The notes under the pieces: model-generated
Databases searched by the model: none
Seen by the model: only the letters and a program-made list of their open reading frames with translations
Told to the model about the DNA's origin: nothing
In this document: positions 1 to 64,000 of the stretch, one piece after another
Numbering within the stretch: position 1 is the stretch's first letter
Layout: each line of letters opens with the position of its first letter
Program-made: the position numbers and the translations under genes
Origin: a virus
Taxonomy: Duplodnaviria > Caudoviricetes
Direction: 5' to 3' (one strand)
Virus record (IMG/VR): IMGVR_UViG_3300025706_000022
Location: 11,572-75,571 of that record
Length of the DNA: 64,000 nt

Positions 1-134
1 AAAGCCATTCACTTCTTTTGCCTCTAGCTTCCCTACTGCTACTGCCATACTAAGTATAGTAGCAAGAATATCTGCTACTACTTCAGCAGGCCAGGTTTCC
101 ATTAGCTCTTTAAGTTGCTTTGGTGCTTGTAGCA

Positions 135-992
135 TCAATCTTCCTTCTCAAAGTAGTTATTTACAACAGCTTTCTTTTCATTGTAGTACTCTTCAGGAAC
201 ACTCTCCTCAATGGAAGTAAGCCAAATACCACGAGTGAGTTCAAGAATCATATCACGATTATCATTCAGTAACTGAATAGAGAACTGGTGAGTAGGGTCT
301 TTGCAGTAGTCAACACCTTCTTTCATTTTAAGCTTATGCTTGATAGTGTATGTAACTGCGCCTTGTACATCTGGAGGAACTGCTCTAGGGGAAATACCAA
401 GTTGATTTGCAATCCAAACTTTAATCTTTTCCTTACCTTGTACAAGTTCCTTATGCTGTAACTGAGCTAACTCTGCAATAGCCTGGAATTGAGTCAGCAT
501 AGGCTTCATCTCTTCCTTCATCATTTCAGCGAACCCAGTCTTAATGAACTGCGTAATATGATCAGGATTTAAAAGTGCACCTGCAGTTACATTACCATGT
601 ACATCCTTAACTGCTTCACGGCCACCAGTCATGCGGGTATGTTCGTCAACAATAACATCCAAGTAATCTGGATATTGGCGGGCTATATACTTAATAGTTA
701 AATCGTATGGTACAAGATAACAAGGATAGTATTTACCACGATCATCCTTATAACTATGTGGAATTAACACTGGCTTATCTGTAGAGATTTCAGTGGATTT
801 GGCGTCGCCGACGGCGCTCACTCCACTTTGTTTTTCTACAAGTCTATTGAGACTACGCATACAATCTGCAGGGCGCTGTCCAGTAAAATCAGCAAGCTTC
901 ACCGAATTTACATAAATACCATCTTGATATTGCACAAAAAGGTCGCTCAGTTTCTTTTGCATTGCTTCTTGATTACCGATCTTGGTATTCAT
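135..992 (-). CDS. Rha-family-like phage regulatory protein
   Basis: N-terminus VNSVKLADFTGQRPADCMRSL...YKDDRGKYYPCYLV resembles the Rha-type N-terminal DNA-binding domain; helical C-terminus. Confidence 0.6.
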   Translation of the reverse strand: MNTKIGNQEAMQKKLSDLFVQYQDGIYVNSVKLADFTGQRPADCMRSLNRLVEKQSGVSAVGDAKSTEISTDKPVLIPHSYKDDRGKYYPCYLVPYDLTIKYIARQYPDYLDVIVDEHTRMTGGREAVKDVHGNVTAGALLNPDHITQFIKTGFAEMMKEEMKPMLTQFQAIAELAQLQHKELVQGKEKIKVWIANQLGISPRAVPPDVQGAVTYTIKHKLKMKEGVDYCKDPTHQFSIQLLNDNRDMILELTRGIWLTSIEESVPEEYYNEKKAVVNNYFEKED

Positions 993-1015
993 TTGTATTA
1001 CTCCTATTGATTTAA

Positions 1016-1402
1016 TCAGATGAAATTATCTGATTTGATACCCATGTGAGCCAAGCTAATATCTGCATCAATATGTGGTATGATAGCAGTATTCATTTCA
1101 ATAAGCTTACGTAGTTTATCCTTAAGCTTCTCTGTTTCCTTTTGTTTAATACCAATAAAATCACGTTTATTTAAATCCTCAAGTATAGCCTTATACTCCT
1201 TAGTACTGCTCTTAAGTCTAGAAGATAGCTTTTCAAGACCCTCTAATGTTTGAATCTCCTCATTGGATGAAAGATGCATATCATTAATAACCTCTTCTTT
1301 AGTCATACCATACGCATCTGCAATAGCATCTACTTTAAAGTATATCTTACCATCTATTACTCCAGTAAACTTATCTGGCATACCCACTCCTATAGAAAAC
1401 AA
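1016..1402 (-). CDS. Hypothetical protein, possibly DNA-binding, with coiled-coil C-terminus
   Basis: 128-aa ORF overlapping the RNAP stop; fits operon packing. Confidence 0.55.
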   Translation of the reverse strand: MFSIGVGMPDKFTGVIDGKIYFKVDAIADAYGMTKEEVINDMHLSSNEEIQTLEGLEKLSSRLKSSTKEYKAILEDLNKRDFIGIKQKETEKLKDKLRKLIEMNTAIIPHIDADISLAHMGIKSDNFI

Positions 1403-3534
1403 TACTCAGCCTTAGCAACTTCTAGTATGTTGAAATTACCAGTCTTTACTTCCAAATCATCAATACCCAACTGTTTAAGAAGATCACCAAGAGGGTTATT
1501 GTAATACAACATAATGAAACTACTTCTGACGTCTTCATGTAGTTGCTCCATACCACCAGCTAATGTACCAAATGAATCATGTACAGTTACTAGTGGCTCT
1601 TTACAATAATGTGCAGTAAGCATTAGATGTGTTGCATCCATACTATGCACAATATTTGGTGGTGCTCCAGTCTTTTGTTTAGAAGGACTTTCGCGTTTAT
1701 TGTTATTATCTCGAATAGATAATGACAACGTATCATCGTAGTATGGGGCCTTGACCTTAGTTAGTTCACCAATACGATAATCTTGCACTACTGGAAAATT
1801 AACTATAGGGGTATTCCATTCCAAAGATTTACCTACATTACCTTTGCGTTTACCAGCAGTTTCAAATAACTTAAGTAGTGCTACACTGGTAGGCATAGCC
1901 TGTTCCATGGTATCGTACACAATCTGGCCTAACCAAATAGCCCAAGCCCTGTCCATGCCTTCTAAATAATCAATACCATGCTTAGGAGCGTCTTCAATAA
2001 TCTGTTCACCAGCCCCGAAACGGGTTACGCCATAGACCATTGTCATAACCCCTCTCTTAACAAGCTTTCTACGCTCATTAGCTTCTTTTACTTTCTTCCA
2101 ATAAATTGGTGCAGCTTCTTTTATATGAGCTTGATACTTATGCTTAAATTCCTTTACTTCTTCATATAAATCCTTAGTCTCATCCTTATCAGCAGAGTGT
2201 ATAATACCCTTACGTAGCCTACTGACTTCTTTTATTATCTCTTCTAGCTTATCAACATTATCTACCTTCATCTCATTTATACGTTTCCATACAAACTCAG
2301 AGATATACTTATAAAGATCTTGAACAGACTTATTAGCGCAAAGATTAGTATGATAAGCAGTTTCTTCATCTCTAGTTAAAGCTGAGAGATGTTGACTTCC
2401 ATTGTTGCTTCCGTCTACATAGCATATTAACCGAGACACAAACTTCTCTACATCCTCACCGCTAGCACGCCATTGCTGAATGAGAGCTATTTCGATACAG
2501 GCAGCTAGAAATTGCCAGGGAGAATCTGCATCCATCCAACCAGTAAACTCATCTGGGTTATTAGCATAGTTTAAGAATACGCCCATATTATCGTTAGCCC
2601 ACTCTACTCTTTGCTCTAATGATAATTTGTCAGATTTAACACCATAAGTGGTCTTACCTGCCCAAGTTGATGCTAGGGCATGCTTAATCCACTTTTCACC
2701 ATGAACACCAAGCTCCTTACCCTCAGCTAGTAGTAATAGACTCTTAGCTAAGTCAGTACTTTGTTCATTTAGAAAGCCAGTAGCGGGGTAACAACGGCCT
2801 CTAAAATCGAAGAAGTATTGATGATAAAAGACCTTGCTCTGTAGCTCTATACCTAGGTTTATGATAGTCTCAGCAAGTCTTTTCTTTGACTCTCTAGCCA
2901 CAGGGTTAGAAGACTTGTAGTACTCCTTAAACACCTTAGTATTATCCTTAAAATGCTTAAGAGCTACTGATAGAATATTAGTATTGATTACCCATCCTCT
3001 ATTGAATAATTTATGCATCATTTCAATAGCCATAGGCGTACTCGCCTCAGTCAACCTAGCCTTGCTCCTCCTTATTAGCTTCTTAATTGGAATAGGGCAT
3101 GGCGTAAATGTAGGCTTGATTGCTGCTGCTCTAGGCCTTTCATCCCATAGGGATTTAATCTTAGACTCTTCTATATTTACAAAGATACCTTCATTATCTT
3201 CAATAATAACTTCGAATAAACCTACTAAAGAAAAGCACTTTAAGAAGAAACATCCAGTTTTACCTGCTGCATCTGGGAAATTCTCAAAAGAACTACCTGA
3301 CTGCTTTAAAATAGTTTCACCTACAGTAGCAACGATAACATTTACATTTGTATTATCAGCCATTAGATATGTAGCTATCATATCAAATGCTATATCTGTA
3401 AGACGACTGATGCTTACGCCACTCTCTTCATTTAAAAAATCCAGGAGAGGTGATTCAAATTGATCATTAAATGTCTGACTTTCTACTGCTGTATACAGTA
3501 TCTCCCTCTTCACAACAAATTCTCCATTTGACAA
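1390..3534 (-). CDS. Single-subunit T7-family DNA-directed RNA polymerase, compact (714 aa)
   Basis: DFRGR at aa 243-247, motif A YVDGSNNGSQHLSAL, motif B RKLVKRGVMTMVYG (RxxxKx7YG), PNIVHSMDATHL, motif C VHDSFG, C-terminal YCFL. Confidence 0.95.
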   Translation of the reverse strand: MSNGEFVVKREILYTAVESQTFNDQFESPLLDFLNEESGVSISRLTDIAFDMIATYLMADNTNVNVIVATVGETILKQSGSSFENFPDAAGKTGCFFLKCFSLVGLFEVIIEDNEGIFVNIEESKIKSLWDERPRAAAIKPTFTPCPIPIKKLIRRSKARLTEASTPMAIEMMHKLFNRGWVINTNILSVALKHFKDNTKVFKEYYKSSNPVARESKKRLAETIINLGIELQSKVFYHQYFFDFRGRCYPATGFLNEQSTDLAKSLLLLAEGKELGVHGEKWIKHALASTWAGKTTYGVKSDKLSLEQRVEWANDNMGVFLNYANNPDEFTGWMDADSPWQFLAACIEIALIQQWRASGEDVEKFVSRLICYVDGSNNGSQHLSALTRDEETAYHTNLCANKSVQDLYKYISEFVWKRINEMKVDNVDKLEEIIKEVSRLRKGIIHSADKDETKDLYEEVKEFKHKYQAHIKEAAPIYWKKVKEANERRKLVKRGVMTMVYGVTRFGAGEQIIEDAPKHGIDYLEGMDRAWAIWLGQIVYDTMEQAMPTSVALLKLFETAGKRKGNVGKSLEWNTPIVNFPVVQDYRIGELTKVKAPYYDDTLSLSIRDNNNKRESPSKQKTGAPPNIVHSMDATHLMLTAHYCKEPLVTVHDSFGTLAGGMEQLHEDVRSSFIMLYYNNPLGDLLKQLGIDDLEVKTGNFNILEVAKAEYCFL

Positions 3535-3556
3535 AAATAATATGATAAAAGTAGGA

Positions 3557-3579
3557 GGGAACGGCCCGAAGGCCGTCCC
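3557..3579 (-). terminator. GC-rich C(UUCG)G hairpin upstream of the RNAP gene (terminator or processing site)
   Basis: Minus strand GGGACGGCC-TTCG-GGCCGTTCCC followed by TCCTACTTTT. Confidence 0.6.
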
Positions 3580-3585
3580 CAGGTA

Positions 3586-3741
3586 CTAATAGAGAATACC
3601 TTGCAAGACTCCTATAAATGTGTATATTACCACAGTCATAACAGCCGTTGCAATAAAGCCTAATACTGATAGGTCTAAGATAAGCTTAAACAAGGCCCAT
3701 AAATTAACATACACTATTCGGACTATTAGTGAGAATGTCAT
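3586..3741 (-). CDS. Small hydrophobic membrane protein (51 aa, below ORF-track cutoff)
   Basis: Hand translation MTFSLIVRIVYVNLWALFKLILDLSVLGFIATAVMTVVIYTFIGVLQGILY; RBS AGAGG. Confidence 0.55.
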   Translation of the reverse strand: MTFSLIVRIVYVNLWALFKLILDLSVLGFIATAVMTVVIYTFIGVLQGILY

Positions 3742-3762
3742 AATTACCTCTAAATATAGCCA

Positions 3763-3903
3763 TTAACTCCAAGAAGTAACAGCAAGCCAATAAAGTGCTG
3801 CAAAGGCTATTTTAATTCCAGCTACTATAATAATCACGAATATTGTAGAGGGAAGCATTATTGATAATACTAATAGAATAGTCAGCTTAATTAGCTCACC
3901 CAT
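3763..3903 (-). CDS. Small hydrophobic membrane protein (46 aa)
   Basis: Hand translation MGELIKLTILLVLSIMLPSTIFVIIIVAGIKIAFAALYWLAVTSWS; RBS GGAGG. Confidence 0.55.
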   Translation of the reverse strand: MGELIKLTILLVLSIMLPSTIFVIIIVAGIKIAFAALYWLAVTSWS

Positions 3904-4150
3904 ACTATTACCTCCTTAAGCCTAATAAAATACCCACTTGGGACTATGGTTAACTTATTAGACACAATACTCATGTTATTACCTTTCTAGTGAAGCCCTA
4001 CTATTTTGTCGAATCGTATATTTGCAGTATCACGATGTTTTTTGAAACGAGCGATCAATGCTCTAATGAAGATTTCAGCCAGTATGGTTGACGTAGCTAA
4101 CTGTAGCTCAAAGGTAGTTTTGAAAAGTGATTTACCCTTCTTTTGGGCCA

Positions 4151-4672
4151 TCAATAACTCCACTGACTAAATTCTTCACTTAGAGCTACCAACTTAGACT
4201 TGATATAAGACTTAGTTGGCTGTACAACTGCAGTATTTAAAGGCTTGATCACGCCTTCATTTACTGGTACTACTACTCGATTATGCACAAGCTCCCCAAC
4301 ACTCGCTTCAGGAACCATTGCATTATTGAGCTTCTTTGTTACTTCAACATTCTGAGCAAGAAGCTGCTCATTCTGTTCTTTAAGTTCTACTACACGCTTA
4401 GAAAGCTCCTCATGCTCCTTACGAAGAACTTTCAACTCGTTTACAACAGGAGTGATAGTTACAAGCTCAATAAACTGATCCTGAGTCATGATATTATTGA
4501 GATCCAGATACTTCATGATACTCTCACTGTTGGTGATCACACCTACCAACATTGCAGCACTAACAATACAGATAGCTGCAAGTGAGACAAGAGCCAATAC
4601 TATCCCTTGAATAGCTTCAAAGAAGTAGATTGCAAAGCGAGCAACAGGATTGTACTTAACGATGGCGTTCAT
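4151..4672 (-). CDS. Membrane-anchored coiled-coil protein
   Basis: N-terminal hydrophobic segment followed by heptad-rich ELKVLRKEHEELSKRVVELKEQNEQL; RBS AGGAG. Confidence 0.65.
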   Translation of the reverse strand: MNAIVKYNPVARFAIYFFEAIQGIVLALVSLAAICIVSAAMLVGVITNSESIMKYLDLNNIMTQDQFIELVTITPVVNELKVLRKEHEELSKRVVELKEQNEQLLAQNVEVTKKLNNAMVPEASVGELVHNRVVVPVNEGVIKPLNTAVVQPTKSYIKSKLVALSEEFSQWSY

Positions 4673-4690
4673 TTGATTCTCCTAAACTAA

Positions 4691-4909
4691 TTAAAAATAG
4701 AACTTACGACGTGCTTCATACTTCAGTCTTGCAACCTTCTCCTCATAGAGTTCAGACTGATACTTCTTGAGACGTGATGCTTTGTCTTCAATGAAGATAC
4801 CAACTGTATACTTTATGGCACTACTGAGAATGTACCAGACTCTTTTAAACGGTCTAACCTTACTTACCTCATAAACTCTTGTTGCTTCCCCTTCTATTAC
4901 ATCTCTCAT
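4691..4909 (-). CDS. Hypothetical protein
   Basis: 72-aa ORF with ATGA overlap to neighbour. Confidence 0.55.
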   Translation of the reverse strand: MRDVIEGEATRVYEVSKVRPFKRVWYILSSAIKYTVGIFIEDKASRLKKYQSELYEEKVARLKYEARRKFYF

Positions 4910-5109
4910 TTAGACTTACTCCGATTAGTAGTAGGCCTAGCTGGGGCAAATGATTCAATAACCTTGTTACCGTAACGGTCATGAACTTGATATCCACCAT
5001 TAGAGCTGTGGTAGATCTTAGCGCTATCCATTGGAGTTACTGGCCCTTTGTAACCCTCATAAGCACAACCAGAGGTGATAAGAGTTAACACTATAAGTAA
5101 AAATTTCAT
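4906..5109 (-). CDS. Small putative lipoprotein
   Basis: MKFLLIVLTLITSGC lipobox-like signal. Confidence 0.6.
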   Translation of the reverse strand: MKFLLIVLTLITSGCAYEGYKGPVTPMDSAKIYHSSNGGYQVHDRYGNKVIESFAPARPTTNRSKSK

Positions 5110-5492
5110 TGCATCTGCTCCATAAGTTTTTCAACAGAGTTCACATAATTCATCATAGTTTGATAACCCTTTTCAGAGTCTGCACTAGTAGCACATTCCT
5201 TGTTAAACCCTGAAACCAGCTTATCACGGTTCTTGTACTTCTTAAATGCATTCACTACACCAATTGAGTACTTGCTCATAAAAGTCATAGCAGTTCTTTG
5301 CGGTATAGTAAGGGCTACATACTTCTTTTCAAAGGATAATTCGGCAGCTTCCATTGAGTTACCGCTTTTATCTATATCGTTGTAAGTTTCAATCAGGCCA
5401 CCAGTGATTTCACAGAAATTAGCCTTTGAAATACCAGCAAAAGCATTGAAAGAAACAAGAGCAGCAATGATCATAATCATCTTCTTAAACAT
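5106..5492 (-). CDS. Putative secreted/periplasmic protein
   Basis: Sec-type signal MFKKMIMIIAALVSFNAFA; two Cys; RBS AGGAG. Confidence 0.65.
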   Translation of the reverse strand: MFKKMIMIIAALVSFNAFAGISKANFCEITGGLIETYNDIDKSGNSMEAAELSFEKKYVALTIPQRTAMTFMSKYSIGVVNAFKKYKNRDKLVSGFNKECATSADSEKGYQTMMNYVNSVEKLMEQMQ

Positions 5493-5566
5493 GGTAATAC
5501 TCCTAAGTTAAATTGACATAGACACTCTCCCGAGTGTTTCGCTCATTTAGAGCTCTTCAGTATGTC

Positions 5567-5785
5567 TTACTTTCCTTCCACATAGTATGGCCACACAATG
5601 GGTACAGACTGATGCCCATTAAGCAAACACACAATGTGAATATTGTTTCGCTCTTTTTCAGGATACTTGCTAAGAGCATTATCAACTACGCGGCTCATAT
5701 CACCATGGTAAGTGGTATGGAACAAGTCATACTCCTGAGTCTCAGGGTTATAACAAACTGCAGTTACCTTTTTGCTCGTGTTCAT
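5567..5785 (-). CDS. Hypothetical protein
   Basis: 72-aa ORF with RBS AAGGAG. Confidence 0.55.
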   Translation of the reverse strand: MNTSKKVTAVCYNPETQEYDLFHTTYHGDMSRVVDNALSKYPEKERNNIHIVCLLNGHQSVPIVWPYYVEGK

Positions 5786-5968
5786 TTACATCTCCTTGAT
5801 TGAAAGCCACTTGATCATAATACTATCTTCATAAAGTGTAACCCTAAACTCGCCAGGAAAGCAGAACTTGTACTGCATAAGCACTCCCATATCATGGCTA
5901 CTCAGGGTTACACCACCCTTTTTCAACAACTCCTTAACTTCTTCTTCAGACATTTTAAGCCCTTTAAA

Positions 5969-6178
5969 TTAAAATCCTTCAGGATGAATTTGTAAGAATT
6001 GCAGCATTTTCTTACGGTATCTTGGAATTACTTGCGGATAATACTTTTGAATATATTCATGAAGCTGAACAATATCCATAGTACGCTTACGATGTGCCTG
6101 TAAAGCAGCAAGTGCAGACGGTGGTATCTCTTTCTTTTTAGGTGCTTCTGGGAAAAGATCTTCTACTAAATTAGACAT
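5969..6178 (-). CDS. Hypothetical protein
   Basis: 69-aa ORF with RBS AAGGAG directly downstream of the tRNA. Confidence 0.55.
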   Translation of the reverse strand: MSNLVEDLFPEAPKKKEIPPSALAALQAHRKRTMDIVQLHEYIQKYYPQVIPRYRKKMLQFLQIHPEGF

Positions 6179-6192
6179 TTATTTCTCCTTAA

Positions 6193-6277
6193 TGGTGCCC
6201 GTAGTGGGGATCGAACCCACATGACTTTCGTCGCTGCGTTTTAAGCACAGTGCCTATACCAATTCGGCTATACGGGC
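6193..6277 (-). tRNA. tRNA-Leu, anticodon UAA
   Basis: GCCCGTA/TACGGGC acceptor stem, anticodon arm CTGTG-CTTAAAA-CGCAG, long variable arm, GGTTCGATC T-loop, encoded CCA; 85 nt. Confidence 0.95.
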
Positions 6278-6283
6278 ATTAGC

Positions 6284-6517
6284 CTACTTCAAATCAGGGT
6301 ACAGCTCGTATATCTCATCATTAATCATCGGCTGGCCATATCCATCTTGAAGGATAAAATCGCCAGTCCTTTGGTCTATTCGAATCTGAATATACTTTAC
6401 AGTAATTCCTACTTTCATCCAATTAGTGGGCGACCTTTTAATTGCATTACTAACTGCAGTAGTAGCCCTTACTAGCTCTTCTGCATAAAACCACCCATTA
6501 AGTTTATCTTGTTTCAC
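6284..6517 (-). CDS. Hypothetical protein
   Basis: 77-aa ORF, coupled to neighbour. Confidence 0.5.
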   Translation of the reverse strand: MKQDKLNGWFYAEELVRATTAVSNAIKRSPTNWMKVGITVKYIQIRIDQRTGDFILQDGYGQPMINDEIYELYPDLK

Positions 6518-6747
6518 TTGATTCCTTCCACTTGTTCAATTTCAACTAGTTTAAAAATCCGATACAGAGAATTAGGGTTAAGCCCACTAAACTCTGCTAC
6601 GAACTGATTCGCTTCTTCCTGGCTAAACAACGAAGGCCATGAGCCCCTATTGCTACAAAGTTCACCCTGAGGGTAATCTTCATCGAATACCAGAATTGCG
6701 AGATCCTTCTCTAATGCTTTACCAAAAGACATACAAATAACCTCCAA
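6514..6747 (-). CDS. Hypothetical protein
   Basis: 77-aa ORF, coupled to neighbour. Confidence 0.5.
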   Translation of the reverse strand: MEVICMSFGKALEKDLAILVFDEDYPQGELCSNRGSWPSLFSQEEANQFVAEFSGLNPNSLYRIFKLVEIEQVEGIK

Positions 6748-7023
6748 AAATTAATGCTACCATTAGTGATGCGCAGAAAATATCCATTCCGAGACTAGAT
6801 TTCATTCTATGCCTCTAACTACTTTGAATCACGAATATTACTGAACAGGTAGATAGCCAGACTGATCACAGAAATCATGAAACCAGTCTTACCAGATTCA
6901 GCCACAACACCTTCATAAACTTCTTGATAAGTAACACGCATGGTATTTCTCCTAAGTAAAATTAAACTACATGAAATTCAACCATTGAAGCTACTCTTTC
7001 GAATAGCTCCTAGTTTGAATCTA

Positions 7024-7503
7024 TTACAAGTACTTGCCCATCAACTGCTTACCAGCATTCAAAGCCTTGTTACCAGCAGCAGTTGCAGCGTCCAATGTAG
7101 CTTGTGCAGCCTTCTTAGTCTCTTCCAGAATCTGGGAGTCAACATAAGTGGTACAGGCAAGCTGGATCGGTTCTTGACCCTTGAAGCGATCTGCAAGATA
7201 CAGATGCGAGACTATCACAGAGCCAGCGCCAAGAGCAGCGCCAGAGATAGTATCAGCAACAAGAATCGTTGCAACAGTACCAGCGGCCATTGGAGGTGCA
7301 ACAATAGCGATAGTAATACCGGATGCAACTAGCATTACACCACCACCGTATGCAGCACCTGCACCAATCGACTTCCATACTGCACTTGCTTCACACTGGT
7401 TTATTCGCTGAGCACGAGTCTGCTCAGCAGCCTTAACTTGTGTGGACAACAGTGCCAAAGCGATAACAGCAACAATAGCAACAATCAAAGATTTCTTAAG
7501 CAT
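7024..7503 (-). CDS. Signal-peptide, glycine-zipper-like membrane protein
   Basis: Signal MLKKSLIVAIVAVIALALLSTQVKA, then GAGAAYGGG...GAALGAG hydrophobic hairpin. Confidence 0.65.
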   Translation of the reverse strand: MLKKSLIVAIVAVIALALLSTQVKAAEQTRAQRINQCEASAVWKSIGAGAAYGGGVMLVASGITIAIVAPPMAAGTVATILVADTISGAALGAGSVIVSHLYLADRFKGQEPIQLACTTYVDSQILEETKKAAQATLDAATAAGNKALNAGKQLMGKYL

Positions 7504-7547
7504 GGTAATACTCCTATTTAAATTAAACTACAGTAAGTGATACCTCT

Positions 7548-7569
7548 TTCGATATCATATAAGATGGAT
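7548..7569 (-). promoter_or_regulatory. Candidate phage RNAP promoter, class A (copy 1)
   Basis: ATCCATCTTATATGATATCGAA, intergenic; near-identical copies at 8130-8151 and 10239-10260. Confidence 0.6.
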
Positions 7570-7593
7570 AGAAACCCAAAGTTAAAAACCAAG

Positions 7594-8112
7594 TTATTTT
7601 GGATCAGGAACGTGAGTGTAAGATTTATTGTTACGAATGCTCCACATCGTTTTTCTAGATTGACCATAAGACTTTGCTAAGATTGTGTCTGACATATTTG
7701 GTAATTTCATTAGCTGCTTAATTTCAAACACTTGTTCATCAGTAAGTTTACAAAGCCAATTTGGGTACACTCGTTTACTGTCATCCCTTAATCCTGTTGA
7801 AATTGCATGCTGTTGTTGATGTGACCAAGAAGCCCACTCAAGATTAGTAAGGGTGTTATTAGCCTTATTACCATCAATATGATTAACTGAGGATAATTTA
7901 TCGGGGTTAGGTATGAATGTTTCAGCAACCATTCTGTGTACATGAATTGTAATTGCTTTTCCACGAAGCTGCCCCCAAAGTCTAACTAGTCTATACCCAT
8001 CCTTATTGGGTGCAGGGTTTAATTGAAATCCGGTGTTTATATTTTTAACATTACCAAACGTAGAGATTGCATAGTGTGTACTTCTAAACTGCTTCCATAT
8101 TTCTTCAATCAT
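7594..8112 (-). CDS. Free-standing NUMOD4-HNH homing endonuclease
   Basis: EEIWKQF...YAISTFGNVKN (NUMOD4), VHRMVAETFIPNP...VNHIDGNKANNTLTNLEW (HNH), C-terminal KLTDEQVFEIK HTH-like segment. Confidence 0.9.
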   Translation of the reverse strand: MIEEIWKQFRSTHYAISTFGNVKNINTGFQLNPAPNKDGYRLVRLWGQLRGKAITIHVHRMVAETFIPNPDKLSSVNHIDGNKANNTLTNLEWASWSHQQQHAISTGLRDDSKRVYPNWLCKLTDEQVFEIKQLMKLPNMSDTILAKSYGQSRKTMWSIRNNKSYTHVPDPK

Positions 8113-8129
8113 AATTTCTCCTTGGATAT

Positions 8130-8151
8130 TTGTATATCAATTAAGATGGAG
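8130..8151 (-). promoter_or_regulatory. Candidate phage RNAP promoter, class A (copy 2)
   Basis: CTCCATCTTAATTGATATACAA, intergenic, about 20 nt upstream of the HNH start. Confidence 0.5.
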
Positions 8152-8163
8152 AAGACGGCGCAG

Positions 8164-8370
8164 TTATTTTCTCTGCTTTTTAGGCTCTTGTGACCCTTCA
8201 TAAAACTTCTTGAGTGTAGATGCAACCGTGAAGTATCCATTAAGATTGCAATTACCATTCTTAAGGTTACCATCTATGTTGCATTGAAATATTGTTTTCT
8301 TATCCTTTGCAGGTAAGATTGTGATACGGCTATATTTGCAGATGTTGCATTTATAGAGTGGGAGGGTCAT
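8164..8370 (-). CDS. Small Cys-containing (possible Zn-binding) protein
   Basis: CNIC ... C ... C pattern. Confidence 0.45.
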   Translation of the reverse strand: MTLPLYKCNICKYSRITILPAKDKKTIFQCNIDGNLKNGNCNLNGYFTVASTLKKFYEGSQEPKKQRK

Positions 8371-8632
8371 TACTAGTAGCCCCTTCTAATTTTTCTTTAT
8401 TAATCTTATTTCTAAGCCTATACCTACATAGGCTAGAGCAACATTTTTGTTTCTGTCTAACTCGTTCAAATACCTTACCACAAAAGCCACATGGCATTTG
8501 TTTTTCAATACGTGCTTGTTGCTTAAGTAACTCCCTATGTTTTCTGAGCTCCTCTTTCTGTTCTGCAATGGATGATGAGGTAAGCTCGCTCTTACGCTCA
8601 ACTGATGTCACCATTTTCTTGATCTTAGCCAT
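8351..8632 (-). CDS. Small Zn-finger-like protein
   Basis: CGFCGKVF...QKCCSSLCR motif; RBS AGGAG. Confidence 0.6.
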   Translation of the reverse strand: MAKIKKMVTSVERKSELTSSSIAEQKEELRKHRELLKQQARIEKQMPCGFCGKVFERVRQKQKCCSSLCRYRLRNKINKEKLEGATSNDPPTL

Positions 8633-8971
8633 TTATATTCTCCTATCTTAATAGGGGTTCGTCCACTTCTCGCAGGTCTCCCGACGTCCGCTTTGCCGAT
8701 ACCCCTATGATGCCAACCCCGAAAAGCGGACTACGGAGCAGGACGGGGCAAACATCCGGTTTTTCCAAAGTAGCTAGAATTGGACGTCCATGATTAATTC
8801 TTACGAATCAAGGGCTTATCGCTACGTTGCCCCCGACCCAGGTCTGACTGCTTCGACACAAAAGCGGACTAATATCATATATTACTATATAGGCTGTCCA
8901 TTTAATAATTGCTGGATTTTGGATTAATAGCCCCAAGTATTTCTACTTAGGGCCACCAATCACACTAACTA

Positions 8972-9532
8972 TTAACCACCGTAATGGCTAACCTCAGGAC
9001 GCGGCACATCAACAACACCGCCTAGACCAGTATTAGGGCTAACCTTAACACGGCAAGGACGGCCAACTGCAGCGTAAGCTTCTGCTACAATAGGGGAGCC
9101 ACACATAATTTCCTTAGCTACATCTTTCTCACCAATAGCTACAATCTCGCGTGCATGGAGACGACGAATACATTCTTCGTCCTTCCAAGTGCTACCAATA
9201 CTAAGGCCAAAGCCAGCACCAGCACCACCAACAGTGGAGGAGCCCATACAGGTTTCAGTAAGAGTAGTCGTCAATGCAGGAGCATACACTGTCGGTACAT
9301 TCTTAACAGTAGTAGTACCACTTGCACGAGTGCTAACTTCAGCAGGAGAGTTAAAAGTGTTAGTTAAGGTAACACCTTCATTCGAGCCAGTAGAAGCAAC
9401 AGCACCAGATGCAGACTGAGCCTGACTAGCACTACCACTCACTGCCTGACTCTCTTGGGCATGAGTAGGCGTAACAACACCCATCATAAGAGCAGCTGCA
9501 CTGATTACAACAATAGACAGAATATGCTTCAT
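8972..9532 (-). CDS. Secreted Ser/Ala/Gly-rich protein with a Cys-containing C-terminal domain
   Basis: Signal peptide ending THA; TCMGSS...GFGLSIGSTWKDEECIRRLHAR...EIMC. Confidence 0.75.
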   Translation of the reverse strand: MKHILSIVVISAAALMMGVVTPTHAQESQAVSGSASQAQSASGAVASTGSNEGVTLTNTFNSPAEVSTRASGTTTVKNVPTVYAPALTTTLTETCMGSSTVGGAGAGFGLSIGSTWKDEECIRRLHAREIVAIGEKDVAKEIMCGSPIVAEAYAAVGRPCRVKVSPNTGLGGVVDVPRPEVSHYGG

Positions 9533-9535
9533 TTA

Positions 9536-9676
9536 TTACTCCTTAGGCTCGGGAAAGAGATCAAGCACCTTACCAATAGCGTCTTTCAAATTCTGAAGAG
9601 CTTCCTTGAAAGTCAGATCAGATGGCGGTGGTTGATGATCATCAGCAACAACACCAGTTTGTCCAGTATCACCCAT
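9536..9676 (-). CDS. Small acidic protein (46 aa, below cutoff)
   Basis: Hand translation MGDTGQTGVVADDHQPPPSDLTFKEALQNLKDAIGKVLDLFPEPKE; RBS AAGGAG. Confidence 0.55.
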   Translation of the reverse strand: MGDTGQTGVVADDHQPPPSDLTFKEALQNLKDAIGKVLDLFPEPKE

Positions 9677-9737
9677 ATACTTCTCCTTTTAGGAGGCCCA
9701 GGATAGAATTATTCCAGGCCTATTACTACTTAACTAA

Positions 9738-10136
9738 TTAGAACGGATTAACAACAGGCAGCGGGGCCGGATTGACACCGATGGTCGTGAAGTTACCAGT
9801 GGCACCACTAGTGTTACCAGCTTGAGCACCGTACAGGGAACCAGCACCAGCCAGACCAAGAGCACCACTCACCGAGTAACCCTGATTGGCAGCCTGACCA
9901 CCTTGACCAACAACAACGCCATTCGGTCCAACAGCACCACCAGCAGCACCAGACTGTTGAGCCTGAGCACCAGAGGTCGTACCGGCAATACCAGCAATAG
10001 CGGCAACCGAGCCACCACCAGTAGCAACACTAGTAGCACCAAGGGAACCAGCCTGAACCAAGCCAGCATACAGGTTGAAGGCGTTAGCAGCAGAAGCGGC
10101 AAACATAGCAACAGCAATAACGAACAGCTTTTTCAT
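9738..10136 (-). CDS. Secreted, charge-free Gly/Ala/Ser/Gln-rich protein
   Basis: Signal MKKLFVIAVAMFAASAANA; the 113-aa mature part has no D, E, K, R or H; codon choice resembles the capsid gene. Confidence 0.75.
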   Translation of the reverse strand: MKKLFVIAVAMFAASAANAFNLYAGLVQAGSLGATSVATGGGSVAAIAGIAGTTSGAQAQQSGAAGGAVGPNGVVVGQGGQAANQGYSVSGALGLAGAGSLYGAQAGNTSGATGNFTTIGVNPAPLPVVNPF

Positions 10137-10238
10137 GATAAATCTCCTAGAAGGAAAATTGATAACAACGTTGTTGCCTGTGCAACATATTAGTAGGTAC
10201 AGGCTTCCCCACTAAAACAAACACTTTTGATATAATAC

Positions 10239-10260
10239 TTCTATATCATATAAGATGGAT
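10239..10260 (-). promoter_or_regulatory. Candidate phage RNAP promoter, class A (copy 3)
   Basis: ATCCATCTTATATGATATAGAA(G); its 3' end TATAGAAG matches the SP6 promoter initiation end. Confidence 0.6.
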
Positions 10261-10269
10261 GTTTTCCAG

Positions 10270-10860
10270 CTACACAATAACCCACCCATAAACGCCAGGC
10301 TCCCAGATATTATTACCAGCACCATCAGCCTGACTAACTTGCCAAGTACTACCATTATGGGTGCATAGATCACCCTCATTGGTAAATGGATTGACCAATT
10401 TATAGGCATCATACTGATCTAATGGTTGTACCCAAGGCAGTGCTTCACCTGGAATTTTAGCCATACGAACCAATGCAGGAATAGCTGTAGGATCAGGGTA
10501 CACAGCAGTATCATATTCTTGAATCACATACCATAATACATCTGATTCATCCTTATATAATCCAGGAGATACAACACCAGTCAATAATTCTGCATCCATA
10601 CTCCACTGTGTACCACTAGCCAAAGCAGCTTCAGATGTCATTTCAGGAGGATTATCCCCTTGAGTAATAATAACACCAGAAATAGCTGCTACTGCCGCTT
10701 CAAACACAGGGTCACCCCATGCATGAAGCAATGCTACACTTGCAGTAGGTCCAGCATAAGATGGTACACTAAAATTATTAGGTCCAAACCCTTGTAACTC
10801 TAGGGCTTCATTTGCTGATTGCATCTCTGCAGCAGGAATAGCTGCACTAAAATTACTCAT
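10270..10860 (-). CDS. Tail-region structural or accessory protein
   Basis: 196 aa, last gene of the fibre block; Trp/Gly-rich C-terminus (WEPGVYGW) like small carbohydrate-binding modules. Confidence 0.6.
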   Translation of the reverse strand: MSNFSAAIPAAEMQSANEALELQGFGPNNFSVPSYAGPTASVALLHAWGDPVFEAAVAAISGVIITQGDNPPEMTSEAALASGTQWSMDAELLTGVVSPGLYKDESDVLWYVIQEYDTAVYPDPTAIPALVRMAKIPGEALPWVQPLDQYDAYKLVNPFTNEGDLCTHNGSTWQVSQADGAGNNIWEPGVYGWVIV

Positions 10861-10868
10861 TTCTTCTC

Positions 10869-11024
10869 CTATTTAGGCGGATTATTGACAATGATATAAT
10901 CAAAGACAGCCATTTTGATTTGATCAATCGGGAGTAAAGGTTCTACCGTTACTTCAACATTAGTGAGGATAACGCCAGTCCCAGGAACTGGAATGTCAGG
11001 TAAAGTGAATGTCTGTTTACTCAT
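10869..11024 (-). CDS. Small protein (51 aa, below cutoff)
   Basis: Hand translation MSKQTFTLPDIPVPGTG...NNPPK; ATGA coupling. Confidence 0.45.
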   Translation of the reverse strand: MSKQTFTLPDIPVPGTGVILTNVEVTVEPLLPIDQIKMAVFDYIIVNNPPK

Positions 11025-11200
11025 TTCTTCTCCTCTTTCTTAGCTTGTATTGCTGTGATTACTTCCTTAGAGGGACTTTCTACATCCCTATTAAAAGCCT
11101 GTTCTGTACAAAAACCAAAACAGATAAGACTACGAGCTTCATTCTTACTAGCACAACCACTAATAAGAAGGATTAATATTACTGCTGATATTTTGTACAT
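11021..11200 (-). CDS. Small putative lipoprotein (59 aa, below cutoff)
   Basis: MYKISAVILILLISGCASK lipobox. Confidence 0.55.
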   Translation of the reverse strand: MYKISAVILILLISGCASKNEARSLICFGFCTEQAFNRDVESPSKEVITAIQAKKEEKK

Positions 11201-11217
11201 ATTACCCTTTCTATTGT

Positions 11218-11970
11218 TTAGTGAGTTCTGATAAATTCTTCTAAAAGAACTTGCTCTTCCGCAGTAACTGCCCTAGTAAGAAATACAAAATGATTAACTC
11301 TAAATGGAGTAGCAGTAAAATCATTAGGAAGCTCTTTTGTGCTCATTGATACAGTATTTCCTGTGGTAGGCCCTGAAGATGTAGTAAGAACATTATTAAG
11401 TATTGCACTAGCAGTCTGACTACTGCTTCCAGACCATACATGAGAATTAAGTTGTCCAGCAGTATTAAGTGTATTAGTAGTAGTAAAGTTCTTATTTAGC
11501 AAAGTTCCACTAAGTTTTGCTGGAGCTGTACTTACCTGAATATATGTTCCTTGCCAATCATATATATACATTCCTGATACATTAGAACCTAGTGTAAAAC
11601 CTATTCCAACTGTAGCAGCATTAAGAGATACAGTAGTTGGAACCGGCCTAAGTAGTACGCGATCATCTACTGCATCAAATGAAAGTCTTAATTTCCCACC
11701 AACATCAGCTACTACTGGCATCCTACTTGAACTAGATTGATCGTACTTAAAGGTATTACTACCAAGTCCGATTATCTTATTTTTCCATAATCCTACTGGT
11801 TGTCCAACAGCAGTAACAGGTATAGTTCCAGAAGAATCTTGGAACATCGTATCAAAATCAGTGGCATCAAACCAAAAGCCTGTTTCATTATTCTGAAACA
11901 AATCAGCAGGAGTCCAAAGACTAGCAGGAGGACCTTCTTCTTGCTTTCCAGAAATAAGGTCAAAGATCAT
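11218..11970 (-). CDS. Putative receptor-binding / lectin-like (LamG-like) tail protein
   Basis: WFDATDFDTMFQDSSGTIPVTAVGQPVGLW and FDAVDD; paralogous to the C-terminal part of 43436..45427. Confidence 0.6.
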   Translation of the reverse strand: MIFDLISGKQEEGPPASLWTPADLFQNNETGFWFDATDFDTMFQDSSGTIPVTAVGQPVGLWKNKIIGLGSNTFKYDQSSSSRMPVVADVGGKLRLSFDAVDDRVLLRPVPTTVSLNAATVGIGFTLGSNVSGMYIYDWQGTYIQVSTAPAKLSGTLLNKNFTTTNTLNTAGQLNSHVWSGSSSQTASAILNNVLTTSSGPTTGNTVSMSTKELPNDFTATPFRVNHFVFLTRAVTAEEQVLLEEFIRTH

Positions 11971-13427
11971 TTTGAATCCTTACACATCATAACACCACGC
12001 CATGTAGCACCACCATCTCTAGTATAAAAACCTAGGATATCAAGACCAGCAGTAGTGAAGGTAGGAACAGTGCCACCAGCCCACTTAATACCGCTCCACC
12101 ACGTAATAGCGTAAGCTCCACCATTAGTAAGCTCTAATACAAAACTTGTTACATCATTCACCGCTGCTACATTAGAGACAGTGAAGGTAGTAAGAGCAGT
12201 GATAGTCTTAGAGAAAACTGCGCCAAGAGAGCAGTCTATATTAGCAGCTGCAACAGCGTTATATTGTTCAACAATAGCCGCATTAAATGTTTGCTTAACT
12301 GAGAAGACATTATCTGCATTAGTAGCAGCCTTAGCGTTCCATGTGCTCTTCTCTGCATCTGTCACAAACCGATTAGAAGAGTCTTGGGTGATAATTGAAG
12401 GTGGATGAGAAGCAGGGTGAGTATAGTTATTAGCACCAGCAGCAATACCATCCAGCTTACTGGCTTGAGCTGAAGTCATGTGACCAGCAGCAGAAGCTGT
12501 AGCAGCAGGCATACTAATGGCAGGAGCAGTACCACCAGAAGATACTACTGGGCTAGTGCCTGTCACACCAGTTACTGTGCCATTTCCTTTAGCATTCCAA
12601 GTAGCTTTTTCTGTATCTGTTACAAATCTATTGCTAGCATCTTGAGTAATGATTGCAGGAGGGTGAGAAGCAGGGTGAGTGTAGTTATTAGCACCAGCAG
12701 CAATACCATCTAGCTTGCTCTTATCAGCAGCAATCATAAAACCATCTGCTGATGTAGTAACAGCAGTATGAGTATGATTTACATCTGCTTTAGTAGCATC
12801 GCTAGGATGGGTATGGCTTATATCAGACTTACTAGTATCACTAGGGTGAATATGATCACCACGACTATATTCAGTAGCTATACCTGCAGCAGCAGACCCA
12901 TCCATAATAGGTAGAGTATCTGATGGGGTTCCACCACCTCCACCCCCACCAATTGCTTGAATATCATTATCTAATTCTTGTAATGCTGTTTGAACCGTAG
13001 TTGCTATAATAGTTCCAGATGGCTCAAATGAAGTTCCTGCAGCTGTTTCAGCATATTTATTTGCCTTACCTTCATCTTGAGGATGCACATGGTCACCCCT
13101 AGAAGTAACTTCTAGCATACCTGGATTAGCTACACCAGGCGCTGATGGAGGAATATCAGAGAATGGAGTCCTTGATAACGATTCCCAACCTGTTCCAGTA
13201 AGACCTTCAAAATCATCATCAGTAGTATTAAATCTAATAAGGCCTGCTGCAGCTACAGGCCTTTCTTCTGTTGGGCCTGATGGTAAAGCAGCTGCACCAG
13301 TATCACTATTTTTATAAACTGTATTGCTTGTTTCAGCCTTGTCATTATTTAGATTAATAAAGTTTTGATCTAATTCATTATTAGTTAGAGGAGAGCCCTT
13401 ACCAGCCCTAGTGATAATGGTTGTCAT
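11967..13427 (-). CDS. Tail fibre protein
   Basis: Gly/Ala/Thr-rich with internal repeats; C-terminal TNGGAYAITWWSGIKWAGGTVP...DILGFYTRDGGATWRG typical of fibre tips. Confidence 0.8.
   Translation of the reverse strand: MTTIITRAGKGSPLTNNELDQNFINLNNDKAETSNTVYKNSDTGAAALPSGPTEERPVAAAGLIRFNTTDDDFEGLTGTGWESLSRTPFSDIPPSAPGVANPGMLEVTSRGDHVHPQDEGKANKYAETAAGTSFEPSGTIIATTVQTALQELDNDIQAIGGGGGGGTPSDTLPIMDGSAAAGIATEYSRGDHIHPSDTSKSDISHTHPSDATKADVNHTHTAVTTSADGFMIAADKSKLDGIAAGANNYTHPASHPPAIITQDASNRFVTDTEKATWNAKGNGTVTGVTGTSPVVSSGGTAPAISMPAATASAAGHMTSAQASKLDGIAAGANNYTHPASHPPSIITQDSSNRFVTDAEKSTWNAKAATNADNVFSVKQTFNAAIVEQYNAVAAANIDCSLGAVFSKTITALTTFTVSNVAAVNDVTSFVLELTNGGAYAITWWSGIKWAGGTVPTFTTAGLDILGFYTRDGGATWRGVMMCKDSK
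12331..12719. repeat. Duplicated ~43-codon module inside the tail fibre (about 12331-12461 and 12589-12719)
   Basis: SKLDGIAAGANNYTHPASHPPxIITQDxSNRFVTDxEKxTWNAK occurs twice, 258 nt apart, mostly with synonymous differences. Confidence 0.85.
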
Positions 13428-13435
13428 GGCTCACC

Positions 13436-13894
13436 TCATTTAGATTGGATATTCCAAGTAGCAGAAATAGAGTCATTAACTCCTTTAGGAATAGTCGGGA
13501 AAGTAACACGAGATACCATAGTGCCTCCACTTGCAGCATTAAATAGGCCTGCCTCATTCAGATCACCAGTAGCAACACCAGCACCGAATGTTCCTGCGAA
13601 ACGAGCAGTATCATCTAATACATCAGTAGTAGCACCACTAGCAGAAGCAACGGCACGACCTAGCTCAGACCCGAGAGATGCATCTTCAGGGGTAGGTGCG
13701 GTAGCACCACCGCCTAACGCAATATGGGAAATAGTAGCAATTGATAAACCGGCAGTCTTTTTAGCTAGATAAGCTAGTCCAGTGTTCACAATCAAATTCT
13801 TAAACTCATAATGACCTTTAAGCTTACCATCTGGGTCAAACAAATCAATAACAAGCGATCCAATTTGTTTATTTGTTTCTACAACATTGTTCAT
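13436..13894 (-). CDS. Tail structural protein (collar/fibre-base type)
   Basis: KNLIVNTGLAYL...IALGGGATAPT...ELGR...EAGLFNAASGGTMVSR, common in tail regions. Confidence 0.65.
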   Translation of the reverse strand: MNNVVETNKQIGSLVIDLFDPDGKLKGHYEFKNLIVNTGLAYLAKKTAGLSIATISHIALGGGATAPTPEDASLGSELGRAVASASGATTDVLDDTARFAGTFGAGVATGDLNEAGLFNAASGGTMVSRVTFPTIPKGVNDSISATWNIQSK

Positions 13895-13906
13895 ACAACC
13901 TCCTGG

Positions 13907-14503
13907 TTAAAAGGGGACACGGTAGTCTTCTACATAGTCTTCAGCAAAGTACGTCGGGTCTGCATAGCTAGATACCCTAAGTAATCCAATATCTGTTCCA
14001 CCCATCACATCATCAAGGCCTACTACAATAGTTGCACCTAGACGAAGATCTTCTACTACCTGATTAGCAACTTCATTGATATCAGGCATCCTACTAAGCC
14101 GAACATAACTCATTAGCTCAACATTAGTAGCTATAGAAGCTATATTCATTTCACGAACAGTCTCTTCAGACAAGACTTCTATTGGAGAGTATAAATCACT
14201 CAGTGTTAAATACATATCTTTCACTAACTCTAAAGACTCACTTCTAATATCAAAATCTGTTGGTACAATTCCTATCTCGAGAATAAAAGTTAATTCTTCT
14301 GCCCATAGAGCTACTTCTCTAATCTTTCTAACAGGTAATACAGGGATAAACTCTTGTTGACTAAGAATCATGCCGTAATCAACTGCAAGATCTAATGGTG
14401 GAACATCTACTATAGCACTAGACGTGGGGATAGATACAGAAGTACCCGAGGATGGGCCTTCAACTACAAATGCTGGAGTCTTTAGTGTAATAGTAATAGT
14501 CAT
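13907..14503 (-). CDS. Tail-region hypothetical protein
   Basis: 198-aa acidic ORF in the tail operon. Confidence 0.6.
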   Translation of the reverse strand: MTITITLKTPAFVVEGPSSGTSVSIPTSSAIVDVPPLDLAVDYGMILSQQEFIPVLPVRKIREVALWAEELTFILEIGIVPTDFDIRSESLELVKDMYLTLSDLYSPIEVLSEETVREMNIASIATNVELMSYVRLSRMPDINEVANQVVEDLRLGATIVVGLDDVMGGTDIGLLRVSSYADPTYFAEDYVEDYRVPF

Positions 14504-14505
14504 GG

Positions 14506-15105
14506 TTATGCATCCGGTACAGTCTCAGTAGGGCTATATTGCAGCTCTACTAAACCACGCATAGGTTTCCATGTCTGAGGGTAAGCAAAGGAAGAAGGCT
14601 CAGTTACTCTTAATTCAAAGAAGCCGTATATCTTAGAGTCTGCTTCAGGCTGAACTGCCCATGCAGGTGAAAGACTTAGTGTTTTAGGGAAACGAATATA
14701 CACAACATTATTCACATACTCTGTCCATACAGGGTCTGTATCAGGTGGGGTGCTACTAGAATAGTTACTAGTATAAAAGTTAATATACGTTTTACCAGCA
14801 TACAAGACTACATCATTAATCTGGTAAAGGATTCCTTCTAACCATTCTCCACGATACGTTGGATATCGCACCTGAAGCTTAGTCTGATTACCGTTAGGCT
14901 TGACATTAGTAGGAGGAGTAACAGCACCAACTTCGTTATCTCCTTCAACAACCACAGCCTCATACACATATCCACCAGACACATTTTCAATAAACTTTAA
15001 GGTAACAGGGTATTCAAGCTGCTCCCCTTGGACTATTGACCACAATACAGACCCAGAGTCTGATTGTAGATCAGTAGTAGTGTCTGCTAGCATTGATCTA
15101 GCCAT
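14506..15105 (-). CDS. Tail-region structural protein with a short carbohydrate-binding-like insert
   Basis: RGEW...YQINDVVLYAGKTY...PPDTDPVW resembles small chitin-binding-type modules. Confidence 0.55.
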   Translation of the reverse strand: MARSMLADTTTDLQSDSGSVLWSIVQGEQLEYPVTLKFIENVSGGYVYEAVVVEGDNEVGAVTPPTNVKPNGNQTKLQVRYPTYRGEWLEGILYQINDVVLYAGKTYINFYTSNYSSSTPPDTDPVWTEYVNNVVYIRFPKTLSLSPAWAVQPEADSKIYGFFELRVTEPSSFAYPQTWKPMRGLVELQYSPTETVPDA

Positions 15106-15557
15106 TTCAGCTCCTTACTGTGTGTTAGTTGGAGTAGTCCATCCCCTACAATCATTTCTGGAGTAGTGAATAGATTCTTTATTTCTTCATCAGAAGCTGC
15201 ATGTAATAATTCGTCTTCAACACCATTAGTGCTATGACTAGTTACAAATATACAGTCTGATAATGTCTTTACTACTTTTTGTGTTCCTTTACTTGCTTGA
15301 ATAATTAAAGGGGCATCGATTCTTGTTAACCCCTTTTTATCAGAGGACCATACCATGGCAGACCCCTTTATAACCATGAATACATGATCAAACTTATGGA
15401 CTCTACCGATTACAATCATCCCCTTAGGAACTACTAGTTCACGTACATAGACACCAGGGGCAAAGTGATGATGCACTTCCTCTTTATAAGGAACTACACC
15501 ACCACCTTTTCTTACCTGAACTCTCGTATTTGATACTTGCAACTGAGAGAGCTTCAT
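15087..15557 (-). CDS. Cupin-like (double-stranded beta-helix) protein
   Basis: HHFAPGVYVRELVVPKGMIVIGRVHKFDHVFMVIKG pattern. Confidence 0.6.
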   Translation of the reverse strand: MKLSQLQVSNTRVQVRKGGGVVPYKEEVHHHFAPGVYVRELVVPKGMIVIGRVHKFDHVFMVIKGSAMVWSSDKKGLTRIDAPLIIQASKGTQKVVKTLSDCIFVTSHSTNGVEDELLHAASDEEIKNLFTTPEMIVGDGLLQLTHSKELKWLDQC

Positions 15558-15564
15558 TATTACC

Positions 15565-16065
15565 TCATATTGAGTATGGGTCTATTACAATCAACTCGTC
15601 TATAGTGGTTGCATTTGCTATTAGTAGTTTAAGATTAACATAATTATTATGGAGAGCTACTGCCCTGATAACACTAAGTGCTCTTAATTGATTTACTTGA
15701 TTATTATTTAAAGTAACCAAAGTACCCGAATCATCTCTAAGAATACACCCACCTTCTAGATCACCAGGAAGCTCTAACTCTTTATTAAGGAATGTGAATG
15801 TATGGCCTATAATAGAAAATGTACGAGTCCCAGTGTTGCCCATAGCAATATTTAAATCAATAAATTTCTTTTGTCTTAATTCCTGTCTTAATTCCTCTAT
15901 ATCAGGTAAGGTTTGATACTCACCATCAATATAATGAGTACTACCAGGTGGGTAATCTTCCTCAACAATAGTATACTGAGGCCCATACAAGTTTTCAGTA
16001 TTAGCAGCAGGTGTCACAACCTCTAGTATTTTACCAGCTGAATCAAGTCTTAGAAGAGTAGTCAT
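15565..16065 (-). CDS. Tail fibre assembly-like protein
   Basis: Follows the tip gene; C-terminal LKLLIANATTIDELIVI resembles fibre chaperone termini. Confidence 0.5.
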   Translation of the reverse strand: MTTLLRLDSAGKILEVVTPAANTENLYGPQYTIVEEDYPPGSTHYIDGEYQTLPDIEELRQELRQKKFIDLNIAMGNTGTRTFSIIGHTFTFLNKELELPGDLEGGCILRDDSGTLVTLNNNQVNQLRALSVIRAVALHNNYVNLKLLIANATTIDELIVIDPYSI

Positions 16066-19000
16066 CTTAATAATCCTATAACTTGTAACGAAAGTCTACC
16101 TTGAACAACAGAGCCATCACTAGTATAAACATAAGCTCTGAACACATGACCACCAGCTGATACATTAGCAACAACCCCAGCATTAGCCATAGCAGTTACC
16201 CAGCCACCCTGTGATGAGAAGCTAAATTCACTAAAGGGTTGATCATCCAATGTAATTCTTATAAACACATTACGGCTACTTCCTGAATTAGGGTCATAGC
16301 AACCATAGATTACAGTAGCATGCACATTTTGAAAACCATTAGCAGAACTAAGCCAGATATCATTACCATTATGTGGAGTGACGATATTTCCAACTACACT
16401 CATACCAGCAGTAGTAATAGCATTACCAGCAACTCTTAATGTATCCACCTGAGCAACACCAATCTTAGCATTAGAAATAGTGCCATTAGCAATCATGGCT
16501 TCTTTCATATAAACACCAGCCGGTACATTCATACCATTGATAACTGTAGGGCTTGCTTGCACAATAAATGGCCATGCATCAAACCCAGGAGCACCAACTG
16601 CAAACCTATCAGCTTTCACTAAGAACTGCGAAGATGGATTGGTTGTACCAGTAACTGCTAATCCATATCCAGCTACATAACCACCATCAGTACTAATCTT
16701 AACTGTATACTGCCCCTCTAGCTGAGTCACATCCGTTTCAATACCAGGAATCTTATTGATAGGAGTAGACACATCATCAGCCAGAGTGCTCATGTTGATT
16801 TCGTCTTCTAATGCCGTAATAAGCTTACTGACATCTACACCGGTGGTAGTAATAAATGGGCCAACCTTAACAGATTCAATACCATTTCTCGCTACAAAAG
16901 ATGCCCACACATACCAGTTAGTAGCCGGTTCAGAACCAATAACGTGGTAAGGACCACCACTTTGCTCTACAAGCTTAGCAGCACTTACAACAGGTGCTGG
17001 AGCCCCATACAGTCTTTCTGCAGCATAAATCCGAGTAGCGCCATGTCCACCATTAACTGTATAAGTAGCAGGGTCATGCTCAACTGAATACCATGTAATG
17101 CCCGCAAAAAGCTTAACATTAGTAGGCGGTGGAGTAATATCACCACCAGCACTAGTCTTAAAATTATTACCTGTATAAATAATATTAGCAGTACGTGTAA
17201 AGGTCTGTCCATCTAACTCAGCAGTAAAGTTGATAGAAGCATTAGGCTGACCAAGAGCTGTTATCTGATAATTACCAGCAGTAGTAGTACTTGTGGAGTC
17301 ATCAACAGAAGCAGTTGCACCTATCTGACTCGTTACTGAGTACGCTGCCTTATCATTATAGATCGTAGCTCCTTTTGATAGCCTAAAGTTACCATTAGCT
17401 GCAGTTAAATCTGGTAGCCCTTGTGCGTTATCACCTACGTATATTAACGACTTCGTTAGCGTTGCCATAAGTGGTAAGTAAGCATCTAATGGGACTAAGC
17501 TAACTAATGGCCATCTACTACCTGTTCTCACATTATACTCAGGTGCTGATTGTTTGCCATCACCTGATATAGCAACAACAGTAGCAGTCATTGGCTTAGC
17601 TACCATCGCAGGAATCTTAAAGCTTGTGCCTGCAACAACACCAATTTCCCACCAATCAGTTTCACCAGGAATTACAGCAAACAGTAATGTATAAGAAACC
17701 CTAATCGAATACTTTTCAACTCTTGTATCAAGAGCAGCATTCCAGGTTAGAGTACCACCTGTAGCAACACCTATCTCTGTACTAGGAATAAATTGAAGAT
17801 TTGTAGCTTGAGCTAAGTCACCACTATAAACGTTTCTCTGTTCAATTACTTCATCATCTTTAGCATTCCATGCAAGGTTTCTACAGTCAAATTTAGTAAC
17901 TTCGAAAGAAATATCACCAAGCTCAGTAGCCTTAACACTAGATACCCTATACATCTCTCCAGGGATACCCAAAATAATACTTCTTATTTTGATTATATCA
18001 CCAGGCTCAATGTAGATAAACCTTCTACTGGCACTAAATATTAAACTAGCGTTATACCGTGAAGATCTAACCATTTCCTCTGCAGTAGCCATAGCATGTG
18101 CATAGGAAGTATCACCTGCTTGAAAGGATTCTCCTTCTAAGAGAACACCCTGATCTTCATTGAGGTAGATACCATAAACAGGATTGTTAGGGTCATTCTT
18201 AGGTGGCCAACTAGCAGAATCTTCTTTGAATGCTTTTGCTTCATTGAAGAATTTAATTGTTTGATAATTAAGCTTGTCATTTAGCGAAGTCCAGGCCTGA
18301 GAAATATCAGCTGACAATATGATGTCATCATCAGTGATATACGCAACAGAAAGCCTCTGATGTGGTCCCTTAATCCAACCATAATTCAAGTTACCACCAT
18401 TATCTAATGGCGGCATCTGATTATTGTCGATAGTAGTCATATACAGATCTACATCGGCAGCAGCTCCTGGCGGATATTGGACTACATCACCATAATTATA
18501 GAAAGCAGGTGTACCTTGAGTGATAACACCACCATCAATAGGGCCTAAGCTTGTACTATCAAATACAGCCTTATACTCTTGTGGGTACGGGATAGATAGT
18601 CTATATCGGCCATCAGCCCAGATAAACTCAGCTGCACCCATACAATTAAGAAGCTTTTCAACGTTATCACGAACAGACTCTTTAGTATCAATTAGGATAT
18701 TAGCTTCATATAAGTGTACAGTACGCTTAAGACCAGCCTTCTCACGCATTACCCAGTATTCACCCTCCATTGGAGGATAGAATGTACCATTAACCTGTAC
18801 AAGACGATCACAGCATCTATGCGCCCAATAGAAACTAACGAGGTCTATTTCATCTAGTCCAAGACCTTTACCATAAATCGGGTGCATTAAATAATCTAGC
18901 AAGCATAATGCAGGGCTATTTGAGTATATCTTACCGCCAAGTTGTGCTGTATTAGTTGCACGGTCAAAAAGAATATCACTTACCAACAAGCCATCAATAG

Positions 19001-20168
19001 TAAAGGCTAGGGCTGGTACTCCAGTAAATTGAGGCTCATCTCGATTAAGCCAAGCAACAGCAGCAATATGCGCAGTACCTGGATACCTAGAGCTTACCTC
19101 ATCTGGTATATTACCATTGATCATTGCATCGCCGCTACCACCAATCTTATGGCAGTGGATTCGAGTATCTAAGATCGGAGTATTATAAGTCTTATCATCA
19201 ATAGTAATGTGAACTATGTCATTAATATTTTCATAGCATAACACTTGTCTAAAGAATAAAGCTTCATTTCTATCACCCCATCTGTTGAAAGACATGGTTG
19301 GAGCGAAGCCGTTAGTGATATCACCATCCCAATCAAAGAATGATGTTTTCTCATCAGGAAACTCTCCACGACCACTAGGGGCAATACCGTTACCATATCC
19401 TGCTGAGTCAGTTCCAGCAAGGTCTGGACCATCTAACACTAGAGTGTCGGTGAATGGGTCAAAGCTAACGACCTTATAACTAAAGTAACCTAATACAGTA
19501 GATGCAACATTATCAGTAAGCATAAACGCATAATGCTTAATTGTTATTGCCGCACCTTGAACAAGCAGTGATGGCGCTGGAAAGTTGTTGGTCTTTACAG
19601 TGTATCGAGTACCAGTTCCAGCGTACTGAATACGAGTATTAGCCGCTAGTGCATGAATAACTGAATCTGCTGCAGCATAAATTTGGCCTACATAATCAGC
19701 AGAAGCCTGCGGCATACCATTAGTGGATGGGTCAAACACATATGGAGTTGGGTCTACTGAAACCAGATCTGCAATTGTCTTTGAACCGCCACTGGTAGGA
19801 TAATACCCGCTAGCGTTTAGCTCCATTGCAACTGCTGAGTTAGCTAATTGATTAGGGTCTCTAGTGTCACCACATGCAGTAAATACTTGAACACCTGTTT
19901 CAGGTGCTACATAGGTATACCCATTTTGTGCATGATGGTATGTTCTTAATCCACCAATCTTATTTCTACCATAAGCAACGGGAATGTTTAATATTTCCCC
20001 TTCAATGGGGATTTGAAAACCTTTTTGAGCATCAGCCTCAGCCTCTGCCTTCTTAGCTGCTTCTTTTGCTTTCTTCTTTTGCTTTTGAGCTTGAACTTGG
20101 CTATATGCAGCCGAAGCAACCGTCATAGCAATAGAGATCATTGAACCAACTGATAATCCGAAAGTCAT
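16062..20168 (-). CDS. Tail tip / host-specificity protein (lambda J-like, FN3 and DUF1983-like regions)
   Basis: IPVAYGR, NSPALCLLDYLMHPIYGKGL, IEPGDII, YTVKIST...AGYGL...FLVKADRFAV...GVYMKEAMI; probable start MTFG at 20168 (track start 20204). Confidence 0.85.
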   Translation of the reverse strand: MTFGLSVGSMISIAMTVASAAYSQVQAQKQKKKAKEAAKKAEAEADAQKGFQIPIEGEILNIPVAYGRNKIGGLRTYHHAQNGYTYVAPETGVQVFTACGDTRDPNQLANSAVAMELNASGYYPTSGGSKTIADLVSVDPTPYVFDPSTNGMPQASADYVGQIYAAADSVIHALAANTRIQYAGTGTRYTVKTNNFPAPSLLVQGAAITIKHYAFMLTDNVASTVLGYFSYKVVSFDPFTDTLVLDGPDLAGTDSAGYGNGIAPSGRGEFPDEKTSFFDWDGDITNGFAPTMSFNRWGDRNEALFFRQVLCYENINDIVHITIDDKTYNTPILDTRIHCHKIGGSGDAMINGNIPDEVSSRYPGTAHIAAVAWLNRDEPQFTGVPALAFTIDGLLVSDILFDRATNTAQLGGKIYSNSPALCLLDYLMHPIYGKGLGLDEIDLVSFYWAHRCCDRLVQVNGTFYPPMEGEYWVMREKAGLKRTVHLYEANILIDTKESVRDNVEKLLNCMGAAEFIWADGRYRLSIPYPQEYKAVFDSTSLGPIDGGVITQGTPAFYNYGDVVQYPPGAAADVDLYMTTIDNNQMPPLDNGGNLNYGWIKGPHQRLSVAYITDDDIILSADISQAWTSLNDKLNYQTIKFFNEAKAFKEDSASWPPKNDPNNPVYGIYLNEDQGVLLEGESFQAGDTSYAHAMATAEEMVRSSRYNASLIFSASRRFIYIEPGDIIKIRSIILGIPGEMYRVSSVKATELGDISFEVTKFDCRNLAWNAKDDEVIEQRNVYSGDLAQATNLQFIPSTEIGVATGGTLTWNAALDTRVEKYSIRVSYTLLFAVIPGETDWWEIGVVAGTSFKIPAMVAKPMTATVVAISGDGKQSAPEYNVRTGSRWPLVSLVPLDAYLPLMATLTKSLIYVGDNAQGLPDLTAANGNFRLSKGATIYNDKAAYSVTSQIGATASVDDSTSTTTAGNYQITALGQPNASINFTAELDGQTFTRTANIIYTGNNFKTSAGGDITPPPTNVKLFAGITWYSVEHDPATYTVNGGHGATRIYAAERLYGAPAPVVSAAKLVEQSGGPYHVIGSEPATNWYVWASFVARNGIESVKVGPFITTTGVDVSKLITALEDEINMSTLADDVSTPINKIPGIETDVTQLEGQYTVKISTDGGYVAGYGLAVTGTTNPSSQFLVKADRFAVGAPGFDAWPFIVQASPTVINGMNVPAGVYMKEAMIANGTISNAKIGVAQVDTLRVAGNAITTAGMSVVGNIVTPHNGNDIWLSSANGFQNVHATVIYGCYDPNSGSSRNVFIRITLDDQPFSEFSFSSQGGWVTAMANAGVVANVSAGGHVFRAYVYTSDGSVVQGRLSLQVIGLLR

Positions 20169-20176
20169 GTTTTCTC

Positions 20177-20806
20177 CTAAGTGCCTGGTGGCTTCTTGCC
20201 CCACAGCAGTATTTGATCTGCTGAGCCAACATAGATTTGGTTATATGAGGTATCACCGGGATAATTCTGAGCCATCCAATCCTTTGATGTTACGAGTGTT
20301 CTCCTTAACCCTAGTGGGCCCATTGGAGAAGCTCCCTCAAAGTTTAAGATTATTTCAGAGTCTGTAGATATAGTATACATTTGAGTATCAAGTATACCTG
20401 AGTAAAGCATAAATGCATTTTCAACCTGGGTAAATGGTGCACCAGGAGGGATACCATCAACAGTTTCATCGAATGTATTTATAAAACCGGACCAAGCCTT
20501 GATCTTAACACCAGATACACCATTCTCAATCATGAAACGGTAGTCCATAGTTGGGTCGTTTATGGATACCTTGTAAGCTTCCCTATCTACGGGCGAGGAT
20601 ATCTTGGGTAAGTCTATTGTTGCAATACGTGCATCGCTATGGTATAACTCACCGTTAAAGGTAAAGTCATAAGGAAGCGTACATGATAGAATCTTTTCAC
20701 CACCTATAAAGGGCCCTATATTGATTAGCAAAAATGCTGATACATGCTCTTGCGCAATCAGACGAGTTAGTGTTTCGCTCATTACCTTCATATTATAATG
20801 CCTCAA
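20177..20806 (-). CDS. Tail tip hub / minor tail protein
   Basis: Between Dit and J; ends YPGDTSY...ILLWGK as in siphovirus minor tail proteins. Confidence 0.65.
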   Translation of the reverse strand: MRHYNMKVMSETLTRLIAQEHVSAFLLINIGPFIGGEKILSCTLPYDFTFNGELYHSDARIATIDLPKISSPVDREAYKVSINDPTMDYRFMIENGVSGVKIKAWSGFINTFDETVDGIPPGAPFTQVENAFMLYSGILDTQMYTISTDSEIILNFEGASPMGPLGLRRTLVTSKDWMAQNYPGDTSYNQIYVGSADQILLWGKKPPGT

Positions 20807-21413
20807 TAAGCGTTATAGTCCCTGGGTCTAACAAGACACCATCCGTATAGACCATACCAACAAGCGAGGTATTATCAAACATAACCCTCATTGTAGCCTT
20901 AGCACCGATCATAATCTCAGAGTTAACTGGAGTAGCCTTCCGTAATGGAGGAGCAATCTCTGCTACAGACCCAGACACTGATAGTATAACGTATAGTTTA
21001 TAATCACCAGTTACCTTAGGGTCACCAATATTGACTAGTTCACCAGGCACTAGAACGCCACCTGAAAAGCTAATCGACTTTGCATTAGCACCAGCCTCTA
21101 CTGATAGTTTAGGGCTGCCACTACTCCCATCGCTACTAAATCTAAAGGCTTGAGGAGGTCTTACATAAAATCGTTTAGTATAACCAAACATCAATGAGTT
21201 AATCAAATGTTGCGGAGACTCATTGGTTGGCATTACATTTGCGTCTATTTCCCATCGTTGCGCGATATGGTCTGAAGTAATACGCTTCAAGTTCAGACTA
21301 TCAGATGCAGCAACTGGTTGGTTAGACCGTAATGTCATTGGGGCTACAAAAAGACTAGATAGTTCTGAGTCTAGCCCTGTATTTGTAGAACCATTTAGTA
21401 TTCCTGCCAGCAT
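20793..21413 (-). CDS. Distal tail protein (Dit-like)
   Basis: First gene after TMP; beta-rich, QRWEI..., EIAPPLR. Confidence 0.65.
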   Translation of the reverse strand: MLAGILNGSTNTGLDSELSSLFVAPMTLRSNQPVAASDSLNLKRITSDHIAQRWEIDANVMPTNESPQHLINSLMFGYTKRFYVRPPQAFRFSSDGSSGSPKLSVEAGANAKSISFSGGVLVPGELVNIGDPKVTGDYKLYVILSVSGSVAEIAPPLRKATPVNSEIMIGAKATMRVMFDNTSLVGMVYTDGVLLDPGTITLIEAL

Positions 21414-21437
21414 ATCTATATTCCTATATAGTAGGAG

Positions 21438-21459
21438 AGAAGGGGCCGAAGCCCCTTCT
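21438..21459 (-). terminator. C(UUCG)G hairpin after the tape measure gene
   Basis: AGAAGGGGC-TTCG-GCCCCTTCT followed by CTCCTACT. Confidence 0.6.
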
Positions 21460-21461
21460 TA

Positions 21462-24400
21462 TCACCTAGATCCGTTTTCGTATGCAATCTGTCTCGTACC
21501 AGAAGTAATTTGAGGCATCATTCTGATAATCTCTGCACGTGTTTGTCTACTAATGTCACCAGTAATAGCAATATTAACAGTAGAAGAGTTAGGTGTAGGC
21601 TCATTCTTTTTCTGATTCATAAGTTCTTGACCCATATTAATCACACCGCCATTAGCATAACCTGGTACAATTGCTTGACCAAAGTTAATTGCGTCTAACA
21701 GCCCTCTATTAAGGGCAGTAGATTTAGCATTAACAATATATTCACCATTAGAGACACGAGCAAGAATAGAATCTGAGCGACCAGTACCAGGGCCGTTTAT
21801 TTTACCAGTATTACCACCACCAGCAAAAGCCCTAATTGCACCACCACCAGCAAATGCTTGCACATATCCACCATCGGCAAAGAAGGATTTAATCACATTA
21901 AACAACATCTTAGCGCCTTCAATCACACCGTCTATTAACCCACCCATATCAAAAGATTCAAATACCTTCATTATACTACCGCCAAAATCTTGTGCACCCG
22001 ATATAATACCATCAAAACCAGTTTTAAACGATGCACTAACGGTTTCAAAGAAGCCTTCTACATTAAGGTCATCCATTCCAGCAGTCTGTTCTGCTAACAT
22101 CTTAGATTGCTCACTACCAGGAGTAGTGCCTAGGCCTGTTAGCGCTTCCATAAAACCACCCTTACCACCGCATATTGCTTCAGCTTGCTTAACAACGCAT
22201 TCACCACCAGTACCAGCTGCTCCAGCTCCAGTAAGTCTCTCAGCCATACTTAACCCAGGCTTAGACTGACCAAAAGCCTCAGTAGCAACTCCACCTACTT
22301 TAGATTGACCAGATGTTTGGCCAACTTCAGATAATGGTCTGCTGATATCAGTAACAGGCTTTTCTTCCTTAGTAGAAGTGAACAAGGAACCAATACCAGT
22401 ACGTGCTTTCTCACCCATTTTAATAAAGGCAGCATCACCTTTTCCTGCAAAATCATCCAGCATTGTATAGAAACCTTTAAGCAGATTGTCCATAAAGCTA
22501 GTAGTCATTTGTTGCAAGAATTGGGTAGACAAGGTTTCCCACATCTTTTGTGCTACTTCCTTAAATGAGCTCTTGCCCTGCATAGCGCTTACTAAGCCCT
22601 CATTAAATTCTTTCTTAAAGTTTTCTGTAAATGTTTTACCAAAAGCAGTAGGTTGAAGGGTCTTTGCTCCCTCTTCTTCTGCGTTTTTAGGCAAAGCATC
22701 TTTGATATTACCCTTAAGCTTACCTATATTCTTACTAATCCTATTCTTAGCAAAGTCAGAAGCAACAGCTAGCTTATCAGTCTCTTGTTCCATCAAAGAT
22801 AATGAGGTTGTAATCATATCTAAGACTTCAGGAGTATCTAACAGCCCTTTAAAATCTTCTTCTGTAAGAGTAGGAAGATTAGCACTAGCAAGAGCACTAT
22901 TAAGTTCTTCAAAAGAAGCAACTAATGATACTGCATTCTCTATCTTATCCTTAATCGTAGCTATAGGAGTACTAGTACCAGCAGGTGTAAACTGATTACC
23001 ACCACCAGAATAGTTGTTAAACTTCTCAGCAGCAGAATCCTTAACCGCAGCAGCCTTCTTAACGGCCCTAGTACCAACACCCTTAACTGTATCTACAAGG
23101 CTATTAGCACCTTCTTCAAGTTTCTTTTGTATAACAGCTGTACCATTAACTACATTTACTGCAGCCTCTTGCATAAACTGCTTAATAGTGTCCCACTTAC
23201 GTTGAGACTGAGTAGGGTCAGTATTACCAGGCAAGCTAGTCCATACATTTTTAAGCTTATCAATAGCGATTTCAAAACGACCAGCTAATACATCATCTAA
23301 TGCACCAGCTCGTTTAATAAGAGCAGTAGCAACTTCAGTCTGAGACTGGGCACTAAAGTCAGAGACACCCAACTTAGGTGCTATATCATTGTAAGTGGTA
23401 CCAGTGATTTGAAATGCACCGGCTGCAGTAGATTTACGACCTTGTTTGTCAATAAAACCAACTTTATTGGGGTGCTTTGACTCATCATCAAAGTAACCAC
23501 CCGAGCCAACAATACGATTAAAGGCAGAACCACTAGTAGCATCACTATTACTATGTTCGGACTTCATTAGTGTTTCTAAGAAGGTGAGTAATCTCTCTTG
23601 TTGAGTAAGGCTAGAGACCATCCCATCTACACCGTCAGATATCTTAATGCTTGTTTCTTTTACCGCATCTGTAACCTGAGTGCCTACATCTCCAGATGTA
23701 CCAGCTACAGCACCCTTCTTAGGCATTTCAGCAGCAGCAGCACTTGGCACAAAGATATCAAGGACATAGCTAGTAGCACCCTTAATACCATCACCCATTT
23801 TCTTAAATATACCAGTAAACCAACCGGCAATAGACTTAAGCCCAGTCAATATACCATTCCAGATAGCTTGACCCATAGATGTAAAGTTAGCTACAGTAAA
23901 GAATTCACTCATAGCTTTCCAGAAACCATCAGACCAAGCTTTTATTTGATCCATAAATATGAACAGGCCTTCTGGGAAACCAGCGTTAAATACCTTCTTA
24001 ACAAAATCAATAGCAGCATTAAACTTACCGGAGATCCAATCCCAAGCAGCTACAATGCCATCATAAACTAACTTAGAGATTCCTTTTATTGCAGGCCAGA
24101 TTTCATCCCAATTCTTCCAGATACCATATGCAATTGCACCTAAGGCAGCAATTCCTGCTACAAGAGCAGCAACAGGCACACCTAACATAGCAGCACCAGT
24201 AGCAAAGATACCTACAAAAGCAACCTTAATAGCTAAAAAGATAGGTGCCAGCATTGGCAAAAAGAGAGCGCCTAGGGCGGTCATAATAGCACCGAGAGAG
24301 GAAGTTATTACAGACATAAAAGCTCCCCCAATAGCTGCACCAATAGCAGCAGCACCAACTTGTAAGGCTAGTTTGCTAGTACCACTTACCCCTTCTTTAT

Positions 24401-27400
24401 CAGCTATCCTCTCACCAGCAGCAAAGCCATAAGTGCCACCTACCATACCACCAGCATTGGCTAGCCCACTTGCAATAGACTCTCTAGTCTTTTTAGCAGC
24501 TTCAGAAAATGCTTTTGAAGCATCAGTCATCTTGGTCTGCAGCCCAGAAACAGAAGCAGTGAGCCTAGCTTGTTCTGTAGCCAACTTATTAGCAGCATCT
24601 GCAGCGGCAGTCATAGCTCTTGCAGCGTCAGCAGCAGACTGAGGCATTACTGAACCAGCCAAAAGACCAGCTTGGGCACGAGCATTAGCATCTCTAGTAG
24701 CTGTGGCTAATTGTTGTGCAGCAGGTAATTGGGCATTCACACTAGATAGGTTTGCTTCTTGCCGTTTAAGGACAAGAGAGTCTGCTGCTTTAGTGATTCC
24801 ATAGCCAGTTATAGCAGCGCCACCAGCAGGGAACGCCTTAGCAATATTAATCGCCGTTTCTAGAATAGCTTTACGCGCGCTATCAAATGCTAAGCTTAGT
24901 TTCGCTAAAGTAGTAAGTATGCTCAAAGGATCCTTCATGCCGGTTACGCTATCCTTCATACTACCAAATAGGAATCCAGTAATGAAATTTACAGTATTTA
25001 ATACCCAATCAGTAATTGAGTTTTGCGCTTTCTTCAATGTACTGTCGTTGATAATATTCACACCCACTACAGCAGCTATGGTTGTGCTTATCTGTGTTAA
25101 CACAGTAGTTGGTACAAAGTTACCAAATAACTTATTAATTAAGAGCACTAAACCAGTTGAAATAGCAGCAAATACTGGTACTTGAGAGCTTTCAGGAAGT
25201 GCATTAAGAAAGTCATGACCTATCATACGCATTGGAGACTTACGCTGAGGACCAGCACCTACATATGCTTCTGTATCAACTCCTACTGCACCGCCTTTAT
25301 AAGTCATACCAGGAATAATGCCTTCCTTCTTATTAGCAAATCCCCCAGCCTGTTTAAAGGCAATAACAAATGGTTGGAAGAAAGCCTCAATAGGGGCAAG
25401 GAATGCTTTTATCTTAATAATAAGAGGATCAAAAAACTTATTCAACGAAGCTATCATCGGATCAATATAGCCCTTTTGTACTTTCTTAAACTTAATTCCA
25501 GAAAGAGATTCCTTATCTTTAGTAGAGTCAAGAGCTTCAATTGGTGTCTTAAATAAACTAACAAAATCTGTTGCAAGTTTGTATACAGCATCGAGAGCAG
25601 TTTTGAACGAGTTAACATTAGAGGTTAGATCACCAAAGTATGTAAATATAACCTTCATATTTTCAAGGAATGACCCTTTACTGAATACAGCACCTAGGTT
25701 TGCTTTAAGATTAGTAAAAATCTTAAGAACAGTGAGCGCCATTGTTTTAAACCCATTAAGGGCTAGGTCAATAAACTTGATAACTAAGCCTAATGGCACG
25801 CCGAGTAATGCCCCAGCCCAAGTCTGAATGCCGTTAATAAGATCAGGCCACCAAGAATGACCAATCACTTGATCATAGAGCCACTTAAAGGCATTATTGA
25901 TAGAGGTAACAAACCAAGTAACCATCTTGAATACTGATTCAAAACCTATAATGTGCTTTCTTAAATCGATTTCAGCAAATGAAAATGCACTTGTTGCTTG
26001 CTGATCAAGAGAACTCTTTTCAGAAGCTCGCCTATCTGAATCCCCTCTAACCGTAGTATTATACTTGCCAATAGTTTTAACATACCTGTTTTGAATTTCA
26101 TTTTGTTCTTGTCTAGATTTATCCAGTATACTGCCAAGCTTAGCAAACTCATCACGTCGTGCCAGTAACTGGCCGGATGACATAATCTCACCCATCGCAG
26201 AGACAGCATCTTGCTGAATCTTTTCTTGATCTTTATAACTTTCCAACTGCATACTTTGGACGTAATACATCTTATTAATTTCTTTTACTAATGCTGACTG
26301 AAGTACCTTCAAATCATAGTCAATACTATTTATAAGCTCCTTATTCTTATCTGAATCTGGTTGAGATTCAGCATACTTTTTGAGGTCAAGAGCACGCTTT
26401 ATATAAACTTCTAGTTGATCTGTATTCTGTGTTTTAACACTAACATTATCCAGCTTGCCTGCCTCTAAATACTGACGGGCATTTTGAGTTAGCATTTTAT
26501 CAAACATATCAGAATCACCACTACGATCAAAATATTTCCCTTTGGCGTATCCCTTAAAGTCTTGAGAAGCTACCTCAATATCCTCTTGCTCTTTGTCGTA
26601 AGCCTTTTTCTTTTTAAAGTAGGCATCAGCTTCTTTAGTCATTCTACCAATTTCTTCGAATGAACCTTTAAAAACATTAGATACTTCAGTACCAAATTTC
26701 TTAATGCTATTTAGCGGCCCTGATAGTAACCCAGAAGAAGTCTTAGCAATGTTTGTAATCATATCAGTCCAGTAGGAATGACCGATGACTACATCATATA
26801 GCCACTTAAACATATTAGCAATAGTCTTAGTGAACTTATCGAAAAATCCAGTTACAGTACTAAATGATGGCAAGAAAGATTCTAGATCAAGCTTGACTGC
26901 ATCAAAAGTAATAGACGCAAGATCTTCTTTAATATTAGTAATTAAGATCAAGAATCTAGCTTCTAAGATGTTGAACTTCCAATCAAGCGTTTTAGCAAAT
27001 TTGCCTAATGAGATCGCCCAACTGTTAATGATTCTTGGTAAGTCTAGACCACTAAAGATATTACCTAAGGCAACACCTAGCAGCTTTACTGCATTGTTCA
27101 TATTAGTAAATGCTTGTGCAAATGTGATACCCACATTATCAAATGCACCATTTACTTTTCCAGCCTGTTTAAGAAGAGCATCAAAGACCTTAGTGGCTGT
27201 TAGCTCACCGGCCTCACCCATCTCTCTAAGCCTACCAATAGAAACATCCATACCCTCTGCAATAGCACTAGCAAGCCCACTGGCATTCTCAGAAATAGAA
27301 CGAAGTTCATCACCTTGGAGGCGACCAGAAGATAACGCTTGGCCTAACTGCATAATCGCTGATTCTGCTTCTTGTGCAGAAGAGCCAGATATAGCAATAG

Positions 27401-28121
27401 CTTTGCCAACAGTCTGAGTTACCAATGCAACTTCACGTTGAGATGCTTGGAACTGCGCAGAGTTCTTAGCAATACGGTTATAAAGAGAAGCAGTAGCATC
27501 TAATGATGTTCTAGTAGAAAATGCTATCTCTGAAATATCATTAAATGCTCTTTTTGCTGCTACAGTAGAGTCTGTAACAAGCTTGATCTTAGTGTTTAGA
27601 TTCGTTATAGAGTCTGCAAACCTAAACATACCAGTAGCAGCGAATGCACTAGCAATACCACCGGCTGCAATTACTAACCCAGAAATAGCATTAGACGTGG
27701 ATTTAGCACTCTTATTAAGATTTGCTAGCTGGTCATTAATCTTCTTTAGTCCAGCATCTTGTTTAGCAACATTAGTAAGCGATGTATCTACATTATCTAG
27801 GCTCTTACTAAGTGAGCTAGCATCCTTAGAGGTAGTTGCAAGATTATTATTAGTACCAATCTTACTCAAGGCTGCAGCAGCACTAGTAGCAGCCTTAGCA
27901 GTGCTTTCGAGCTTTTTATCTGCTTGAGAAGCACCAATATTTGTTAGCTTGGAGCTAACGTTACCTAATTCCTTGACTGCTTTTTCAGCCCTTACTTTGG
28001 TCAGTTGTGAATCAACAGCAGCAACCTTTTTACTTATCTTAGCGAGTGCTGAATCTATAGCACTCAATTCACCAAGCGCTTGTTGACTTTTTGACCTTAC
28101 TTCTAGTTCGATAGCCATCAT
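21462..28121 (-). CDS. Tail tape measure protein with embedded lambda-R-type lysozyme domain (2219 aa)
   Basis: N-terminal tape-measure domain (LGQALSSGRLQGDELRSISEN); Ala/Gly-rich TM region; STAAGAFQI...SDFSAQSQ...WTSLPG at about 23180-23600; C-terminal FADGG...GPGTGRSDSILARVSNGEY. Confidence 0.92.
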   Translation of the reverse strand: MMAIELEVRSKSQQALGELSAIDSALAKISKKVAAVDSQLTKVRAEKAVKELGNVSSKLTNIGASQADKKLESTAKAATSAAAALSKIGTNNNLATTSKDASSLSKSLDNVDTSLTNVAKQDAGLKKINDQLANLNKSAKSTSNAISGLVIAAGGIASAFAATGMFRFADSITNLNTKIKLVTDSTVAAKRAFNDISEIAFSTRTSLDATASLYNRIAKNSAQFQASQREVALVTQTVGKAIAISGSSAQEAESAIMQLGQALSSGRLQGDELRSISENASGLASAIAEGMDVSIGRLREMGEAGELTATKVFDALLKQAGKVNGAFDNVGITFAQAFTNMNNAVKLLGVALGNIFSGLDLPRIINSWAISLGKFAKTLDWKFNILEARFLILITNIKEDLASITFDAVKLDLESFLPSFSTVTGFFDKFTKTIANMFKWLYDVVIGHSYWTDMITNIAKTSSGLLSGPLNSIKKFGTEVSNVFKGSFEEIGRMTKEADAYFKKKKAYDKEQEDIEVASQDFKGYAKGKYFDRSGDSDMFDKMLTQNARQYLEAGKLDNVSVKTQNTDQLEVYIKRALDLKKYAESQPDSDKNKELINSIDYDLKVLQSALVKEINKMYYVQSMQLESYKDQEKIQQDAVSAMGEIMSSGQLLARRDEFAKLGSILDKSRQEQNEIQNRYVKTIGKYNTTVRGDSDRRASEKSSLDQQATSAFSFAEIDLRKHIIGFESVFKMVTWFVTSINNAFKWLYDQVIGHSWWPDLINGIQTWAGALLGVPLGLVIKFIDLALNGFKTMALTVLKIFTNLKANLGAVFSKGSFLENMKVIFTYFGDLTSNVNSFKTALDAVYKLATDFVSLFKTPIEALDSTKDKESLSGIKFKKVQKGYIDPMIASLNKFFDPLIIKIKAFLAPIEAFFQPFVIAFKQAGGFANKKEGIIPGMTYKGGAVGVDTEAYVGAGPQRKSPMRMIGHDFLNALPESSQVPVFAAISTGLVLLINKLFGNFVPTTVLTQISTTIAAVVGVNIINDSTLKKAQNSITDWVLNTVNFITGFLFGSMKDSVTGMKDPLSILTTLAKLSLAFDSARKAILETAINIAKAFPAGGAAITGYGITKAADSLVLKRQEANLSSVNAQLPAAQQLATATRDANARAQAGLLAGSVMPQSAADAARAMTAAADAANKLATEQARLTASVSGLQTKMTDASKAFSEAAKKTRESIASGLANAGGMVGGTYGFAAGERIADKEGVSGTSKLALQVGAAAIGAAIGGAFMSVITSSLGAIMTALGALFLPMLAPIFLAIKVAFVGIFATGAAMLGVPVAALVAGIAALGAIAYGIWKNWDEIWPAIKGISKLVYDGIVAAWDWISGKFNAAIDFVKKVFNAGFPEGLFIFMDQIKAWSDGFWKAMSEFFTVANFTSMGQAIWNGILTGLKSIAGWFTGIFKKMGDGIKGATSYVLDIFVPSAAAAEMPKKGAVAGTSGDVGTQVTDAVKETSIKISDGVDGMVSSLTQQERLLTFLETLMKSEHSNSDATSGSAFNRIVGSGGYFDDESKHPNKVGFIDKQGRKSTAAGAFQITGTTYNDIAPKLGVSDFSAQSQTEVATALIKRAGALDDVLAGRFEIAIDKLKNVWTSLPGNTDPTQSQRKWDTIKQFMQEAAVNVVNGTAVIQKKLEEGANSLVDTVKGVGTRAVKKAAAVKDSAAEKFNNYSGGGNQFTPAGTSTPIATIKDKIENAVSLVASFEELNSALASANLPTLTEEDFKGLLDTPEVLDMITTSLSLMEQETDKLAVASDFAKNRISKNIGKLKGNIKDALPKNAEEEGAKTLQPTAFGKTFTENFKKEFNEGLVSAMQGKSSFKEVAQKMWETLSTQFLQQMTTSFMDNLLKGFYTMLDDFAGKGDAAFIKMGEKARTGIGSLFTSTKEEKPVTDISRPLSEVGQTSGQSKVGGVATEAFGQSKPGLSMAERLTGAGAAGTGGECVVKQAEAICGGKGGFMEALTGLGTTPGSEQSKMLAEQTAGMDDLNVEGFFETVSASFKTGFDGIISGAQDFGGSIMKVFESFDMGGLIDGVIEGAKMLFNVIKSFFADGGYVQAFAGGGAIRAFAGGGNTGKINGPGTGRSDSILARVSNGEYIVNAKSTALNRGLLDAINFGQAIVPGYANGGVINMGQELMNQKKNEPTPNSSTVNIAITGDISRQTRAEIIRMMPQITSGTRQIAYENGSR

Positions 28122-28447
28122 TCGTCCTTGTAAGTAACAACCTGCCCTACAGCTCTACCATAACGTAATGCTATAGCCTCAATAAAATGAGCAGGTGCTT
28201 GGTCAGAATGCCCTTCATTGAGGGCGCTAATATATGGTACATTGTTGGTTACTTCATACACTGGAAACTTTTTACCAGGTACTTCTCTTATTTCCCAGCC
28301 CTCTCTTGCTACACCTGTATCAATAGGCGTAGCAAGAACAAGCTCATCTGTCATCTGTTGAACAGCTGCAAGAATGCCAGACTGGATACGGCTAGTTACT
28401 TGCTTTTGAAGAGAAGACATAGTAATTTTAACGTTCTTTACTGGCAT
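28118..28447 (-). CDS. HK97 gp10-like tail completion protein
   Basis: TPIDTGVAREGW...NNVPYISALNEGHSDQAPAHFIE. Confidence 0.75.
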   Translation of the reverse strand: MPVKNVKITMSSLQKQVTSRIQSGILAAVQQMTDELVLATPIDTGVAREGWEIREVPGKKFPVYEVTNNVPYISALNEGHSDQAPAHFIEAIALRYGRAVGQVVTYKDE

Positions 28448-28459
28448 TTTTGCTCCTTT

Positions 28460-28810
28460 CTATTTCAATACGTTAGGTAATTCCCTAGAGCTAGATAAGA
28501 AGTGGAACACCCCAGACCGCTTAAAGCTTTCCAATGTTATCTTTCTTTCTTCTGCTCGTTTAACTTCCTGTGCTTTAAGAGTGGCCAAAGAACTAAATAA
28601 TTCTTCTGGCTTAGCCTTAACACCAAAAGCCTGTAAGATCATCATAGTGCGCTGATCCTCACGCCACCCAGGAGGATACTTATTAAAATACTCTCGCCAT
28701 CCGAATAACTCATCATAGGGCATCTCAGCACGAATTTGGTATACGGGCATTCCCAGAAGAGCAGCTAACTCGTATAGAGCTAAGTCCTCGTCTGAGAGTG
28801 TTACTTTCCC
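28460..28810 (-). CDS. C-terminal (T) part of the frameshifted tail assembly chaperone GT
   Basis: -1 frame open from the slippery site: GKVTLSDEDLALYELAALLGMPVYQIRAEMPYDELFGWREYF. Confidence 0.8.
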   Translation of the reverse strand, partial: GKVTLSDEDLALYELAALLGMPVYQIRAEMPYDELFGWREYFNKYPPGWREDQRTMMILQAFGVKAKPEELFSSLATLKAQEVKRAEERKITLESFKRSGVFHFLSSSRELPNVLK

Positions 28811-29088
28811 TCACCCACCCCAGAGTATTTCATAATTTCATTGGAGAGCCTATTCAACTCATCCATTGGAAAACTAGAAAACTCTTCATCAGAGAGTTCT
28901 TTTGCATCTTCTACTGCAAAGTTCATAATCAGACGAAGAGTCTCCAACCCCTCACCTTCAGGCTTGTTCTTTACATGTTCTTGAATCTGCATAACTTCTT
29001 GCACAGTGAGCTTACTAATAGTAATCTTCTCACCCATAAAGTTAATTTCCTTGGTAATACGCTTTGCTGCGAGTGATTTGAGACTCAT
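28801..29088 (-). CDS. Tail assembly chaperone (G)
   Basis: Start MSLKSLAAK with RBS GGAG; between major tail and TMP; ends in the slippery site. Confidence 0.8.
   Translation of the reverse strand: MSLKSLAAKRITKEINFMGEKITISKLTVQEVMQIQEHVKNKPEGEGLETLRLIMNFAVEDAKELSDEEFSSFPMDELNRLSNEIMKYSGVGEGK
28804..28810 (-). promoter_or_regulatory. Programmed -1 ribosomal frameshift site G GGA AAG
   Basis: Heptamer identical to lambda G/T, immediately before the TAA of the chaperone gene. Confidence 0.88.
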
Positions 29089-29092
29089 TTTA

Positions 29093-29299
29093 TTACTCCA
29101 TAGATTTTTGAATAATTTCAAGTTGCTTTTTAAGTTGGTGAAGGCCACTTAGGGCTTTAAATACTTCACTAGACTTATCTGGACTATCTTGAAATTCTTG
29201 AATACGATTGAAGGTCTTTGCAAGGCTACTCTCAACGCAATCTTGCATACGTTTTACAGTAACTCTAAGCACAAATCTAGAATCAAATTTGCGATCCAT
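29093..29299 (-). CDS. Small helical protein between major tail and chaperone
   Basis: Probable start MDRKFDS with RBS GGAG (track start 29377). Confidence 0.55.
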   Translation of the reverse strand: MDRKFDSRFVLRVTVKRMQDCVESSLAKTFNRIQEFQDSPDKSSEVFKALSGLHQLKKQLEIIQKSME

Positions 29300-29395
29300 A
29301 TTATACTCCATAGCAGGGCACTCTGTCTGAATAAACAGTGGGCAAGAGTCATTTAAGTAATCATTACCAGCGATCACCCCCTTTATTACTACCTA

Positions 29396-29974
29396 TTAGG
29401 GGGCGCCATCCAGAGTAAACGCGCCCCAAACAATAGATTGCAGGGTGATAGCAATCGTAGCTTGGTTAGAGTCAGTCAGGTTAGGGGTGACCAGTAGGGA
29501 GTCAATCTTACCATTGAAATACCAATACGTATTTTCAACAGTACCCAGACCAGCAGGCTTTGACGAGTAATCAGTCGGTTCAGAATTAAGCAGCGCAAAA
29601 CGGAACACAGCTTGTTTACCAGAACCAACCAAATCACCCAAACTAGAGCCATCAGCCCATTGGGTAGCAACATAGTTAAGCGTGATTTCCATAGACGGAG
29701 CATCAGCTTGACCTTGAATCTGTTGCGACACAGATTGACCAAACACAGGCACGTTAACGATATTTGGCGGGGTACCAATAGCAGGGAATTCACGAACGTT
29801 AACAATACGAACGAAATCACCAGCAATAGGCGCACCACCAACATTCTCTGTAGCAAAGAGAGCATCGTAGCCAGCTTTAGTGAAAGCAGCGGGCGGCGGA
29901 GTAGGGCCAGTCGCATTGAATGCGATGGACATATCCGAGAACATACCTGCGCCAATAGAAGCAATATGAGACAT
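29396..29974 (-). CDS. Major tail tube protein
   Basis: IGTPPNIVNVPVFG...QIQGQADAPSMEITLNY; synteny; highly-expressed codon usage. Confidence 0.85.
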   Translation of the reverse strand: MSHIASIGAGMFSDMSIAFNATGPTPPPAAFTKAGYDALFATENVGGAPIAGDFVRIVNVREFPAIGTPPNIVNVPVFGQSVSQQIQGQADAPSMEITLNYVATQWADGSSLGDLVGSGKQAVFRFALLNSEPTDYSSKPAGLGTVENTYWYFNGKIDSLLVTPNLTDSNQATIAITLQSIVWGAFTLDGAP

Positions 29975-30447
29975 TAGGTTTCCTTCCGAAAGTAAGAGAA
30001 TTGAATTTGATACGTAGAGCGAAGTAGAGAACTATTATTCTGAGCTTCACCTCTTATCTCAAAATTAGACTCACGCCTAAATTGAGTTACTGCTGTATCA
30101 CTTTGGGTAGCAAGACTCTGACCAGCGAAGAATTTATCAAATATATCGGCTATTTGATATGCACGCTTTGGCCCTGCTCCATTTGGTGTAAATATTTCTA
30201 CAAACATTATACCTTTTAGGGTATCCTTAAAACCTTCGCCATTAGTTACTAGATCAAACCTACCAAACTCAGTAGTGTTTTTATCAGTGATGTAACCTCT
30301 AGGTACAACTAAAAAGAATTGATCAGCCCACTCTTGACTAGAAAATAGAGAAAATACATCATCTAGCAAATTTGAATATCTGCCTTGTGGCCTAGTAGTC
30401 ACATGCGTAGTTGGCGCTAACCGCTTAGAAACTCGTTTAGTAGCCAT
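29974..30447 (-). CDS. Tail terminator protein
   Basis: GIMFVEIFTPNGAGPKRAYQIADIF; upstream of major tail. Confidence 0.7.
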   Translation of the reverse strand: MATKRVSKRLAPTTHVTTRPQGRYSNLLDDVFSLFSSQEWADQFFLVVPRGYITDKNTTEFGRFDLVTNGEGFKDTLKGIMFVEIFTPNGAGPKRAYQIADIFDKFFAGQSLATQSDTAVTQFRRESNFEIRGEAQNNSSLLRSTYQIQFSYFRKET

Positions 30448-30824
30448 TATACATCCTCCTGCGCGGCATATAACGTTATTGTGTACCCGTTATCATTATT
30501 TGCTTTACTACTCTCAGTAGAGTGGACCACATTTAGAGTATTACCCCTAACAATAACCTTATCAAACACATCAATACTAGCAACCCCTGCCTTATCAAAA
30601 TCTTCAGTGATAAGGAGGAGCTTAAGAACACTAGTATTTGTATTCTCCATAGTTTCTCTAATGACTACAGCCCTAAATACATACGATACTGATGTACTGC
30701 CTATTGCTTCTCCAGTAGCGTAGTCAAAGTCAGTAGTGCCATTATTGATAAAGGTTACATCCTCAGCAAGATCTTCAATTAATGCGAATGCTTTGCGCAC
30801 ATAGGCCTTTACCATGGATCTCAT
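30447..30824 (-). CDS. Head closure / stopper protein
   Basis: DFDYATGE motif and synteny; probable start MRSMVK with RBS AAGGAG. Confidence 0.65.
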   Translation of the reverse strand: MRSMVKAYVRKAFALIEDLAEDVTFINNGTTDFDYATGEAIGSTSVSYVFRAVVIRETMENTNTSVLKLLLITEDFDKAGVASIDVFDKVIVRGNTLNVVHSTESSKANNDNGYTITLYAAQEDV

Positions 30825-30834
30825 GGATATCTCC

Positions 30835-31356
30835 TTAGTTTGCTCTCCACCAAGCATTTCCACCAGAACCAGTATACTTACGCTGTAATGCTGCGTTACC
30901 ATCCATAGTTAAGGGATAATAGTAGTTTTCTGCTGTAGTGGAAAAACGAGGTGGGAGTGCAGATTCGCCATCAAGACCCTCTAATTCAATAACATCAACC
31001 TTCAGTTTAGATATTGAGCCAGTTTCGTCTAATAAACCATCGTTATTAAGTAATTGATAAGCTTGTTCACAAGTAGCAGCTAACATACGCTGCGGAATAA
31101 CTACTGGATCTAATTCAACAACCTTTCCAAGTACAGGTTCCAAATAGCTACCGATACGAGGAAATGCTATCGTTTGTAGATCACTCGCAGCAACACCAAC
31201 CCAAATAATCTCATTCAGCATACGGGTTGCCGTAATGAGGGATTGCTCCTTCATCTGGTTATCTGCACTAGTCCAAGCTGCAGCATCAACCCGACCTAAG
31301 AAATAAGTGTCAGCATCTGCTACTGAAATATACGAGTTCTTTCCAACCTCAAGCAT
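30835..31356 (-). CDS. Head-tail adaptor (DnaT-like family)
   Basis: NSYISVADADTYF...AFPR...IPQRMLAATCEQA immediately after the capsid gene. Confidence 0.7.
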   Translation of the reverse strand: MLEVGKNSYISVADADTYFLGRVDAAAWTSADNQMKEQSLITATRMLNEIIWVGVAASDLQTIAFPRIGSYLEPVLGKVVELDPVVIPQRMLAATCEQAYQLLNNDGLLDETGSISKLKVDVIELEGLDGESALPPRFSTTAENYYYPLTMDGNAALQRKYTGSGGNAWWRAN

Positions 31357-31382
31357 ATGCCCTCCGTAGCTACATGTAGCTG

Positions 31383-32567
31383 TTAGCTGTGGAAGATCGG
31401 GAGAATACCCAGGGTAAGAGCAGAGGTAGCTTTACGAACAAAAGCACCCTTATCACCAACAGCAACAGTAGCACCAGACAGATCACGCATAGCAGAACCA
31501 CCAGTACCAATCTGCATGTAATCTGCATCAGCAACGAAGTTGTCTTCATCACCGTACCAAGAATAACCACGCGGATGGACGATATAGCCCCAACGATACC
31601 AAACATCAGTAGTACCACCACCCATAAAGGCAGATGGAACGTGGCCAATCTCAACCGGCATAGGAACAGCCAATTGGTTAAATGCCAGACTGTTAGGCAT
31701 AACAATAAACGTGGTCTCTGGTCCAACCAGATCAACACCAGCGCCAGTATTAATGGCAGTACGTTCAGCAGAGGTCAGGCCTTGATTAGCACGTGTAATA
31801 ATCAAGCGGAATTTACCGGAGAAAATGGTTTCAAATTCAACCATACCATCGGTAACACGAGTTTCATCAACCAGATTAGCAGAACGAAGCGAAGCCAACA
31901 CCTTGGGCGATACAACAAGGTAGGCATAGGCAGGCTCATAATCCTTCCAACCCATACCCATAGCGGTAAGGAAGGCTTCAGCGCGAGCAGCACCTTGTTT
32001 AGCAGCATCAGCATCAACGATAAGCTTATTCAAGCCCATATCAACGTACATACCGTACTTCTGATCTTCTGGGTTATTATCAAACGTTTGGCCACCAAGA
32101 CCAGTTGCACCAGAGCCAGAACCAGCACCATTCAGCAGCTCAGAGATAGCAACACCCTTCAGGACAGACAAGAGTGCGTTATGCTCATCTTGAGTGCGAG
32201 TCTCAGCAAAATCACGACCAATCTTAGCCAGGCCGTCTTCTTGCGTAACAACTTGCTTCATATTGACTTGTTCAGCACCATGCGTGCGAACCGTCTTAAT
32301 GTACTTAGCATAGTTTGAAGACTGGGTAGTCTTAGTACCAGCAGTTGCATCAGTAAGCGAAGCAACGTTGATAACAGGCTTCAGCGGCTTTTTCCAACGA
32401 AGTTGACCAACAAAAGTTTCAGTATTGGTGTCAATGTCGGCTTGAGCACCGGCAATACCAGTACCAACCAGTTTCTTAGCATTGGTGTATGCTTCATCGG
32501 AGTAGGCAGAGATAGCCTCTTGCAGAACCGAATCAGTTGCACCGGGGATATTAGTACGAGCAGTCAT
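31383..32567 (-). CDS. Major capsid protein
   Basis: 394 aa after scaffold; strongly biased codons; TDVWYRWGYIVHPRGYSW C-terminal pattern. Confidence 0.85.
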   Translation of the reverse strand: MTARTNIPGATDSVLQEAISAYSDEAYTNAKKLVGTGIAGAQADIDTNTETFVGQLRWKKPLKPVINVASLTDATAGTKTTQSSNYAKYIKTVRTHGAEQVNMKQVVTQEDGLAKIGRDFAETRTQDEHNALLSVLKGVAISELLNGAGSGSGATGLGGQTFDNNPEDQKYGMYVDMGLNKLIVDADAAKQGAARAEAFLTAMGMGWKDYEPAYAYLVVSPKVLASLRSANLVDETRVTDGMVEFETIFSGKFRLIITRANQGLTSAERTAINTGAGVDLVGPETTFIVMPNSLAFNQLAVPMPVEIGHVPSAFMGGGTTDVWYRWGYIVHPRGYSWYGDEDNFVADADYMQIGTGGSAMRDLSGATVAVGDKGAFVRKATSALTLGILPIFHS

Positions 32568-32586
32568 TACTTTTCCTTTAGTTTAT

Positions 32587-33315
32587 TTATTGCCTTTGGT
32601 TTGGTAGTTTACCTTCGGCAGCAAGTTTGAGAACCTCTTCTTGCGTTCTAGCAAATAGAGATTTGGGAGTACTATTAGGCGTTCCAGTAGGGGTTTGAGT
32701 TCCGCCACCAGAGCTAGCCTTTGGCTTAAGCAAGAAGCTATTAGCCTCGTCTGCAACAAAAGTAGAAATAAAGTCCTTAATCGAAACACCAGAGCGATGA
32801 ACCCAGTTGTTTTTATCATCTTTGATTACTTGGCCGATAACCTCATGAAAAGCCATATCAGCTGCTTTTTCATTACGGAACTCAGTAGAACGTAACAGAT
32901 CACGGACCTGACTATCACGAGTAAGTTCAAGAACTCGTTGTTCTAATGTAGTATGCTTACCAAGTAAATCATTGTAAGCAGCATCTTTTTCTACGAGCTT
33001 CATTTCGTATACTTCCTTGTGCTTACCTTCTTCTTCCAATTTCTTAAGCTGAATCTCGCGTTCCTTCTTCTCAAGCTCCTCTGCCTTTTTGAGTGCAGAA
33101 TCACGAACAGAGTAGGCGTTATCAAGTTTAGTCTTGATATCTTTTAATTGTTCAGCAACCTTTTCAGCAACAAGCTTTGAAATCATGTCCTGATCGGTGT
33201 TGCCACTTTTATTTTGGTCATCATTCTTACCGTCTTGATTCTTACCAGCATCCTGATTAGTACCATCAGCATTCTGATTCTTATCTTTCTGGTTGTTTTG
33301 ATCTTCAGTACTCAT
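32587..33315 (-). CDS. Capsid scaffolding protein
   Basis: N/D/Q-rich N-terminus, long coiled coil, GGG/TP linker, short basic C-terminal helix; probable start MSTEDQ with RBS AGGAG. Confidence 0.8.
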   Translation of the reverse strand: MSTEDQNNQKDKNQNADGTNQDAGKNQDGKNDDQNKSGNTDQDMISKLVAEKVAEQLKDIKTKLDNAYSVRDSALKKAEELEKKEREIQLKKLEEEGKHKEVYEMKLVEKDAAYNDLLGKHTTLEQRVLELTRDSQVRDLLRSTEFRNEKAADMAFHEVIGQVIKDDKNNWVHRSGVSIKDFISTFVADEANSFLLKPKASSGGGTQTPTGTPNSTPKSLFARTQEEVLKLAAEGKLPNQRQ

Positions 33316-33481
33316 TTTACTACTCCTATGGGACACAGCCCGGTTAATTGTGCTATAGCTACATTCTATAGCATACTGCAAAGAAAATATAGTGGGAAAC
33401 CAATTGAGGGGACAGTACCTCTAAAGAGGCGGGAGAGAAGGCTTATCAGCCATTACATGGCCTATCCCACTATCAAAACTA

Positions 33482-33790
33482 TTAGCCTATTCCATAGAAG
33501 CCTTTATCATGCTTCCAAAAATCAGGCGGTATATCTTCTAGAATATCCTCAGCTTTGAGAATATCCTGTTCAGTCATAAGTCTTCCACCAACTTTACTTT
33601 TTCCAGCTATTGGAATAATACCTTTTTCAATGGCCTCTTCCAAATACTGATCATAAAGCTCTTTAGGTAATCCACGCTCACGCAGAAGATCTAATGTAGC
33701 CTTTACTGTATTTTTCGTAACAGCATCAGCATACATTTTTCTAATAGCCGTCTTAGCCTTAATCATATCACCAGCATTAGTGAAGAAAGC
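33482..33790 (-). CDS. Exon 3 of MuF-RNAP fusion
   Basis: Begins AFFTNAGDM after intron-terminal G at 33791; completes motif C (IHD|AFF). Confidence 0.85.
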   Translation of the reverse strand, partial: AFFTNAGDMIKAKTAIRKMYADAVTKNTVKATLDLLRERGLPKELYDQYLEEAIEKGIIPIAGKSKVGGRLMTEQDILKAEDILEDIPPDFWKHDKGFYGIG

Positions 33791-34729
33791 CGAAATATTC
33801 AACAAAGGTCGTTAGTCTTTGCCCGTTACTGTCGAGTTAGTTAATAATTCTTCCAAGTATTACCAATTCGTATTTGACGAATGGTAGAAGGGTGCGATCC
33901 AAATTCTACAGCTATTTCTGCATCTAACTTTCCATTTTTGATACATTCTCGTATATAAGGTACATCCTCTGCAGTTATCTTTCTAGTCCTAGGTGCACCA
34001 TTATAACGACCAGGGATAGTCAGACCTAGATGCTTCCAGTTGTCACCAATCCTAATAGCGTTTATAGATTGCCTAGTAACACCGTATTCATCTGCAATCT
34101 CTTGATCTTTTTTGCCAGCAAGCATTAATTTAATTATAGTAGGTATTTCTGACTCTACTAATACCGACTCAACCCTATGTGAACCGCGTGGCATTAACCC
34201 AGTATCGTATGCGTGCTGAACATTTTCACTGCGAGTTGCCCATTCTAGATTAATTACATGGTTATGTAACCTATTCCCATCAATATGATTTACATCTGAT
34301 TTAGAAAAGGGATTTGGTATAAAAGCCTTTGCAACCAACCTATGTAGCTTTTCTGTGCGTCTAACACCATTGTATGATATATGAAACTGCCTATAACCAC
34401 CTACGATATTACCTAATGTGATGCACCCATTAGAGCCACAATATAGTCTACCATGGTTACTAATAGAATAGTTTGCATCACCAACTTGTTTCCATTCTTC
34501 TTGCATGTTTACTCCTTGTGCTCGACAGCACTGCTGCATATTACTATGCAGACTAGACTATATCTTCAAAGTAAATACATGTATTTACGATGTCCCCCGT
34601 TTCCACTCACTTGAGTGTACTGGCGCAATGCCATAGTCGTTACACCTTCCTTATTTCTAAGGATTGGCTCGGTATTGTCCTAACGAAGGAGTTTCACCGA
34701 ATTAGAGGGATTTAACCACAACAAAATTT
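33791..34729 (-). mobile_element. Group I intron 2 (IA2-like, 939 nt) inserted in RNAP motif C
   Basis: P1 CCACGAU/GUUGUGG with U-G at the splice site; P AAUUCGGUGAAA; R AACGACUAU; S AAGAUAUAGUC; P7.1/P7.2 hairpins; terminal G; HNH ORF in the P9 region. Confidence 0.9.
33841..34506 (-). CDS. Intron-encoded NUMOD4-HNH endonuclease (intron 2)
   Basis: KLHRLVAKAFIPNP...VNHIDGNRLHNHVINLEW; two C-terminal HTH-like repeats; start MQEEW with RBS AAGGAG. Confidence 0.9.
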   Translation of the reverse strand: MQEEWKQVGDANYSISNHGRLYCGSNGCITLGNIVGGYRQFHISYNGVRRTEKLHRLVAKAFIPNPFSKSDVNHIDGNRLHNHVINLEWATRSENVQHAYDTGLMPRGSHRVESVLVESEIPTIIKLMLAGKKDQEIADEYGVTRQSINAIRIGDNWKHLGLTIPGRYNGAPRTRKITAEDVPYIRECIKNGKLDAEIAVEFGSHPSTIRQIRIGNTWKNY

Positions 34730-35833
34730 ATCGTGGATACTAGTTGTTTCTATACCATTACGCTTACCCCATAAAGCAAAGTTCTTAACTAGAGTAGCAT
34801 CGTTAGAGTGATTGCCATTGACGGCATATGCCGTTCTAGCAGACACTGCATCAGCTACTTCATTTATTTTATTACTCTTATTAACTAACTCTTCAAACCA
34901 AGTGGGATCAGTTTTATTATCTACTTGAATAATATTAGTGATCCAGTTACCATCAGCATCCTTATAATTAAGCCTTTCCTCAAATCGTTGGGTATAATAT
35001 TGCTCCAACACACTACCATCAAGGTTCACCCAAGGCACATGTGTCCAACTCTTAGGTTGCTTATTGGGTAACCCCAACTCAGCTATATCAATATCTTTGT
35101 AAACATCACCCACCTGAAGCTTAATATCAAACTTCTTACCAGTAGGTCTATAGCCCTTGTCCTTAACCCCAAATAGTATATCAGAGATGGTACTATCGGG
35201 TTTATATCCAGGTATACGTTTAAGGATTTGTTCTCGATAAGATACCTTTGGATCTATTCCTAGTATCCAAGCTAGCACAGGATGAGGCTTAGCCCCTTCT
35301 TTATACTCACCAAATGCGGTTTTCTTCATAAGGCTTACCCAATCAAACTCAGCTTTAGAAGGCTTTGCTGTTAACAGAAAGTCTTGTGCCAGCCTACCGA
35401 AGAACTTAGTAAAATCATTCAAAATAGGTACACGATTAGACATATGCTCAGACATGATTGCACCTATCTGAGCAAAATCTTTGGGCGTAACTACTTCATC
35501 ATAATCCCTAGTAAGCTTCTCTACAAAATCCTTTGTTTTAGGATCAAGGAACCATAAGTCAGACATCAAGTCATCACCTGGCCTAGTTCCACTATCAAAT
35601 ATGTCTTTGACCTGTTTACGAAGCTGCATTAGTTCGTCTGCAGTATCTTGATCCCAACGTGCTATTTTAGCAGCACGGGCAGAGATTTCACCCAATACAG
35701 CATCGCGTTCCTCAGCTTTAATTACTAAGACACCATCATCTTTACCTAAAGCCTTAGCTAATTTCTTTTCTACATTCATGGTAGCAGTTCTCTGTCCGGC
35801 GCCGTATAGAGAGACCATGTTATGCGCTTTTGA
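34730..35833 (-). CDS. Exon 2 of MuF-RNAP fusion
   Basis: Starts SKAHNMVSLYGAG, ends NGNHSNDATLV...SIHD. Confidence 0.88.
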
Positions 35834-36790
35834 CAATGTGTTAACAAGGGGTCGTTAGTCCCCTGTCATAATTTATTAGTAGTTCTTCCAGGTATTTCCT
35901 CTACGAATTTGGTTTATGGTTGCAGTTGCTACACCAAACATAGGTGCAATATCGCAATCACGTAATGTGCCAAATAAGCTTCGAATAACCGGTATATCTT
36001 CTCCAGTTAACTTCTTAACTGGGCCATTACCTATAATCGGCTGTCTTTCAATAAATCGCCAAGTACGGTTACATCGAATATCATCAATTGTATTTGGGGC
36101 CACGTTATACTTTTTGGCAAGAGTAATATTTCTATCACCAGCCTTTAAGGCATCAATAATTTCATGAACTTCTGTTTCTAGAAGGATATGCATATAGCTA
36201 CCTTCTCCAGAAGCAATTAACCCTAATTTTACAGCATGCTCATTATTCTCTGTAGGAGTACACCACTCTAGGTTACTAGACTTATTATTAAGCTTATTAC
36301 CATCAATGTGGTTAGCCCAGGGCTTACCATCTACCCTAGGTATAAAGGCCCTAATAACCAATTTATGAACATCGATAGTTATCCTATCCTTACGAGAGGT
36401 AAACTGTATACTAACTTGTAAGTATCCTCTAGCAGTAATGAAGGGATTAAGAATGAAATCAGTGCTATTGTTGCGAATACGCCCCAGATTGCTGACACTA
36501 TACATGCCTTCTGTGTCTGGGATAATACGAAATTCTTCTGTCATAATGACTCCATGGGTGTGTAAATTATGCTGCATATTACTATGCAGATCAGACTATA
36601 TCTTCAACAAACAATGTTTGCTGTCCCGCGTTTCCACTAGACTTCTAGTGTATGAGATTCATAATCCGTTCTGGACCGTATTCTCTAGTCGTTGAACCTT
36701 CCAAAGAGTCCCCTCTAAGGCTTGGCTGCTGATTGTCCTTTAACGAAGGAGTTTCCAGCAATTAACGGGATTTTACAAGGCCACAAGTTT
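35834..36790 (-). mobile_element. Group I intron 1 (IA2-like, 957 nt) inserted in RNAP motif B
   Basis: P1 AAGGCU/GGCCUU; P AAUUGCUGGAAA; Q AAUCAGCAG; R UUCAACGACUA; S AAGAUAUAGUC; P3 UCCCGU/GCGGGA; terminal G at 35834. Confidence 0.92.
35876..36544 (-). CDS. Intron-encoded NUMOD4-HNH endonuclease (intron 1)
   Basis: DVHKLVIRAFIP...ANHIDGNKLNNKSSNLEW; two C-terminal HTH-like repeats; start MTEEF with RBS GGAG. Confidence 0.9.
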   Translation of the reverse strand: MTEEFRIIPDTEGMYSVSNLGRIRNNSTDFILNPFITARGYLQVSIQFTSRKDRITIDVHKLVIRAFIPRVDGKPWANHIDGNKLNNKSSNLEWCTPTENNEHAVKLGLIASGEGSYMHILLETEVHEIIDALKAGDRNITLAKKYNVAPNTIDDIRCNRTWRFIERQPIIGNGPVKKLTGEDIPVIRSLFGTLRDCDIAPMFGVATATINQIRRGNTWKNY

Positions 36791-39700
36791 AGCCTTCCTT
36801 AAATCCTTCTCGCTTAGCCCCAATCTTTCATTAAGCTTTTTAAACCTAGGATCATTAAAGGTCATAGAAGCAATCTCGTCATAGAGACGCCGCTTCTGGT
36901 TAGTAGGAACAACATTACTAAGTTCTGCTAATTGCTTATTCTTAGTAGACAATGCAATAATCTGAGCACCAGAAGATGAAGCATCTTGCTCTAGAGCTAC
37001 TTTAATCATATAATTATCAAGTGGAGTAAGATCTTTGTAACTGCCACCTAAAAATTTATCAATGCGGTATTGTTCAAGGGCAAGCCTAAATAACTTTCCC
37101 TGTTCTTCAGCATCCGCCATCTGAACGATCTTAGATTCAAGGATATCACGAATATCCTGAGGCTTTTGTCTTTCTATACGTTTACCTAATAAAACAAGAT
37201 CAGCACGCCATTTATCTGCAATCTTCTGCCTACCAGTTTGAGAGAGACCATTAAAGCGTCCTTCAAACTCATCACTTAGGCCACCTAAGAAACCACCTAT
37301 CTGGTCTTGTAGGTTATAATATCCATCAATACCTAAGGGTTTAGCTTCTGGTGTATTTAAGAAAGGACGAAAGGACTCACCAGATTGTGGTCCAATGTAG
37401 CCGCTATCATATATGCGACCGCGATGATCAATGAAAGCGTGATTACTAAAAGACATATCGTTCTTAACATAATGTTCCATAGCCTTAAATCTATCGTATG
37501 CATCACCACGAGCAGTCATGTGATCACGATAATGATTCAAATCATTAAAATACTTAGCCTTACCCTTATCGTCTTGGAAATCCAATAACTTTCTCGTAAA
37601 CCCATAAAACTCAGGATCTACTTTATACTTACTATTGCTATACCAATTAAGGGCATCTGCTAATGGTTCGTCAATTAGCTCTGCAGGTATTTCAGTGAAA
37701 CTACTTGAAGATGTAATTGGTATTTGTGTATCATATCCGCCCTTAGCAAAATATGTTTTGAACCCAGGTTTAATATATAGTTGGTTATCATATCTATTAT
37801 TCACACCAATACGATAGCCTACATCGATAGCACGATTAAGGTATGAGTAGTGCTTAATACGAGCATCGGTAATCCTAAGATTTACACTAAATGTATCGTA
37901 GTATTGACCAAAGTATTGACCACTCATACGACTACGCATACGCCTTTTCTTAACACCAAAAGTATCTAGTGTATAAAATCCTACTTTTTGAGCATAATCT
38001 AAGATTTCTACACCTGCATCATACCATTCTTTTTTAGATCCACGAAAATTAGTAGTATTAAATAGATCTCTTCCTAATTCAATGGCTAGTTGATCCCTAT
38101 CAGGGGCATCATCCATTGCTAACCGTTTAGCAAACCTCAAATAGAACTGCTGAGTTTCAAACTTACCTAATCCCTGAAATACTCTACGCATTTGAAGTTT
38201 CATAGGTAATTGTGTTTTTAAGAAGATATCTACTGTAGAACGTAACTGTAGTGCTATAACGGGTAATTGTCTAGCTTCCCATAGATTACGCTCTTTAATA
38301 TTAGCAATAAAATTCTTGCCCAAATCATCTAATTGTATAGGGCCAAGAACAGGATCAAGATACTCACCTTGCTTAATCTTGTAGAAGAAGTCAGAATTAT
38401 TTCTTAACTGTGTCTCAATAAACTCTGACACGTTAGTAACACTATTCTTCATTTCTGAGTTAAGAACAGCCTTAAGATTACCCCAAGGCTTTCCTTGTTT
38501 ACGAAAACGCTCAAATGTTACACGAAGATTATCAGTGACAACTGCAGCCTCATTCATGCCTACAGACTTCTGTATTTCTATCTTGAAATCTTGTAGGAAC
38601 TTCTTATCATCTGCGGTTAATACTGTGCTTTCATCAATAAGCCTAACAGCGCGTTTATCAGCAGCCATATTAGGTTGATAGATGCGGGCATCCTCTCTAC
38701 GCTTAGTAATAGGATTATATATTAGCTGATCTTCAGTTGGAGGGCTGTTTAGAACCCTATTCTTAGTACCAGCCTTTACATGAGGTAGAATACCACGATA
38801 GTTAGTAACACTTAAAGTACCATTTAGCTCACCAGACTGTAGTTTATAATACTCTACGAGTTTGCTAACGGCCTCTTTATCTCTAAGTATTTCAAGAGGG
38901 GATGTATATCCCAGTGTAAGTGTGTCCAGTCTTTCTTTTGCATTCGCGAATACTTTACTAGTAGCTTCTACGCTACCGTTATAACCACCTGCTGTATTAT
39001 TATCACCAGTTAGTAGCTTAAGCTCATTGAGACCTACACTAGCACCCTTAGGTGTTATAAACCTCTCAGCTGTAAGCTCATTATTTTGGAACATCTTAAG
39101 GCGATGCATATCTCCTAGATGCATTAGCTGAATTCTATCTGGTTGTTTCTTTAACCAATCATTATAAGAAATAGTGTCATAAGGTGTTCCAGTAAAATAA
39201 CTAGAGGCATACTTATCATAGGCTTCAATCTCTGCTTCCGACATTCCAGCTGTATTACGGGCTCTAGTGGCTCTTACAGAATCAACTTTTGCTAAGTCTG
39301 CCCAAGCCTTAGGAACAGGTATTGTAGTAGACCTACACCTATAATGTTGTGGTGGTAAATGACCAGTATCAGAAACTGGATAGATATTTCCATCCATATA
39401 TCTGCATACTGGAGTAGTTCTAGTGTCTAATACCGCGGCGTATTGGTATCCTTTCAAGTATTTGCTATTCTCTGCATATACTTGCTGGTCTACTTGTGCA
39501 TACACACTAGTAATCCCGGTAATAACAATACCTTCACTATGTACACGAGTAAGATTAAACGTTTTAGATACACGTTTAATCATTTGTTCTTCAGTTAAGC
39601 CTTCAGCTAGGCCGCCTCTAATAGCAGCCTCTATACGCTTACGCTCATTTAAGCCAATGCCTTTCCAACCTTCTGCAAGAGTCTTATTAGCATAGAGAGG

Positions 39701-40063
39701 TTGTGTTAATACTATCTCGCTAGCAATAGCACGAGTAGGTCTCTCAGGCTCAAAGAAATCTCTGAATGACTTATTGAGAGTATCTAAAGAACTTACTTGT
39801 GCTTGATTACCAAACTCAATAAAACTTTTTGCATTATGGCGATACGCTGTTTCTGTAAATCGCCTTATCTCTGCATCTGTTGCAGGGCTGATCGGCATTT
39901 CTTTTGAATAGTTTCCAGGGAGTATTGCGAGCATTCTAGTTTCATGGTCATCAACTAATGCTAATGTTTGTGCGGTAACTCGCTCTGTATAAAGTCGAGT
40001 CATAGCAGCATCATGTATGGTTTTATCACCAGCAACCTCGACCGCTGTCTTTTCTACTTTCAT
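36791..40063 (-). CDS. Exon 1 of MuF (SPP1 gp7-like) minor head protein fused to a T7-family RNA polymerase
   Basis: MuF core YQYAAVLDTRTTPVCRYMDG...PPQHYRCRST and WLKKQP...LG extension; then DHRGRIY, motif A LEQDASSSGAQII, and RKA start of motif B. Confidence 0.9.
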
Positions 40064-40137
40064 ATGGTACTCCTAGAGATTAGTCAAAAGAAACTGGGTG
40101 AGGTAGTACCATAAAGGCCTTATACCCACCCGGTTTA

Positions 40138-41688
40138 TTATTTTGCTGGAGGCTTAGCAGCTAATTTACTAGCTGTATTAAGACCATCCTCATACTTCTG
40201 TGCAGAAGGTACAATATTCTCATCTTCGTTAATTTCGTCTTGAGCCTCATCATCATTATACTCAGGACTAAGCAACTCATTAGCCTTAAGAAGACGAAGC
40301 CATTCACTACGAGGTATAAGACCTTCTTTGTAAATCTCAGTCATCAGTCTAATATAATCTTGACCAATAGCTGTAGGATCAAAATCTGGACTTAATGTAA
40401 ATATAACATCATTATTTGTTAATCCAAGGTCATAACGACGATTAAGCATATACACAATAATACCACTAACTACCTCGCTGAGCTTAGTATTGAGTGTACC
40501 AAGAGTAGCAACTTGAGCAGCGCTACGAATAGTAAGTGCTACACCAGATTCAGCCGTTTCAGGTGCTAAGAATCTAATCCCTAGCTTAGCTAACTCATCC
40601 ATTTTGGATGCAATAGCTGATTCTAAATCTTTAAGGGCTTCCGTAGGTGGTGATAAAGAACCAATCTCATCACCCTTACGTAAACGAATCCAAGTGCCTA
40701 ACCCCTGATTAACGATTTCTGTAAAGTCCTCATCAGGCATATCACTAGCAACCCATGGAGTATATGTAGCAGCGCCATAAAGTAAGTGGTTACGCCTGGA
40801 CATTACATTATAGAGTGCTTGTTCCTTGTCCACAAAAGTTGTGATATAAGGCTCAATAGCATCAATATTGCCATTAGCAGGATAAGCAGGAATCGTTGTC
40901 ATCAGCTCACCATGCATCCTGGGCTGGATAAGGCTAACTTGTTTAAATCCAGAGGATTTACTAGGTTGAGTCTGACCTTCAATAAGAACTGGGTTAGCTT
41001 CACCTTCAAGCTCAAATACACGTATTTGATAAGCATTGTCAATTAATTCATGAACCCAGATAGTATCCACCACATATGGATGGAATGCTAGTGGATCAAG
41101 GTATTTATCCACATAACCTCTTACAATAATCCTACTAAGAACTCGTTTTCCATTTATAGTAGTAGTTTGCCAATTAATAACATTTTCAGCTTGCCAAATT
41201 ACTGCATATGGCTTAACTTGCTTAAAATCGGCTGAATCCATTGCTGCTATCTGTTCTTCAGATAACATTGGGTAATCAACATAAATCCATGCTCTACTAG
41301 TTTGCATTTCTTCATTAAGAAGTTTATCTAAGAATGCTATTAAACTACCACCCTCAACTGTAAAATCAGATTTAATCCATTCCATTGCCTCTTCCGAGAC
41401 TTCTTTCTTATATTCTATTTGTGGAGGCTTCCTGAGAAGACCACCGATAACTACAGAGATAAACTGGCTAGTAATGCCAGGTAGCTCAGCCTCTGCCTTA
41501 AAGAAGGCATACTGCTCTAGGCTCATTGTTGGTGAAAATGGAAGTAAGTAATTCTTAGCATTGGGTAGTATATCAGCATCCTTAACATATTGCTGACTAT
41601 GAGCAAAGGCTCTACACTTTTTCCATGTATCTACCAGAGAGTCATAAGAATCACATGGTTCATTAACTTGAGTTTTAGCCTGTGCCAT
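40138..41688 (-). CDS. Portal protein (DUF4055-like)
   Basis: 516 aa between TerL and MuF; LHYGA-like NHLLYGAATYTP, AESGVALTIRSA. Confidence 0.8.
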   Translation of the reverse strand: MAQAKTQVNEPCDSYDSLVDTWKKCRAFAHSQQYVKDADILPNAKNYLLPFSPTMSLEQYAFFKAEAELPGITSQFISVVIGGLLRKPPQIEYKKEVSEEAMEWIKSDFTVEGGSLIAFLDKLLNEEMQTSRAWIYVDYPMLSEEQIAAMDSADFKQVKPYAVIWQAENVINWQTTTINGKRVLSRIIVRGYVDKYLDPLAFHPYVVDTIWVHELIDNAYQIRVFELEGEANPVLIEGQTQPSKSSGFKQVSLIQPRMHGELMTTIPAYPANGNIDAIEPYITTFVDKEQALYNVMSRRNHLLYGAATYTPWVASDMPDEDFTEIVNQGLGTWIRLRKGDEIGSLSPPTEALKDLESAIASKMDELAKLGIRFLAPETAESGVALTIRSAAQVATLGTLNTKLSEVVSGIIVYMLNRRYDLGLTNNDVIFTLSPDFDPTAIGQDYIRLMTEIYKEGLIPRSEWLRLLKANELLSPEYNDDEAQDEINEDENIVPSAQKYEDGLNTASKLAAKPPAK

Positions 41689-41703
41689 TGCATTACTCCT
41701 AAG

Positions 41704-41982
41704 TTAGCGAACTCCGGAGCGCAGCATCTGGTTAAAGGCATCAATTGTACCATTAAACATAATGCCACCACATCTAGCTTCAATAGTATCTTCCCCAGTG
41801 GATAGAATAACCCAATTAGAGGGGATACGCTCGTTATTAGTCAGTGTTACAGGCGTACTATTGGCTGGTTTAGGAGGTGCAATAGGCAACTCAACAGCCA
41901 CCTCTTCCTTAGTAATGTTTAAAATAGACTCAAGGCTAGCAACATCCTTGGCGGCAATTGTTTGTAATTCTTTTGCAGTCAT
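41704..41982 (-). CDS. Hypothetical protein
   Basis: 92 aa with RBS GGAG; leader duplicated at 45421-45454. Confidence 0.55.
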   Translation of the reverse strand: MTAKELQTIAAKDVASLESILNITKEEVAVELPIAPPKPANSTPVTLTNNERIPSNWVILSTGEDTIEARCGGIMFNGTIDAFNQMLRSGVR

Positions 41983-42009
41983 CGATTTTTACTCCGTAAA
42001 ATTCTGTGT
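41976..42009. repeat. 34-nt leader repeat (second copy at 45421-45454)
   Basis: 32/34 identical; contains TTTTAC-GGA-GTAAAA hairpin over the RBS and the ATG. Confidence 0.85.
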
Positions 42010-42026
42010 GAACATACAATATCCTG

Positions 42027-43421
42027 TTAGAAAGCAAATCCTCTACTAGAAGATCTACGGTGTTGAATTGGCCAATGATAATCAAAGTAATACCTGATAC
42101 CATCAGAGAAGTGCTCTACATCTTGACTCTTGTCAATCATAGCAGTATCACTATTCTTATCTACCCACTGGGTACGAGCTAGTGATTCTATTACTGGTCT
42201 GCATTTAGCAGATACAAATGCATATCTATTACCAGGCTTTTTAGTACGAGGGTTACTAGCAGTCTTAAATCTAGCATTAGTAGCATTAACACTATCTACG
42301 ATAGGTGGATGTGCTGATTTAGCTAGTACACTAAACCCATACGATTCTAATATAGTAAAGTCTGTGGTACCTACTACAGCGCTAGTTTTAGCAGAACGAC
42401 CTGAAGGATCAGGATAGCAGTAGATAGAGCTAGGAGGCCTGTCACTGTTAACAAATCTTCCATAAATAGTGGCAGCCAGTTGTTCTGTATCAGCACTGCC
42501 TTGGATATAATCAAAACAGCCAGTAAACTCACCACGCTTAACCCAGACACTACTACACTGTTTCCGCACGTTAAAGTCGATAGCAATATGCACAGGCTCG
42601 CCATCACCTGGAGTAATAAGGCCTTCTGGTACAACATTATTTTTCCTATCAAAACAGTAAAATACATTATTACCCGAATCTTCAAACCTGGCAAGATATT
42701 CTCTTGCAAATCTGATCGGATCCATATTATTAGAGCTACGCTCTACTTCCTCTACATCTAAATATGGTGATTTGGTGTAGTCGTAATGATAGCTCTTCCA
42801 ACGATCATCTGTTTGGCTATTATTAAATAAGTCAAAGAAAGTATCATAACCCTTAGGTGTGCTAATACACATAAACCTACCAGGATTAACTTCCATCTGC
42901 TTACCAGTATATTCAAAGATCTCTCTAGCAAACTCAGCGGCCCTTTTAGGGGACCACCGAGTGTCTATAGTAGGCATAAGAATAGATTCAATCATATCCT
43001 GCTTAGCTGCTTCTTTCATGTCAAAGGAAGTAAGCTCGTCTACTAGCACGAAGTTATTACCCTTACCGCGTTGACGCTCAACAGCTTCACCTGATACTAA
43101 TCTTAGCTCTACATGATTAGGGAATCTAAAATACCCTTTATCTCTACTGTACTGTACTGCATGTGACTCTAAGCCAAACTGATAGGCCAACAGAGGGTAA
43201 TAAATATCCACTGTCTGGCTATATGTAGGGCATACGATAATGGCATTCTTATTAGGAATCCATTCTGGTAGCATGCTTAGCTCACCTACTATCTGTGAAG
43301 CTGAGGCAGCCCCTTCTACTGACTTGCCCCAACCTCGAGATGCACATACTACAGTATGTCTATGATCTTTCTTAACGAATGTATCATGAAACACTTTTGA
43401 TTGAGTAGGGTGTAATTTCAT
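42027..43421 (-). CDS. terL: Terminase large subunit
   Basis: Walker A ASRGWGKS, Walker B FVLVDE, ISTPKG, nuclease IAIDFN, YPDPSG, HFSDGIRY. Confidence 0.93.
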   Translation of the reverse strand: MKLHPTQSKVFHDTFVKKDHRHTVVCASRGWGKSVEGAASASQIVGELSMLPEWIPNKNAIIVCPTYSQTVDIYYPLLAYQFGLESHAVQYSRDKGYFRFPNHVELRLVSGEAVERQRGKGNNFVLVDELTSFDMKEAAKQDMIESILMPTIDTRWSPKRAAEFAREIFEYTGKQMEVNPGRFMCISTPKGYDTFFDLFNNSQTDDRWKSYHYDYTKSPYLDVEEVERSSNNMDPIRFAREYLARFEDSGNNVFYCFDRKNNVVPEGLITPGDGEPVHIAIDFNVRKQCSSVWVKRGEFTGCFDYIQGSADTEQLAATIYGRFVNSDRPPSSIYCYPDPSGRSAKTSAVVGTTDFTILESYGFSVLAKSAHPPIVDSVNATNARFKTASNPRTKKPGNRYAFVSAKCRPVIESLARTQWVDKNSDTAMIDKSQDVEHFSDGIRYYFDYHWPIQHRRSSSRGFAF

Positions 43422-43435
43422 GATACATCCTTTCT

Positions 43436-45427
43436 TTATGGTAAAGTAACTCCTGTCTTATCTGCAACCCATGTTTCAGTGTCGGTGATTTCCTGTGTGG
43501 CGGCTGTACGTCCTAGGAAAATCATGGAGTATATGTTTCCTGTCACTGGAAGCGATCCGGTACTGCGACTACCAACATTCAAGGCAAAGTTTCCAAATGG
43601 CCCGTCACCTGCTGATGCCTCACCAACTTGACTAGTCGCCTCAACAACACCATTAACGCGAAATATGATCTCAGTCGCATTTGTTGGTTGTGAGTAATCC
43701 AAAGCAACTGTAGCAACCTCTGTTATCGGTGGCGCAGACGTATTAGCAAGCGCAATAGTCTGACCACCAGACCCCGCTAGAGCAGTCTCGTATCCACTAA
43801 CGGAATTTCTACCAGCAAAGTAGAATCCTCCCGTTGTGTCTGGAGGCCCAAACTCTGCATAACATTTATACCCTGAGTCATTCGGCCTAAAAACCCCCAA
43901 GAATAGGGATGCCGCACTCGTTCCAGACAAATCGAAACTCGCCGAACTTACCCTATCATCCACCCCGTCGAACTGTAGCCACTTTGGTAGACCTACAGTA
44001 TTATAAACATCGTTTTCAACACGTTGATATGGTCCAAATTCAGCACCTTTTGCGATTTGAATACCCCACACATAGGCACCAGATGCCCCATCTCCATTAT
44101 ATGTATCAGTCAACCCATCTGGACTTAAATACACGTCAAACCATACACCATTGTCGGCAAGTGAAATTGGCACTGTCATTGTGCATAAGTACCAGCCATT
44201 AGGGAATGCCGTTATAGTTGCATTGGTAGGCGCAGCATAATAATCACCTAACACGGCACCACTACCAATTAGCTCGAAGTATTTGCCAAAATAAGAAGAA
44301 TAGTCCCCATAAGCATACAATATAAAGTAATTACGTCCATTCGGTTTAACCCAAGCTGATACTGTATGCGACCCTTCACCTGTTGGCACAATGGTATTCC
44401 TGGTTACACCAAAGTACGTATTAAGATTAGTGCCCTCGGTCATCAGGTCTGCGGTTGCAGTACCATCGGGGGCTGTTACGGCATTAGGCGTAATAGTTAC
44501 ATGTGTTAATACATCAAAATGTGCAGTGATATTTTCAGAATACGATACTAAGTTAATACGCTCTTTGTAGATCGGGCGCTTGGCGGCGGTGGCTTGGGAG
44601 GCGTGGTTGTTGCGGCCTGACTTGTCCAGAATCAGTCCAACAGGCTGCCCATCCGCAGTGACCGGCGTAGTGCCTGCGCTGTCTTGGAACATGGTGCTCA
44701 GGTCGGACGGGTCGTACCATACACCTTGAGCACCATCCTCAAACAATTCTGAAGGATAGTATACATAAGCAGCAATACTCATACTATTAGATGTTGCATC
44801 AACAGAGCCAGCAGCATTAGTCCCTGTAACATCACATGCAAGGGTATGACCTTTATCAGTATCTAGTATAGTATATGTACTAGATCTTTCTCCAGTTATA
44901 TTTACACCATCTAAAGTCCATTGGTATGTATATGTTGGAGTAGGATTACCTGTCCATGTCCCTTGTGTGCAAGTGATTACTTCACCTGCCTCAGGAGTAC
45001 CAGATATAACAGGAGCTACAGTATTTACTGGCAACTCTGCAGGAATACTAATAGCATTAGACCAAATACGAGTATCACCAATAGCGTTAGTTGCAATTTC
45101 TTTACAACGAATATTTGCAGCAGCATCATTTTCTACTACTACATAGGTAAGGCCAGTAGCACCATCAATATTAGTACCATTGTGTTGCCACTGATGGGCA
45201 ATAGATACTGCTCCTGTCCAAGTACCTGGAGTACAGGTTAATGTAGAGCCAATTGCAGATGCGCCGGTTACAACAGGGCGTGTAACATTAACTGGGGCAC
45301 CAGGAGGCTCATTGTCTAGGCCTATCTTACCATATCCAGCTAATATACCCACATTATCAATTTCTGATTCATCTGAGTATGCACTATCTACGCCTGTAGC
45401 TAGGATATCATTCCTGGTAACAGTCAT
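43436..45427 (-). CDS. Tandem Ig-like domains plus LamG/carbohydrate-binding-like domains (decoration or adhesin)
   Basis: Two PVN..P.(V/I).G....G...TCT.GTWTG repeats; YDPSDLSTMFQDSAGTTPVT; LQFDGVDD. Confidence 0.7.
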   Translation of the reverse strand: MTVTRNDILATGVDSAYSDESEIDNVGILAGYGKIGLDNEPPGAPVNVTRPVVTGASAIGSTLTCTPGTWTGAVSIAHQWQHNGTNIDGATGLTYVVVENDAAANIRCKEIATNAIGDTRIWSNAISIPAELPVNTVAPVISGTPEAGEVITCTQGTWTGNPTPTYTYQWTLDGVNITGERSSTYTILDTDKGHTLACDVTGTNAAGSVDATSNSMSIAAYVYYPSELFEDGAQGVWYDPSDLSTMFQDSAGTTPVTADGQPVGLILDKSGRNNHASQATAAKRPIYKERINLVSYSENITAHFDVLTHVTITPNAVTAPDGTATADLMTEGTNLNTYFGVTRNTIVPTGEGSHTVSAWVKPNGRNYFILYAYGDYSSYFGKYFELIGSGAVLGDYYAAPTNATITAFPNGWYLCTMTVPISLADNGVWFDVYLSPDGLTDTYNGDGASGAYVWGIQIAKGAEFGPYQRVENDVYNTVGLPKWLQFDGVDDRVSSASFDLSGTSAASLFLGVFRPNDSGYKCYAEFGPPDTTGGFYFAGRNSVSGYETALAGSGGQTIALANTSAPPITEVATVALDYSQPTNATEIIFRVNGVVEATSQVGEASAGDGPFGNFALNVGSRSTGSLPVTGNIYSMIFLGRTAATQEITDTETWVADKTGVTLP

Positions 45428-45470
45428 CGCTTTTTACTCCGTAAAATGCTGTGTAGACATGATTATCCCC

Positions 45471-45770
45471 TTATTTACACGTAGAAACGTATACTTTAGC
45501 ACCAGTACCACTAATAGAATCAAGCTTAGCGCGTACTTGTTGCCAAGGAGCAGCTACAGCAAAACCATCAGAAGCATTATCAGTACCTGACAAAGTAATT
45601 GTACCAATACTTAGCCAGCCCACACCATCATTACTTACTTGAATCTCAACTGATGCTGCAACAGCTCCAGCACCAACTACACTAGCCTGTACAGACCAGT
45701 TAATTGTTTCAGAGTTGAATGCATCACCAGTGATAGGGGCAACTGCATCTTTAAGAATGTATTTTTGCAT
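45471..45770 (-). CDS. Small beta-rich protein, probably structural
   Basis: 99 aa, VEIQVSNDGVGW motif. Confidence 0.55.
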   Translation of the reverse strand: MQKYILKDAVAPITGDAFNSETINWSVQASVVGAGAVAASVEIQVSNDGVGWLSIGTITLSGTDNASDGFAVAAPWQQVRAKLDSISGTGAKVYVSTCK

Positions 45771-45799
45771 GATATTTCCTTGAGAGTTGTGAAGGGTTA

Positions 45800-46267
45800 C
45801 TATTTACTACCAATCGTCATTCTATATTTATCTACAGTGCTAGGAGTATTATTAGGAGCATCAAAACTGGGGAATTCTTGTCGTACTTCCCCAAGAGTCT
45901 CATTAATCCTATCTACAAGTTCTTCCTCTTCTCTCATTATTTCAGAGGTATCAAGGGTAATGATAACTGGCACATGACTACTAGCACCATTATTACTACT
46001 TTCTACAGGTACAGTTGCATATGCATAAGGCAGCAATGCCTTTAACACATTAAACTTAATACCCATAAGAGTTGCTATAACCATACGACTAGGCTTAGGT
46101 GACAATTTGATCTCTTGGATCTCCATATCAATTTCACCTATTTGCATTACCAATCTCCCGAGTGGACAAACTCGGAGTTGCTCAAGCCTTAGCTGAGACT
46201 TAGTACTAGGAGGTGTCCCTGGAGTGGCAGACTTACGATACGCTACAGGAGTAACAGTATCACTCAT
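45800..46267 (-). CDS. Probable terminase small subunit
   Basis: Position at the head of the packaging block; CPLGRLV...LLPYAYATVP helical pattern; RBS AAGGAG. Confidence 0.5.
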   Translation of the reverse strand: MSDTVTPVAYRKSATPGTPPSTKSQLRLEQLRVCPLGRLVMQIGEIDMEIQEIKLSPKPSRMVIATLMGIKFNVLKALLPYAYATVPVESSNNGASSHVPVIITLDTSEIMREEEELVDRINETLGEVRQEFPSFDAPNNTPSTVDKYRMTIGSK

Positions 46268-46437
46268 GTTATCTCCTTTCTTAGTAGATCATGAGATTAT
46301 TGGATTTTCGTAGCTTGCCCCTCTAACATATAAATATGCAGAAGGGATCATTTGGCAAAAATAAATAAGAAAATTCCACATACCATATACCATAACACCC
46401 ATATAGGGCATCATAGTATACGGTATGTGGTATTGCC

Positions 46438-47043
46438 CTAAAGCTCTTTCCAGGTTCTTTTACTTCTAGCCTTCATTACTGTAGCCCTCTGAACATTGAG
46501 TTTCTTAGCTAAGGCTGCATTTGATTCAGTAGAAGAGCGTATAGCTAATACATCATTTACTGTTAATTTAAAACCAACTCCTGTGTTACCCCTACCCTTA
46601 TTAATCATATCAGCTACATTATCTGCTTGTGTACCAGCAAATAGATGCTCTATATTACAACACTTAGGGTTATCACATTTATGTAGTATATACAAATCAG
46701 TAGGGCCATTATGCTCCACCCATACTATCCTATGTACTCTTAACGAAGTACCGTTTGTATAACCAGCATAGTTTAACTGACCATAACCATCACCATCAAG
46801 AGCACCCTGGTATTCAATACAACCAGTCTCTTTATTAGTAACACACCTAGACTTAATATAATCAAGCACATGAAGGCCAGTCCTAGTCTTCTTTACTAGA
46901 AACCCACATTCAATTGCCTTATAGAAGTGTCTTAAACAATAACCCCTAGTGTTTACTTTATTAGAACAACAGTTGAGATTACATTGACCATTATCTTTAA
47001 CAATAGTATGCCTCTCAAAGAATTCTTTTGTACATTCAAACAT
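46438..47043 (-). CDS. Free-standing HNH endonuclease
   Basis: GCIEYQG...GYG...RVHRIVW...ILHKCDNPKCCNIEHLFAGTQADNVADM; probable start MFEC. Confidence 0.9.
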   Translation of the reverse strand: MFECTKEFFERHTIVKDNGQCNLNCCSNKVNTRGYCLRHFYKAIECGFLVKKTRTGLHVLDYIKSRCVTNKETGCIEYQGALDGDGYGQLNYAGYTNGTSLRVHRIVWVEHNGPTDLYILHKCDNPKCCNIEHLFAGTQADNVADMINKGRGNTGVGFKLTVNDVLAIRSSTESNAALAKKLNVQRATVMKARSKRTWKEL

Positions 47044-47141
47044 AGTAACTCCTGTTACTCTCCATAAGGAACAAGTAGGCAAGTAAGTGGAGAGCTTACA
47101 ATTCGGGGATCAACCTAGCCTACTTGTAACTAGTTATAGCA

Positions 47142-47588
47142 TTACTCTACAACAGTAACACTATTGTATTGTTTGTCGTTATTAAGCTTACGAAGTACAA
47201 AGTTATGTGGGCTGTAGTTATCGGGCTCTAACTGACGAACTCCATATCCAGGTGGGATTTCGCCGTTAAATTGAATGTAGATCACATCTTTAGTGTACCA
47301 GTAGTAGTCCTTCTCTGTCTTCTTAGATTGCATAGTAATAATCTTATTACCATGTTGATCAGTGTCAAGGCTTTCTACAGACACACGATCCCAACCAAAA
47401 CCATCACGCACCAATACATATGGTGTCAACACATCATTATCATTCTCATCAACAGTATGCTCTTGATAAAAGAACACTTTATTACGCACTTGTACAGGAT
47501 TCAACACAAACATTATATTACTCCTCAAACAAAGCAAATCTAGGGTTATCAACAATCTCAATAGATTGAGAGTTACTACTAGTGACAT
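47142..47588 (-). CDS. Hypothetical protein, possibly a degenerate HNH-like protein
   Basis: C-terminal FNGEIPPGY...DNYSPHNF resembles an HNH core without the His residues. Confidence 0.4.
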   Translation of the reverse strand: MSLVVTLNLLRLLITLDLLCLRSNIMFVLNPVQVRNKVFFYQEHTVDENDNDVLTPYVLVRDGFGWDRVSVESLDTDQHGNKIITMQSKKTEKDYYWYTKDVIYIQFNGEIPPGYGVRQLEPDNYSPHNFVLRKLNNDKQYNSVTVVE

Positions 47589-47982
47589 CTTCTATAGTAC
47601 CAGTATGATATCCAGCTGGTACTCTACATATGTACTCCCACACATCATGTGGTGTGTTATCATATGGTACTGCAGGTCTAAGCCACTTATGGTCTAAGAA
47701 TCTAAGCCTATGGTTGAGAGTTACACGCCAATCACTGTTAACACTACTCTGTATACGCTGTCTATGTCGTTCAATATAGTACACACTATGTACCTTATCG
47801 AAGCGTATTCCAGTCAGACCAGTGAATTCTTTTTCACTGAGCACATTATGACCCTCTTTATGGCGTATATACAGATTGTCAATTACTAAGCCACGTAGTG
47901 GATTTATCATTTCTACCATACACGATCTATCTAACTTACCGTGTACAGACGTCCACAGATCACGCATATCCTTATTGCTCAT
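47518..47982 (-). CDS. Hypothetical protein
   Basis: 154-aa ORF after the AT-rich gap. Confidence 0.5.
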   Translation of the reverse strand: MSNKDMRDLWTSVHGKLDRSCMVEMINPLRGLVIDNLYIRHKEGHNVLSEKEFTGLTGIRFDKVHSVYYIERHRQRIQSSVNSDWRVTLNHRLRFLDHKWLRPAVPYDNTPHDVWEYICRVPAGYHTGTIEDVTSSNSQSIEIVDNPRFALFEE

Positions 47983-47989
47983 ATAATCT

Positions 47990-48330
47990 CCTTATAATGC
48001 TAAGTGTACATCTTATAGTCGCTAAGTGCACACTATATATCGAACACATTACACTTATAATGCTAAGTGCATATTACTAGTCTCTAACAAAGGCCGCGCC
48101 ATATACTATATATGGTACTCCTCTAGTACTACTAATACATTTAATTATTTCTTTATTATACAACAACATAATTATTTATTCTTTATAATATATTTAACTA
48201 ATCTATCCAGTATTTTTAATTCTATCTTCTTTTAATCTTAATATAATTATGTTAATAGATTGTGTAGACTAAATCGTTATAATAATCTTATATTACATTA
48301 TAATACTCTTATATACTAATATAACCCCTC
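47990..48330. other. AT-rich non-coding tract with GCTAAGTG repeats (candidate replication origin)
   Basis: CTTATAATGCTAAGTG twice (about 47992 and 48054), GCTAAGTG at about 48021, then about 200 nt of almost pure A/T. Confidence 0.5.
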
Positions 48331-48344
48331 CTTACCTCCCCTTC

Positions 48345-48365
48345 CGTGACCTTTTATGCTCCACG
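48345..48365 (-). promoter_or_regulatory. Candidate regulatory motif, class B (second copy at 50662-50682)
   Basis: CGTGGAGCATAAAAGG(T/A)CACG, 20/21 identical, both intergenic and same orientation. Confidence 0.55.
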
Positions 48366-48392
48366 CCCCCGGCTTTTTTCGAAGGCAATACA

Positions 48393-49883
48393 CTATAATT
48401 GGGTCTTTTTAGCCCATACATTAAGAGTGTCTAACTCATCTTGTGTTAATCTAAGCTTACCTCCATTAGCCTCATATTGATGGTGTAGTGTCCTAACACC
48501 ATTAGCCATTAAATATAGTTTCTTATATTTGCAATGTTTATCATTAAACGGAACAACACATTCTTTTTGTTTATCGTATCTAAATACATAATCAAAGATA
48601 GGATATATCAAATCCCCAGACTTACCAGGTATACGCTTTCCATCAACAATAGTATCAGGATAAAATCTATGGAACTCAGGGGTACACCCTCTAGTTTTAC
48701 CAGGAGGCTTAACACCTATGTTATGTAAGAATGGTCTAACTTTAAATGGCATACTAAAATAATCACGCTTATAAGTATCAGGGTGGTGTCCTCTTAGTAT
48801 ACGGCCATTATTATCTACATGCTGCCTAGCACCATCATGAATAGCATCACTAAACATACACAATGAATGTTCAGTTATTTGATCCCACATGGTACGTTTA
48901 ATTAACTCTTCAATCCAAACTTGATTGTATAAATCTATACAACTAGTTCTAGTGAATTCTTCTTGACCAGGGACATTAACATCCTTAGTAATAAATAACT
49001 CTGAATAAGAATAAGACTTAGGAAAGCCAGTATCCTTATCAGCCCAAGAGTTAGATATATTAGTAGAAAACAATAAAAGTAGCTGATAGTATCTAAACTG
49101 ATCATAGTTAGTTATATTAAGGGATAGAGTATCATAGGGCTCTTGTGGGTGTTCCTTAAACATTTCATACTCTTCAGTAAAATCTTCTTTCATAAATTGC
49201 TCTAACACATTACCAATGATTAACTTTTGCATTAATTGTGGACAAACATAAATACTGCCATCCTTAAAGTTACCATAGTCTTTACCAACAAAATTAGGTA
49301 CTTTGTAGAAAGCATAACTAGCCTTTATACTACCGTACTCATTAGGCGGAAATGGATTAGGTACAAAGAAGTCAGGCTTAACTATTTTAGTGTTATTATC
49401 TAAAAGCATTGAAGTAAAATGTAATAATGGTGAAGTTACTCTTGCTTCTCTAATATACTCAATTAATGTCCGTATTTGTCTCTCAGATAACCAAGGATTG
49501 CTGTATTTATCCACCATCTCCTTAAAAGTAAGCCTACGTTCTATCCAATTAATTAAAAACTCTTTGAGTGTGTATGGATTAGTCCACCCAGGGCCATATC
49601 CTCTAGAATCCTTAAACATTCTTAAAGTAAAACTATCATAATGAAGCCAAGGGTCTAATACAATATTAGGTGTCCATTTATTCTTAGGTGTGCTTTTAGA
49701 TACTTCTCTTGCTTTTTTAATAGCCCCTTTTTCATCTCCTAAAAATTCTGGACTATTTATATATTCTATGCCTAATTCTTTTAGTGTTTTACCGCCCCAT
49801 TTAATATCTGCATAAGCAGGCTTATCAGGGCATACGTAAGGTTCCAATCTTTTCTTTGCCACCAGTATTACTCCTTTCTTCAA
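48393..49883 (-). CDS. Large hypothetical protein (496 aa)
   Basis: Long ORF, basic and aromatic-rich; no family recognised. Confidence 0.7.
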   Translation of the reverse strand: MKKGVILVAKKRLEPYVCPDKPAYADIKWGGKTLKELGIEYINSPEFLGDEKGAIKKAREVSKSTPKNKWTPNIVLDPWLHYDSFTLRMFKDSRGYGPGWTNPYTLKEFLINWIERRLTFKEMVDKYSNPWLSERQIRTLIEYIREARVTSPLLHFTSMLLDNNTKIVKPDFFVPNPFPPNEYGSIKASYAFYKVPNFVGKDYGNFKDGSIYVCPQLMQKLIIGNVLEQFMKEDFTEEYEMFKEHPQEPYDTLSLNITNYDQFRYYQLLLLFSTNISNSWADKDTGFPKSYSYSELFITKDVNVPGQEEFTRTSCIDLYNQVWIEELIKRTMWDQITEHSLCMFSDAIHDGARQHVDNNGRILRGHHPDTYKRDYFSMPFKVRPFLHNIGVKPPGKTRGCTPEFHRFYPDTIVDGKRIPGKSGDLIYPIFDYVFRYDKQKECVVPFNDKHCKYKKLYLMANGVRTLHHQYEANGGKLRLTQDELDTLNVWAKKTQL

Positions 49884-50082
49884 ATTGTTTACATTGTGTT
49901 ACTTTAAATGGAAACTGCACTAAATTAGCTATTGTAGGTCTAGCTGAACAAGAGTACTCATACCAGAATATATGAGGCATTTCCCATGATTCTTCCTCTC
50001 TATGTACATGATAATGTTTACAATTACGGCATGAAGGCATAATTACTCCTAAACGAAAAATAGGGGAACAGCTTGTGGCCAT
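49825..50082 (-). CDS. Small Cys-rich protein
   Basis: CRNC...C...C pattern; true start probably MPSC. Confidence 0.45.
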   Translation of the reverse strand: MATSCSPIFRLGVIMPSCRNCKHYHVHREEESWEMPHIFWYEYSCSARPTIANLVQFPFKVTQCKQFEERSNTGGKEKIGTLRMP

Positions 50083-50109
50083 TCCCCTAATTTACTACCT
50101 AGCTACTCT

Positions 50110-50517
50110 TTAAGCAGCAGTGGCAGGCGCCTGAGCAGCCTTAGCCTTCTCAAGCAGTTCTTCCACATTAACACCAGTAGAAGCCAGGTATTCTTGCAGA
50201 GCAATAGCCGAATTAGCCTTATTACGGTATTCAGCCAGATGAGCACCACGAGGCTGAGCATTAGCAGCACGTTCAGCTTCTTCTTTAGCCTTCTTCTCAG
50301 CTTGTTCAGCCATCAGCTTTTCAGCAAGCGGAGCCAGCTTCTTCAGATCACCAGACTCACCGGCTTCCAGGACTTCCAGGATAGCGGTACCAAGAGTGGC
50401 ACGCTTACGATGCAGTTCCAGAGCGGCCTTAGCCTGCGGGCTAACTTCACGCTTAGGCTTGGCGGCACCAGAGATAGCGGCAGCAGCGGCGGCAGAGACG
50501 TTGGTGGTTTCAGTCAT
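50110..50517 (-). CDS. Ala/Lys/Glu-rich helical protein, likely highly expressed
   Basis: Capsid-like codon bias; followed by hairpin plus T-run terminator at about 50056-50090. Confidence 0.7.
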   Translation of the reverse strand: MTETTNVSAAAAAAISGAAKPKREVSPQAKAALELHRKRATLGTAILEVLEAGESGDLKKLAPLAEKLMAEQAEKKAKEEAERAANAQPRGAHLAEYRNKANSAIALQEYLASTGVNVEELLEKAKAAQAPATAA

Positions 50518-51055
50518 GATTGTATTACTCCATATATAGATTGCTAGATACTATCTAGCGGATAATCCTATTAGCAACATGCTAAAGGACAGAATTGGTC
50601 GGTTACTTCTACGGCGTCTCACGACGTTAGGTACAACAACAAACAAATTCGGCGGACACCTCGTGTCCTTTTATGCTCCACGGGGCCGGTTCTTTTTACT
50701 CACATAGCACTGCAATTGCAGAATATGCTATCTAGTCTAACGACTATACATCAAATCTACTATCGACCATATGAGTGACCGCTACAGCCACCACTATGGT
50801 GAATTTGTCTAGAGTACTCAGAGTCAGCTGGATATTGTCTATGCATCTCTTGATAACGAGATAGAAGCATATTCCAACTAGACCGCTTTAATGGTATGAT
50901 AGAGCAGTTAGCTGTTACTACTTCATACTGCATTACCTCCTCTTTAGTAGCATAATATTTATCAGTTAGCCTAAAATGACGATGAAGACCTTTACCCCTA
51001 CTATGGCCAATAAGCCATTGCCAGGTTGCAATTCTTTCTTTACTTGAGTCTTTCA

Positions 51056-51316
51056 TTAGTCTTCCCTTACTAACCTATCAAGCCTACCGCACTCAATATT
51101 GATAGATACATAAGGATGAATAGGCTTATTAACACCACCGTAGTACCCAGTATAAAACCCTAAGATGAATGAATTAGCATCTTCAGGTTGTAGATTAACA
51201 AGGCCCTGATAACAAGCCTTTTGTAAATCCTTTAATGATGGTGTAACCATATTAAATGGTACATTAGGATTGTCATTCACCTTCGGATTATAATTCACTT
51301 CTGCGTTATCACTCAT
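51056..51316 (-). CDS. Hypothetical protein
   Basis: 86 aa, coupled to the ligase stop. Confidence 0.5.
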   Translation of the reverse strand: MSDNAEVNYNPKVNDNPNVPFNMVTPSLKDLQKACYQGLVNLQPEDANSFILGFYTGYYGGVNKPIHPYVSINIECGRLDRLVRED

Positions 51317-52248
51317 TACCTACCATCCTCTCTAAATCCTGCGATATGCCATCTACTAGCACGAGGGAAGCGTGGCTTATACCCATCAAGTCCAATAGCA
51401 AAGTGACGCATAACAATAATCTTGCCAAGGTACTTTTCTTGATTGAACCAAATATGTCTACGCTCATCATGATTAAAAGAACCACAAGAAATCTCTAATG
51501 GCTCACCATTATAATTCACTATAAACTTACCAGTAGTATTAGCAGGAACCATTCCATCTCTAGTAACACTACGCTCAGTATACCCTAAGGCATTAGTCTT
51601 AGCTTCATTGATATTGATCATCTGCTCAACAAAGCCAATTACTTCTACTTCACACTCAGTAAACCGTTTAAGCTTAAAGAGAATGTTGTCATTGAAGGTA
51701 GAACGACCATGCTTATAGCGACCATCTTCTGATCTAAGCATGATACCCTCATAACCGAGAGTAAGACTCTTTTCTTCAAATGCAAGTAAATCATCTAAAC
51801 AATTGATAAAAGTATGCCCTACAGGATGCAACCAATCATCACCACTAGGAAGGCTCAATAGTCTATCTTTAAATTTACCAGTAGTAATTCTATCAAACAC
51901 ATGGAAGTGGATATCACCAGGCTTGTTATATGACATTACATGTGATTGTGTAGTGTTATACACATTGGTATCAGTAGGCTTACCTACAATTAATTCACCA
52001 TCAAGACCGTGTAAGTGCTTAAACATACCTTGTGCTTGCATACTCGGAATAGGCTTGCCACTACGTGATTGTAACACACCATTCCATGCAATAGCTCTTA
52101 TACCGTCTAGTTTAGGGCTAGCAAGGTACGGAAACTTAAGCTTATCAAGACAGTGGGGGTCTACCAATGGATCTAGCGTTGCGGATAACAGCGGTTTTAC
52201 AGGCATTACTCTCATCTCCTTTAAGCTTTCGAATTGCATCAGCTGCAC
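51316..52248 (-). CDS. ATP-dependent DNA ligase
   Basis: Motif I SPKLDGIR, GELIVG, FHVFD, EGIMLR, LFKLKR, PRFP; true start probably a few codons downstream. Confidence 0.92.
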   Translation of the reverse strand: MQLMQFESLKEMRVMPVKPLLSATLDPLVDPHCLDKLKFPYLASPKLDGIRAIAWNGVLQSRSGKPIPSMQAQGMFKHLHGLDGELIVGKPTDTNVYNTTQSHVMSYNKPGDIHFHVFDRITTGKFKDRLLSLPSGDDWLHPVGHTFINCLDDLLAFEEKSLTLGYEGIMLRSEDGRYKHGRSTFNDNILFKLKRFTECEVEVIGFVEQMININEAKTNALGYTERSVTRDGMVPANTTGKFIVNYNGEPLEISCGSFNHDERRHIWFNQEKYLGKIIVMRHFAIGLDGYKPRFPRASRWHIAGFREDGR

Positions 52249-52533
52249 AAAAATCTCTAATACGCTCTACATCTGGACCATGCCCATGCTTCTTACACGT
52301 ATCCATATAATGCATCCATGCAGCAACTGCAGCGTCTTCTAGTCCACGTAAATAATCTTCATTCATTATTCCTCCTCATTATATTGATAATCTTCAGGAT
52401 GTGGTACCGGTGGACCTTGGTAAAAGGTATTTGGATACCACACATCCCTATCAGAGAGAATCCACGCTTGATCAGGATTATCTCTACCCTTTTCAAACGC
52501 GAACTCTCTATCAGCTTCTTGCTCAAAACTCAT

Positions 52534-52842
52534 TTAAAGTTCATTTTCAATTTCCTCAATTTGAGCTGCGACTTGAGAGAAGAGCTGTTTAAGTGCTTTA
52601 AGCTCTTCATGCCTCTTCTGGTTCATCATTTCAATATCTTTAGCATGCTTAAACATAATATTACCTGCATCAATAATTACAGGTTGCTCATCACGAATAA
52701 TAGCCTCTTGAATATTACCATCATCATATTTAAGATATACCCTTTTAAATGAGGGAATGAGAGTGCCCCCAAATTCAAAAAGAATACCAGACTCATGATC
52801 AGTCATAACTACAAGATGCACTGATGTTTCCCTATATGACAT
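52534..52842 (-). CDS. Hypothetical protein with C-terminal coiled coil
   Basis: 102-aa ORF with RBS. Confidence 0.5.
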   Translation of the reverse strand: MSYRETSVHLVVMTDHESGILFEFGGTLIPSFKRVYLKYDDGNIQEAIIRDEQPVIIDAGNIMFKHAKDIEMMNQKRHEELKALKQLFSQVAAQIEEIENEL

Positions 52843-52845
52843 ATA

Positions 52846-53115
52846 CTACTCCTCTTTATAATTAGGCGGAAAATACTTAACACCACGAGGATAAACTCTA
52901 ATGGTCTTGTAACCATATCCTTTAATTGCTTGATTATACTGCTTAACAGCATCTGCTGAAGTACAGAGTAATTGTGCTATCTTAGACATCTCTATACCAG
53001 GCTCTGAGTCTATCAGGTGCATGATCTGTTCTATACGCTTACCAGATTTCTCAATACGAAATGGCTTCTCAATAAATATTGATAATTGCTCAGCCAATGT
53101 CGGAAGTCTTATCAT
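52846..53115 (-). CDS. Putative winged-HTH protein
   Basis: IMHLIDSEPGIEMSKIAQLLCTSADAVKQY...GY pattern. Confidence 0.5.
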   Translation of the reverse strand: MIRLPTLAEQLSIFIEKPFRIEKSGKRIEQIMHLIDSEPGIEMSKIAQLLCTSADAVKQYNQAIKGYGYKTIRVYPRGVKYFPPNYKEE

Positions 53116-53371
53116 CAGGAATATCCCTAATTATTTTAGTAAATGCTATCATAGTGTCTTGAGCAGATTTAAACTGCTTCATAGTGGATTCCATACTCTC
53201 ACATGCTGATTTAATGCTATTCCAATGGTTATAGCCAGCACTTAAGTCTATTTCCTTACCAATCTTTAGAACATCAAGTTTACCATAATACAGATTTAAA
53301 AATTTCTCAAGCTCGTAGTGGTCTACCTCACAGATGTATTTATTAATACTCCCTATACCAATTACTTTCAT
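53090..53371 (-). CDS. Hypothetical protein
   Basis: 93-aa ORF in the replication operon. Confidence 0.5.
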   Translation of the reverse strand: MKVIGIGSINKYICEVDHYELEKFLNLYYGKLDVLKIGKEIDLSAGYNHWNSIKSACESMESTMKQFKSAQDTMIAFTKIIRDIPDDKTSDIG

Positions 53372-53404
53372 AGTTTACCCCATTTGTCTATGGCTTCATT
53401 GAAA

Positions 53405-55180
53405 CTATTCCACATAAAAGTCCTTATATAATCCTTCAAATGCTAACTGTTCAATAGCTAGCTCCCGTGCTTCTCTTACTTCAACATCATACTCATCAGG
53501 CTGAATAATCATAAAGTTTTCACCAGGCTCTTCTAGTTGTAGCCTACCAGTACCATTATTATAGTATGTAGGCTCTACAGGGCCAGTTAGACCTGTATAA
53601 CGATTTTTAAGCACACTAAAATTAATTGTAGATCTAATAATAGGATCAGGATTTAGCTGATCCCTAGCAAAGGCTATAACACCAAAGCTAATCTGTTTAA
53701 TTGAGCCTGACCCCTTAATATCATCCAATGAGGGTAGCTCACCTTCTTCAAATGATCGTTTACCAGAAGGTGCCTTACGTAAGTGACTAATTACACCTAA
53801 CCAAATATTATGTTTCTTAACAATCTTTAGTAATGATGACATTACAGAGTCAACAGCTTCATTTCCAGTAAGCTTACCTGCACCTTCAGATACAGCGATA
53901 GTAATATGGTCAAGGAATAGCCTAGTGCATCCCATTAAGGCCATGTACTCAATCATATCCAATAGTGCACCATCTTCAACACTGCCTTGATGGTCTAAAA
54001 GCATTATATGGTCATCACCAAATACTGCATCAAAGCCTACCTTAAGTGTTTCAATAGGTAAAGTAATCTCAGCTGTATTAACCTTCAAATACATACCAGA
54101 GATACGTCTAGCAGTCTCAGCGGGTGCTTCTTCTAACGAGATAATACCAATCTTCTCATCAGTAGTAGCTCTATAATGAAGGATGATCTCTCTAAATAAA
54201 GTGCTCTTACCTGACCCTGTACCAGAAATAAATAGATCGATTTCACCTAGACGCATACCCTTAATTTTACTATTAAGTGCACCAACACATTCAGGATATG
54301 GTACAGATTCTATTTCGTTATAATTGCATAAGGCATCCCATAATTTCTCTTTAGTAATAATGCCTGATGGTACTAAGTGTTGCGAATTCCATATACAGTG
54401 ATTTAACTCAATAGCACCTTCATTCATGAGACATTCGTTAGGATCTTTCCACTTACCAAATGTGGCGATCTTAACTTTGTCCATGCCAATAATCTTATTT
54501 ATTTTTGCGGCTGACTCTTCACCGCGGTCATCTGCATCCTTACAGTAAACTACTTCATCAAATGATCTAATCCATTCCCTATGCTCTAGTAAATCCTGAT
54601 CAAGAGTAGTAGCACTTCTTACGCTTACTACTGGATAGATTTTACCATATTTTTCTAATGAAGCCTGTGCAATAGATAACATATCTATTTCACCTTCAGT
54701 AATAACCAATCGTTTACCACCAGAAGGGAATAAATGTTTACCACATAGACCCTTAATTTTGCCTATGGATGAAAACTTCTTACCAGCTACATCTCTAACT
54801 TTATAAGCTTGAGCGACACCATCTTTCCCAACAAGGTATGGATAAGCATGTCTTATATCCTTTCTGTTTTCATCGTAGCTAACCCTAACACCAAAAAATT
54901 TAGTAACTTCTGAAGATATTTTTCTAGATAAAATAGGGCCACAATCTGCTTGTTCAATAATTGTAAACATTTTGCCAGCCCTTGATAGCTGAGCTTCATC
55001 AATGGCGTCAGGCTTAAATTCTAGCTGCCCTTTCAAAACAGCAGTAGGTGACGGCCTATACTTTTTACAACTGAAACAATAACTAGAATTATCCTCATAC
55101 ACAGCCTTAGCATCAGAAGAACCACAGTCAGAGCATGGCTTATGCTTTTCAACAATTTTACCCATTATACCTCCGGCCAT
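53405..55180 (-). CDS. T7 gp4-like DNA primase-helicase
   Basis: Zn finger CSDCGSSDA...CFSC; TOPRIM ITEGEID, DADDRG; helicase SGTGSGKST, LFLDHI, SHLRK, KGSGSIKQ. Confidence 0.95.
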   Translation of the reverse strand: MAGGIMGKIVEKHKPCSDCGSSDAKAVYEDNSSYCFSCKKYRPSPTAVLKGQLEFKPDAIDEAQLSRAGKMFTIIEQADCGPILSRKISSEVTKFFGVRVSYDENRKDIRHAYPYLVGKDGVAQAYKVRDVAGKKFSSIGKIKGLCGKHLFPSGGKRLVITEGEIDMLSIAQASLEKYGKIYPVVSVRSATTLDQDLLEHREWIRSFDEVVYCKDADDRGEESAAKINKIIGMDKVKIATFGKWKDPNECLMNEGAIELNHCIWNSQHLVPSGIITKEKLWDALCNYNEIESVPYPECVGALNSKIKGMRLGEIDLFISGTGSGKSTLFREIILHYRATTDEKIGIISLEEAPAETARRISGMYLKVNTAEITLPIETLKVGFDAVFGDDHIMLLDHQGSVEDGALLDMIEYMALMGCTRLFLDHITIAVSEGAGKLTGNEAVDSVMSSLLKIVKKHNIWLGVISHLRKAPSGKRSFEEGELPSLDDIKGSGSIKQISFGVIAFARDQLNPDPIIRSTINFSVLKNRYTGLTGPVEPTYYNNGTGRLQLEEPGENFMIIQPDEYDVEVREARELAIEQLAFEGLYKDFYVE

Positions 55181-55887
55181 GGAATGTCAGAGTAAGTCCT
55201 TCCATGTTTTATACGGTTTACTGTTATTGATGATATACCAAATTGCTTAGCTATTACAGTTCCTTGTGTATTATTTAGTATCAACCTTTTTATCTCAACA
55301 ATTTGATCGTAAGTTAAAGGAGAATTTGGGTTAGGTTTTGTGCTCTCATAATCGATTAGCTTATCTGTGTAGTTATCTATACTAACTGTTACATGCTTAT
55401 AAGAAAGTCTATGGACAATTTGCCTAATAGTGTTTGGATTTAGCCCACCGTATCTTCTTCCTATCTCAGAGTACGACCGTTTTAATTCTAAGGCTAAAAA
55501 GCATATATCCGGGATATCCTCATCTTGTAACGCACGATCGTATGGCATTAATCCATTCTTAAATGCATTATTAATATTATCCTTTAGTGACATCCAAGAT
55601 AGATTATTAACTGAGTCATCTAACTTGCCATTTGCTCCATGCTCTACTGTAAAAGATAAATCCTCAGTCGGTATAAAATGAGTAGCCACAAGTCTTGCAA
55701 CACGGTATCGTTTTCTGTATATCGTTACAATTCGATAACCTTGATCAGATATTGGTGCCTTTAAAATACAGCCAGAAACTCCACGAATCCTACCAAAATT
55801 TGAAATAGAGTACCCATCTAAATTTTGAATAGGTTTCCATACTTCATTAGGTAAGCTCTCATTAACAAGGCTACAACTTTGGGTCAT
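55165..55887 (-). CDS. Free-standing NUMOD4-HNH-like endonuclease, degenerate active site
   Basis: EVWKPI...YSISNFGRIR; VARLVATHFIP...VEHGANGKLDDSVNNLSW; two HTH-like C-terminal repeats. Confidence 0.75.
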   Translation of the reverse strand: MTQSCSLVNESLPNEVWKPIQNLDGYSISNFGRIRGVSGCILKAPISDQGYRIVTIYRKRYRVARLVATHFIPTEDLSFTVEHGANGKLDDSVNNLSWMSLKDNINNAFKNGLMPYDRALQDEDIPDICFLALELKRSYSEIGRRYGGLNPNTIRQIVHRLSYKHVTVSIDNYTDKLIDYESTKPNPNSPLTYDQIVEIKRLILNNTQGTVIAKQFGISSITVNRIKHGRTYSDIPWPEV

Positions 55888-56059
55888 CGTTCTTTTTACT
55901 CCTCATACTATTTATAACAGCCATAAGAATAAGGCCACTAGTAAGTATAAAAGTATAATCAGCAGAAGTAAACTTAATAAGATAAGTCAGCTCAACAGCC
56001 CCTGCTATCATTGTAAAGCCCATACCAATAACAATTAGAATCATTAGAATTAATGACAT
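55871..56059 (-). CDS. Small two-TM membrane protein
   Basis: Two hydrophobic stretches and a basic tail in 62 aa. Confidence 0.5.
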   Translation of the reverse strand: MSLILMILIVIGMGFTMIAGAVELTYLIKFTSADYTFILTSGLILMAVINSMRSKKNDDPKL

Positions 56060-56613
56060 TATATTTCACCTCCTATGAATTGAAACAATCTAGCCTTATT
56101 TCTAGCAGTAACCTTTTCCTTTACAGGCCAGGATATACCATTGATAAGGCTATTATAGAATAGTGTACGGTTACTAGGTATTTCTGCAGTAACCAAGCAC
56201 CATACCTCTGCAAAGCTAAGGCCTCCTTTAGTACTATACTCTTCTAGGCATACAAAATCAAATATGCTCTCTGGTGATAAATCCTTAGCACGAAGAAGTC
56301 TAGTAAGCATATCAATCTCTTTATTACTGCTTACATAGTACTTCCAATTACTCTCAACACCCTTATTAAGCTTACCCATACCAGCATAAAGCTTCTTACC
56401 TAGGTATAGCATACCATTGTGGCGATTACGAATACCATAGATGAAGCCTATCTGCTTACCAGTAAACATTGGTTGGTCGAACTTCCAGTGGCCGTTCTCA
56501 CCTAGCTGACTCTTATCAGTTCTAGGGAGACGAGGCATCTCAACTTTTGAAGTAGCATTATTGATACCACTAGGAAAGGCTAATGGTGCTGTGTTATCAG
56601 TTGGTGAAGTCAT
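56059..56613 (-). CDS. GIY-YIG family endonuclease
   Basis: GFIYGIRN...LYLGKK, W..Y.SS, conserved E and terminal FYN. Confidence 0.75.
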   Translation of the reverse strand: MTSPTDNTAPLAFPSGINNATSKVEMPRLPRTDKSQLGENGHWKFDQPMFTGKQIGFIYGIRNRHNGMLYLGKKLYAGMGKLNKGVESNWKYYVSSNKEIDMLTRLLRAKDLSPESIFDFVCLEEYSTKGGLSFAEVWCLVTAEIPSNRTLFYNSLINGISWPVKEKVTARNKARLFQFIGGEI

Positions 56614-56957
56614 AACCCGACAAACCTCATGTTACACGCAGTTGAACAAAATGCATAGTTAGAGTCAAATCTAGCCTCAGACTCTAACATACTTTTACCA
56701 CAATTAGAGCATTCTAAGGTACCATCAAATTCTCTATAAAAGCCTAGACCTTTTGAAGGAAATTGATCTTTAGATGGATCAATAATTTTACCTGTTTTAT
56801 CCTTGCACCACCAATGCTGTTCTTCAGAGTTACAGATAGGACAAAAATAGTAGCCTCTAACTAGTGTAAGATTAGGTGTATTTGCACATAACTCTTCTGA
56901 TAACTCCTTACACTTACCTCTAAACTTTAAGTAATCTTCATTTGTATGAGTTTTCAT
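56610..56957 (-). CDS. Cys-rich hypothetical protein
   Basis: CPIC, HWWC, CSNC, FCSTAC motifs. Confidence 0.55.
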   Translation of the reverse strand: MKTHTNEDYLKFRGKCKELSEELCANTPNLTLVRGYYFCPICNSEEQHWWCKDKTGKIIDPSKDQFPSKGLGFYREFDGTLECSNCGKSMLESEARFDSNYAFCSTACNMRFVGL

Positions 56958-57082
56958 GATTACCTTTCTTGAACTTTTTACAAGGAGTTATAGGAATGTA
57001 CTTAAACATATAGCACCAACCTTCCTCAGGACATGAGGTATGGTTATAGTAACAGCCCATACAATCTTCAGGTTTATGACGC

Positions 57083-57895
57083 TCAATCACTTGGTTGTTT
57101 CCATCCATCAAGACTAAATACATAATACCTAGTAGGAAGGATCGTAATAAGCTTGCCAGTTAATATAAGTGCTTCACGCCAATCCTTACCTATAATTTCT
57201 TTATAGGCATAACAGGTCATGAATTGAAGGTCTTCTATCGTCTTACAATCAGATAGAATGGCCTCTGCTCTTTTAGGCCCTACTTTGGGAAGACCTGGAA
57301 TACCGTCAGTAGAGTCACCCATAAGTAACTGCTTATGATAATGAAATGCTGCATCCCATTCGTTTACTTCAATGATAAGGGATGGGTCTCTAGAGCCAGC
57401 CTCATAAAGATTACCACGAGGAAACCGATAATGCTTACCAGGGATACAAAGTAGGTCTTTATCAATAGAAGCAATAACAGGCTCCATACCGGATTTAAGA
57501 GCTTCTCCATGCCAGATACGAACAAGGTCATCTGCCTCCATACAGTCAGCAGGTACTGCTCTACCTTGATCAATTAGATACTGTCTTACAATGTTAACAA
57601 ACTCTTGTACTGGTCTTACTGTCTTACCACGATGTGCCTTATATGGAGGGTAGATATCACATCTAAAGTTACCCATACCCTTCATTGCGATCTGTGTAGT
57701 CTCTGCAAATGTTACTTCTTGCAGCTGGGCTACAGTGCGGTCAATATTACGAATACACTCTAACAGATATAGCTCATCATCCTCTTTGGTGAATACAGGA
57801 GGGGTAGCATCATAAACACTACCCCATCTATTACGACACGCTCCATGGGCAATAACATCGCCATCGATGATCAATGCTACATTACTCATATACAA
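57083..57895 (-). CDS. 5'-3' exonuclease (T7 gp6 / FEN family)
   Basis: IIDGD, PYKAHR, EADD, SIDKDL, GDSTDGIPGLPKVGPKRA. Confidence 0.92.
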   Translation of the reverse strand: MYMSNVALIIDGDVIAHGACRNRWGSVYDATPPVFTKEDDELYLLECIRNIDRTVAQLQEVTFAETTQIAMKGMGNFRCDIYPPYKAHRGKTVRPVQEFVNIVRQYLIDQGRAVPADCMEADDLVRIWHGEALKSGMEPVIASIDKDLLCIPGKHYRFPRGNLYEAGSRDPSLIIEVNEWDAAFHYHKQLLMGDSTDGIPGLPKVGPKRAEAILSDCKTIEDLQFMTCYAYKEIIGKDWREALILTGKLITILPTRYYVFSLDGWKQPSD

Positions 57896-58296
57896 TTCTT
57901 TCTGACTAAAAAGCCAAATGCTTCAATTGAAGCTAATCCTAACTTAGTAGGATGAGGGTCATGCACCATTTTCCCATTACAACCAACTACGCTATGGAGT
58001 GTTCCAGGAAATCTAGGACTATCTCCTGATATCTCATGATAAACGTCTCCATTGATAAAACTACCAGCCTTCCATGCATCAAAGTCCCACTTAGGGATTT
58101 GTAGGTAGAAGAACCCCATCGGCTCTAAAAATTCATGAAGCCGTTTATTATATGTATCTACATCAGGATTATCAAACATAATATGGGGCACTTCTTCAAT
58201 CTTCATCTCTAGAAGAGAAGCAAGAACTGCTCTAAAGCAATCCCCATAAACTTTATTATCTGGATCATGGGGTACTAGCTGTTCTGCAGGTATCAT
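57886..58296 (-). CDS. Conserved phage hypothetical protein
   Basis: GDCFRAVLASLLE...HSVV...VHDPHP pattern. Confidence 0.6.
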   Translation of the reverse strand: MIPAEQLVPHDPDNKVYGDCFRAVLASLLEMKIEEVPHIMFDNPDVDTYNKRLHEFLEPMGFFYLQIPKWDFDAWKAGSFINGDVYHEISGDSPRFPGTLHSVVGCNGKMVHDPHPTKLGLASIEAFGFLVRKNCI

Positions 58297-59601
58297 TTAG
58301 TTTCCTCGAATACGGATTTGAAACAACTACACGTGTCCATTACCTCAGTGGTAGGCTCCGGTAGAATCAGCTCTTGTAACTCATAGCCCAGTTGTTTTGC
58401 TACATCTGTAATCAGTAGAGGTTTAATAATATGCTGCAGCTCGTTATCACCAGTTACGGTAGTGAGTCCTGCATCGATAAATAGTTTATCATATGCAGCT
58501 CTTTGTGCAGCAAAATCACTGATTAAGAAGAAGCAATCATAGTGGCTCATAATCTGACTATAAGCTTCGTCTAACATAGTGAGACCACAACCATAACCAA
58601 TCTGGATTGTGTCTTCAATAGTCATTGGTTTCATTATTTCACCTTCTCCGTTTTACCAACTTTAGCAAAGCCAGTAGTAAACTCCTTACAAACGTGCTTT
58701 GTACCATTTTCAGTACGTAAGCTCCATCTACCTTTTCTATCCTGAATCCATCTAAGACCAGGCCTACCACAATACTTACAACTAGGTGGTACCCATGGCT
58801 CTTTCTCTTGATCGTCAGTAGGATCAGGCTCGAGATCACTTCCTAATGAATCAGAGATATAGTCTTCAGCACTCATTATGAGTCCAATACATCATCATTA
58901 GATTGATCTAACCAAGCCATCACATGATCAAACATCGATACACTTAACTCATCAGCCTCAGGGTCAGATACAAACTGATGTGTAGTGTTACCAGTATCGA
59001 ACTCAATAGCTATAATTTCATGATACTGATTTAAGAATGGCCTACAACGTTGTGCCATCCTACCACCAGTATAATGTGCAGGGCTATGATTATTCTCTGC
59101 ATGATGGAGGAGCCTACCCAATTCTCCAATATTCATTGCAATCAGACTTACATTTGATTTCATACTATCCCTATCTATTGATAAATAACAGATATGACGC
59201 TGATTTTCTTACCAATGCCTCTATATTTGTTAACAATTTCCTTCTCTGCTTGTTTATGCTTTCCTTTCGAGAAGAAATATGCGCTTTCCTCTTTTTGCTC
59301 TTTGAAACCTTCATCGTTAGTCACCCAAAATTTAACTACATATTCTTCAGTCTTAGAGAGAAGTGGTTTACTCACTTTTGACACAGTCATCCTTCCATTG
59401 AGTACAAATATTGTAGGTTCTGATTACTTTATTTTTCTTTAGAGTACATTTATCTATTACTCTAAATCTACAACTACCACAAGATGCATTAAGCTTTTCT
59501 AAGTCAGATATTGTAAGTAAGCTCTTCTTAGTATCGCTTGAACGCTCTTGATAACTATATAGCCTATCTCGTCTTGCCTTAGATTCAGAGACCATATTCA
59601 C
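58293..59601 (-). other. Run of small hypothetical genes (58293-58634, 58634-58876, 58876-59163, 59175-59390, 59368-59601)
   Basis: Tightly coupled minus-strand ORFs of 71-113 aa. Confidence 0.55.
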
Positions 59602-59816
59602 CCTTAGTAGTTAAATTGAGTAACCATATCTTTGCTTGTTCGATCATCCATAGAGCGCCTTGTTTATCCATCTTAGAGCTACGGGTAATAAGACAACCCT
59701 CTGCATCATATCCAAGTATTAACACATCAGCAAGATTATCAGACTCCGCCATTTTCTTGGCAGAGTCCAATGCTTGCATGACAGTATAATTATTACTAGC
59801 AGGCAAGTCAATAATC

Positions 59817-60314
59817 TTAGTCATCTGATACCGTATATCCAAAGGGTACAACACCATTAACGATAGATTGCCAATGAAGCCAAACAGAAGGATGAACCTC
59901 ATTACCAGTGGCCGCTACTTCATTGATATGCTTTTGTGCTTCATCCTTAAGATAATTCCAAGTATCAGTAGAGATAGTCTTTGCAAACTTATACTCCATT
60001 TGTGGAAATAACATATCATCAAGTTTAATAAGCTGCATTGGACCCTTATCACCAGTCCAATTACGGATGAACTCCCACATTACTGCACTTGCCTGAAATC
60101 CAGTAATACCACCTTGAGGCTTAGCGTTCATTGCCCAGGCGGCCCTAATAGCAGCTGCAGCTACTGCATGACAAATAGTACCGTAATCATGTTGAAAATC
60201 GTTATCGAGGTAATCAATAAGCGCATTGATGTTATCCTCTTGGCTATCCTTAGGCCGCTGATACCAACTCTTCACAATTTCAGTATCTTTTTCAGTAATA
60301 TGTACACGTCCCAT
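59817..60314 (-). CDS. Hypothetical protein
   Basis: Probable start MGRVHIT; HDYGTICHA...GGITGFQA. Confidence 0.55.
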   Translation of the reverse strand: MGRVHITEKDTEIVKSWYQRPKDSQEDNINALIDYLDNDFQHDYGTICHAVAAAAIRAAWAMNAKPQGGITGFQASAVMWEFIRNWTGDKGPMQLIKLDDMLFPQMEYKFAKTISTDTWNYLKDEAQKHINEVAATGNEVHPSVWLHWQSIVNGVVPFGYTVSDD

Positions 60315-60315
60315 T

Positions 60316-61176
60316 TTAATCCTCGAGGTTAAGAGTAAATCCTGCAGCGTTCCGATGACCACCACCACCATGCTTCTTAGCGATAACGGATACATCAAAC
60401 TCACCCACAGAGCGAAGAGAATTGATAATCTTATTCTCTTTATCATTAATGTAGTAGGTATGCGCATACTTAATACTAGGATTAACCAGACATAATTGAT
60501 TACCAACTTCACTACTAAGTGCAGCAGGGCAATTTACCTGAGCAATCTTATGCCCATCACCATCAATGGTAAACAAGGCATTTTTCATAGCGCTCCTAAC
60601 CTCTTGATCAGTCTTCTTGACAAGAATATTTCCAATATCAATTAACTCATCAATGTCATCGCTACTAATCCACCTAGCATAATCTTCTACATCACGACAG
60701 GCAAACCTAAGCCCTTCATTAATCTCTTTAGTTTTGGGAAGCTTGAACTGCCAACGATCACGATCATCTACTGCACGGATAATATCAGGACACTGCTCCC
60801 GATCCATCTCTTGGCAGAAATGTTCCCATGCAAGCATAGCACCTGACTTATTATTATCAAGAACAATATGGGTATATTTAGTCTCATCAACAAACAACTC
60901 ACGCTCTGTTCCAGCCCAGTTTTCAAAGGCAGTCTTGTGGTGATCCAGCCAAGTTAAATGTGAAGCCGTGTCAATAATCAAGCTCGTGATTTCTGCAGGA
61001 AAGGAGAAGTCAAGAATATAAACACGCCTCTCAGCGATTTTTGCAAAATCAAGCTCTTCACCGTAATGCATAGGGATATATTCAGCAGCCTGCCCCATAG
61101 CACGATAAGCACAGCCAGCGGCAGAAAGACCGTCAATACAGCCTTTATGGTAAATTACAACAGTATTAGTCATCAA
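60316..61176 (-). CDS. DHH/DHHA1 family phosphoesterase
   Basis: YH..C.DG, ILDFS, LDHHKT, SLRS, GGGHRNAAGF. Confidence 0.88.
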   Translation of the reverse strand: MMTNTVVIYHKGCIDGLSAAGCAYRAMGQAAEYIPMHYGEELDFAKIAERRVYILDFSFPAEITSLIIDTASHLTWLDHHKTAFENWAGTERELFVDETKYTHIVLDNNKSGAMLAWEHFCQEMDREQCPDIIRAVDDRDRWQFKLPKTKEINEGLRFACRDVEDYARWISSDDIDELIDIGNILVKKTDQEVRSAMKNALFTIDGDGHKIAQVNCPAALSSEVGNQLCLVNPSIKYAHTYYINDKENKIINSLRSVGEFDVSVIAKKHGGGGHRNAAGFTLNLED

Positions 61177-61597
61177 TCATCTCCTGTGGTTGAAGTGGGA
61201 CTTCTTTTAATCCGTACTTGTCTACTTGACGCTCAAAAAGCTTTTCTGTGTAATCAAACGCAAACTTACCACCTGTAACACGATCAACAGCATTCCTTGC
61301 TTCTACATAGCTTTCTGCCTCAACCACTGAATAGCAGTTGCATAGATTAGATCCTAGACCATATGTTACATAAAGTTTAACCATTATATCTTTCCTTTTA
61401 TACGAAGGTCACGGTATTGTGCCATAAATTTAATCCAGAACTTTGCTTGTAACTCTTCAAGTTTAAATTCCCTAACTTGTTCAAAGTCTACTGAGTTAGG
61501 GCTTTGAATTTCACATGCAGCAATATATGATTCATCTTGAAGTACAGCCATAGCTTCTTCAGTAATTTCAGCATAGCCAAAGGGATTATCAAATATC

Positions 61598-62494
61598 TCA
61601 GTCAGAAATGGAAGTCTTGTTGCTATTGTTTCTTGACGGAATCTTGATTGTATCTTCAAAAGACCAGCCACTATATAACCTATTGCGGAGTGTAGCAACT
61701 TTTTCATCTAGATATACCGCCCATTGTTCTAAAGTCATGCTTAGTCCATCATACTCATATATCTTACCCTTATCAATAGATTGAATCTGAGTAAGATTAT
61801 CTGGATGAACACCAATTTTCTTTCTATGCCTGATAGTAGATTCTTTGATGCCGGATAGTCTTGATAGCTGCCTAGTACCTTTAAATCGAAGCTTAGGTTC
61901 TGGTGCAATCAATCGTATCTCAGAGTTAGGAGTACATCCACATGATCTAATATTACCAGTCATTAATAAACTAGCAGCTAATGACATAATACTACCACAA
62001 TCACATTTACATTTCCAAAAGTCTTCTCTGATTTTAGCTTCATCAAATCTAAGCACTCTAATCATACCAAAGTGCCTATCAGTCAAATCCTGCCTATACA
62101 ATCTACCTTTACGTAATACTTGCGTTACAGGTAAGTTTTTTCTAATACGACTATCTATTGTAGCCTTAGGTAGCTTAAGCCTCTTAGCCCACTCAGTTAC
62201 AGTTAAAGTAGTCCCATGGAGTGTTAATACTTTCTCCTTACCTACTCTCCATCTAGTAGACGTAGGCCCAAAACAATCAGTACCAGGTACTCGATCCAAA
62301 TAACTATTATAGCCAGGCATTGATCCAATATCTTTAAGAAATACATCAAAATCTCTCCATGATGGATCAATAATAACTCCTAGTTTACCATTCCATTGCC
62401 AGGCTGGATAACTAGGATTATCACAAGCTGCTATCATTTCCTCCCATCTAGTTCTTTCACGATTATGGTGCACTCTAACACCTTGTATACTCAA
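61598..62494 (-). CDS. Degenerate, domain-shuffled HNH/AP2-class endonuclease-like protein
   Basis: WEEMIAACDNP...WRDFDVFLKDIG...LDRV...RW; DLTDRHFG...WKCKCDCG...SCGC; LTVTEWA repeats. Confidence 0.6.
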   Translation of the reverse strand: MSIQGVRVHHNRERTRWEEMIAACDNPSYPAWQWNGKLGVIIDPSWRDFDVFLKDIGSMPGYNSYLDRVPGTDCFGPTSTRWRVGKEKVLTLHGTTLTVTEWAKRLKLPKATIDSRIRKNLPVTQVLRKGRLYRQDLTDRHFGMIRVLRFDEAKIREDFWKCKCDCGSIMSLAASLLMTGNIRSCGCTPNSEIRLIAPEPKLRFKGTRQLSRLSGIKESTIRHRKKIGVHPDNLTQIQSIDKGKIYEYDGLSMTLEQWAVYLDEKVATLRNRLYSGWSFEDTIKIPSRNNSNKTSISD

Positions 62495-62849
62495 ACTTAT
62501 TACAGAAATCAGACTCTAACCTGGTAAATGTATTTCCAACATTATTTTTATAAGTAACTGCCAAGTCATCCTCAATCCACTTACCATTTAGTTTTATAGT
62601 AGAAATTGAGATAACCTCATAAACCAATGAGTTCTTTTTATTACGGAATTTACTACCAACAGTTACAATCATTTCTTGTCCTTTTGTTTAAACCAAATAT
62701 CAGGGACTGGACACATAAGAGGAGACTTTATTGTTGCAGCCTCCGTCCTAAGTATCCACTTATTTCGCCAAGACTCAGGGGCAAGGTCATTAGTACACAT
62801 AACCTCAACTCCTCCAAGTACTTGGCGAAAATCACAATGAGCACATTGT

Positions 62850-63134
62850 CTACAGTACTTGATCGTCATTATCAAGTTCAATGCTGATATCTACTGCAGC
62901 CTGACGCTTAGCCCATTCATCAATTTGTTCCTTAGTCATATCATCAGGGCAGTATTCAAACATAAGCTCGTCAATACGTGCTTGTTTTGCATCTACATCA
63001 GCTTGCCTAGCAAGCTTACCTTGCTTTACACCATCCTCATAACATTGCTTTCGCATCTCATGGATGTTACCAGGAAACCATCCTGGATTTTTGTTTAGAA
63101 AGTGTTCCCAATACTCTTCATAGTCACTGAACAT
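62850..63134 (-). CDS. Hypothetical protein
   Basis: 94 aa, AKQARIDELMFEYCPDDMT. Confidence 0.55.
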   Translation of the reverse strand: MFSDYEEYWEHFLNKNPGWFPGNIHEMRKQCYEDGVKQGKLARQADVDAKQARIDELMFEYCPDDMTKEQIDEWAKRQAAVDISIELDNDDQVL

Positions 63135-63148
63135 TGTTTCTCCTTAGT

Positions 63149-63802
63149 TTACTTGTTTCGTACACAGTATAGGTTAGAGCCTATAGCAATAGGCTCAAAG
63201 AGTGTGATAATATCATATCCGCTAGCCTTATCATGTCCTTGATAACATGCAATAGGCTCACCGAGCCACGCCTTAAGTGCGGAGTCGTCTGGCTGGATGG
63301 CGAGTGCTTTCACAAAATCCAACATTTCCTCGTTATCAGCTTCCGTTACGTGCATCGGAAAAGCGTCCATCCACCAACGCAATCCGTTATGGGCAGCTTC
63401 AAGAGCCTCGTCCTTCAGCTTGCACGCGGCGAGGGCTGCGGCGAGTTGCTGGTGCATCTGCTCGATCTGCGCGGTTTGCTCCATCTTCCCGGCCAATTCT
63501 GCATACTCGTAGCTTTCGAGCCACTGCCTTTGCACAGACTCAACGTCGCCTGATGGGCATTTGTCATATAGCCACTTTTCAAGTGCAGCCTGTTCTATGT
63601 CTTCACTGGCCTCCCGCTTCCCGGCCTCGTAGGCTTCGGTTAGTTGGTCGGCGGTGTGGAGAGGAACGGCTTTCCAGCCAACCTGCCTATCCCATTGGTC
63701 GAGGTTCTGACAGGCTTCTGTTTTCGTAATCTCTGCTAAGTGCAGATGACCATCTGGATCGGATTGCACAAAAGCAACCGGCTCGAATTTCGGCATTGTC
63801 AT
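63149..63802 (-). CDS. Hypothetical protein, largely GC-rich (mosaic)
   Basis: 217-aa ORF whose body is visibly GC-richer than flanking DNA. Confidence 0.6.
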   Translation of the reverse strand: MTMPKFEPVAFVQSDPDGHLHLAEITKTEACQNLDQWDRQVGWKAVPLHTADQLTEAYEAGKREASEDIEQAALEKWLYDKCPSGDVESVQRQWLESYEYAELAGKMEQTAQIEQMHQQLAAALAACKLKDEALEAAHNGLRWWMDAFPMHVTEADNEEMLDFVKALAIQPDDSALKAWLGEPIACYQGHDKASGYDIITLFEPIAIGSNLYCVRNK

Positions 63803-64000
63803 TTCAGTTTCCTATAATAGTCGTTTTTGCGTAAGAAGCATTTGGTCCGTAGTGGCTCTGACTATGATCGCGACTCATTCTACTTTCTCCTTTGACTCTG
63901 TAGATAACATCCTCCGTGCGTCCTCCGCATGTCGCTCAAAATCCGAATGTCGTGTCGAGTACAGGGCGTCTTTCTTTTTTGCAAATGCCTCGTGGATCGA

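Follow-up and report, generated by a model that had tools for sequence, protein, structure and literature searches.

A compact T7-type RNA polymerase, its MuF-fused companion and a possible two-polymerase relay in a long-tailed wastewater phage

How does a long-tailed phage from wastewater use two RNA polymerases of the T7 family, one of them unusually short? The question is raised by a gene in a 64,000-nucleotide stretch of phage DNA, the window of this study. A preliminary description had read the gene as a 714-aa polymerase, placed it in an N4-like cascade and named neighbouring small ORFs as cofactor candidates. The ORF at 1390..3534 on the minus strand is confirmed, its frame being open from a first TTG at 3534 that gives 714 aa. 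However, the true start of the enzyme, hereafter RNAP2, is probably the GTG at 3513, because a Shine-Dalgarno GGAGA, read from the sequence at 3521..3525 (minus strand), lies 7 nt ahead of it and ten close homologs (699-724 aa) start at the aligned position with M-H-R-E-I-L-Y. The gene would thus span 1390..3513 (minus strand) and encode 707 aa, 80.5 kDa.

We looked for an upstream start that could restore a full N-terminal domain, the case raised against truncation in the preliminary description, and found such an extension impossible. The frame is shut upstream by TAG at 3586-3588, and a GC-rich hairpin with a UUCG loop and a T-rich tail (3557..3580, minus strand; 10 pairs, 8 of them GC) stands between RNAP2 and the genes ahead of it; it may be a terminator, an attenuator or a processing site. 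Readthrough from an in-frame 51-aa ORF (3586-3741) was likewise rejected as the source of an N-terminal extension, since this hydrophobic peptide is a separate ORF in the nearest relatives, L093 and L100, its ORF ends in TAG followed by the strong hairpin, and homolog N-termini fit GTG 3513. The small ORFs immediately ahead of RNAP2 (3586..5492, minus strand), most of them membrane or unknown, form a block with the same order in L093 and L100. In three activated-sludge RNA libraries, contigs match the phage at 99% identity or more across about 3600-10140, and two of the three contain none on 1-3598. As contigs rather than reads, and with a gap at 3200-4000 in the DNA run as well, they cannot serve as a measure of how strongly the genes are expressed or of whether transcripts end at the hairpin.

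Judged by its sequence, RNAP2 is a real and intact T7-family single-subunit RNA polymerase. Profile searches matched it to PF00940 (1.7e-76, 258 bits against a cut-off of 22) and phrog_414 (1.2e-112). In the 707-aa numbering, motif A is YVDGSNNGSQH, with D367 equivalent to T7 D537; motif B is RRKLVKRGVMTMVYG, with R482, K486 and Y494 equivalent to T7 R627, K631 and Y639; and motif C is VHDSFGT, with D646 equivalent to T7 D812. VHSMDATH corresponds to T7 VHSQDGSH and the C-terminal YCFL to T7 FAFA. The catalytic aspartates, the R/K/Y of motif B and DxxGR are invariant across 52 homologs. The complete motif set claimed for a separate polymerase is indeed present. Homologs form more than 270 clusters and are found at 327 IMG/VR loci, and over 70 alignment columns are invariant, which argues that RNAP2 is under purifying selection.

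The alignment also confirmed the reported position of DFRGR, which is at residue 243 in the 714-aa numbering (236-240 in the 707-aa numbering) versus 421 for T7 DWRGR. The accompanying claim, that about 180 aa of the N-terminal promoter-binding region is missing, holds for the size of the deficit and fails for its nature. RNAP2 aligns over its whole length with T7 residues 80-883 (hhalign, E 4e-86), and its deficit of ~176 aa lies wholly before residue 206. T7 residues 1-79 have no counterpart, but the domain itself has been trimmed by internal deletions within T7 157-225 and T7 246-310 rather than lost as a block; the thumb is also shortened, by ~30 aa. Both promoter-recognition elements appear to be kept: an AlphaFold2 model (pLDDT 92.6) has a right-hand fold with an N-terminal domain, a hairpin at 101-112 that matches the T7 intercalating hairpin, and one at 581-607 that matches the specificity loop. 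The structure prediction called for earlier thus yields a T7-type fold, with VIA Z 37.1 against 3e2e_A (rmsd 3.9, 623 aligned residues) and Z 42.8 against 8dh5_M. The region of the AT-rich loop, unlike that of T7, is not basic.

Phylogenetic analysis, also proposed at the outset, upheld RNAP2 as a T7-type enzyme and did not uphold kinship with N4 RNAPII. In a quick tree, RNAP2 grouped with the polymerases of Kolga and DSS3_VP1 (SH-aLRT 97), beside a clade of Autographiviridae and Xp10, and the long branch of N4 RNAPII joined outside this grouping. With T7, Autographiviridae and Xp10, RNAP2 shares the fold, catalytic motifs, intercalating hairpin, specificity loop and C-terminal foot. Its nearest comparably compact counterparts, at 30-37% identity, are the RNA polymerase of the Naomviridae roseophages DSS3_VP1 and DSS3_PM1 (QGH74624.1, 732 aa) and the 762-aa polymerase of the Pelagibacter siphophage Kolga, both in the RNAP2 clade; RNAP2 belongs to a subclade apart from the DSS3_VP1 and Kolga enzymes, and its specificity loop is shorter than theirs. 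A compact T7-type polymerase in a siphovirus was already known from the lambda-like Xp10 (746 aa) (PMC4496689). By itself RNAP2 is therefore ordinary, since DSS3_VP1, Kolga and Xp10 have annotated enzymes of this kind at 700-760 aa; it is one more small T7-type polymerase, which may serve as a compact 80-kDa enzyme for in vitro transcription with a new promoter.

What sets the phage apart from T7 and Xp10, which have no second phage polymerase, is the company RNAP2 keeps. Profiles identified a second gene, RNAP1 (33482..40063, minus strand), in which a MuF minor-head domain (PF04233, 3e-13) and the motifs of a divergent single-subunit RNA polymerase occur within the same gene. It is divided into exons at about 36791-40063, 34730-35833 and 33482-33790 by two HNH-bearing group I introns; in most of 18 relatives the MuF-polymerase is uninterrupted, at 1528-1581 aa. 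RNAP1 was detected by profiles only, and a tblastn search of the 64-kb window with RNAP2 returned its self match alone. In the tree the RNAP1 clade stands apart from the RNAP2 clade (the join of RNAP1 with N4 vRNAP is a long-branch one). Because the two enzymes belong to distinct lineages, they are not a recent duplicate pair and likely carry two specificities. At the level of genes the two-polymerase idea is well founded: RNAP1 and RNAP2 occur together in 18/18 relatives (records at least 90% complete and holding RNAP2) and in DSS3_VP1, whose MuF-fused polymerase (QGH74596.1, 1463 aa) is annotated merely as "minor head protein-like protein". The pairing is common to hundreds of uncultured phages and to cultured Naomviridae, and it suggests a relay between the two enzymes. 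The literature search found no paper describing a MuF-fused and a compact T7-type polymerase as a pair, and no RNA polymerase is discussed in the accessible literature on Naomviridae.

Relays from a virion polymerase to a second one are typified by N4, phiKZ and P23-45. In the coliphage N4 relay, the virion RNA polymerase gp50 is followed by RNAPII (gp15 and gp16) with the cofactors gp1 and gp2. Like N4, the present phage has two T7-family polymerases, a large virion-linked one and a minimal one, and the likeness in size is a fair one: N4 RNAPII (673 aa) is truncated at the N-terminus and thumb, as RNAP2 is trimmed, and both are ~80 kDa (PMC4496689). The resemblance does not go much further. 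N4 RNAPII is a heterodimer whereas RNAP2 is a single chain from one 707-aa ORF; N4 gp16 reaches only VIA Z 21 against the RNAP2 model, compared with Z 37-43 for T7; the N4 virion enzyme is a 3500-aa podovirus protein, whereas RNAP1 is a MuF fusion in a siphovirus. The N4-like cascade of the preliminary description thus survives as two phage polymerases, one MuF-fused, with an RNAP2 that is not specifically like N4 RNAPII. The Thermus siphovirus P23-45 has a tape-measure-fused virion polymerase and a non-virion polymerase (PMC10770324). It is similar in being a siphovirus whose polymerase, fused to a structural protein, transcribes the gene of a second, free polymerase. Its enzymes, however, are two-barrel (cellular or crAss-type), whereas RNAP1 and RNAP2 are both T7-type, and the polymerase carrier is the tape measure there and the MuF head protein here.

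Candidate promoters give the relay a possible order. A promoter-like motif, class A (consensus tGCGGaAAA-N5-GT-ATCTTATATGATA), occurs three times in this genome against 0.01 expected, all on the minus strand: copy 1, with the core ATCTTATATGATA, at 7548..7569, a variant copy at 8130..8151 and copy 3 at 10239..10260. It is found in 16/19 complete relatives, with 79 sites on the coding strand versus 5 on the reverse strand, mostly 1.3-3 kb upstream of RNAP2 and ahead of the small-gene block; it differs from N4 in having no hairpin. Its core is unchanged in this phage, where the specificity-loop region of RNAP1 is 58-63% identical to that of relatives and the specificity loop of RNAP2 only 25-31%, with a 12-aa indel, so that class A conservation appears to follow RNAP1 better than RNAP2. 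A second motif, class C (CCCGTTAAATTAACCC and then a hairpin), has 5-7 copies per relative genome, often 70-120 nt ahead of a class A site, and zero copies in this genome or in its RNAP2 subclade; it may be a terminator and not a promoter. Searches of this genome for RNAP2 promoters returned only the ribosome-binding site TAGGAGTAATA among intergenic 11-mers with one mismatch, and nothing convincing among genome-wide exact 10-mers.

On balance, we lean slightly toward the reading in which RNAP2 is the free-standing, non-virion member of a two-polymerase system. RNAP1 is probably packaged in the capsid because it is fused to a MuF minor head protein, and this fusion is our ground for supposing that it is ejected along with the DNA. 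Incoming RNAP1 would read the few, deeply conserved class A promoters, driving the small-gene block and continuing into RNAP2 past the hairpin, which might attenuate or process the transcript. Newly made RNAP2, predicted to be an active T7-type RNA polymerase of ~80 kDa, would then use its own promoters to transcribe the DNA-replication module at whose head it lies, and probably later genes too. We infer the virion delivery, the assignment of motifs to polymerases and the temporal order.

Another reading of the class A sites is as a weak bacterial promoter in two parts (TTGCGG, 16 nt, TATGAT), at which host RNA polymerase could start. In such a T7- or Xp10-style programme, the host enzyme would use class A for the early small genes and RNAP2, and RNAP2 alone would serve the middle and late genes; the MuF-polymerase would pull DNA into the cell, prime replication or transcribe a handful of pre-early genes elsewhere. 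Host RNA polymerase does transcribe the early genes of T7 and Xp10 (PMC4496689). Moreover, Kolga and Xp10 carry RNAP2-type enzymes and no MuF-fused polymerase, so that in principle such enzymes need no virion partner. We nevertheless consider this programme unlikely. Class A has a GC-rich upstream box that, in the copies of this phage (TAGCTG, TTTGGG), does not resemble a -35 element. Among phages of varied habitats the spacer is as conserved as the boxes, unusually for sigma-70 promoters, and a scan of the region showed no enrichment of sigma-70-like sites (33 versus 31 expected). The strict 18/18 co-occurrence also argues that the two polymerases act as a set.

The genes that follow RNAP2 bear on its function in another way. 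In the conserved order, RNAP2 is followed by a partner gene, a gp2.5-like SSB and DNA polymerase A, an echo of T7 gene 1, which also stands ahead of replication genes. T7 RNAP and mitochondrial RNAP make primers or origin transcripts, and RNAP2, placed immediately ahead of a cluster of SSB, DNA polymerase and primase-helicase, has mitochondrial RNAPs as its best PDB sequence matches (E 1e-49). Its main role could therefore lie in replication or priming, or it could be an enzyme specialised for middle genes, with RNAP1 made de novo doing most of the transcription. We regard this as very improbable: the genome encodes a primase-helicase of its own (53405-55180; phrog_239, 5e-130), the full specificity loop and intercalating hairpin are typical of promoter-specific transcription, and nothing ties RNAP2 to an origin.

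The small ORFs proposed as cofactor candidates do not stand up to comparison. The 128-aa ORF with weak winged-helix matches (1016..1402, minus strand), which overlaps the RNAP2 stop, and the 285-aa ORF with weak Rha/Ant-like matches (135..992, minus strand) form a lineage-specific two-gene insertion, with no counterparts beside the polymerase in ~160 related loci. The insertion lies within the opening codons of the conserved partner gene, and the 128-aa ORF has only the first four codons, MFSI, in common with the partner gene of L093. The partner gene occupies 1..135 (minus strand) of the window, starting at 135 and continuing beyond the left edge; in full (G000:C1:11275-11706, minus strand) it encodes a 143-aa acidic protein (pI 4.66; family HMM E 2e-28). 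Its AlphaFold2 model is confident (pLDDT 91), and it belongs to no Pfam or PHROG family. Foldseek found nothing for the fold at E <= 0.001, the best VIA-wide Z was 3.5, and Atlas gave no usable match.

The 143-aa protein might be an accessory factor that RNAP2 needs, as N4 RNAPII needs gp2. Its family adjoins RNAP2 (-9 to +17 nt) in 91/142 loci and lies within 3 kb downstream in 118/142, it folds confidently, and the basic residues that T7 has in its AT-rich loop are absent from that region of RNAP2. However, the family is missing from DSS3_VP1 and Kolga, and in this phage two inserted genes separate partner and polymerase. No homolog of N4 gp1 or gp2 matched below E 1, and a small acidic protein encoded beside a phage RNAP might just as well inhibit host RNAP, mimic DNA or act as a T7 lysozyme-like regulator. 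A need for such a factor thus seems decidedly unlikely, and complex prediction of RNAP2 with the protein (scores 0.00 and 0.00) is evidence neither way.

If the relay from RNAP1 to RNAP2 is true, two T7-type polymerases would operate from a long-tailed virion, as a pair encoded by hundreds of environmental genomes and also by cultured roseophages, which make direct tests possible. A broader proposal is tentative, and we think it somewhat doubtful: a large siphovirus clade of global spread, with the cultured Naomviridae among its members, would be independent of the host in transcription from the first minute, with the capsid-delivered MuF enzyme acting on 2-4 class A promoters, one of the operons so transcribed producing RNAP2, RNAP2 acting on promoters of a second class, which co-evolve with its specificity loop, and the 143-aa acidic protein of new fold serving as a factor or regulator. 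The motif classes and the conserved downstream protein would be reagents for studying the division of promoter specificity between two related enzymes. Among the relatives, the ~500-aa forms of RNAP2 are intron-split genes, with a group I intron in L100, L011 and L163.

The two-polymerase arrangement of this phage is, judged from sequence, real at the gene level and strongly co-conserved. The second enzyme, RNAP1, is a divergent single-subunit polymerase fused to a MuF minor-head domain (33482-40063, minus strand). Its first ORF (36773..40063) begins with the MuF domain (PF04233, 3e-13; phrog_241, 1e-55) and runs on into FIDHRGR, corresponding to DxxGR, and EQDASSSGAQ, corresponding to motif A. 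The remainder of the enzyme lies in the same frame beyond two inserts, each of which is a group I intron (Rfam, 1e-24 and 2e-21) carrying an HNH endonuclease. Alignment to an uninterrupted homolog set the junctions at ...DLRKA|KAHNMVSLYGAG in motif B and ...SIHD|AFFTN in motif C, giving a predicted spliced product of ~1561 aa. The RNAP1 sequence has scant resemblance to solved polymerases and formed a deep clade of its own in a quick maximum-likelihood tree. Beyond the two intronic endonucleases we observed three free-standing HNH genes, all on the minus strand: one at 7594-8112, between copies of the class A motif in the small-gene block, and two in the related locus L173 (L173:8255-8938 and L173:2840-3331).

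We searched 20 IMG/VR records longer than 60 kb that carry a homolog of the compact T7-family polymerase (RNAP2) with the polymerase part of RNAP1. Each of the 18 records with a completeness of 90% or more carried RNAP1, in most cases as an unbroken frame of 1528-1581 aa. RNAP1 is the more conserved of the two, with 58-62% identity in the exon-1 polymerase part versus 30-38% for the RNAP2 enzymes of those genomes. The roseophage DSS3_VP1 also carries an RNAP1 homolog, a CDS of 1463 aa whose sole annotation is 'minor head protein-like protein'; neither the Naomviridae description nor the later dU-DNA enzyme paper mentions an RNA polymerase. RNAP1 was found in neither Kolga nor Xp10, so the RNAP2 type of polymerase can exist alone. 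Given this strong co-conservation, the pair appears to be a variant of the virion-plus-second-polymerase relays of N4, phiKZ-like phages and P23-45, to which it adds a new form in a siphovirus. The relay of the siphovirus P23-45 is already known (PMC10770324), but its enzymes are two-barrel polymerases and the virion one is fused to the tape measure. In the literature searched we came across no account of a polymerase fused to MuF, nor of a siphovirus with two T7-type polymerases. Both genes of the two-polymerase programme proposed in the preliminary description are present and conserved together, while the order of action, MuF-fused enzyme before compact enzyme, is what we infer, as is the promoter assignment.

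RNAP2 itself is encoded by a real ORF (1390..3534, minus strand; PF00940, 1.7e-76; T7-type PHROG 414, 1.2e-112), and its catalytic motifs are all intact and invariant among 52 homologs. The likely start, from sequence context, is GTG 3513, 7 nt past GGAGA; ten close homologs, 699-724 aa long, have the same beginning. The region before it contains a TAG stop, a 10-bp GC hairpin whose tail is T-rich (3557-3580) and small ORFs for membrane proteins whose order is kept in the nearest relatives; the sequence upstream of GTG 3513 allows no start or exon that would lengthen the N-terminus. GC-rich hairpins followed by CCTAC(T) were seen at module boundaries at 3557-3580, at 21432-21460 (minus strand) and at two sites in L173, and may be terminators or processing sites.

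Counted in the 714-aa reading, DFRGR does fall at residue 243, versus DWRGR at 421 in T7, from which loss of the N-terminal promoter-binding region had been proposed. RNAP2 is indeed ~176 aa shorter than T7 RNAP, a deficit with four sources, namely T7 residues 1-79, most of 157-225, part of 246-310 and ~30 thumb residues. However, a beta-hairpin (101-112) aligned to the T7 intercalating hairpin and a long hairpin (581-607) aligned to the specificity loop are both kept, which argues for a compact enzyme whose promoter-binding domain, in the predicted structure, is not stripped. The stretch matching the T7 AT-rich recognition loop differs in having no basic residues. In a global profile alignment RNAP2 1-707 matched T7 80-883 (E 4e-86), and the confident AlphaFold model (pLDDT 92.6, pTM 0.88) superposed on T7 RNAP over 75..883, with Z 37.1 and rmsd 3.9 over 623 residues against 3e2e_A, Z up to 42.8 against elongation complexes and Z 36-39 against mitochondrial RNAPs, from ~residue 436 of POLRMT.

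RNAP2 is a further member of a group already known and annotated. A protein search returned 274 clusters, mostly of 700-760 aa on contigs of 60-80 kb; IMG/VR contributed 327 loci and metagenome contigs 527. Identity was 37% to the 732-aa polymerases of two Naomviridae roseophages, DSS3_VP1 and DSS3_PM1, and 30% to the 762-aa enzymes of Kolga and Aegir, which are Pelagibacter siphophages. A quick maximum-likelihood tree placed the family as a clade (SH-aLRT 97) beside the one that unites T7, SP6 and other Autographiviridae with Xp10, a lambda-like siphovirus with a T7-type polymerase of 746 aa; N4 RNAPII falls outside both on a long branch. Relatives of ~500 aa are not heterodimers; group I introns near motif B (L100:4044-4232, L011:1923-2111, L163:1876-2106) split these genes and explain such 'split' database entries.

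Three copies of a 20-mer (class A; 0.01 expected by chance) occupy intergenic gaps on the coding (minus) strand at 7548-7569, 8130-8151 and 10239-10260, at the head of the small-gene block that ends with RNAP2. The 13-nt core, ATCTTATATGATA, preceded 5' by a conserved tGCGGaAAA box, occurs in 16 of 19 complete relatives with 1-4 copies apiece; related loci hold 79 distinct sites on the coding strand versus 5 on the other, usually 1.3-3 kb upstream of RNAP2. A variant from one activated-sludge DNA run skips 127 nt (10064-10190) just downstream of the 10.25-kb copy. A second motif in relatives, class C, consists of aaCCCGTTAAATTAACCC on the coding strand followed by a short stem with co-varying arms, with 5-7 copies per genome at fixed places: immediately following the RNAP1 gene, following RNAP2 plus the gene next to it, and 70-120 nt or ~1 kb before class A sites (for example G017:C1:11183, 33573, 40135, 54264 and 62719). 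Class C could be a promoter or a terminator. It is found neither in this phage's genome nor in its RNAP2 subclade, and the RNAP2 specificity loop here has 25-31% identity with relatives and a 12-aa indel, while the RNAP1 loop region has 58-63% identity and the class A core is shared. The simplest reading of these patterns is that class A would be read by RNAP1 (or the host enzyme) and class C by the majority-clade RNAP2. A repeat-motif search of this genome found no abundant RNAP2 promoter class; the sole candidate is the two-copy 20-mer GTGGAGCATAAAAGGNCACG (48345-48364 and 50662-50681, minus strand), whose copies lie in two large non-coding gaps, embedded in longer stretches of conserved flanking sequence. 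The AT-rich gap 47983-48392 (410 nt) also holds three CACTTAGCnnTATAAG repeats. These sequences may be a promoter, an origin or an RNA element.

The ORFs at 1016-1402 (weak winged-helix matches) and 135-992 (weak Rha/Ant matches), both on the minus strand, had been put forward as cofactors, a role left unsupported as neither has a counterpart beside RNAP2 in ~160 related loci. In the nearest relative (L093, polymerase 61% identical), the gene overlapping the polymerase stop starts MFSIRSNMLYAPKQMKQL...; ORF 1016-1402 starts MFSI and then diverges, and MLQAPKQLKEL..., the start of a 143-aa partner gene, appears at 135 and continues past the left edge (G000:C1:11275-11706 of the whole record). 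These two starts indicate that both ORFs form a 1.25-kb insertion within the first codons of this conserved gene. In 118 of 142 loci a member of the partner family is encoded no more than 3 kb downstream of RNAP2, directly adjoining it in 91; the family is absent in DSS3_VP1 and Kolga. Its product here is acidic (pI 4.66), with a confident predicted fold (pLDDT 91) that matched no family or known fold in family and structure comparisons. As a factor associated with the polymerase it makes a better candidate than the two inserted ORFs, with cofactor, regulator or host-polymerase inhibitor as candidate roles.

In the source record (an IMG/VR record of 75,571 bp, rated 100% complete; the window covers bases 11572-75571) every gene is on the minus strand. 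The genome is of siphovirus type, encoding a terminase, a portal, a scaffold, the MuF and major head proteins, a tape measure of 2219 aa and a J-like tip protein, and its replication module includes a primase-helicase, an SSB resembling gp2.5 and DNA polymerase A. A dCMP/dCTP-deaminase-family gene lies outside the window (G000:C1:435-749); a counterpart of the DSS3_VP1 dTMP phosphatase, a YfbR-type HD hydrolase, was not found in this phage. Near-identical DNA occurs in metagenomes of anaerobic-digester and activated-sludge origin, and contigs at least 99% identical to ~3600-10140 occur in three activated-sludge metatranscriptome libraries, although contigs do not in themselves prove transcription. 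A 40-nt repeat (41976-42015 and 45421-45460; 90% identity) spans the ribosome-binding site and start of two packaging-region genes. A tRNA gene lies at 6196-6277 (minus strand) within the small-gene block upstream of RNAP2, and further tRNA-like sequences occur within the genome's first 1.5 kb.

Follow-up and report, generated by a model that had tools for sequence, protein, structure and literature searches.

The window analysed here, a stretch of 64,000 nucleotides of a tailed-phage genome (positions 11,572 to 75,571 of the IMG/VR record IMGVR_UViG_3300025706_000022), contains a gene whose product joins a MuF minor head protein in frame to a single-subunit RNA polymerase (RNAP) of the T7 family. 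As judged from gene content and from comparison with known head proteins, the phage probably carries this fused transcription enzyme in its capsid. From about residue 570 onwards the protein appears, in sequence and in a model of a close orthologue, to be a full polymerase in which every catalytic residue is kept, and it is apparently active.

Exons, introns and the two halves of the protein

The gene is interrupted by two putatively self-splicing introns, and joining of its exons, as read from the sequence, gives a product of 1561 amino acids. The exon lengths proposed in the initial annotation (1091 + 368 + 102 amino acids) were obtained again from the splice sites. All genes of the locus lie on the minus strand, and the fusion gene is composed as follows.

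33482..40063, minus strand: whole MuF-RNAP gene, three exons and two introns, 1561 amino acids when spliced
36791..40063, minus strand: exon 1, residues 1-1091, with MuF, the middle region, the RNAP N-terminal domain, the thumb, and the palm with motif A
38999..39808, minus strand: MuF/SPP1-gp7-like head-morphogenesis region, residues 86-355, signature LPPQHYRCRS
38354..38998, minus strand: conserved middle region, residues 356-570, between MuF and the RNAP fold
37415..37429, minus strand: DHRGR motif, residues 879-883, counterpart of T7 D421-R425
36968..36988, minus strand: motif A, QDASSSG, residues 1026-1032; D1027 is the counterpart of T7 D537
35834..36790, minus strand: group I intron 1, inside motif B, after the A1091 codon; ribozyme core, then an open reading frame (ORF)
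35876..36577, minus strand: intron-1 ORF, NUMOD4 and HNH homing endonuclease, 233 amino acids
34730..35833, minus strand: exon 2, residues 1092-1459, with K1093...Y1101-G, the fingers, H1433 and H1458-D1459
33791..34729, minus strand: group I intron 2, inside motif C, right after the codon of the catalytic aspartate D1459
33841..34539, minus strand: intron-2 ORF, HNH homing endonuclease with HTH, 232 amino acids
33482..33790, minus strand: exon 3, residues 1460-1561 and the stop codon; completes motif C with AFF and encodes the C-terminal palm

Exon 1 ends with R1089-K-A of motif B, the fingers encoded by exon 2 carry a large insertion, and the C-terminus encoded by exon 3 reads FYGIG. The exons are free of internal stops, and the joined protein aligns end to end with the intron-less metagenome protein P0002 (72% identity over 1562 columns, 3 gaps). 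This alignment is colinear across both junctions, LRKA/SKAHNMVS and IHD/AFFTNA (the slash marks the splice point).

Both insertions match the Rfam group I model (RF00028), with 99.7 bits at 36842-36572 and 89.2 bits at 34797-34534 against a gathering score of 50. Their P1 pairings are AAGGCU/GGCCUU and CCACGAU/GUUGUGG, both have a U.G wobble at the 5' site and a terminal G, and in both cases the exons are joined in frame. The product of the intron-2 ORF is 39% identical to that of the intron-1 ORF. Inteins, also considered, were ruled out, because both insertions are group I introns by Rfam and are not part of the reading frame. Since the introns cut motifs B and C, an active enzyme requires splicing of both, and the unspliced exon-1 ORF alone would still yield a MuF protein. 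One third of the close homologues have the gene interrupted inside conserved polymerase motifs, at several different codons. The introns are homing elements aimed at the best-conserved stretches of a gene that the phage cannot do without, and the repeated invasion of the conserved polymerase motifs by introns provides a natural series of homing sites.

The N-terminal MuF protein recognised in the initial annotation was confirmed by the Pfam model Phage_Mu_F (PF04233), whose core match at residues 143-248 (39637-39320) scores 50.9 bits against a cut-off of 29.6, and by a match of the MuF half to phrog_241, 'head morphogenesis' (E 1e-55). That annotation had MuF, occupying the first ~350 residues, continue into the polymerase; the in-frame fusion stands, but the RNAP fold begins only at about residue 570, with some 200 residues in between. 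By homology, we infer that the MuF half is a minor head protein of the SPP1-gp7 type, which binds the portal and is present in few copies in the head. A complex prediction for the portal and MuF residues 1-360 gave a score of 0.00, which speaks neither for nor against binding.

In the polymerase half, the DHRGR motif, motif A, motif B with its RxxxKx7YG spacing and motif C were all found where they had been read initially. Residues R1089, K1093, Y1101 and G1102 of motif B have the T7 spacing (R+4=K, K+8=Y), motif C contributes H1458-D1459, and H1433 is the counterpart of T7 H784. Across 41 homologous sequences DHRxR, EQDASSSGAQII, R..K..YG and HDAF are invariant. Profile searches, which had been suggested as a check on both halves, agree with the fusion: besides the Phage_Mu_F match in the window, intron-less orthologues at 57-75% identity reach 32-48 bits with Pfam RNA_pol (PF00940; cut-off 22) and exceed the gathering scores of both models. 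The window's exons, taken singly, do not reach the RNA_pol score. Phmmer with exon 2 against PDB sequences returned chance matches only. Canonical T7-like RNAPs are not reached by phmmer. The profile of the 41 sequences found T7 RNAP among PDB sequences at the right motifs, but with E values of only 0.02-0.06.

Structure prediction, also named initially as a possible test of the two folds, supported the polymerase and gave little for the remainder. The right-hand RNAP fold, with its T7-type N-terminal domain, was modelled with AF2 from residues 400-1563 of P0002, the orthologue that is 72% identical to the window's protein (pLDDT 79, pTM 0.74). The top 50 matches listed by Foldseek for this model are all T7 or mitochondrial RNAPs (E ~1e-17), and VIA-align gave Z 29.6 against T7 RNAP residues 34-883 (rmsd 7.5, 614 aligned) and Z 16-19 against the N4 mini-vRNAP. 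The AF2 model of residues 1-600 of the window's protein was poor (pLDDT 63, pTM 0.32), and Foldseek with this poor model found nothing at E <= 0.001. Within the T7 family, the fused RNAPs form a branch that is both distant and compact.

Genomic setting and relatives

The neighbouring head genes and a second polymerase gene are located as follows.

40138..41688, minus strand: portal gene, directly upstream of the fusion; expected docking partner of MuF
32587..33381, minus strand: scaffold gene, directly downstream of the fusion
31383-32567, minus strand: major capsid gene, after the scaffold
1390..3534, minus strand: free-standing T7-type RNAP, 714 amino acids; presumed non-virion partner

The fusion gene belongs to the late head operon and occupies the SPP1 gp7/MuF slot between portal and scaffold, as had been noticed initially in the window. 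It directly follows the portal gene in 29 of 29 related loci as well, and the order portal, fusion, scaffold, capsid is shared by the window and all of these loci. A tape measure protein of 2219 amino acids, a J-like tail fibre and a major tail protein mark the phage as a siphovirus. The free-standing RNAP gene adjoins replication genes; phrog_2166 (N4-like RNAP) matches its product and is absent among the matches of the fused protein. The two polymerases are only remotely alike (hhalign E 0.002). The window, roseophage DSS3_VP1 and all 12 of 12 related genomes that are near-complete encode such a pair. With an ordinary RNAP also encoded by the genome, the fused one would be left free for a special role.

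A promoter set assignable to either polymerase was not found in the window by k-mer and best-match searches. The 11-mers and 12-mers shared across intergenic regions represented the ribosome-binding site only, and the best matches of the 16-mer promoter search were no better than those in shuffles. One three-copy 21-nt motif stands out, with no tie to either polymerase. Sigma-70-like sites between 44 and 64 kb were fewer than in shuffles (45 vs 68 +/- 8), which is a weak signal.

The fusion was found on 379 IMG/VR contigs. In a search of 1.84 billion proteins all full-length matches had an N-terminal extension of 500-890 amino acids, and the MuF domain was detected in all five divergent full-length members tested. 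The architecture is common to hundreds of uncultured phages and to the cultured Naomviridae. Megablast of the locus against deposited phages gave no match; at the protein level, unrecognised members of the family are already in GenBank, encoded by roseophage DSS3_VP1 (gp28, DSS3VP1_00028; 30% identity, gene without an intron) and by EBPR siphovirus 1 (gp47/gp49; 47-51% identity, split at motif B by the HNH gene gp48). Their labels there are 'minor head protein-like protein', 'head protein' and 'hypothetical protein'. The fusion protein is not mentioned in the Naomviridae paper, and no paper describing a MuF-RNAP fusion was found; the initial impression that it is uncharacterised thus seems correct. 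With regard to the question of uracil-DNA, a dCMP-deaminase-family gene is present in the window and a YfbR-type dTMP phosphatase was not found in it; ThyA and ThyX were not found there either, which is uninformative on this point.

A candidate virion RNA polymerase and its alternatives

On balance, we lean towards the view that the fused enzyme is a virion RNAP, which would be made late, packaged, delivered with the DNA and used for transcription of the first genes. The placement of the fusion in the late head operon, together with a separate RNAP beside the replication genes, makes this its most likely use. One plausible course of events would start with docking of the MuF module on the portal during procapsid assembly, as a result of which few copies of the fusion would end inside the head. 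By analogy with N4 and P23-45, the fused RNAP would, after release into the next host together with the DNA, transcribe the first genes without host RNAP before handing over to the free-standing RNAP. SPP1 gp7 is targeted to the procapsid interior via the portal (review PMC6316719), and delivery of MuF cargo has been 'proposed' (PMC6316719; also PMC5512222). A difficulty for ejection is that a protein of 175 kDa must traverse a long siphovirus tail. Moreover, Vinga et al. in 2006 reportedly found SPP1 gp7 itself not to be detectably co-ejected with DNA in vitro, which makes the 'ejection tag' proposed initially the weakest link. Unless cleavage frees the cargo, or the complete protein behaves in another way, MuF may remain inside the capsid.

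The reported behaviour of gp7 would also suit a fusion that is packaged and undelivered, staying at the portal, or one whose RNAP half acts only in the producing cell, for instance in late transcription; early genes would then be transcribed by host RNAP. The position of the gene in the late operon and the fact that no early promoter class was found are consistent with such a scheme. We nevertheless consider it unlikely, as in-cell transcription is already served by the free-standing RNAP in every genome tested, and an enzyme enclosed in a DNA-filled head would be without substrate or function, yet the catalytic residues are invariant and the fusion has been kept over deep divergence. It is also conceivable, at a still lower probability, that the RNAP is delivered and its main task is pulling the genome in by transcription, or synthesis of replication primers. 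T7 RNAP pulls the genome into the cell by transcribing it, and T7 and mitochondrial RNAPs make replication primers. The fold of the fused enzyme is closer to these RNAPs than to the N4 vRNAP, and gp7 binds DNA and affects its entry (PMC6316719). Such tasks are, however, compatible with early transcription, and the tests run do not separate the two.

Two insertions in catalytic motifs, and an exon-1 ORF that gives a MuF protein even when unspliced, might suggest that mobile elements have broken the polymerase half, leaving a relic in decay, and that the MuF part alone matters. This we regard as very improbable: each insertion has a complete group I core, a correct P1 pairing and a junction that is in frame, the exons are without stops and share 72% identity with an orthologue that has no interruption, and there is no variation in the catalytic columns.

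Known systems and biological meaning

As a virion RNAP, the fusion would resemble N4 gp50 (Schitoviridae), in which a T7-family RNAP module is also contained in a larger, late-made virion protein; N4, too, encodes a second, smaller phage RNAP for later genes. Unlike the fusion, gp50 comes from a short-tailed phage; it is ~3500 amino acids long, lacks MuF and carries domains of its own for injection and encapsidation at the N- and C-termini. In place of an N4-type giant polypeptide in an N4-like podovirus, we found a protein of 1561 amino acids with MuF at its N-terminus and nothing after the RNAP, among siphovirus genes. Its structural match to the N4 vRNAP is weaker than that to T7 RNAP, and N4-like vRNAPs are confined to N4-like phages according to Iyer et al. 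2017 (PMC5512222). Thermus phage P23-45 is likewise a siphovirus with a polymerase fused to a virion structural protein and an additional non-virion RNAP (bioRxiv 10.1101/2022.12.01.518664), but its fused polymerase is a two-barrel RNAP of unrelated fold, and the carrier is the tail tape measure, not a head protein.

MuF polymorphic toxins and effector fusions (Jamet et al. 2017; Iyer et al. 2017) share with the present protein the N-terminal MuF carrier, the C-terminal enzymatic cargo and a gene beside the portal. What they carry are small toxins (ADP-ribosyltransferases, nucleases, RelA/SpoT-like enzymes), accompanied by immunity genes and found mostly in temperate phages, whereas here the cargo is a 1000-aa polymerase that would serve the phage itself and the next gene encodes the scaffold. 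The word 'polymerase' is absent from Jamet et al. 2017 (PMC5576092), which deals with MuF toxins. Common to SPP1 gp7 and the fusion are the Pfam family, the slot after the portal and, presumably, portal-mediated entry into the procapsid; gp7 is, however, a single domain of ~300 amino acids without cargo. With T7 RNAP the polymerase half shares the fold over residues 34-883, DxRGR, motifs A, B and C and the R/K/Y spacing of motif B, but identity is ~15%, motifs B and C are ~180 residues further apart, and the fused RNAP sits behind 570 residues.

It is quite possible, if somewhat short of probable, that MuF-RNAP represents a third, independent route by which tailed phages bring their own transcription, one that is head-internal, portal-docked and ejected through a long non-contractile tail, with a two-polymerase programme independent of host RNAP. 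Virion RNAPs are known from N4-like phages, crAss-like phages, phiKZ/AR9-like jumbo phages and P23-45. Each of them revealed a new mode of cell takeover, and some gave useful enzymes. The present case would add a widespread siphovirus solution made of two familiar parts, the MuF carrier and a T7-type polymerase. It can be tested now, because the Ruegeria phages DSS3_VP1 and DSS3_PM1 are in culture, and it would have a direct bearing on whether MuF cargos do leave the capsid. The clade takes in hundreds of siphoviruses from the environment as well as the Naomviridae, which have uracil-DNA; if the proposed role is true, each known group of dU-DNA phages would bring its own RNAP, and the fused polymerase would be the first MuF cargo to serve the phage's own gene expression instead of acting as a toxin.

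Structure, splicing and interruption of the fused gene

Every gene of the region lies on the minus strand, and between 40063 and 33482 five open reading frames accompany two group I intron cores, against an Rfam gathering score of 50.

Features of the MuF-RNAP gene (window positions)
40063-33482, minus strand, ORF 1 of five: 1096 aa
40063-33482, minus strand, ORF 2 of five: 233 aa, NUMOD4/HNH
40063-33482, minus strand, ORF 3 of five: 374 aa
40063-33482, minus strand, ORF 4 of five: 232 aa, HNH
40063-33482, minus strand, ORF 5 of five: 107 aa
36842-36572, minus strand: first group I intron core, complete, Rfam 99.7 bits
34797-34534, minus strand: second group I intron core, complete, Rfam 89.2 bits
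40063-36791, minus strand: exon 1, 1091 aa, splice sites read from DNA
35833-34730, minus strand: exon 2, 368 aa, splice sites read from DNA
33790-33482, minus strand: exon 3, 102 aa, splice sites read from DNA

No further group I intron was found by Rfam in the whole 75.6-kb genome. Read from the DNA, one exon ends in AAGGCU, which pairs with the guide GGCCUU of the intron after it, and another in CCACGAU, which pairs with GUUGUGG; a U.G stands at the splice site in both pairings, and both introns have a terminal G. The spliced product (1091 + 368 + 102 = 1561 aa) aligns over residues 3-1561 with P0002, an uninterrupted metagenome homologue of 1563 aa, at 72% identity and with three gaps, and both splice junctions are crossed without a break. 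Intron cores, splice-site reading and this alignment agree with the initial annotation in all its coordinates. The cores are 79% identical to each other, with compensatory changes, and the endonucleases 39% identical; judged by these sequences, the two introns are mutual relatives.

The gene is uninterrupted in 72 of the 119 closest homologues, and 37 of the 119 stop inside motif B; these 37 and two more stop at at least five codons (1091, 1094, 1098, 1100 and 1102, window protein numbering). Another four to five stop after AVNG (position 1431), just ahead of the histidine equivalent to T7 H784, and the gene in the window is also interrupted in motif C, immediately past its catalytic Asp. Such varied stop points indicate many separate entries of mobile elements into conserved polymerase motifs, a pattern which fits homing into non-drifting DNA of a gene that the phage cannot lose. 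In EBPR siphovirus 1, deposited in 2011, an HNH gene splits the MuF-RNAP gene at motif B; by sequence comparison, gp47 ('head protein'), gp48 ('HNH endonuclease') and gp49 ('hypothetical protein') at locus L089 (JF412302.1, 25771-31144) are one intron-split MuF-RNAP gene, unrecognised in GenBank.

Five more HNH/NUMOD4 genes, with no Rfam intron near them, occur at window 46438-47082 and 55165-55887, and at 877-1416, 2840-3331 and 8255-8938 of L008, the same record in genome numbering. One lies directly upstream of a family A DNA polymerase ORF (L008:6288-8258), and this polymerase gene may be split.

Protein architecture and spread of the fusion

The MuF N-terminus claimed initially was recovered both by Pfam Phage_Mu_F (aa 143-248; 50.9 bits, cut-off 29.6) and by the PHROG 'head morphogenesis' family (aa 86-521; E 1e-55). 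The profile search recommended for the polymerase gave a divided result: intron-less orthologues pass the Pfam gathering scores of both Phage_Mu_F and RNA_pol (PF00940), whereas the window's exons, taken separately, yield weak RNAP matches (phrog_414). About 200 conserved residues (aa 356-570) separate MuF from polymerase, and a fold search with a poor model of aa 1-600 returned no match.

An AlphaFold model of P0002 residues 400-1563, built from a 41-sequence alignment, reached pLDDT 79 and pTM 0.74. All 50 top Foldseek matches listed were T7 or mitochondrial RNA polymerases (E ~1e-17), and VIA-align scored the model against T7 RNAP residues 34-883 at Z 29.6 (rmsd 7.5, 614 residues), against mitochondrial enzymes at 25-28 and against N4 mini-vRNAP at 16-19. 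The T7 match spans model residues 172-1164, equivalent to the stretch of the full protein from about aa 570 to its C-terminus. The catalytic motifs DHRGR (aa 879), QDASSSG (D1027), R1089/K1093/Y1101-G, H1433 and H1458-D1459 are present, in columns invariant across the 41-sequence alignment, and a profile search of PDB sequences aligned exactly these motifs to T7 RNAP, at an E value of only 0.02; motifs B and C have about 180 additional residues between them. Motifs at the places first noted, orthologues passing PF00940 and the predicted T7 fold thus uphold the identification of a single-subunit RNAP.

The survey of such fusions suggested earlier found at least 430 homologues by word-index search, most of about 1540 aa with both Pfam domains; 379 IMG/VR contigs encode a relative. 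Exhaustive phmmer with aa 555-1091, the N-terminal half of the polymerase part, matched 102 clusters among 1.84 billion representatives, and no canonical T7-like RNAP was among them. In every full-length match 500-890 residues precede the matched segment, and MuF was found in all five divergent full-length members tested. Wherever enough flank was available, in 29 of 29 loci, the portal gene is the one immediately upstream.

Genome context and the free-standing polymerase

The window belongs to a complete 75,571-bp IMG/VR virus record, in which the large terminase, portal (40138-41688), MuF-RNAP, scaffold, major capsid protein and head-tail adaptor follow one another. Genes further downstream, for a tape measure protein of 2219 aa and a J-like fibre, mark the phage as a siphovirus; a tape measure of this length implies a very long tail. 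Within the tape measure protein (gene 21462-28121, minus strand), aa 1505-1672 form a lysozyme-like segment (phrog_90).

Second polymerase gene (window positions)
1390-3534, minus strand: free-standing RNAP, 714 aa; PF00940 E 1.7e-76, phrog_414 E 1e-112

This enzyme has a shorter N-terminus than T7 RNAP and bears only remote likeness to the fused one (hhalign E 0.002). Genes near it encode the DNA polymerase and a protein weakly similar to a phage ssDNA-binding protein (E 8e-4, under the cut-off of Pfam). Related G+C-rich hairpins directly before its gene (3552-3580) and directly past the tape measure gene (21432-21460) look like terminators. The two polymerases are paired in 14 of 14 genomes checked, including all 12 searchable related genomes (60-82 kb). 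In the related genomes G006 (18123-20177) and G007 (40438-42273), the free-standing RNAP occupies frames of 926-994 aa with the Pfam match split in two, which suggests an in-frame insertion, perhaps an intein.

One of the 14, the cultured roseophage DSS3_VP1 (Naomviridae), has the fused polymerase as DSS3VP1_00028, under the label 'minor head protein-like protein', next to a free-standing RNAP elsewhere in its genome. This phage has siphovirus morphology and deoxyuridine in place of thymidine (PMC8323127); neither of the two papers on it mentions an RNA polymerase. A dCMP-deaminase-family gene outside the window (L008:327-773, minus strand) has a product of the same family as the DSS3_VP1 dCTP deaminase feeding dU-DNA synthesis; searches of the genome for a YfbR-type dTMP phosphatase, ThyA and ThyX gave no match.

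Possible delivery of the polymerase by the virion

The architecture, fold, conservation and synteny of MuF-RNAP are established. The initial impression that the fusion was uncharacterised agrees with full-text searches of openly accessible papers, which gave no description of it: Iyer et al. confine N4-like virion RNAPs to N4-like phages (PMC5512222), and Jamet et al. nowhere mention a polymerase (PMC5576092). In SPP1, gp6 brings 'a few' copies of gp7 into the procapsid (PMC6316719), and this portal-targeting strategy is thought to be reused by MuF-fused toxins (PMC6316719; PMC5576092; PMC5512222). In the most likely course, the MuF module would likewise bring the whole chain into the procapsid via the portal; the polymerase would then exit with the DNA and transcribe the first genes, and the free-standing RNAP would take over afterwards.

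This course is favoured because the late head operon encodes the fused enzyme, because a separate polymerase is always present, and because the fusion is never broken up, even among members down to 27-30% identical. A further, weak indication is the deficit of sigma-70-like promoter matches in window 44001-64000 (45, versus 68.3 +/- 7.9 in shuffles). Against this course, MuF-RNAP must pass through a long tail, and a promoter hunt found no promoter class for either polymerase. Vinga et al., in 2006, reportedly saw no co-ejection of SPP1 gp7 itself in vitro. On balance, we lean slightly towards the entire sequence of packaging, exit, early transcription and hand-over, and consider packaging alone somewhat more likely.

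Three copies of a 21-nt motif, TCCATCTTATATGATATAGAA, with 0 to 3 mismatches, lie at 7548-7568, 8130-8150 and 10239-10259 on the minus strand, always upstream of small genes; three matches appeared in 0 of 100 shuffles. It is a candidate phage promoter, tied to neither polymerase.

Membership of MuF-RNAP in the N4 vRNAP family was rejected, since it differs from that family in size, in its domains and in genome type, and is structurally distant from it. Phage P23-45 also has an RNAP fused to a virion protein, but of the unrelated two-barrel type and on the tape measure protein (bioRxiv 10.1101/2022.12.01.518664). If delivery occurs as proposed, MuF-RNAP and the free-standing RNAP would work in a relay like that of vRNAP and RNAPII in N4, and the carrier principle would be common to MuF-toxin fusions, although here the cargo would serve the phage itself.

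Follow-up and report, generated by a model that had tools for sequence, protein, structure and literature searches.

Two related group I introns with HNH endonuclease genes divide the gene of a Mu-F-fused, T7-like RNA polymerase in a siphophage lineage

What does a phage gene encode when its pieces are read as unrelated proteins? This question is raised by a minus-strand region in the window (the whole 64,000-nt stretch analysed, from a 75.6-kb virus record with a completeness rating of 100%), which the initial annotation had taken for one polymerase gene interrupted by two HNH-carrying introns. The gene is now annotated as three or five separate ORFs. Pieces of the gene in EBPR siphovirus 1 are labeled "head protein", "HNH endonuclease" and "hypothetical", and the uninterrupted gene in DSS3_VP1 is labeled "head morphogenesis". 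A megablast search with the 6.7-kb region gave no match among phage records, and relatives were reached at the protein level only. Based on the analyses below, we consider it highly probable that the locus is the gene of a 1561-aa Mu-F/T7-like RNA polymerase (RNAP) virion protein into which two paralogous group I introns, mobile elements of the phage IA type, have inserted. As read from the sequence, splicing would join RKA to SK and IHD to AFF, and I-HmuI-like HNH genes would drive homing. The features are listed in Table 1.

Table 1. Exons, introns, ribozyme elements and HNH genes of the split polymerase gene (window positions).
Feature	Position	Strand	Length	Description
Exon 1	36791..40063	(-)	1091 codons	Mu-F head-morphogenesis domain, long linker, RNAP N-terminal part; T/DxxGR motif, motif A (LEQDASSSGAQ), first half of assigned motif B (..DLRKA)
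Intron 1	35834..36790	(-)	957 nt	Group I, IA-like; between RKA and SK of motif B (site B1)
Intron 1 ribozyme core	36572..36796	(-)		Rfam alignment, RNAalifold, pair counts; P1 36796-36791 with 36782-36777; P3 36770-36765 with 36629-36624; P4 36761-36755 with 36732-36726; P5 36750-36747 with 36739-36736; P6/P6a present; P7 36690-36686 with 36598-36594; P7.1 36685-36654; P7.2 36650-36635; P8 36623-36605; P9 36589-36572 (GUAA loop)
HNH1 ORF	35876..36544	(-)	222 aa	From ATG 36544; GGAG 6 nt upstream; stop 35878-35876; NUMOD4, HNH_3, two HTH-like repeats
Intron 1 3' elements	35844..35875	(-)		P9.1 3' strand 35875-35867 pairs with 36571-36563, closing ORF loop
Intron 1 P9.2 hairpin	35866-35844	(-)		Loop ACUAACGAC; 10 nt before terminal G (35834)
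Exon 2	34730..35833	(-)	368 codons	Second half of assigned motif B (SKAHNMVSLYGAG), fingers/thumb region, NGNHSND motif, first half of motif C (..TTSIHD)
Intron 2	33791..34729	(-)	939 nt	Group I; directly after motif C Asp codon (site C)
Intron 2 ribozyme core	34534..34736	(-)		Rfam alignment, RNAalifold, pair counts; P1 34736-34730 with 34722-34716; P3 34710-34705 with 34598-34593; P4 34701-34695 with 34674-34668; P5 34690-34687 with 34681-34678; P7 34638-34634 with 34560-34556; P7.2 34617-34604; P8 34589-34567; P9 34551-34534
HNH2 ORF	33841..34506	(-)	221 aa	From ATG 34506; GGAG upstream; stop 33843-33841
Intron 2 3' elements	33801..33836	(-)		P9.1 3' strand 33836-33827 pairs with 34530-34521
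Intron 2 P9.2 hairpin	33823-33801	(-)		Loop ACUAACGAC; 10 nt before terminal G (33791)
Exon 3	33482..33790	(-)	102 codons + stop	Second half of motif C (AFFTNAGD), C-terminal end (..FYGIG)

We found that in-silico removal of the two insertions restores a reading frame. Joining 40063..36791, 35833..34730 and 33790..33482 on the minus strand gave a single open frame of 1561 aa, with the junctions that the initial annotation had predicted (...AAGGCT|TCAAAA... and ...CACGAT|GCTTTC...). In the protein these fall at RKA|SK (motif B) and at IHD|AFF (motif C, after the equivalent of T7 Asp812). BLASTP aligned the spliced product to the uninterrupted DSS3_VP1 protein, crossing both junctions without a gap (EKDLRKASKAHNMVSLYGAG vs WEDLAKGAKAANMVTFYGAG; TTSIHDAFFTN vs TGTIHDAFFTN). 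The matches of exons 1, 2 and 3 abut to the base in four intron-less relatives (L005, L009, L010 and L011), and exon 1 is colinear with intron-less homologues up to its final codon. That is, homologues run straight across the junctions, in agreement with the original claim of one polymerase gene split within motif B and immediately behind the Asp of motif C. Each of the three exons is an open frame, with 50-72% identity to relatives.

Both insertions are group I introns, and the boundaries first proposed for them were exact. A search with the Rfam group I model RF00028 (gathering score 50) matched intron 1 with 99.7 bits (36842-36572 (-), E 1.3e-24) and intron 2 with 89.2 bits (34797-34534 (-), E 1.9e-21), and these were the only two matches in the virus record. 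P1 pairs exon AAGGCU with intron GGCCUU in intron 1 and exon CCACGAU with intron GUUGUGG in intron 2, with a U·G pair at each splice site. Both introns start after U and end in G, and a terminal G was also found in the nine related introns whose exact ends were extracted. The elements originally described for each intron (the U-G pair of P1, the core, P7.1/P7.2 and the terminal G) were all present, and alignment placed the shared strings in both introns as well (AAACUCCUUCGUUA, the J8/7-P7-P9 block and the GACUAACGAC loop). There is no P2 between P1 and P3, and neither intron has a strong P10 (~3 bp in intron 1, counted by eye).

P9.1 is a perfect 9-bp helix in intron 1 and a 10-bp helix, including one G·U, in intron 2. 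Pairing of the P9.2 loop with the sequence just after P9 was dropped as a candidate, because the longer P9.1 helices explain those matches better. Each window intron has 6-7 bp of complementarity between L5 (UCGUUA) and the P9.2 loop (UAACGA), and relatives keep the loop motif nUARCGA without a complementary L5. An L5-L9.2 kissing contact is an idea that this complementarity suggests, and a candidate only. We do not claim concerted evolution of the two introns, because an identical P9 hairpin occurs in L079 as well.

The predicted helices are supported by covariation. We compared 54 pairs in 11 related introns with slid controls. In the introns 97.7% of cells were paired, in contrast to 36-39% in the controls, and the covariation score was 0.627, compared to 0.06-0.11. 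Compensatory changes were found in 36 of the 54 pairs, including all four pairs of P7.1. P3, P4, P5, P6, P7 and P9 were 97-100% paired across the 11 introns, and the U·G at the splice site was present in every one (11/11). P1 changes together with the exon at every site; at site C, for example, it is CCACGAU/GUUGUGG in the window and UCACGAU/GUCGUGA in L035. In six introns the ORF loop is closed by a P9.1 stem of 9 to 14 bp, and the stem sequences are unrelated.

Each intron contains an intact, full-length HNH ORF with no internal stops. HNH1 matched PF07463 (NUMOD4; 34.8 bits) and PF13392 (HNH_3; 28.4 bits, with a cut-off of 24.8 bits), and HNH2 matched PF13392 (31.5 bits). Pfam gave no significant NUMOD4 match for HNH2, yet this protein aligns to HNH1 from residue 1; its HTH matches were below curated cut-offs. 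The two proteins are 39% identical (E 2e-45). HNH1 matched the I-HmuI structure 1U3E (E 4.5e-8), and the residues NHIDGN...NLEW...TEN align to I-HmuI. The metal-site Asp next to the catalytic His of I-HmuI is Asn in both HNH1 and HNH2. HNH1 is 66% identical to the HNH protein at site B1 of L035. Nine other database proteins, all close to HNH2 in length, share 51-62% identity with it, and orthologues at this level of identity are encoded by introns inserted 7 nt further upstream in genes of this family. In both introns 27 nt separate the end of the P9 hairpin from the likely HNH start; this puts the start 33 nt past the ATG inside the hairpin, the spacing first reported. Each HNH gene is in the loop of the covarying P9.1 stem, between P9 and P9.2. 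Candidate target sites in intron-less alleles keep 15-18 of the 20 nt around each insertion site, and it is plausible from these sequences that the nucleases cut such alleles in related phages.

The host protein is a T7-like single-subunit RNAP fused C-terminally to an N-terminal Mu-F head domain. On the separate exons of the window Pfam shows only Mu-F (PF04233 Phage_Mu_F on exon 1, 50.9 bits) and no match to PF00940, because the polymerase domain is split. Intron-less homologues did match PF00940, with 45.3 bits for L005 and 27.1 bits for DSS3_VP1 (cut-off, 22 bits). The family profile matched T7 RNAP (E 6e-6) with motifs A and C aligned: DHRGRIY corresponds to R423/R425, QDASSSG to D537, and IHDAFF (against IHDSFG(T) of T7) to H811/D812. 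An AF2 model of an intron-less homologue had a pLDDT of 79.6 and a pTM of 0.75, and the best matches listed in a Foldseek search of the PDB were all T7 or mitochondrial RNAPs (E 4e-12 to 1e-8, TM 0.40-0.50).

Motif B was approached differently, because sequence searches did not align it. A phmmer search of the PDB with one homologue gave nothing useful for this motif, and hhalign of the family profile against the second RNAP of the phage aligned only the part from T/DxxGR to motif A (73% probability). We assigned motif B (RKASKAHNMVSLYG) by the R-x3-K-x7-YG pattern, the Pfam envelope and a helix in the model rather than by residue-level alignment to T7. In the model, the introns interrupt the catalytic palm and fingers, one within a helix and one in a beta turn. 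Because the three motifs A, B and C are each on a different exon, an active enzyme requires both splicing events, as had been supposed. Recognition of the introns reveals a complete, capsid-targeted T7-like RNAP in these phages. The gene is split, and domain searches on its pieces therefore miss the polymerase.

In the mechanism that we propose, each intron in the pre-mRNA would fold into a P1-P9 ribozyme and bind guanosine. Cleavage would occur after the U of the U·G pair, that is, after ..AAGGCU and ..CACGAU, and the exons would be ligated after the terminal G of the intron, with the joins placed in the motif B helix and the motif C turn. Only after both splicing steps would the mRNA encode all three motifs in a single polymerase chain; reading of the unspliced RNA stops 5 codons into intron 1. 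Each HNH gene has its own Shine-Dalgarno sequence. By analogy with I-HmuI, the HNH enzymes would be expected to nick the cognate intron-less polymerase allele of a co-infecting relative, and during repair the nicked allele would acquire the intron along with adjoining exon sequence (homing).

The distribution of introns among relatives is patchy. IMG/VR contains at least 578 relatives, of which we fetched 80; most of these had no introns where their contigs cover the sites. Across relatives there are at least eight intron insertion sites in the polymerase domain, scattered on the tree (a quick IQ-TREE result), and natural alleles carry zero, one, two, or four or more introns. Three of the eight mapped sites lie within seven codons of motif B. 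Both sites of the window, B1 and C, are occupied in a second phage contig, L035, which belongs to a different well-supported clade, and site C is also occupied in L037. The nearest relatives of the window are without these two introns or carry a different one. L011, which has no intron, and L012, which has one, share 95.6% DNA identity, and clustered synonymous differences adjoin the L012 intron, resembling a co-conversion tract.

The exon hexamer AAGGCU, paired to GGCCUU or GGGUCUU, precedes three sites: A2 (L070, with an identical sequence in L074), B1 (the window and L035) and B1.5 (L037 and L079). The core of window intron 1 (W1) is 72% identical to the site-C core of L035 and 63.5% identical to its site-B1 core; similarity among ribozyme cores thus does not follow the insertion site. 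Introns whose cores are similar carry endonucleases of different families. The L070 intron keeps only a 117-aa C-terminal ORF, and the motif-B intron of L037 has none.

Insertions at "Site A" (324-677 nt, ~15 residues upstream of motif A) were considered as further introns and rejected. All those examined except that of L016 are in-frame protein domains with no Rfam match. One of these domains is a GNAT acetyltransferase. The insert of L016 contains stops and is not in frame.

Does the gene still make a polymerase? The insertions could be decayed, splicing-dead relics, leaving a pseudogene or three polypeptides that assemble like the endonuclease-split genes of some T4-like phages. In the ORF list, exon 2 and exon 3 are each closely preceded by an in-frame TTG codon (35836 and 33805), and predicted introns of phiKZ showed no splicing in long-read transcriptomes (PMC10914365). 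However, no Shine-Dalgarno sequence was seen before either TTG codon, and chains broken within a catalytic helix and a beta turn would probably not function as separate polypeptides. Both cores exceed the Rfam threshold by 40-50 bits, compensatory changes preserve every helix across homologous introns, and the record is rated 100% complete, with three open exons that still resemble those of relatives. Loss of splicing is therefore very improbable. It is also decidedly unlikely that the introns splice and the HNH genes are inactive, so that the introns are vertically inherited, harmless passengers with no role in spread or phage competition. The remnant and missing endonuclease ORFs in relatives, and the Asn at the I-HmuI metal site, are what such passengers might show. 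In the window, both HNH ORFs are full length, each with its own GGAG and ATG, and given their identities to orthologues both look conserved as proteins. The patchy occurrence of introns and the near-identical alleles with and without one also argue against simple inheritance.

A further question is how introns moved between sites within the gene. Reverse splicing directed by the internal guide, rather than endonuclease homing, could have been the main route. AAGGCU at three different sites, cores that do not sort by site and unlike endonucleases in similar cores would all be expected from it. But AAGGCU is fairly common, since it can encode K-A and R-L codons (at B1 it occurs in 12/73 intron-less alleles), and a functional intron must match its exon, so selection after insertion would give the same pattern. 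The site-specific HNH lineage shared by the window and L035 at B1 fits classical homing. On these grounds we think reverse splicing unlikely to have been the main route. A broader proposal is that the Mu-F-fused virion RNAP genes are a hotspot for one radiating group I intron family, which would have colonized at least eight catalytic-domain sites with up to four or more introns per gene. Cores and endonuclease cassettes were apparently swapped, and the same guide re-used at the three AAGGCU sites; guide-directed reverse splicing would act together with endonuclease shuffling, and the nucleases would be turned on co-infecting relatives. We regard this proposal in full as doubtful. If it were true, these genes would be a natural system for intron site choice and inter-phage arming.

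Group I introns in phage genes are well known, and several systems resemble this one in part. The T4 td, nrdB and nrdD (sunY) introns belong to the same ribozyme class, with P7.1/P7.2, and similarity to the core is common to 200 Escherichia-phage records. In the T4 nrdD intron, too, the ORF occupies the loop of a peripheral 3' stem. In contrast to the introns described here, those of T4 carry GIY-YIG or other endonucleases and occur one per gene in genes of nucleotide metabolism. Staphylococcus phage Twort has three related group I introns in orf142, a different host gene that likewise holds several paralogous introns; to our knowledge, the Twort introns are short and have no endonuclease genes. 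Cyanophage Pf-WMP3, which has a T7-type enzyme set, also has an intron with an HNH gene in a polymerase gene, a group IA2 intron encoding the nicking enzyme I-PfoP3I (PMC3428280). There, a single intron interrupts the DNA polymerase gene, whereas here two interrupt an RNA polymerase gene. In the literature that we searched, no single-subunit phage RNAP gene was reported to contain an intron.

The closest known kind is the multi-intron DNA polymerase gene of SPO1/Bastille-type phages. In Bacillus phages SPO1 and SP82, the DNA polymerase gene carries the introns that encode I-HmuI and I-HmuII. As in those phages and the Bastillevirinae, the window has phage IA-type ribozymes with an HNH gene (in intron 1, with a NUMOD4 match) looped out of the intron, and several introns in conserved catalytic regions of one polymerase gene, as in Bastille-type phages. 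HNH1 is ~35% identical to Bacillus-phage HNH proteins, and the intron cores are 75-77% identical over ~100 nt to Bastille-type DNA polymerase introns. DNA polymerase genes with two and with three introns occur in Bastillevirinae, and 8/9 of the intron-bearing genes tested in these phages were spliced, four of them only in infected cells (PMC11878797). Predicting an intron is thus no proof that it splices. Those Bacillus myophages have a family A/B DNA polymerase, whereas the gene here encodes a Mu-F-fused single-subunit RNAP in an uncultivated siphophage lineage known from sequence alone. The kind of mobile element is thus already familiar, and the gene family is an unusually busy landing site for introns. 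It should be good material for studying site choice, endonuclease/ribozyme modularity and co-conversion.

The host gene invites comparison with PhiPA3, in which gp210, an HNH enzyme encoded in an intron of a virion RNAP gene, attacks the corresponding homologue in a phage that infects the same cell (Birkholz et al. 2024, PMC11620839). PhiPA3 and PhiKZ are jumbo phages with multisubunit RNAPs; the window has a single-subunit RNAP with two endonuclease-bearing introns. A competitive effect was measured for PhiPA3, and here it is a possibility, with relatives available that have intron-less, similar sites. If the HNH enzymes cut those alleles, they would hit an enzyme that the competitor must package into its virions, as in PhiPA3 versus PhiKZ.

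The window accounts for 64 kb of an IMG/VR virus record that is 75.6 kb long and has a completeness rating of 100%. On the minus strand of the window, a long ORF starts at 40063, and behind it come ORFs of 374 aa and 107 aa, each preceded by an HNH ORF. We found that three exons in this region join into a single open frame of 1561 aa, in a gene flanked by a portal-like gene and by the scaffold and major-capsid genes. A Phage_Mu_F domain lies at the start of exon 1. The separate exons gave no polymerase match in a Pfam search; intron-less homologues scored 45.3 and 27.1 bits against PF00940 (RNA_pol; cut-off 22). The family profile found T7 RNAP when compared to PDB (E = 6e-6), and in the profile alignment the catalytic motifs find counterparts: T/DxxGR in DHRGRIY, motif A (T7 D537) in QDASSSG and motif C (T7 H811/D812) in IHDAFF. 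The best listed structural matches to an AlphaFold model of the polymerase part of an intron-less homologue (pLDDT 79.6) were T7 and mitochondrial RNAPs only (E = 4e-12). From profile and model, the split gene product is predicted to be a Mu-F domain joined to a T7-like single-subunit RNA polymerase. The window also encodes a canonical, intron-free T7-like RNAP that is 714 aa long and scores 258 bits against PF00940, so that the phage has two single-subunit RNAPs, with the Mu-F-fused one encoded in the structural module. A tRNA gene in the window (58.3 bits) carries 10 extra nucleotides in its variable region compared with the Rfam model.

Rfam identified two group I introns (99.7 and 89.2 bits; gathering score 50) and, over the genome, nothing further of this kind. 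The initial annotation had described two related introns in motifs B and C of one polymerase gene. Its intron coordinates agree exactly with ours when the minus strand is read, its junctions restore the 1561-aa frame with no gap relative to uninterrupted homologues, and the relatedness of the introns is clear from their alignment. Over both junctions, the spliced product aligned without gaps to a 1463-aa protein of roseophage DSS3_VP1 (Naomviridae) that is labelled "head morphogenesis", and in four IMG/VR contigs (L005, L009, L010, L011) the segments matching the three exons adjoin to the base. Judged by these homologues, the predicted junctions are correct. Given the alignment of IHDAFF to T7 H811/D812, intron 2 indeed lies immediately behind the Asp of motif C, at a turn linking two strands. 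Intron 1 interrupts an R-x3-K-x7-YG pattern, within a helix of the AlphaFold model; its site is assigned to motif B, as had been proposed, by pattern and structural context rather than by residue alignment to T7.

Features of the split polymerase gene, its introns and its relatives (^, insertion point; L numbers, sequences of relatives)
Feature	Location	Strand	Remarks
Exons 1, 2, 3	40063..36791, 35833..34730, 33790..33482	minus	
Intron 1	36790..35834	minus	957 nt; U precedes, last base G
Intron 2	34729..33791	minus	939 nt; U precedes, last base G
Rfam matches	36842-36572; 34797-34534		
HNH1	probable start ATG 36544		222 aa; GGAG upstream
HNH2	probable start ATG 34506		221 aa; GGAG upstream
L5/P9.2, intron 1	36747-36741 / 35859-35854		
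L5/P9.2, intron 2	34687-34681 / 33816-33811		
714-aa RNAP	1390-3534	minus	
tRNA gene	6196-6277	minus	
Site T	ESF^RPFLN		L093
Site A2	after ..RRL		L070
Site B1	RKA^SK		window, L035
Site B1.5	(S/A)KA^QN		L037, L079, L051, L093
Site B2	within Val codon of NMV		EBPR siphovirus 1, L032, L058, L087, L092, L012, L014
Site H	NGNHS^ND		L093
Site C'	7 nt upstream of C		L093, L096
Site C	IHD^AFF		window, L035, L037
Multi-intron gene	L093:1-4035		
EBPR siphovirus 1 region	L001:7698-8548		JF412302
Intron with HNH remnant	L070:1011-1966		
ORF-less intron	L037:4226-4500		275 nt
Pre-motif-A inserts	L092:256-663, L048:3946-4269, L065:3835-4248, L070:211-861		
Out-of-frame insertion	L016:3572-4248		677 nt; same contig as L007

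We compared 11 intron cores in an alignment covering P1, P3, P4, P5, P6/P6a, P7, P7.1 and P9. Paired cells made up 97.7%, compared to 36-39% with partners slid, and 36 of 54 pairs had compensatory changes. No shuffle reached the observed values for four of five measures; 5 of 500 did for the fifth (further pair types). The splice-site U·G noted initially is present in all 11 cores, as are P7.1 and P7.2 in both window introns, and P1 covaries with the exon at every site. The structure formed by these helices is well supported. In having P7.1/P7.2 but no P2, the introns resemble phage IA introns. Located 3' of P9, a P9.1 stem of 9-14 bp, whose sequence differs from intron to intron, closes off the loop containing the endonuclease gene, and a conserved P9.2 hairpin (loop nUARCGA) lies 10 nt upstream of the terminal G. 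In both window introns the loops L5 (UCGUUA) and P9.2 (UAACGA) are complementary to each other over 6-7 bp. This possible pairing is not conserved among relatives; it may act as a long-range kissing contact, drawing the far-off 3' splice site towards the core.

HNH1 and HNH2 are 39% identical and both have an HNH_3 domain; HNH1 also has NUMOD4 and matched I-HmuI (1U3E; E = 4.5e-8). A protein search with HNH1 led to another phage contig, listed both as L013 and as L035, in which the identical two sites hold introns; its enzyme at the HNH1 site is 66% identical to HNH1. Relatives of HNH2 were 51-62% identical; the two with context examined (P0004 and P0005) are likewise encoded by introns in genes of this family, 7 nt upstream of the intron 2 site, within the Ile/Val codon preceding His-Asp. 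A different endonuclease (PF01844 and NUMOD1) is found in EBPR-type B2 introns (L032, L058, L092) and in the L079 intron. Ribozyme cores do not co-sort with endonucleases. One intron retains just a 117-aa C-terminal HNH remnant (L070) and a motif-B intron has no ORF (L037); these are decay stages of the same family.

There are at least 578 relatives in IMG/VR, of which we fetched the best 80. Most of these have no introns wherever the contigs cover the sites (73 intron-less copies for site B1 and 75 for site C). Other relatives have further introns of the family elsewhere in the gene. We found eight insertion sites with introns confirmed by Rfam or clear junctions. One gene on a 91.9-kb JGI contig (L093) is interrupted by no fewer than four group I introns (sites T, B1.5, H and C'), with three ribozyme cores (72-89 bits) inside 2 kb. 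In EBPR siphovirus 1, a single Mu-F-RNAP gene has been deposited as three genes, namely gp47 ("head protein"), gp48 ("HNH endonuclease") and gp49 ("hypothetical"); its group I intron, in motif B, scored 40.5 bits, below the Rfam threshold.

In a quick ML tree, the window clusters with L014, which has a B2 intron, as well as with L005, L016, L017 and L025, which are intron-less at those mapped sites that they cover. L035 and L037 are in a separate, well-supported clade, and several intron-bearing alleles have near-identical intron-less sisters. L011 and L012 share 95.6% DNA identity, with a motif-B intron in L012 only, and synonymous differences cluster in the first ~20 exon bases beside the intron. 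This cluster looks like a co-conversion tract. Around both window sites, 15-18 of 20 nt are retained in intron-less alleles. Sites A2, B1 and B1.5 are each preceded by AAGGCU, paired to the same guide sequence, a hint that guide complementarity may have aided the choice of new sites.

Many relatives have other inserts in this gene: in-frame domains of 108-217 aa, ~15 residues upstream of RNAP motif A. That in L092 is a GNAT acetyltransferase (PF00583/PF08445); those in L048, L065 and L070 had no convincing Pfam match. At the same position L016 has an out-of-frame insertion with many stops and no match in an Rfam search. Possible explanations are a domain insert with a frameshift, a misassembly or some other element.

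The two introns belong to the ordinary mobile group I introns of phages; what is unusual is the gene that hosts them. As read from the sequence, both would have to be excised for the polymerase to be made, and they have likely spread by homing through their HNH enzymes. By analogy with PhiPA3, a role of the endonucleases in competition is possible (PMC11620839). The paper describing DSS3_VP1 nowhere mentions an RNA polymerase (PMC8323127), and the literature searched yielded no description of an intron within a gene for a single-subunit phage RNAP. The intron cores are similar to introns of T4-like, Bacillus and Vibrio phages. The nearest precedent is in the DNA polymerase genes of Bastillevirinae, which have two or three IA introns with NUMOD4-HNH enzymes (PMC11878797).
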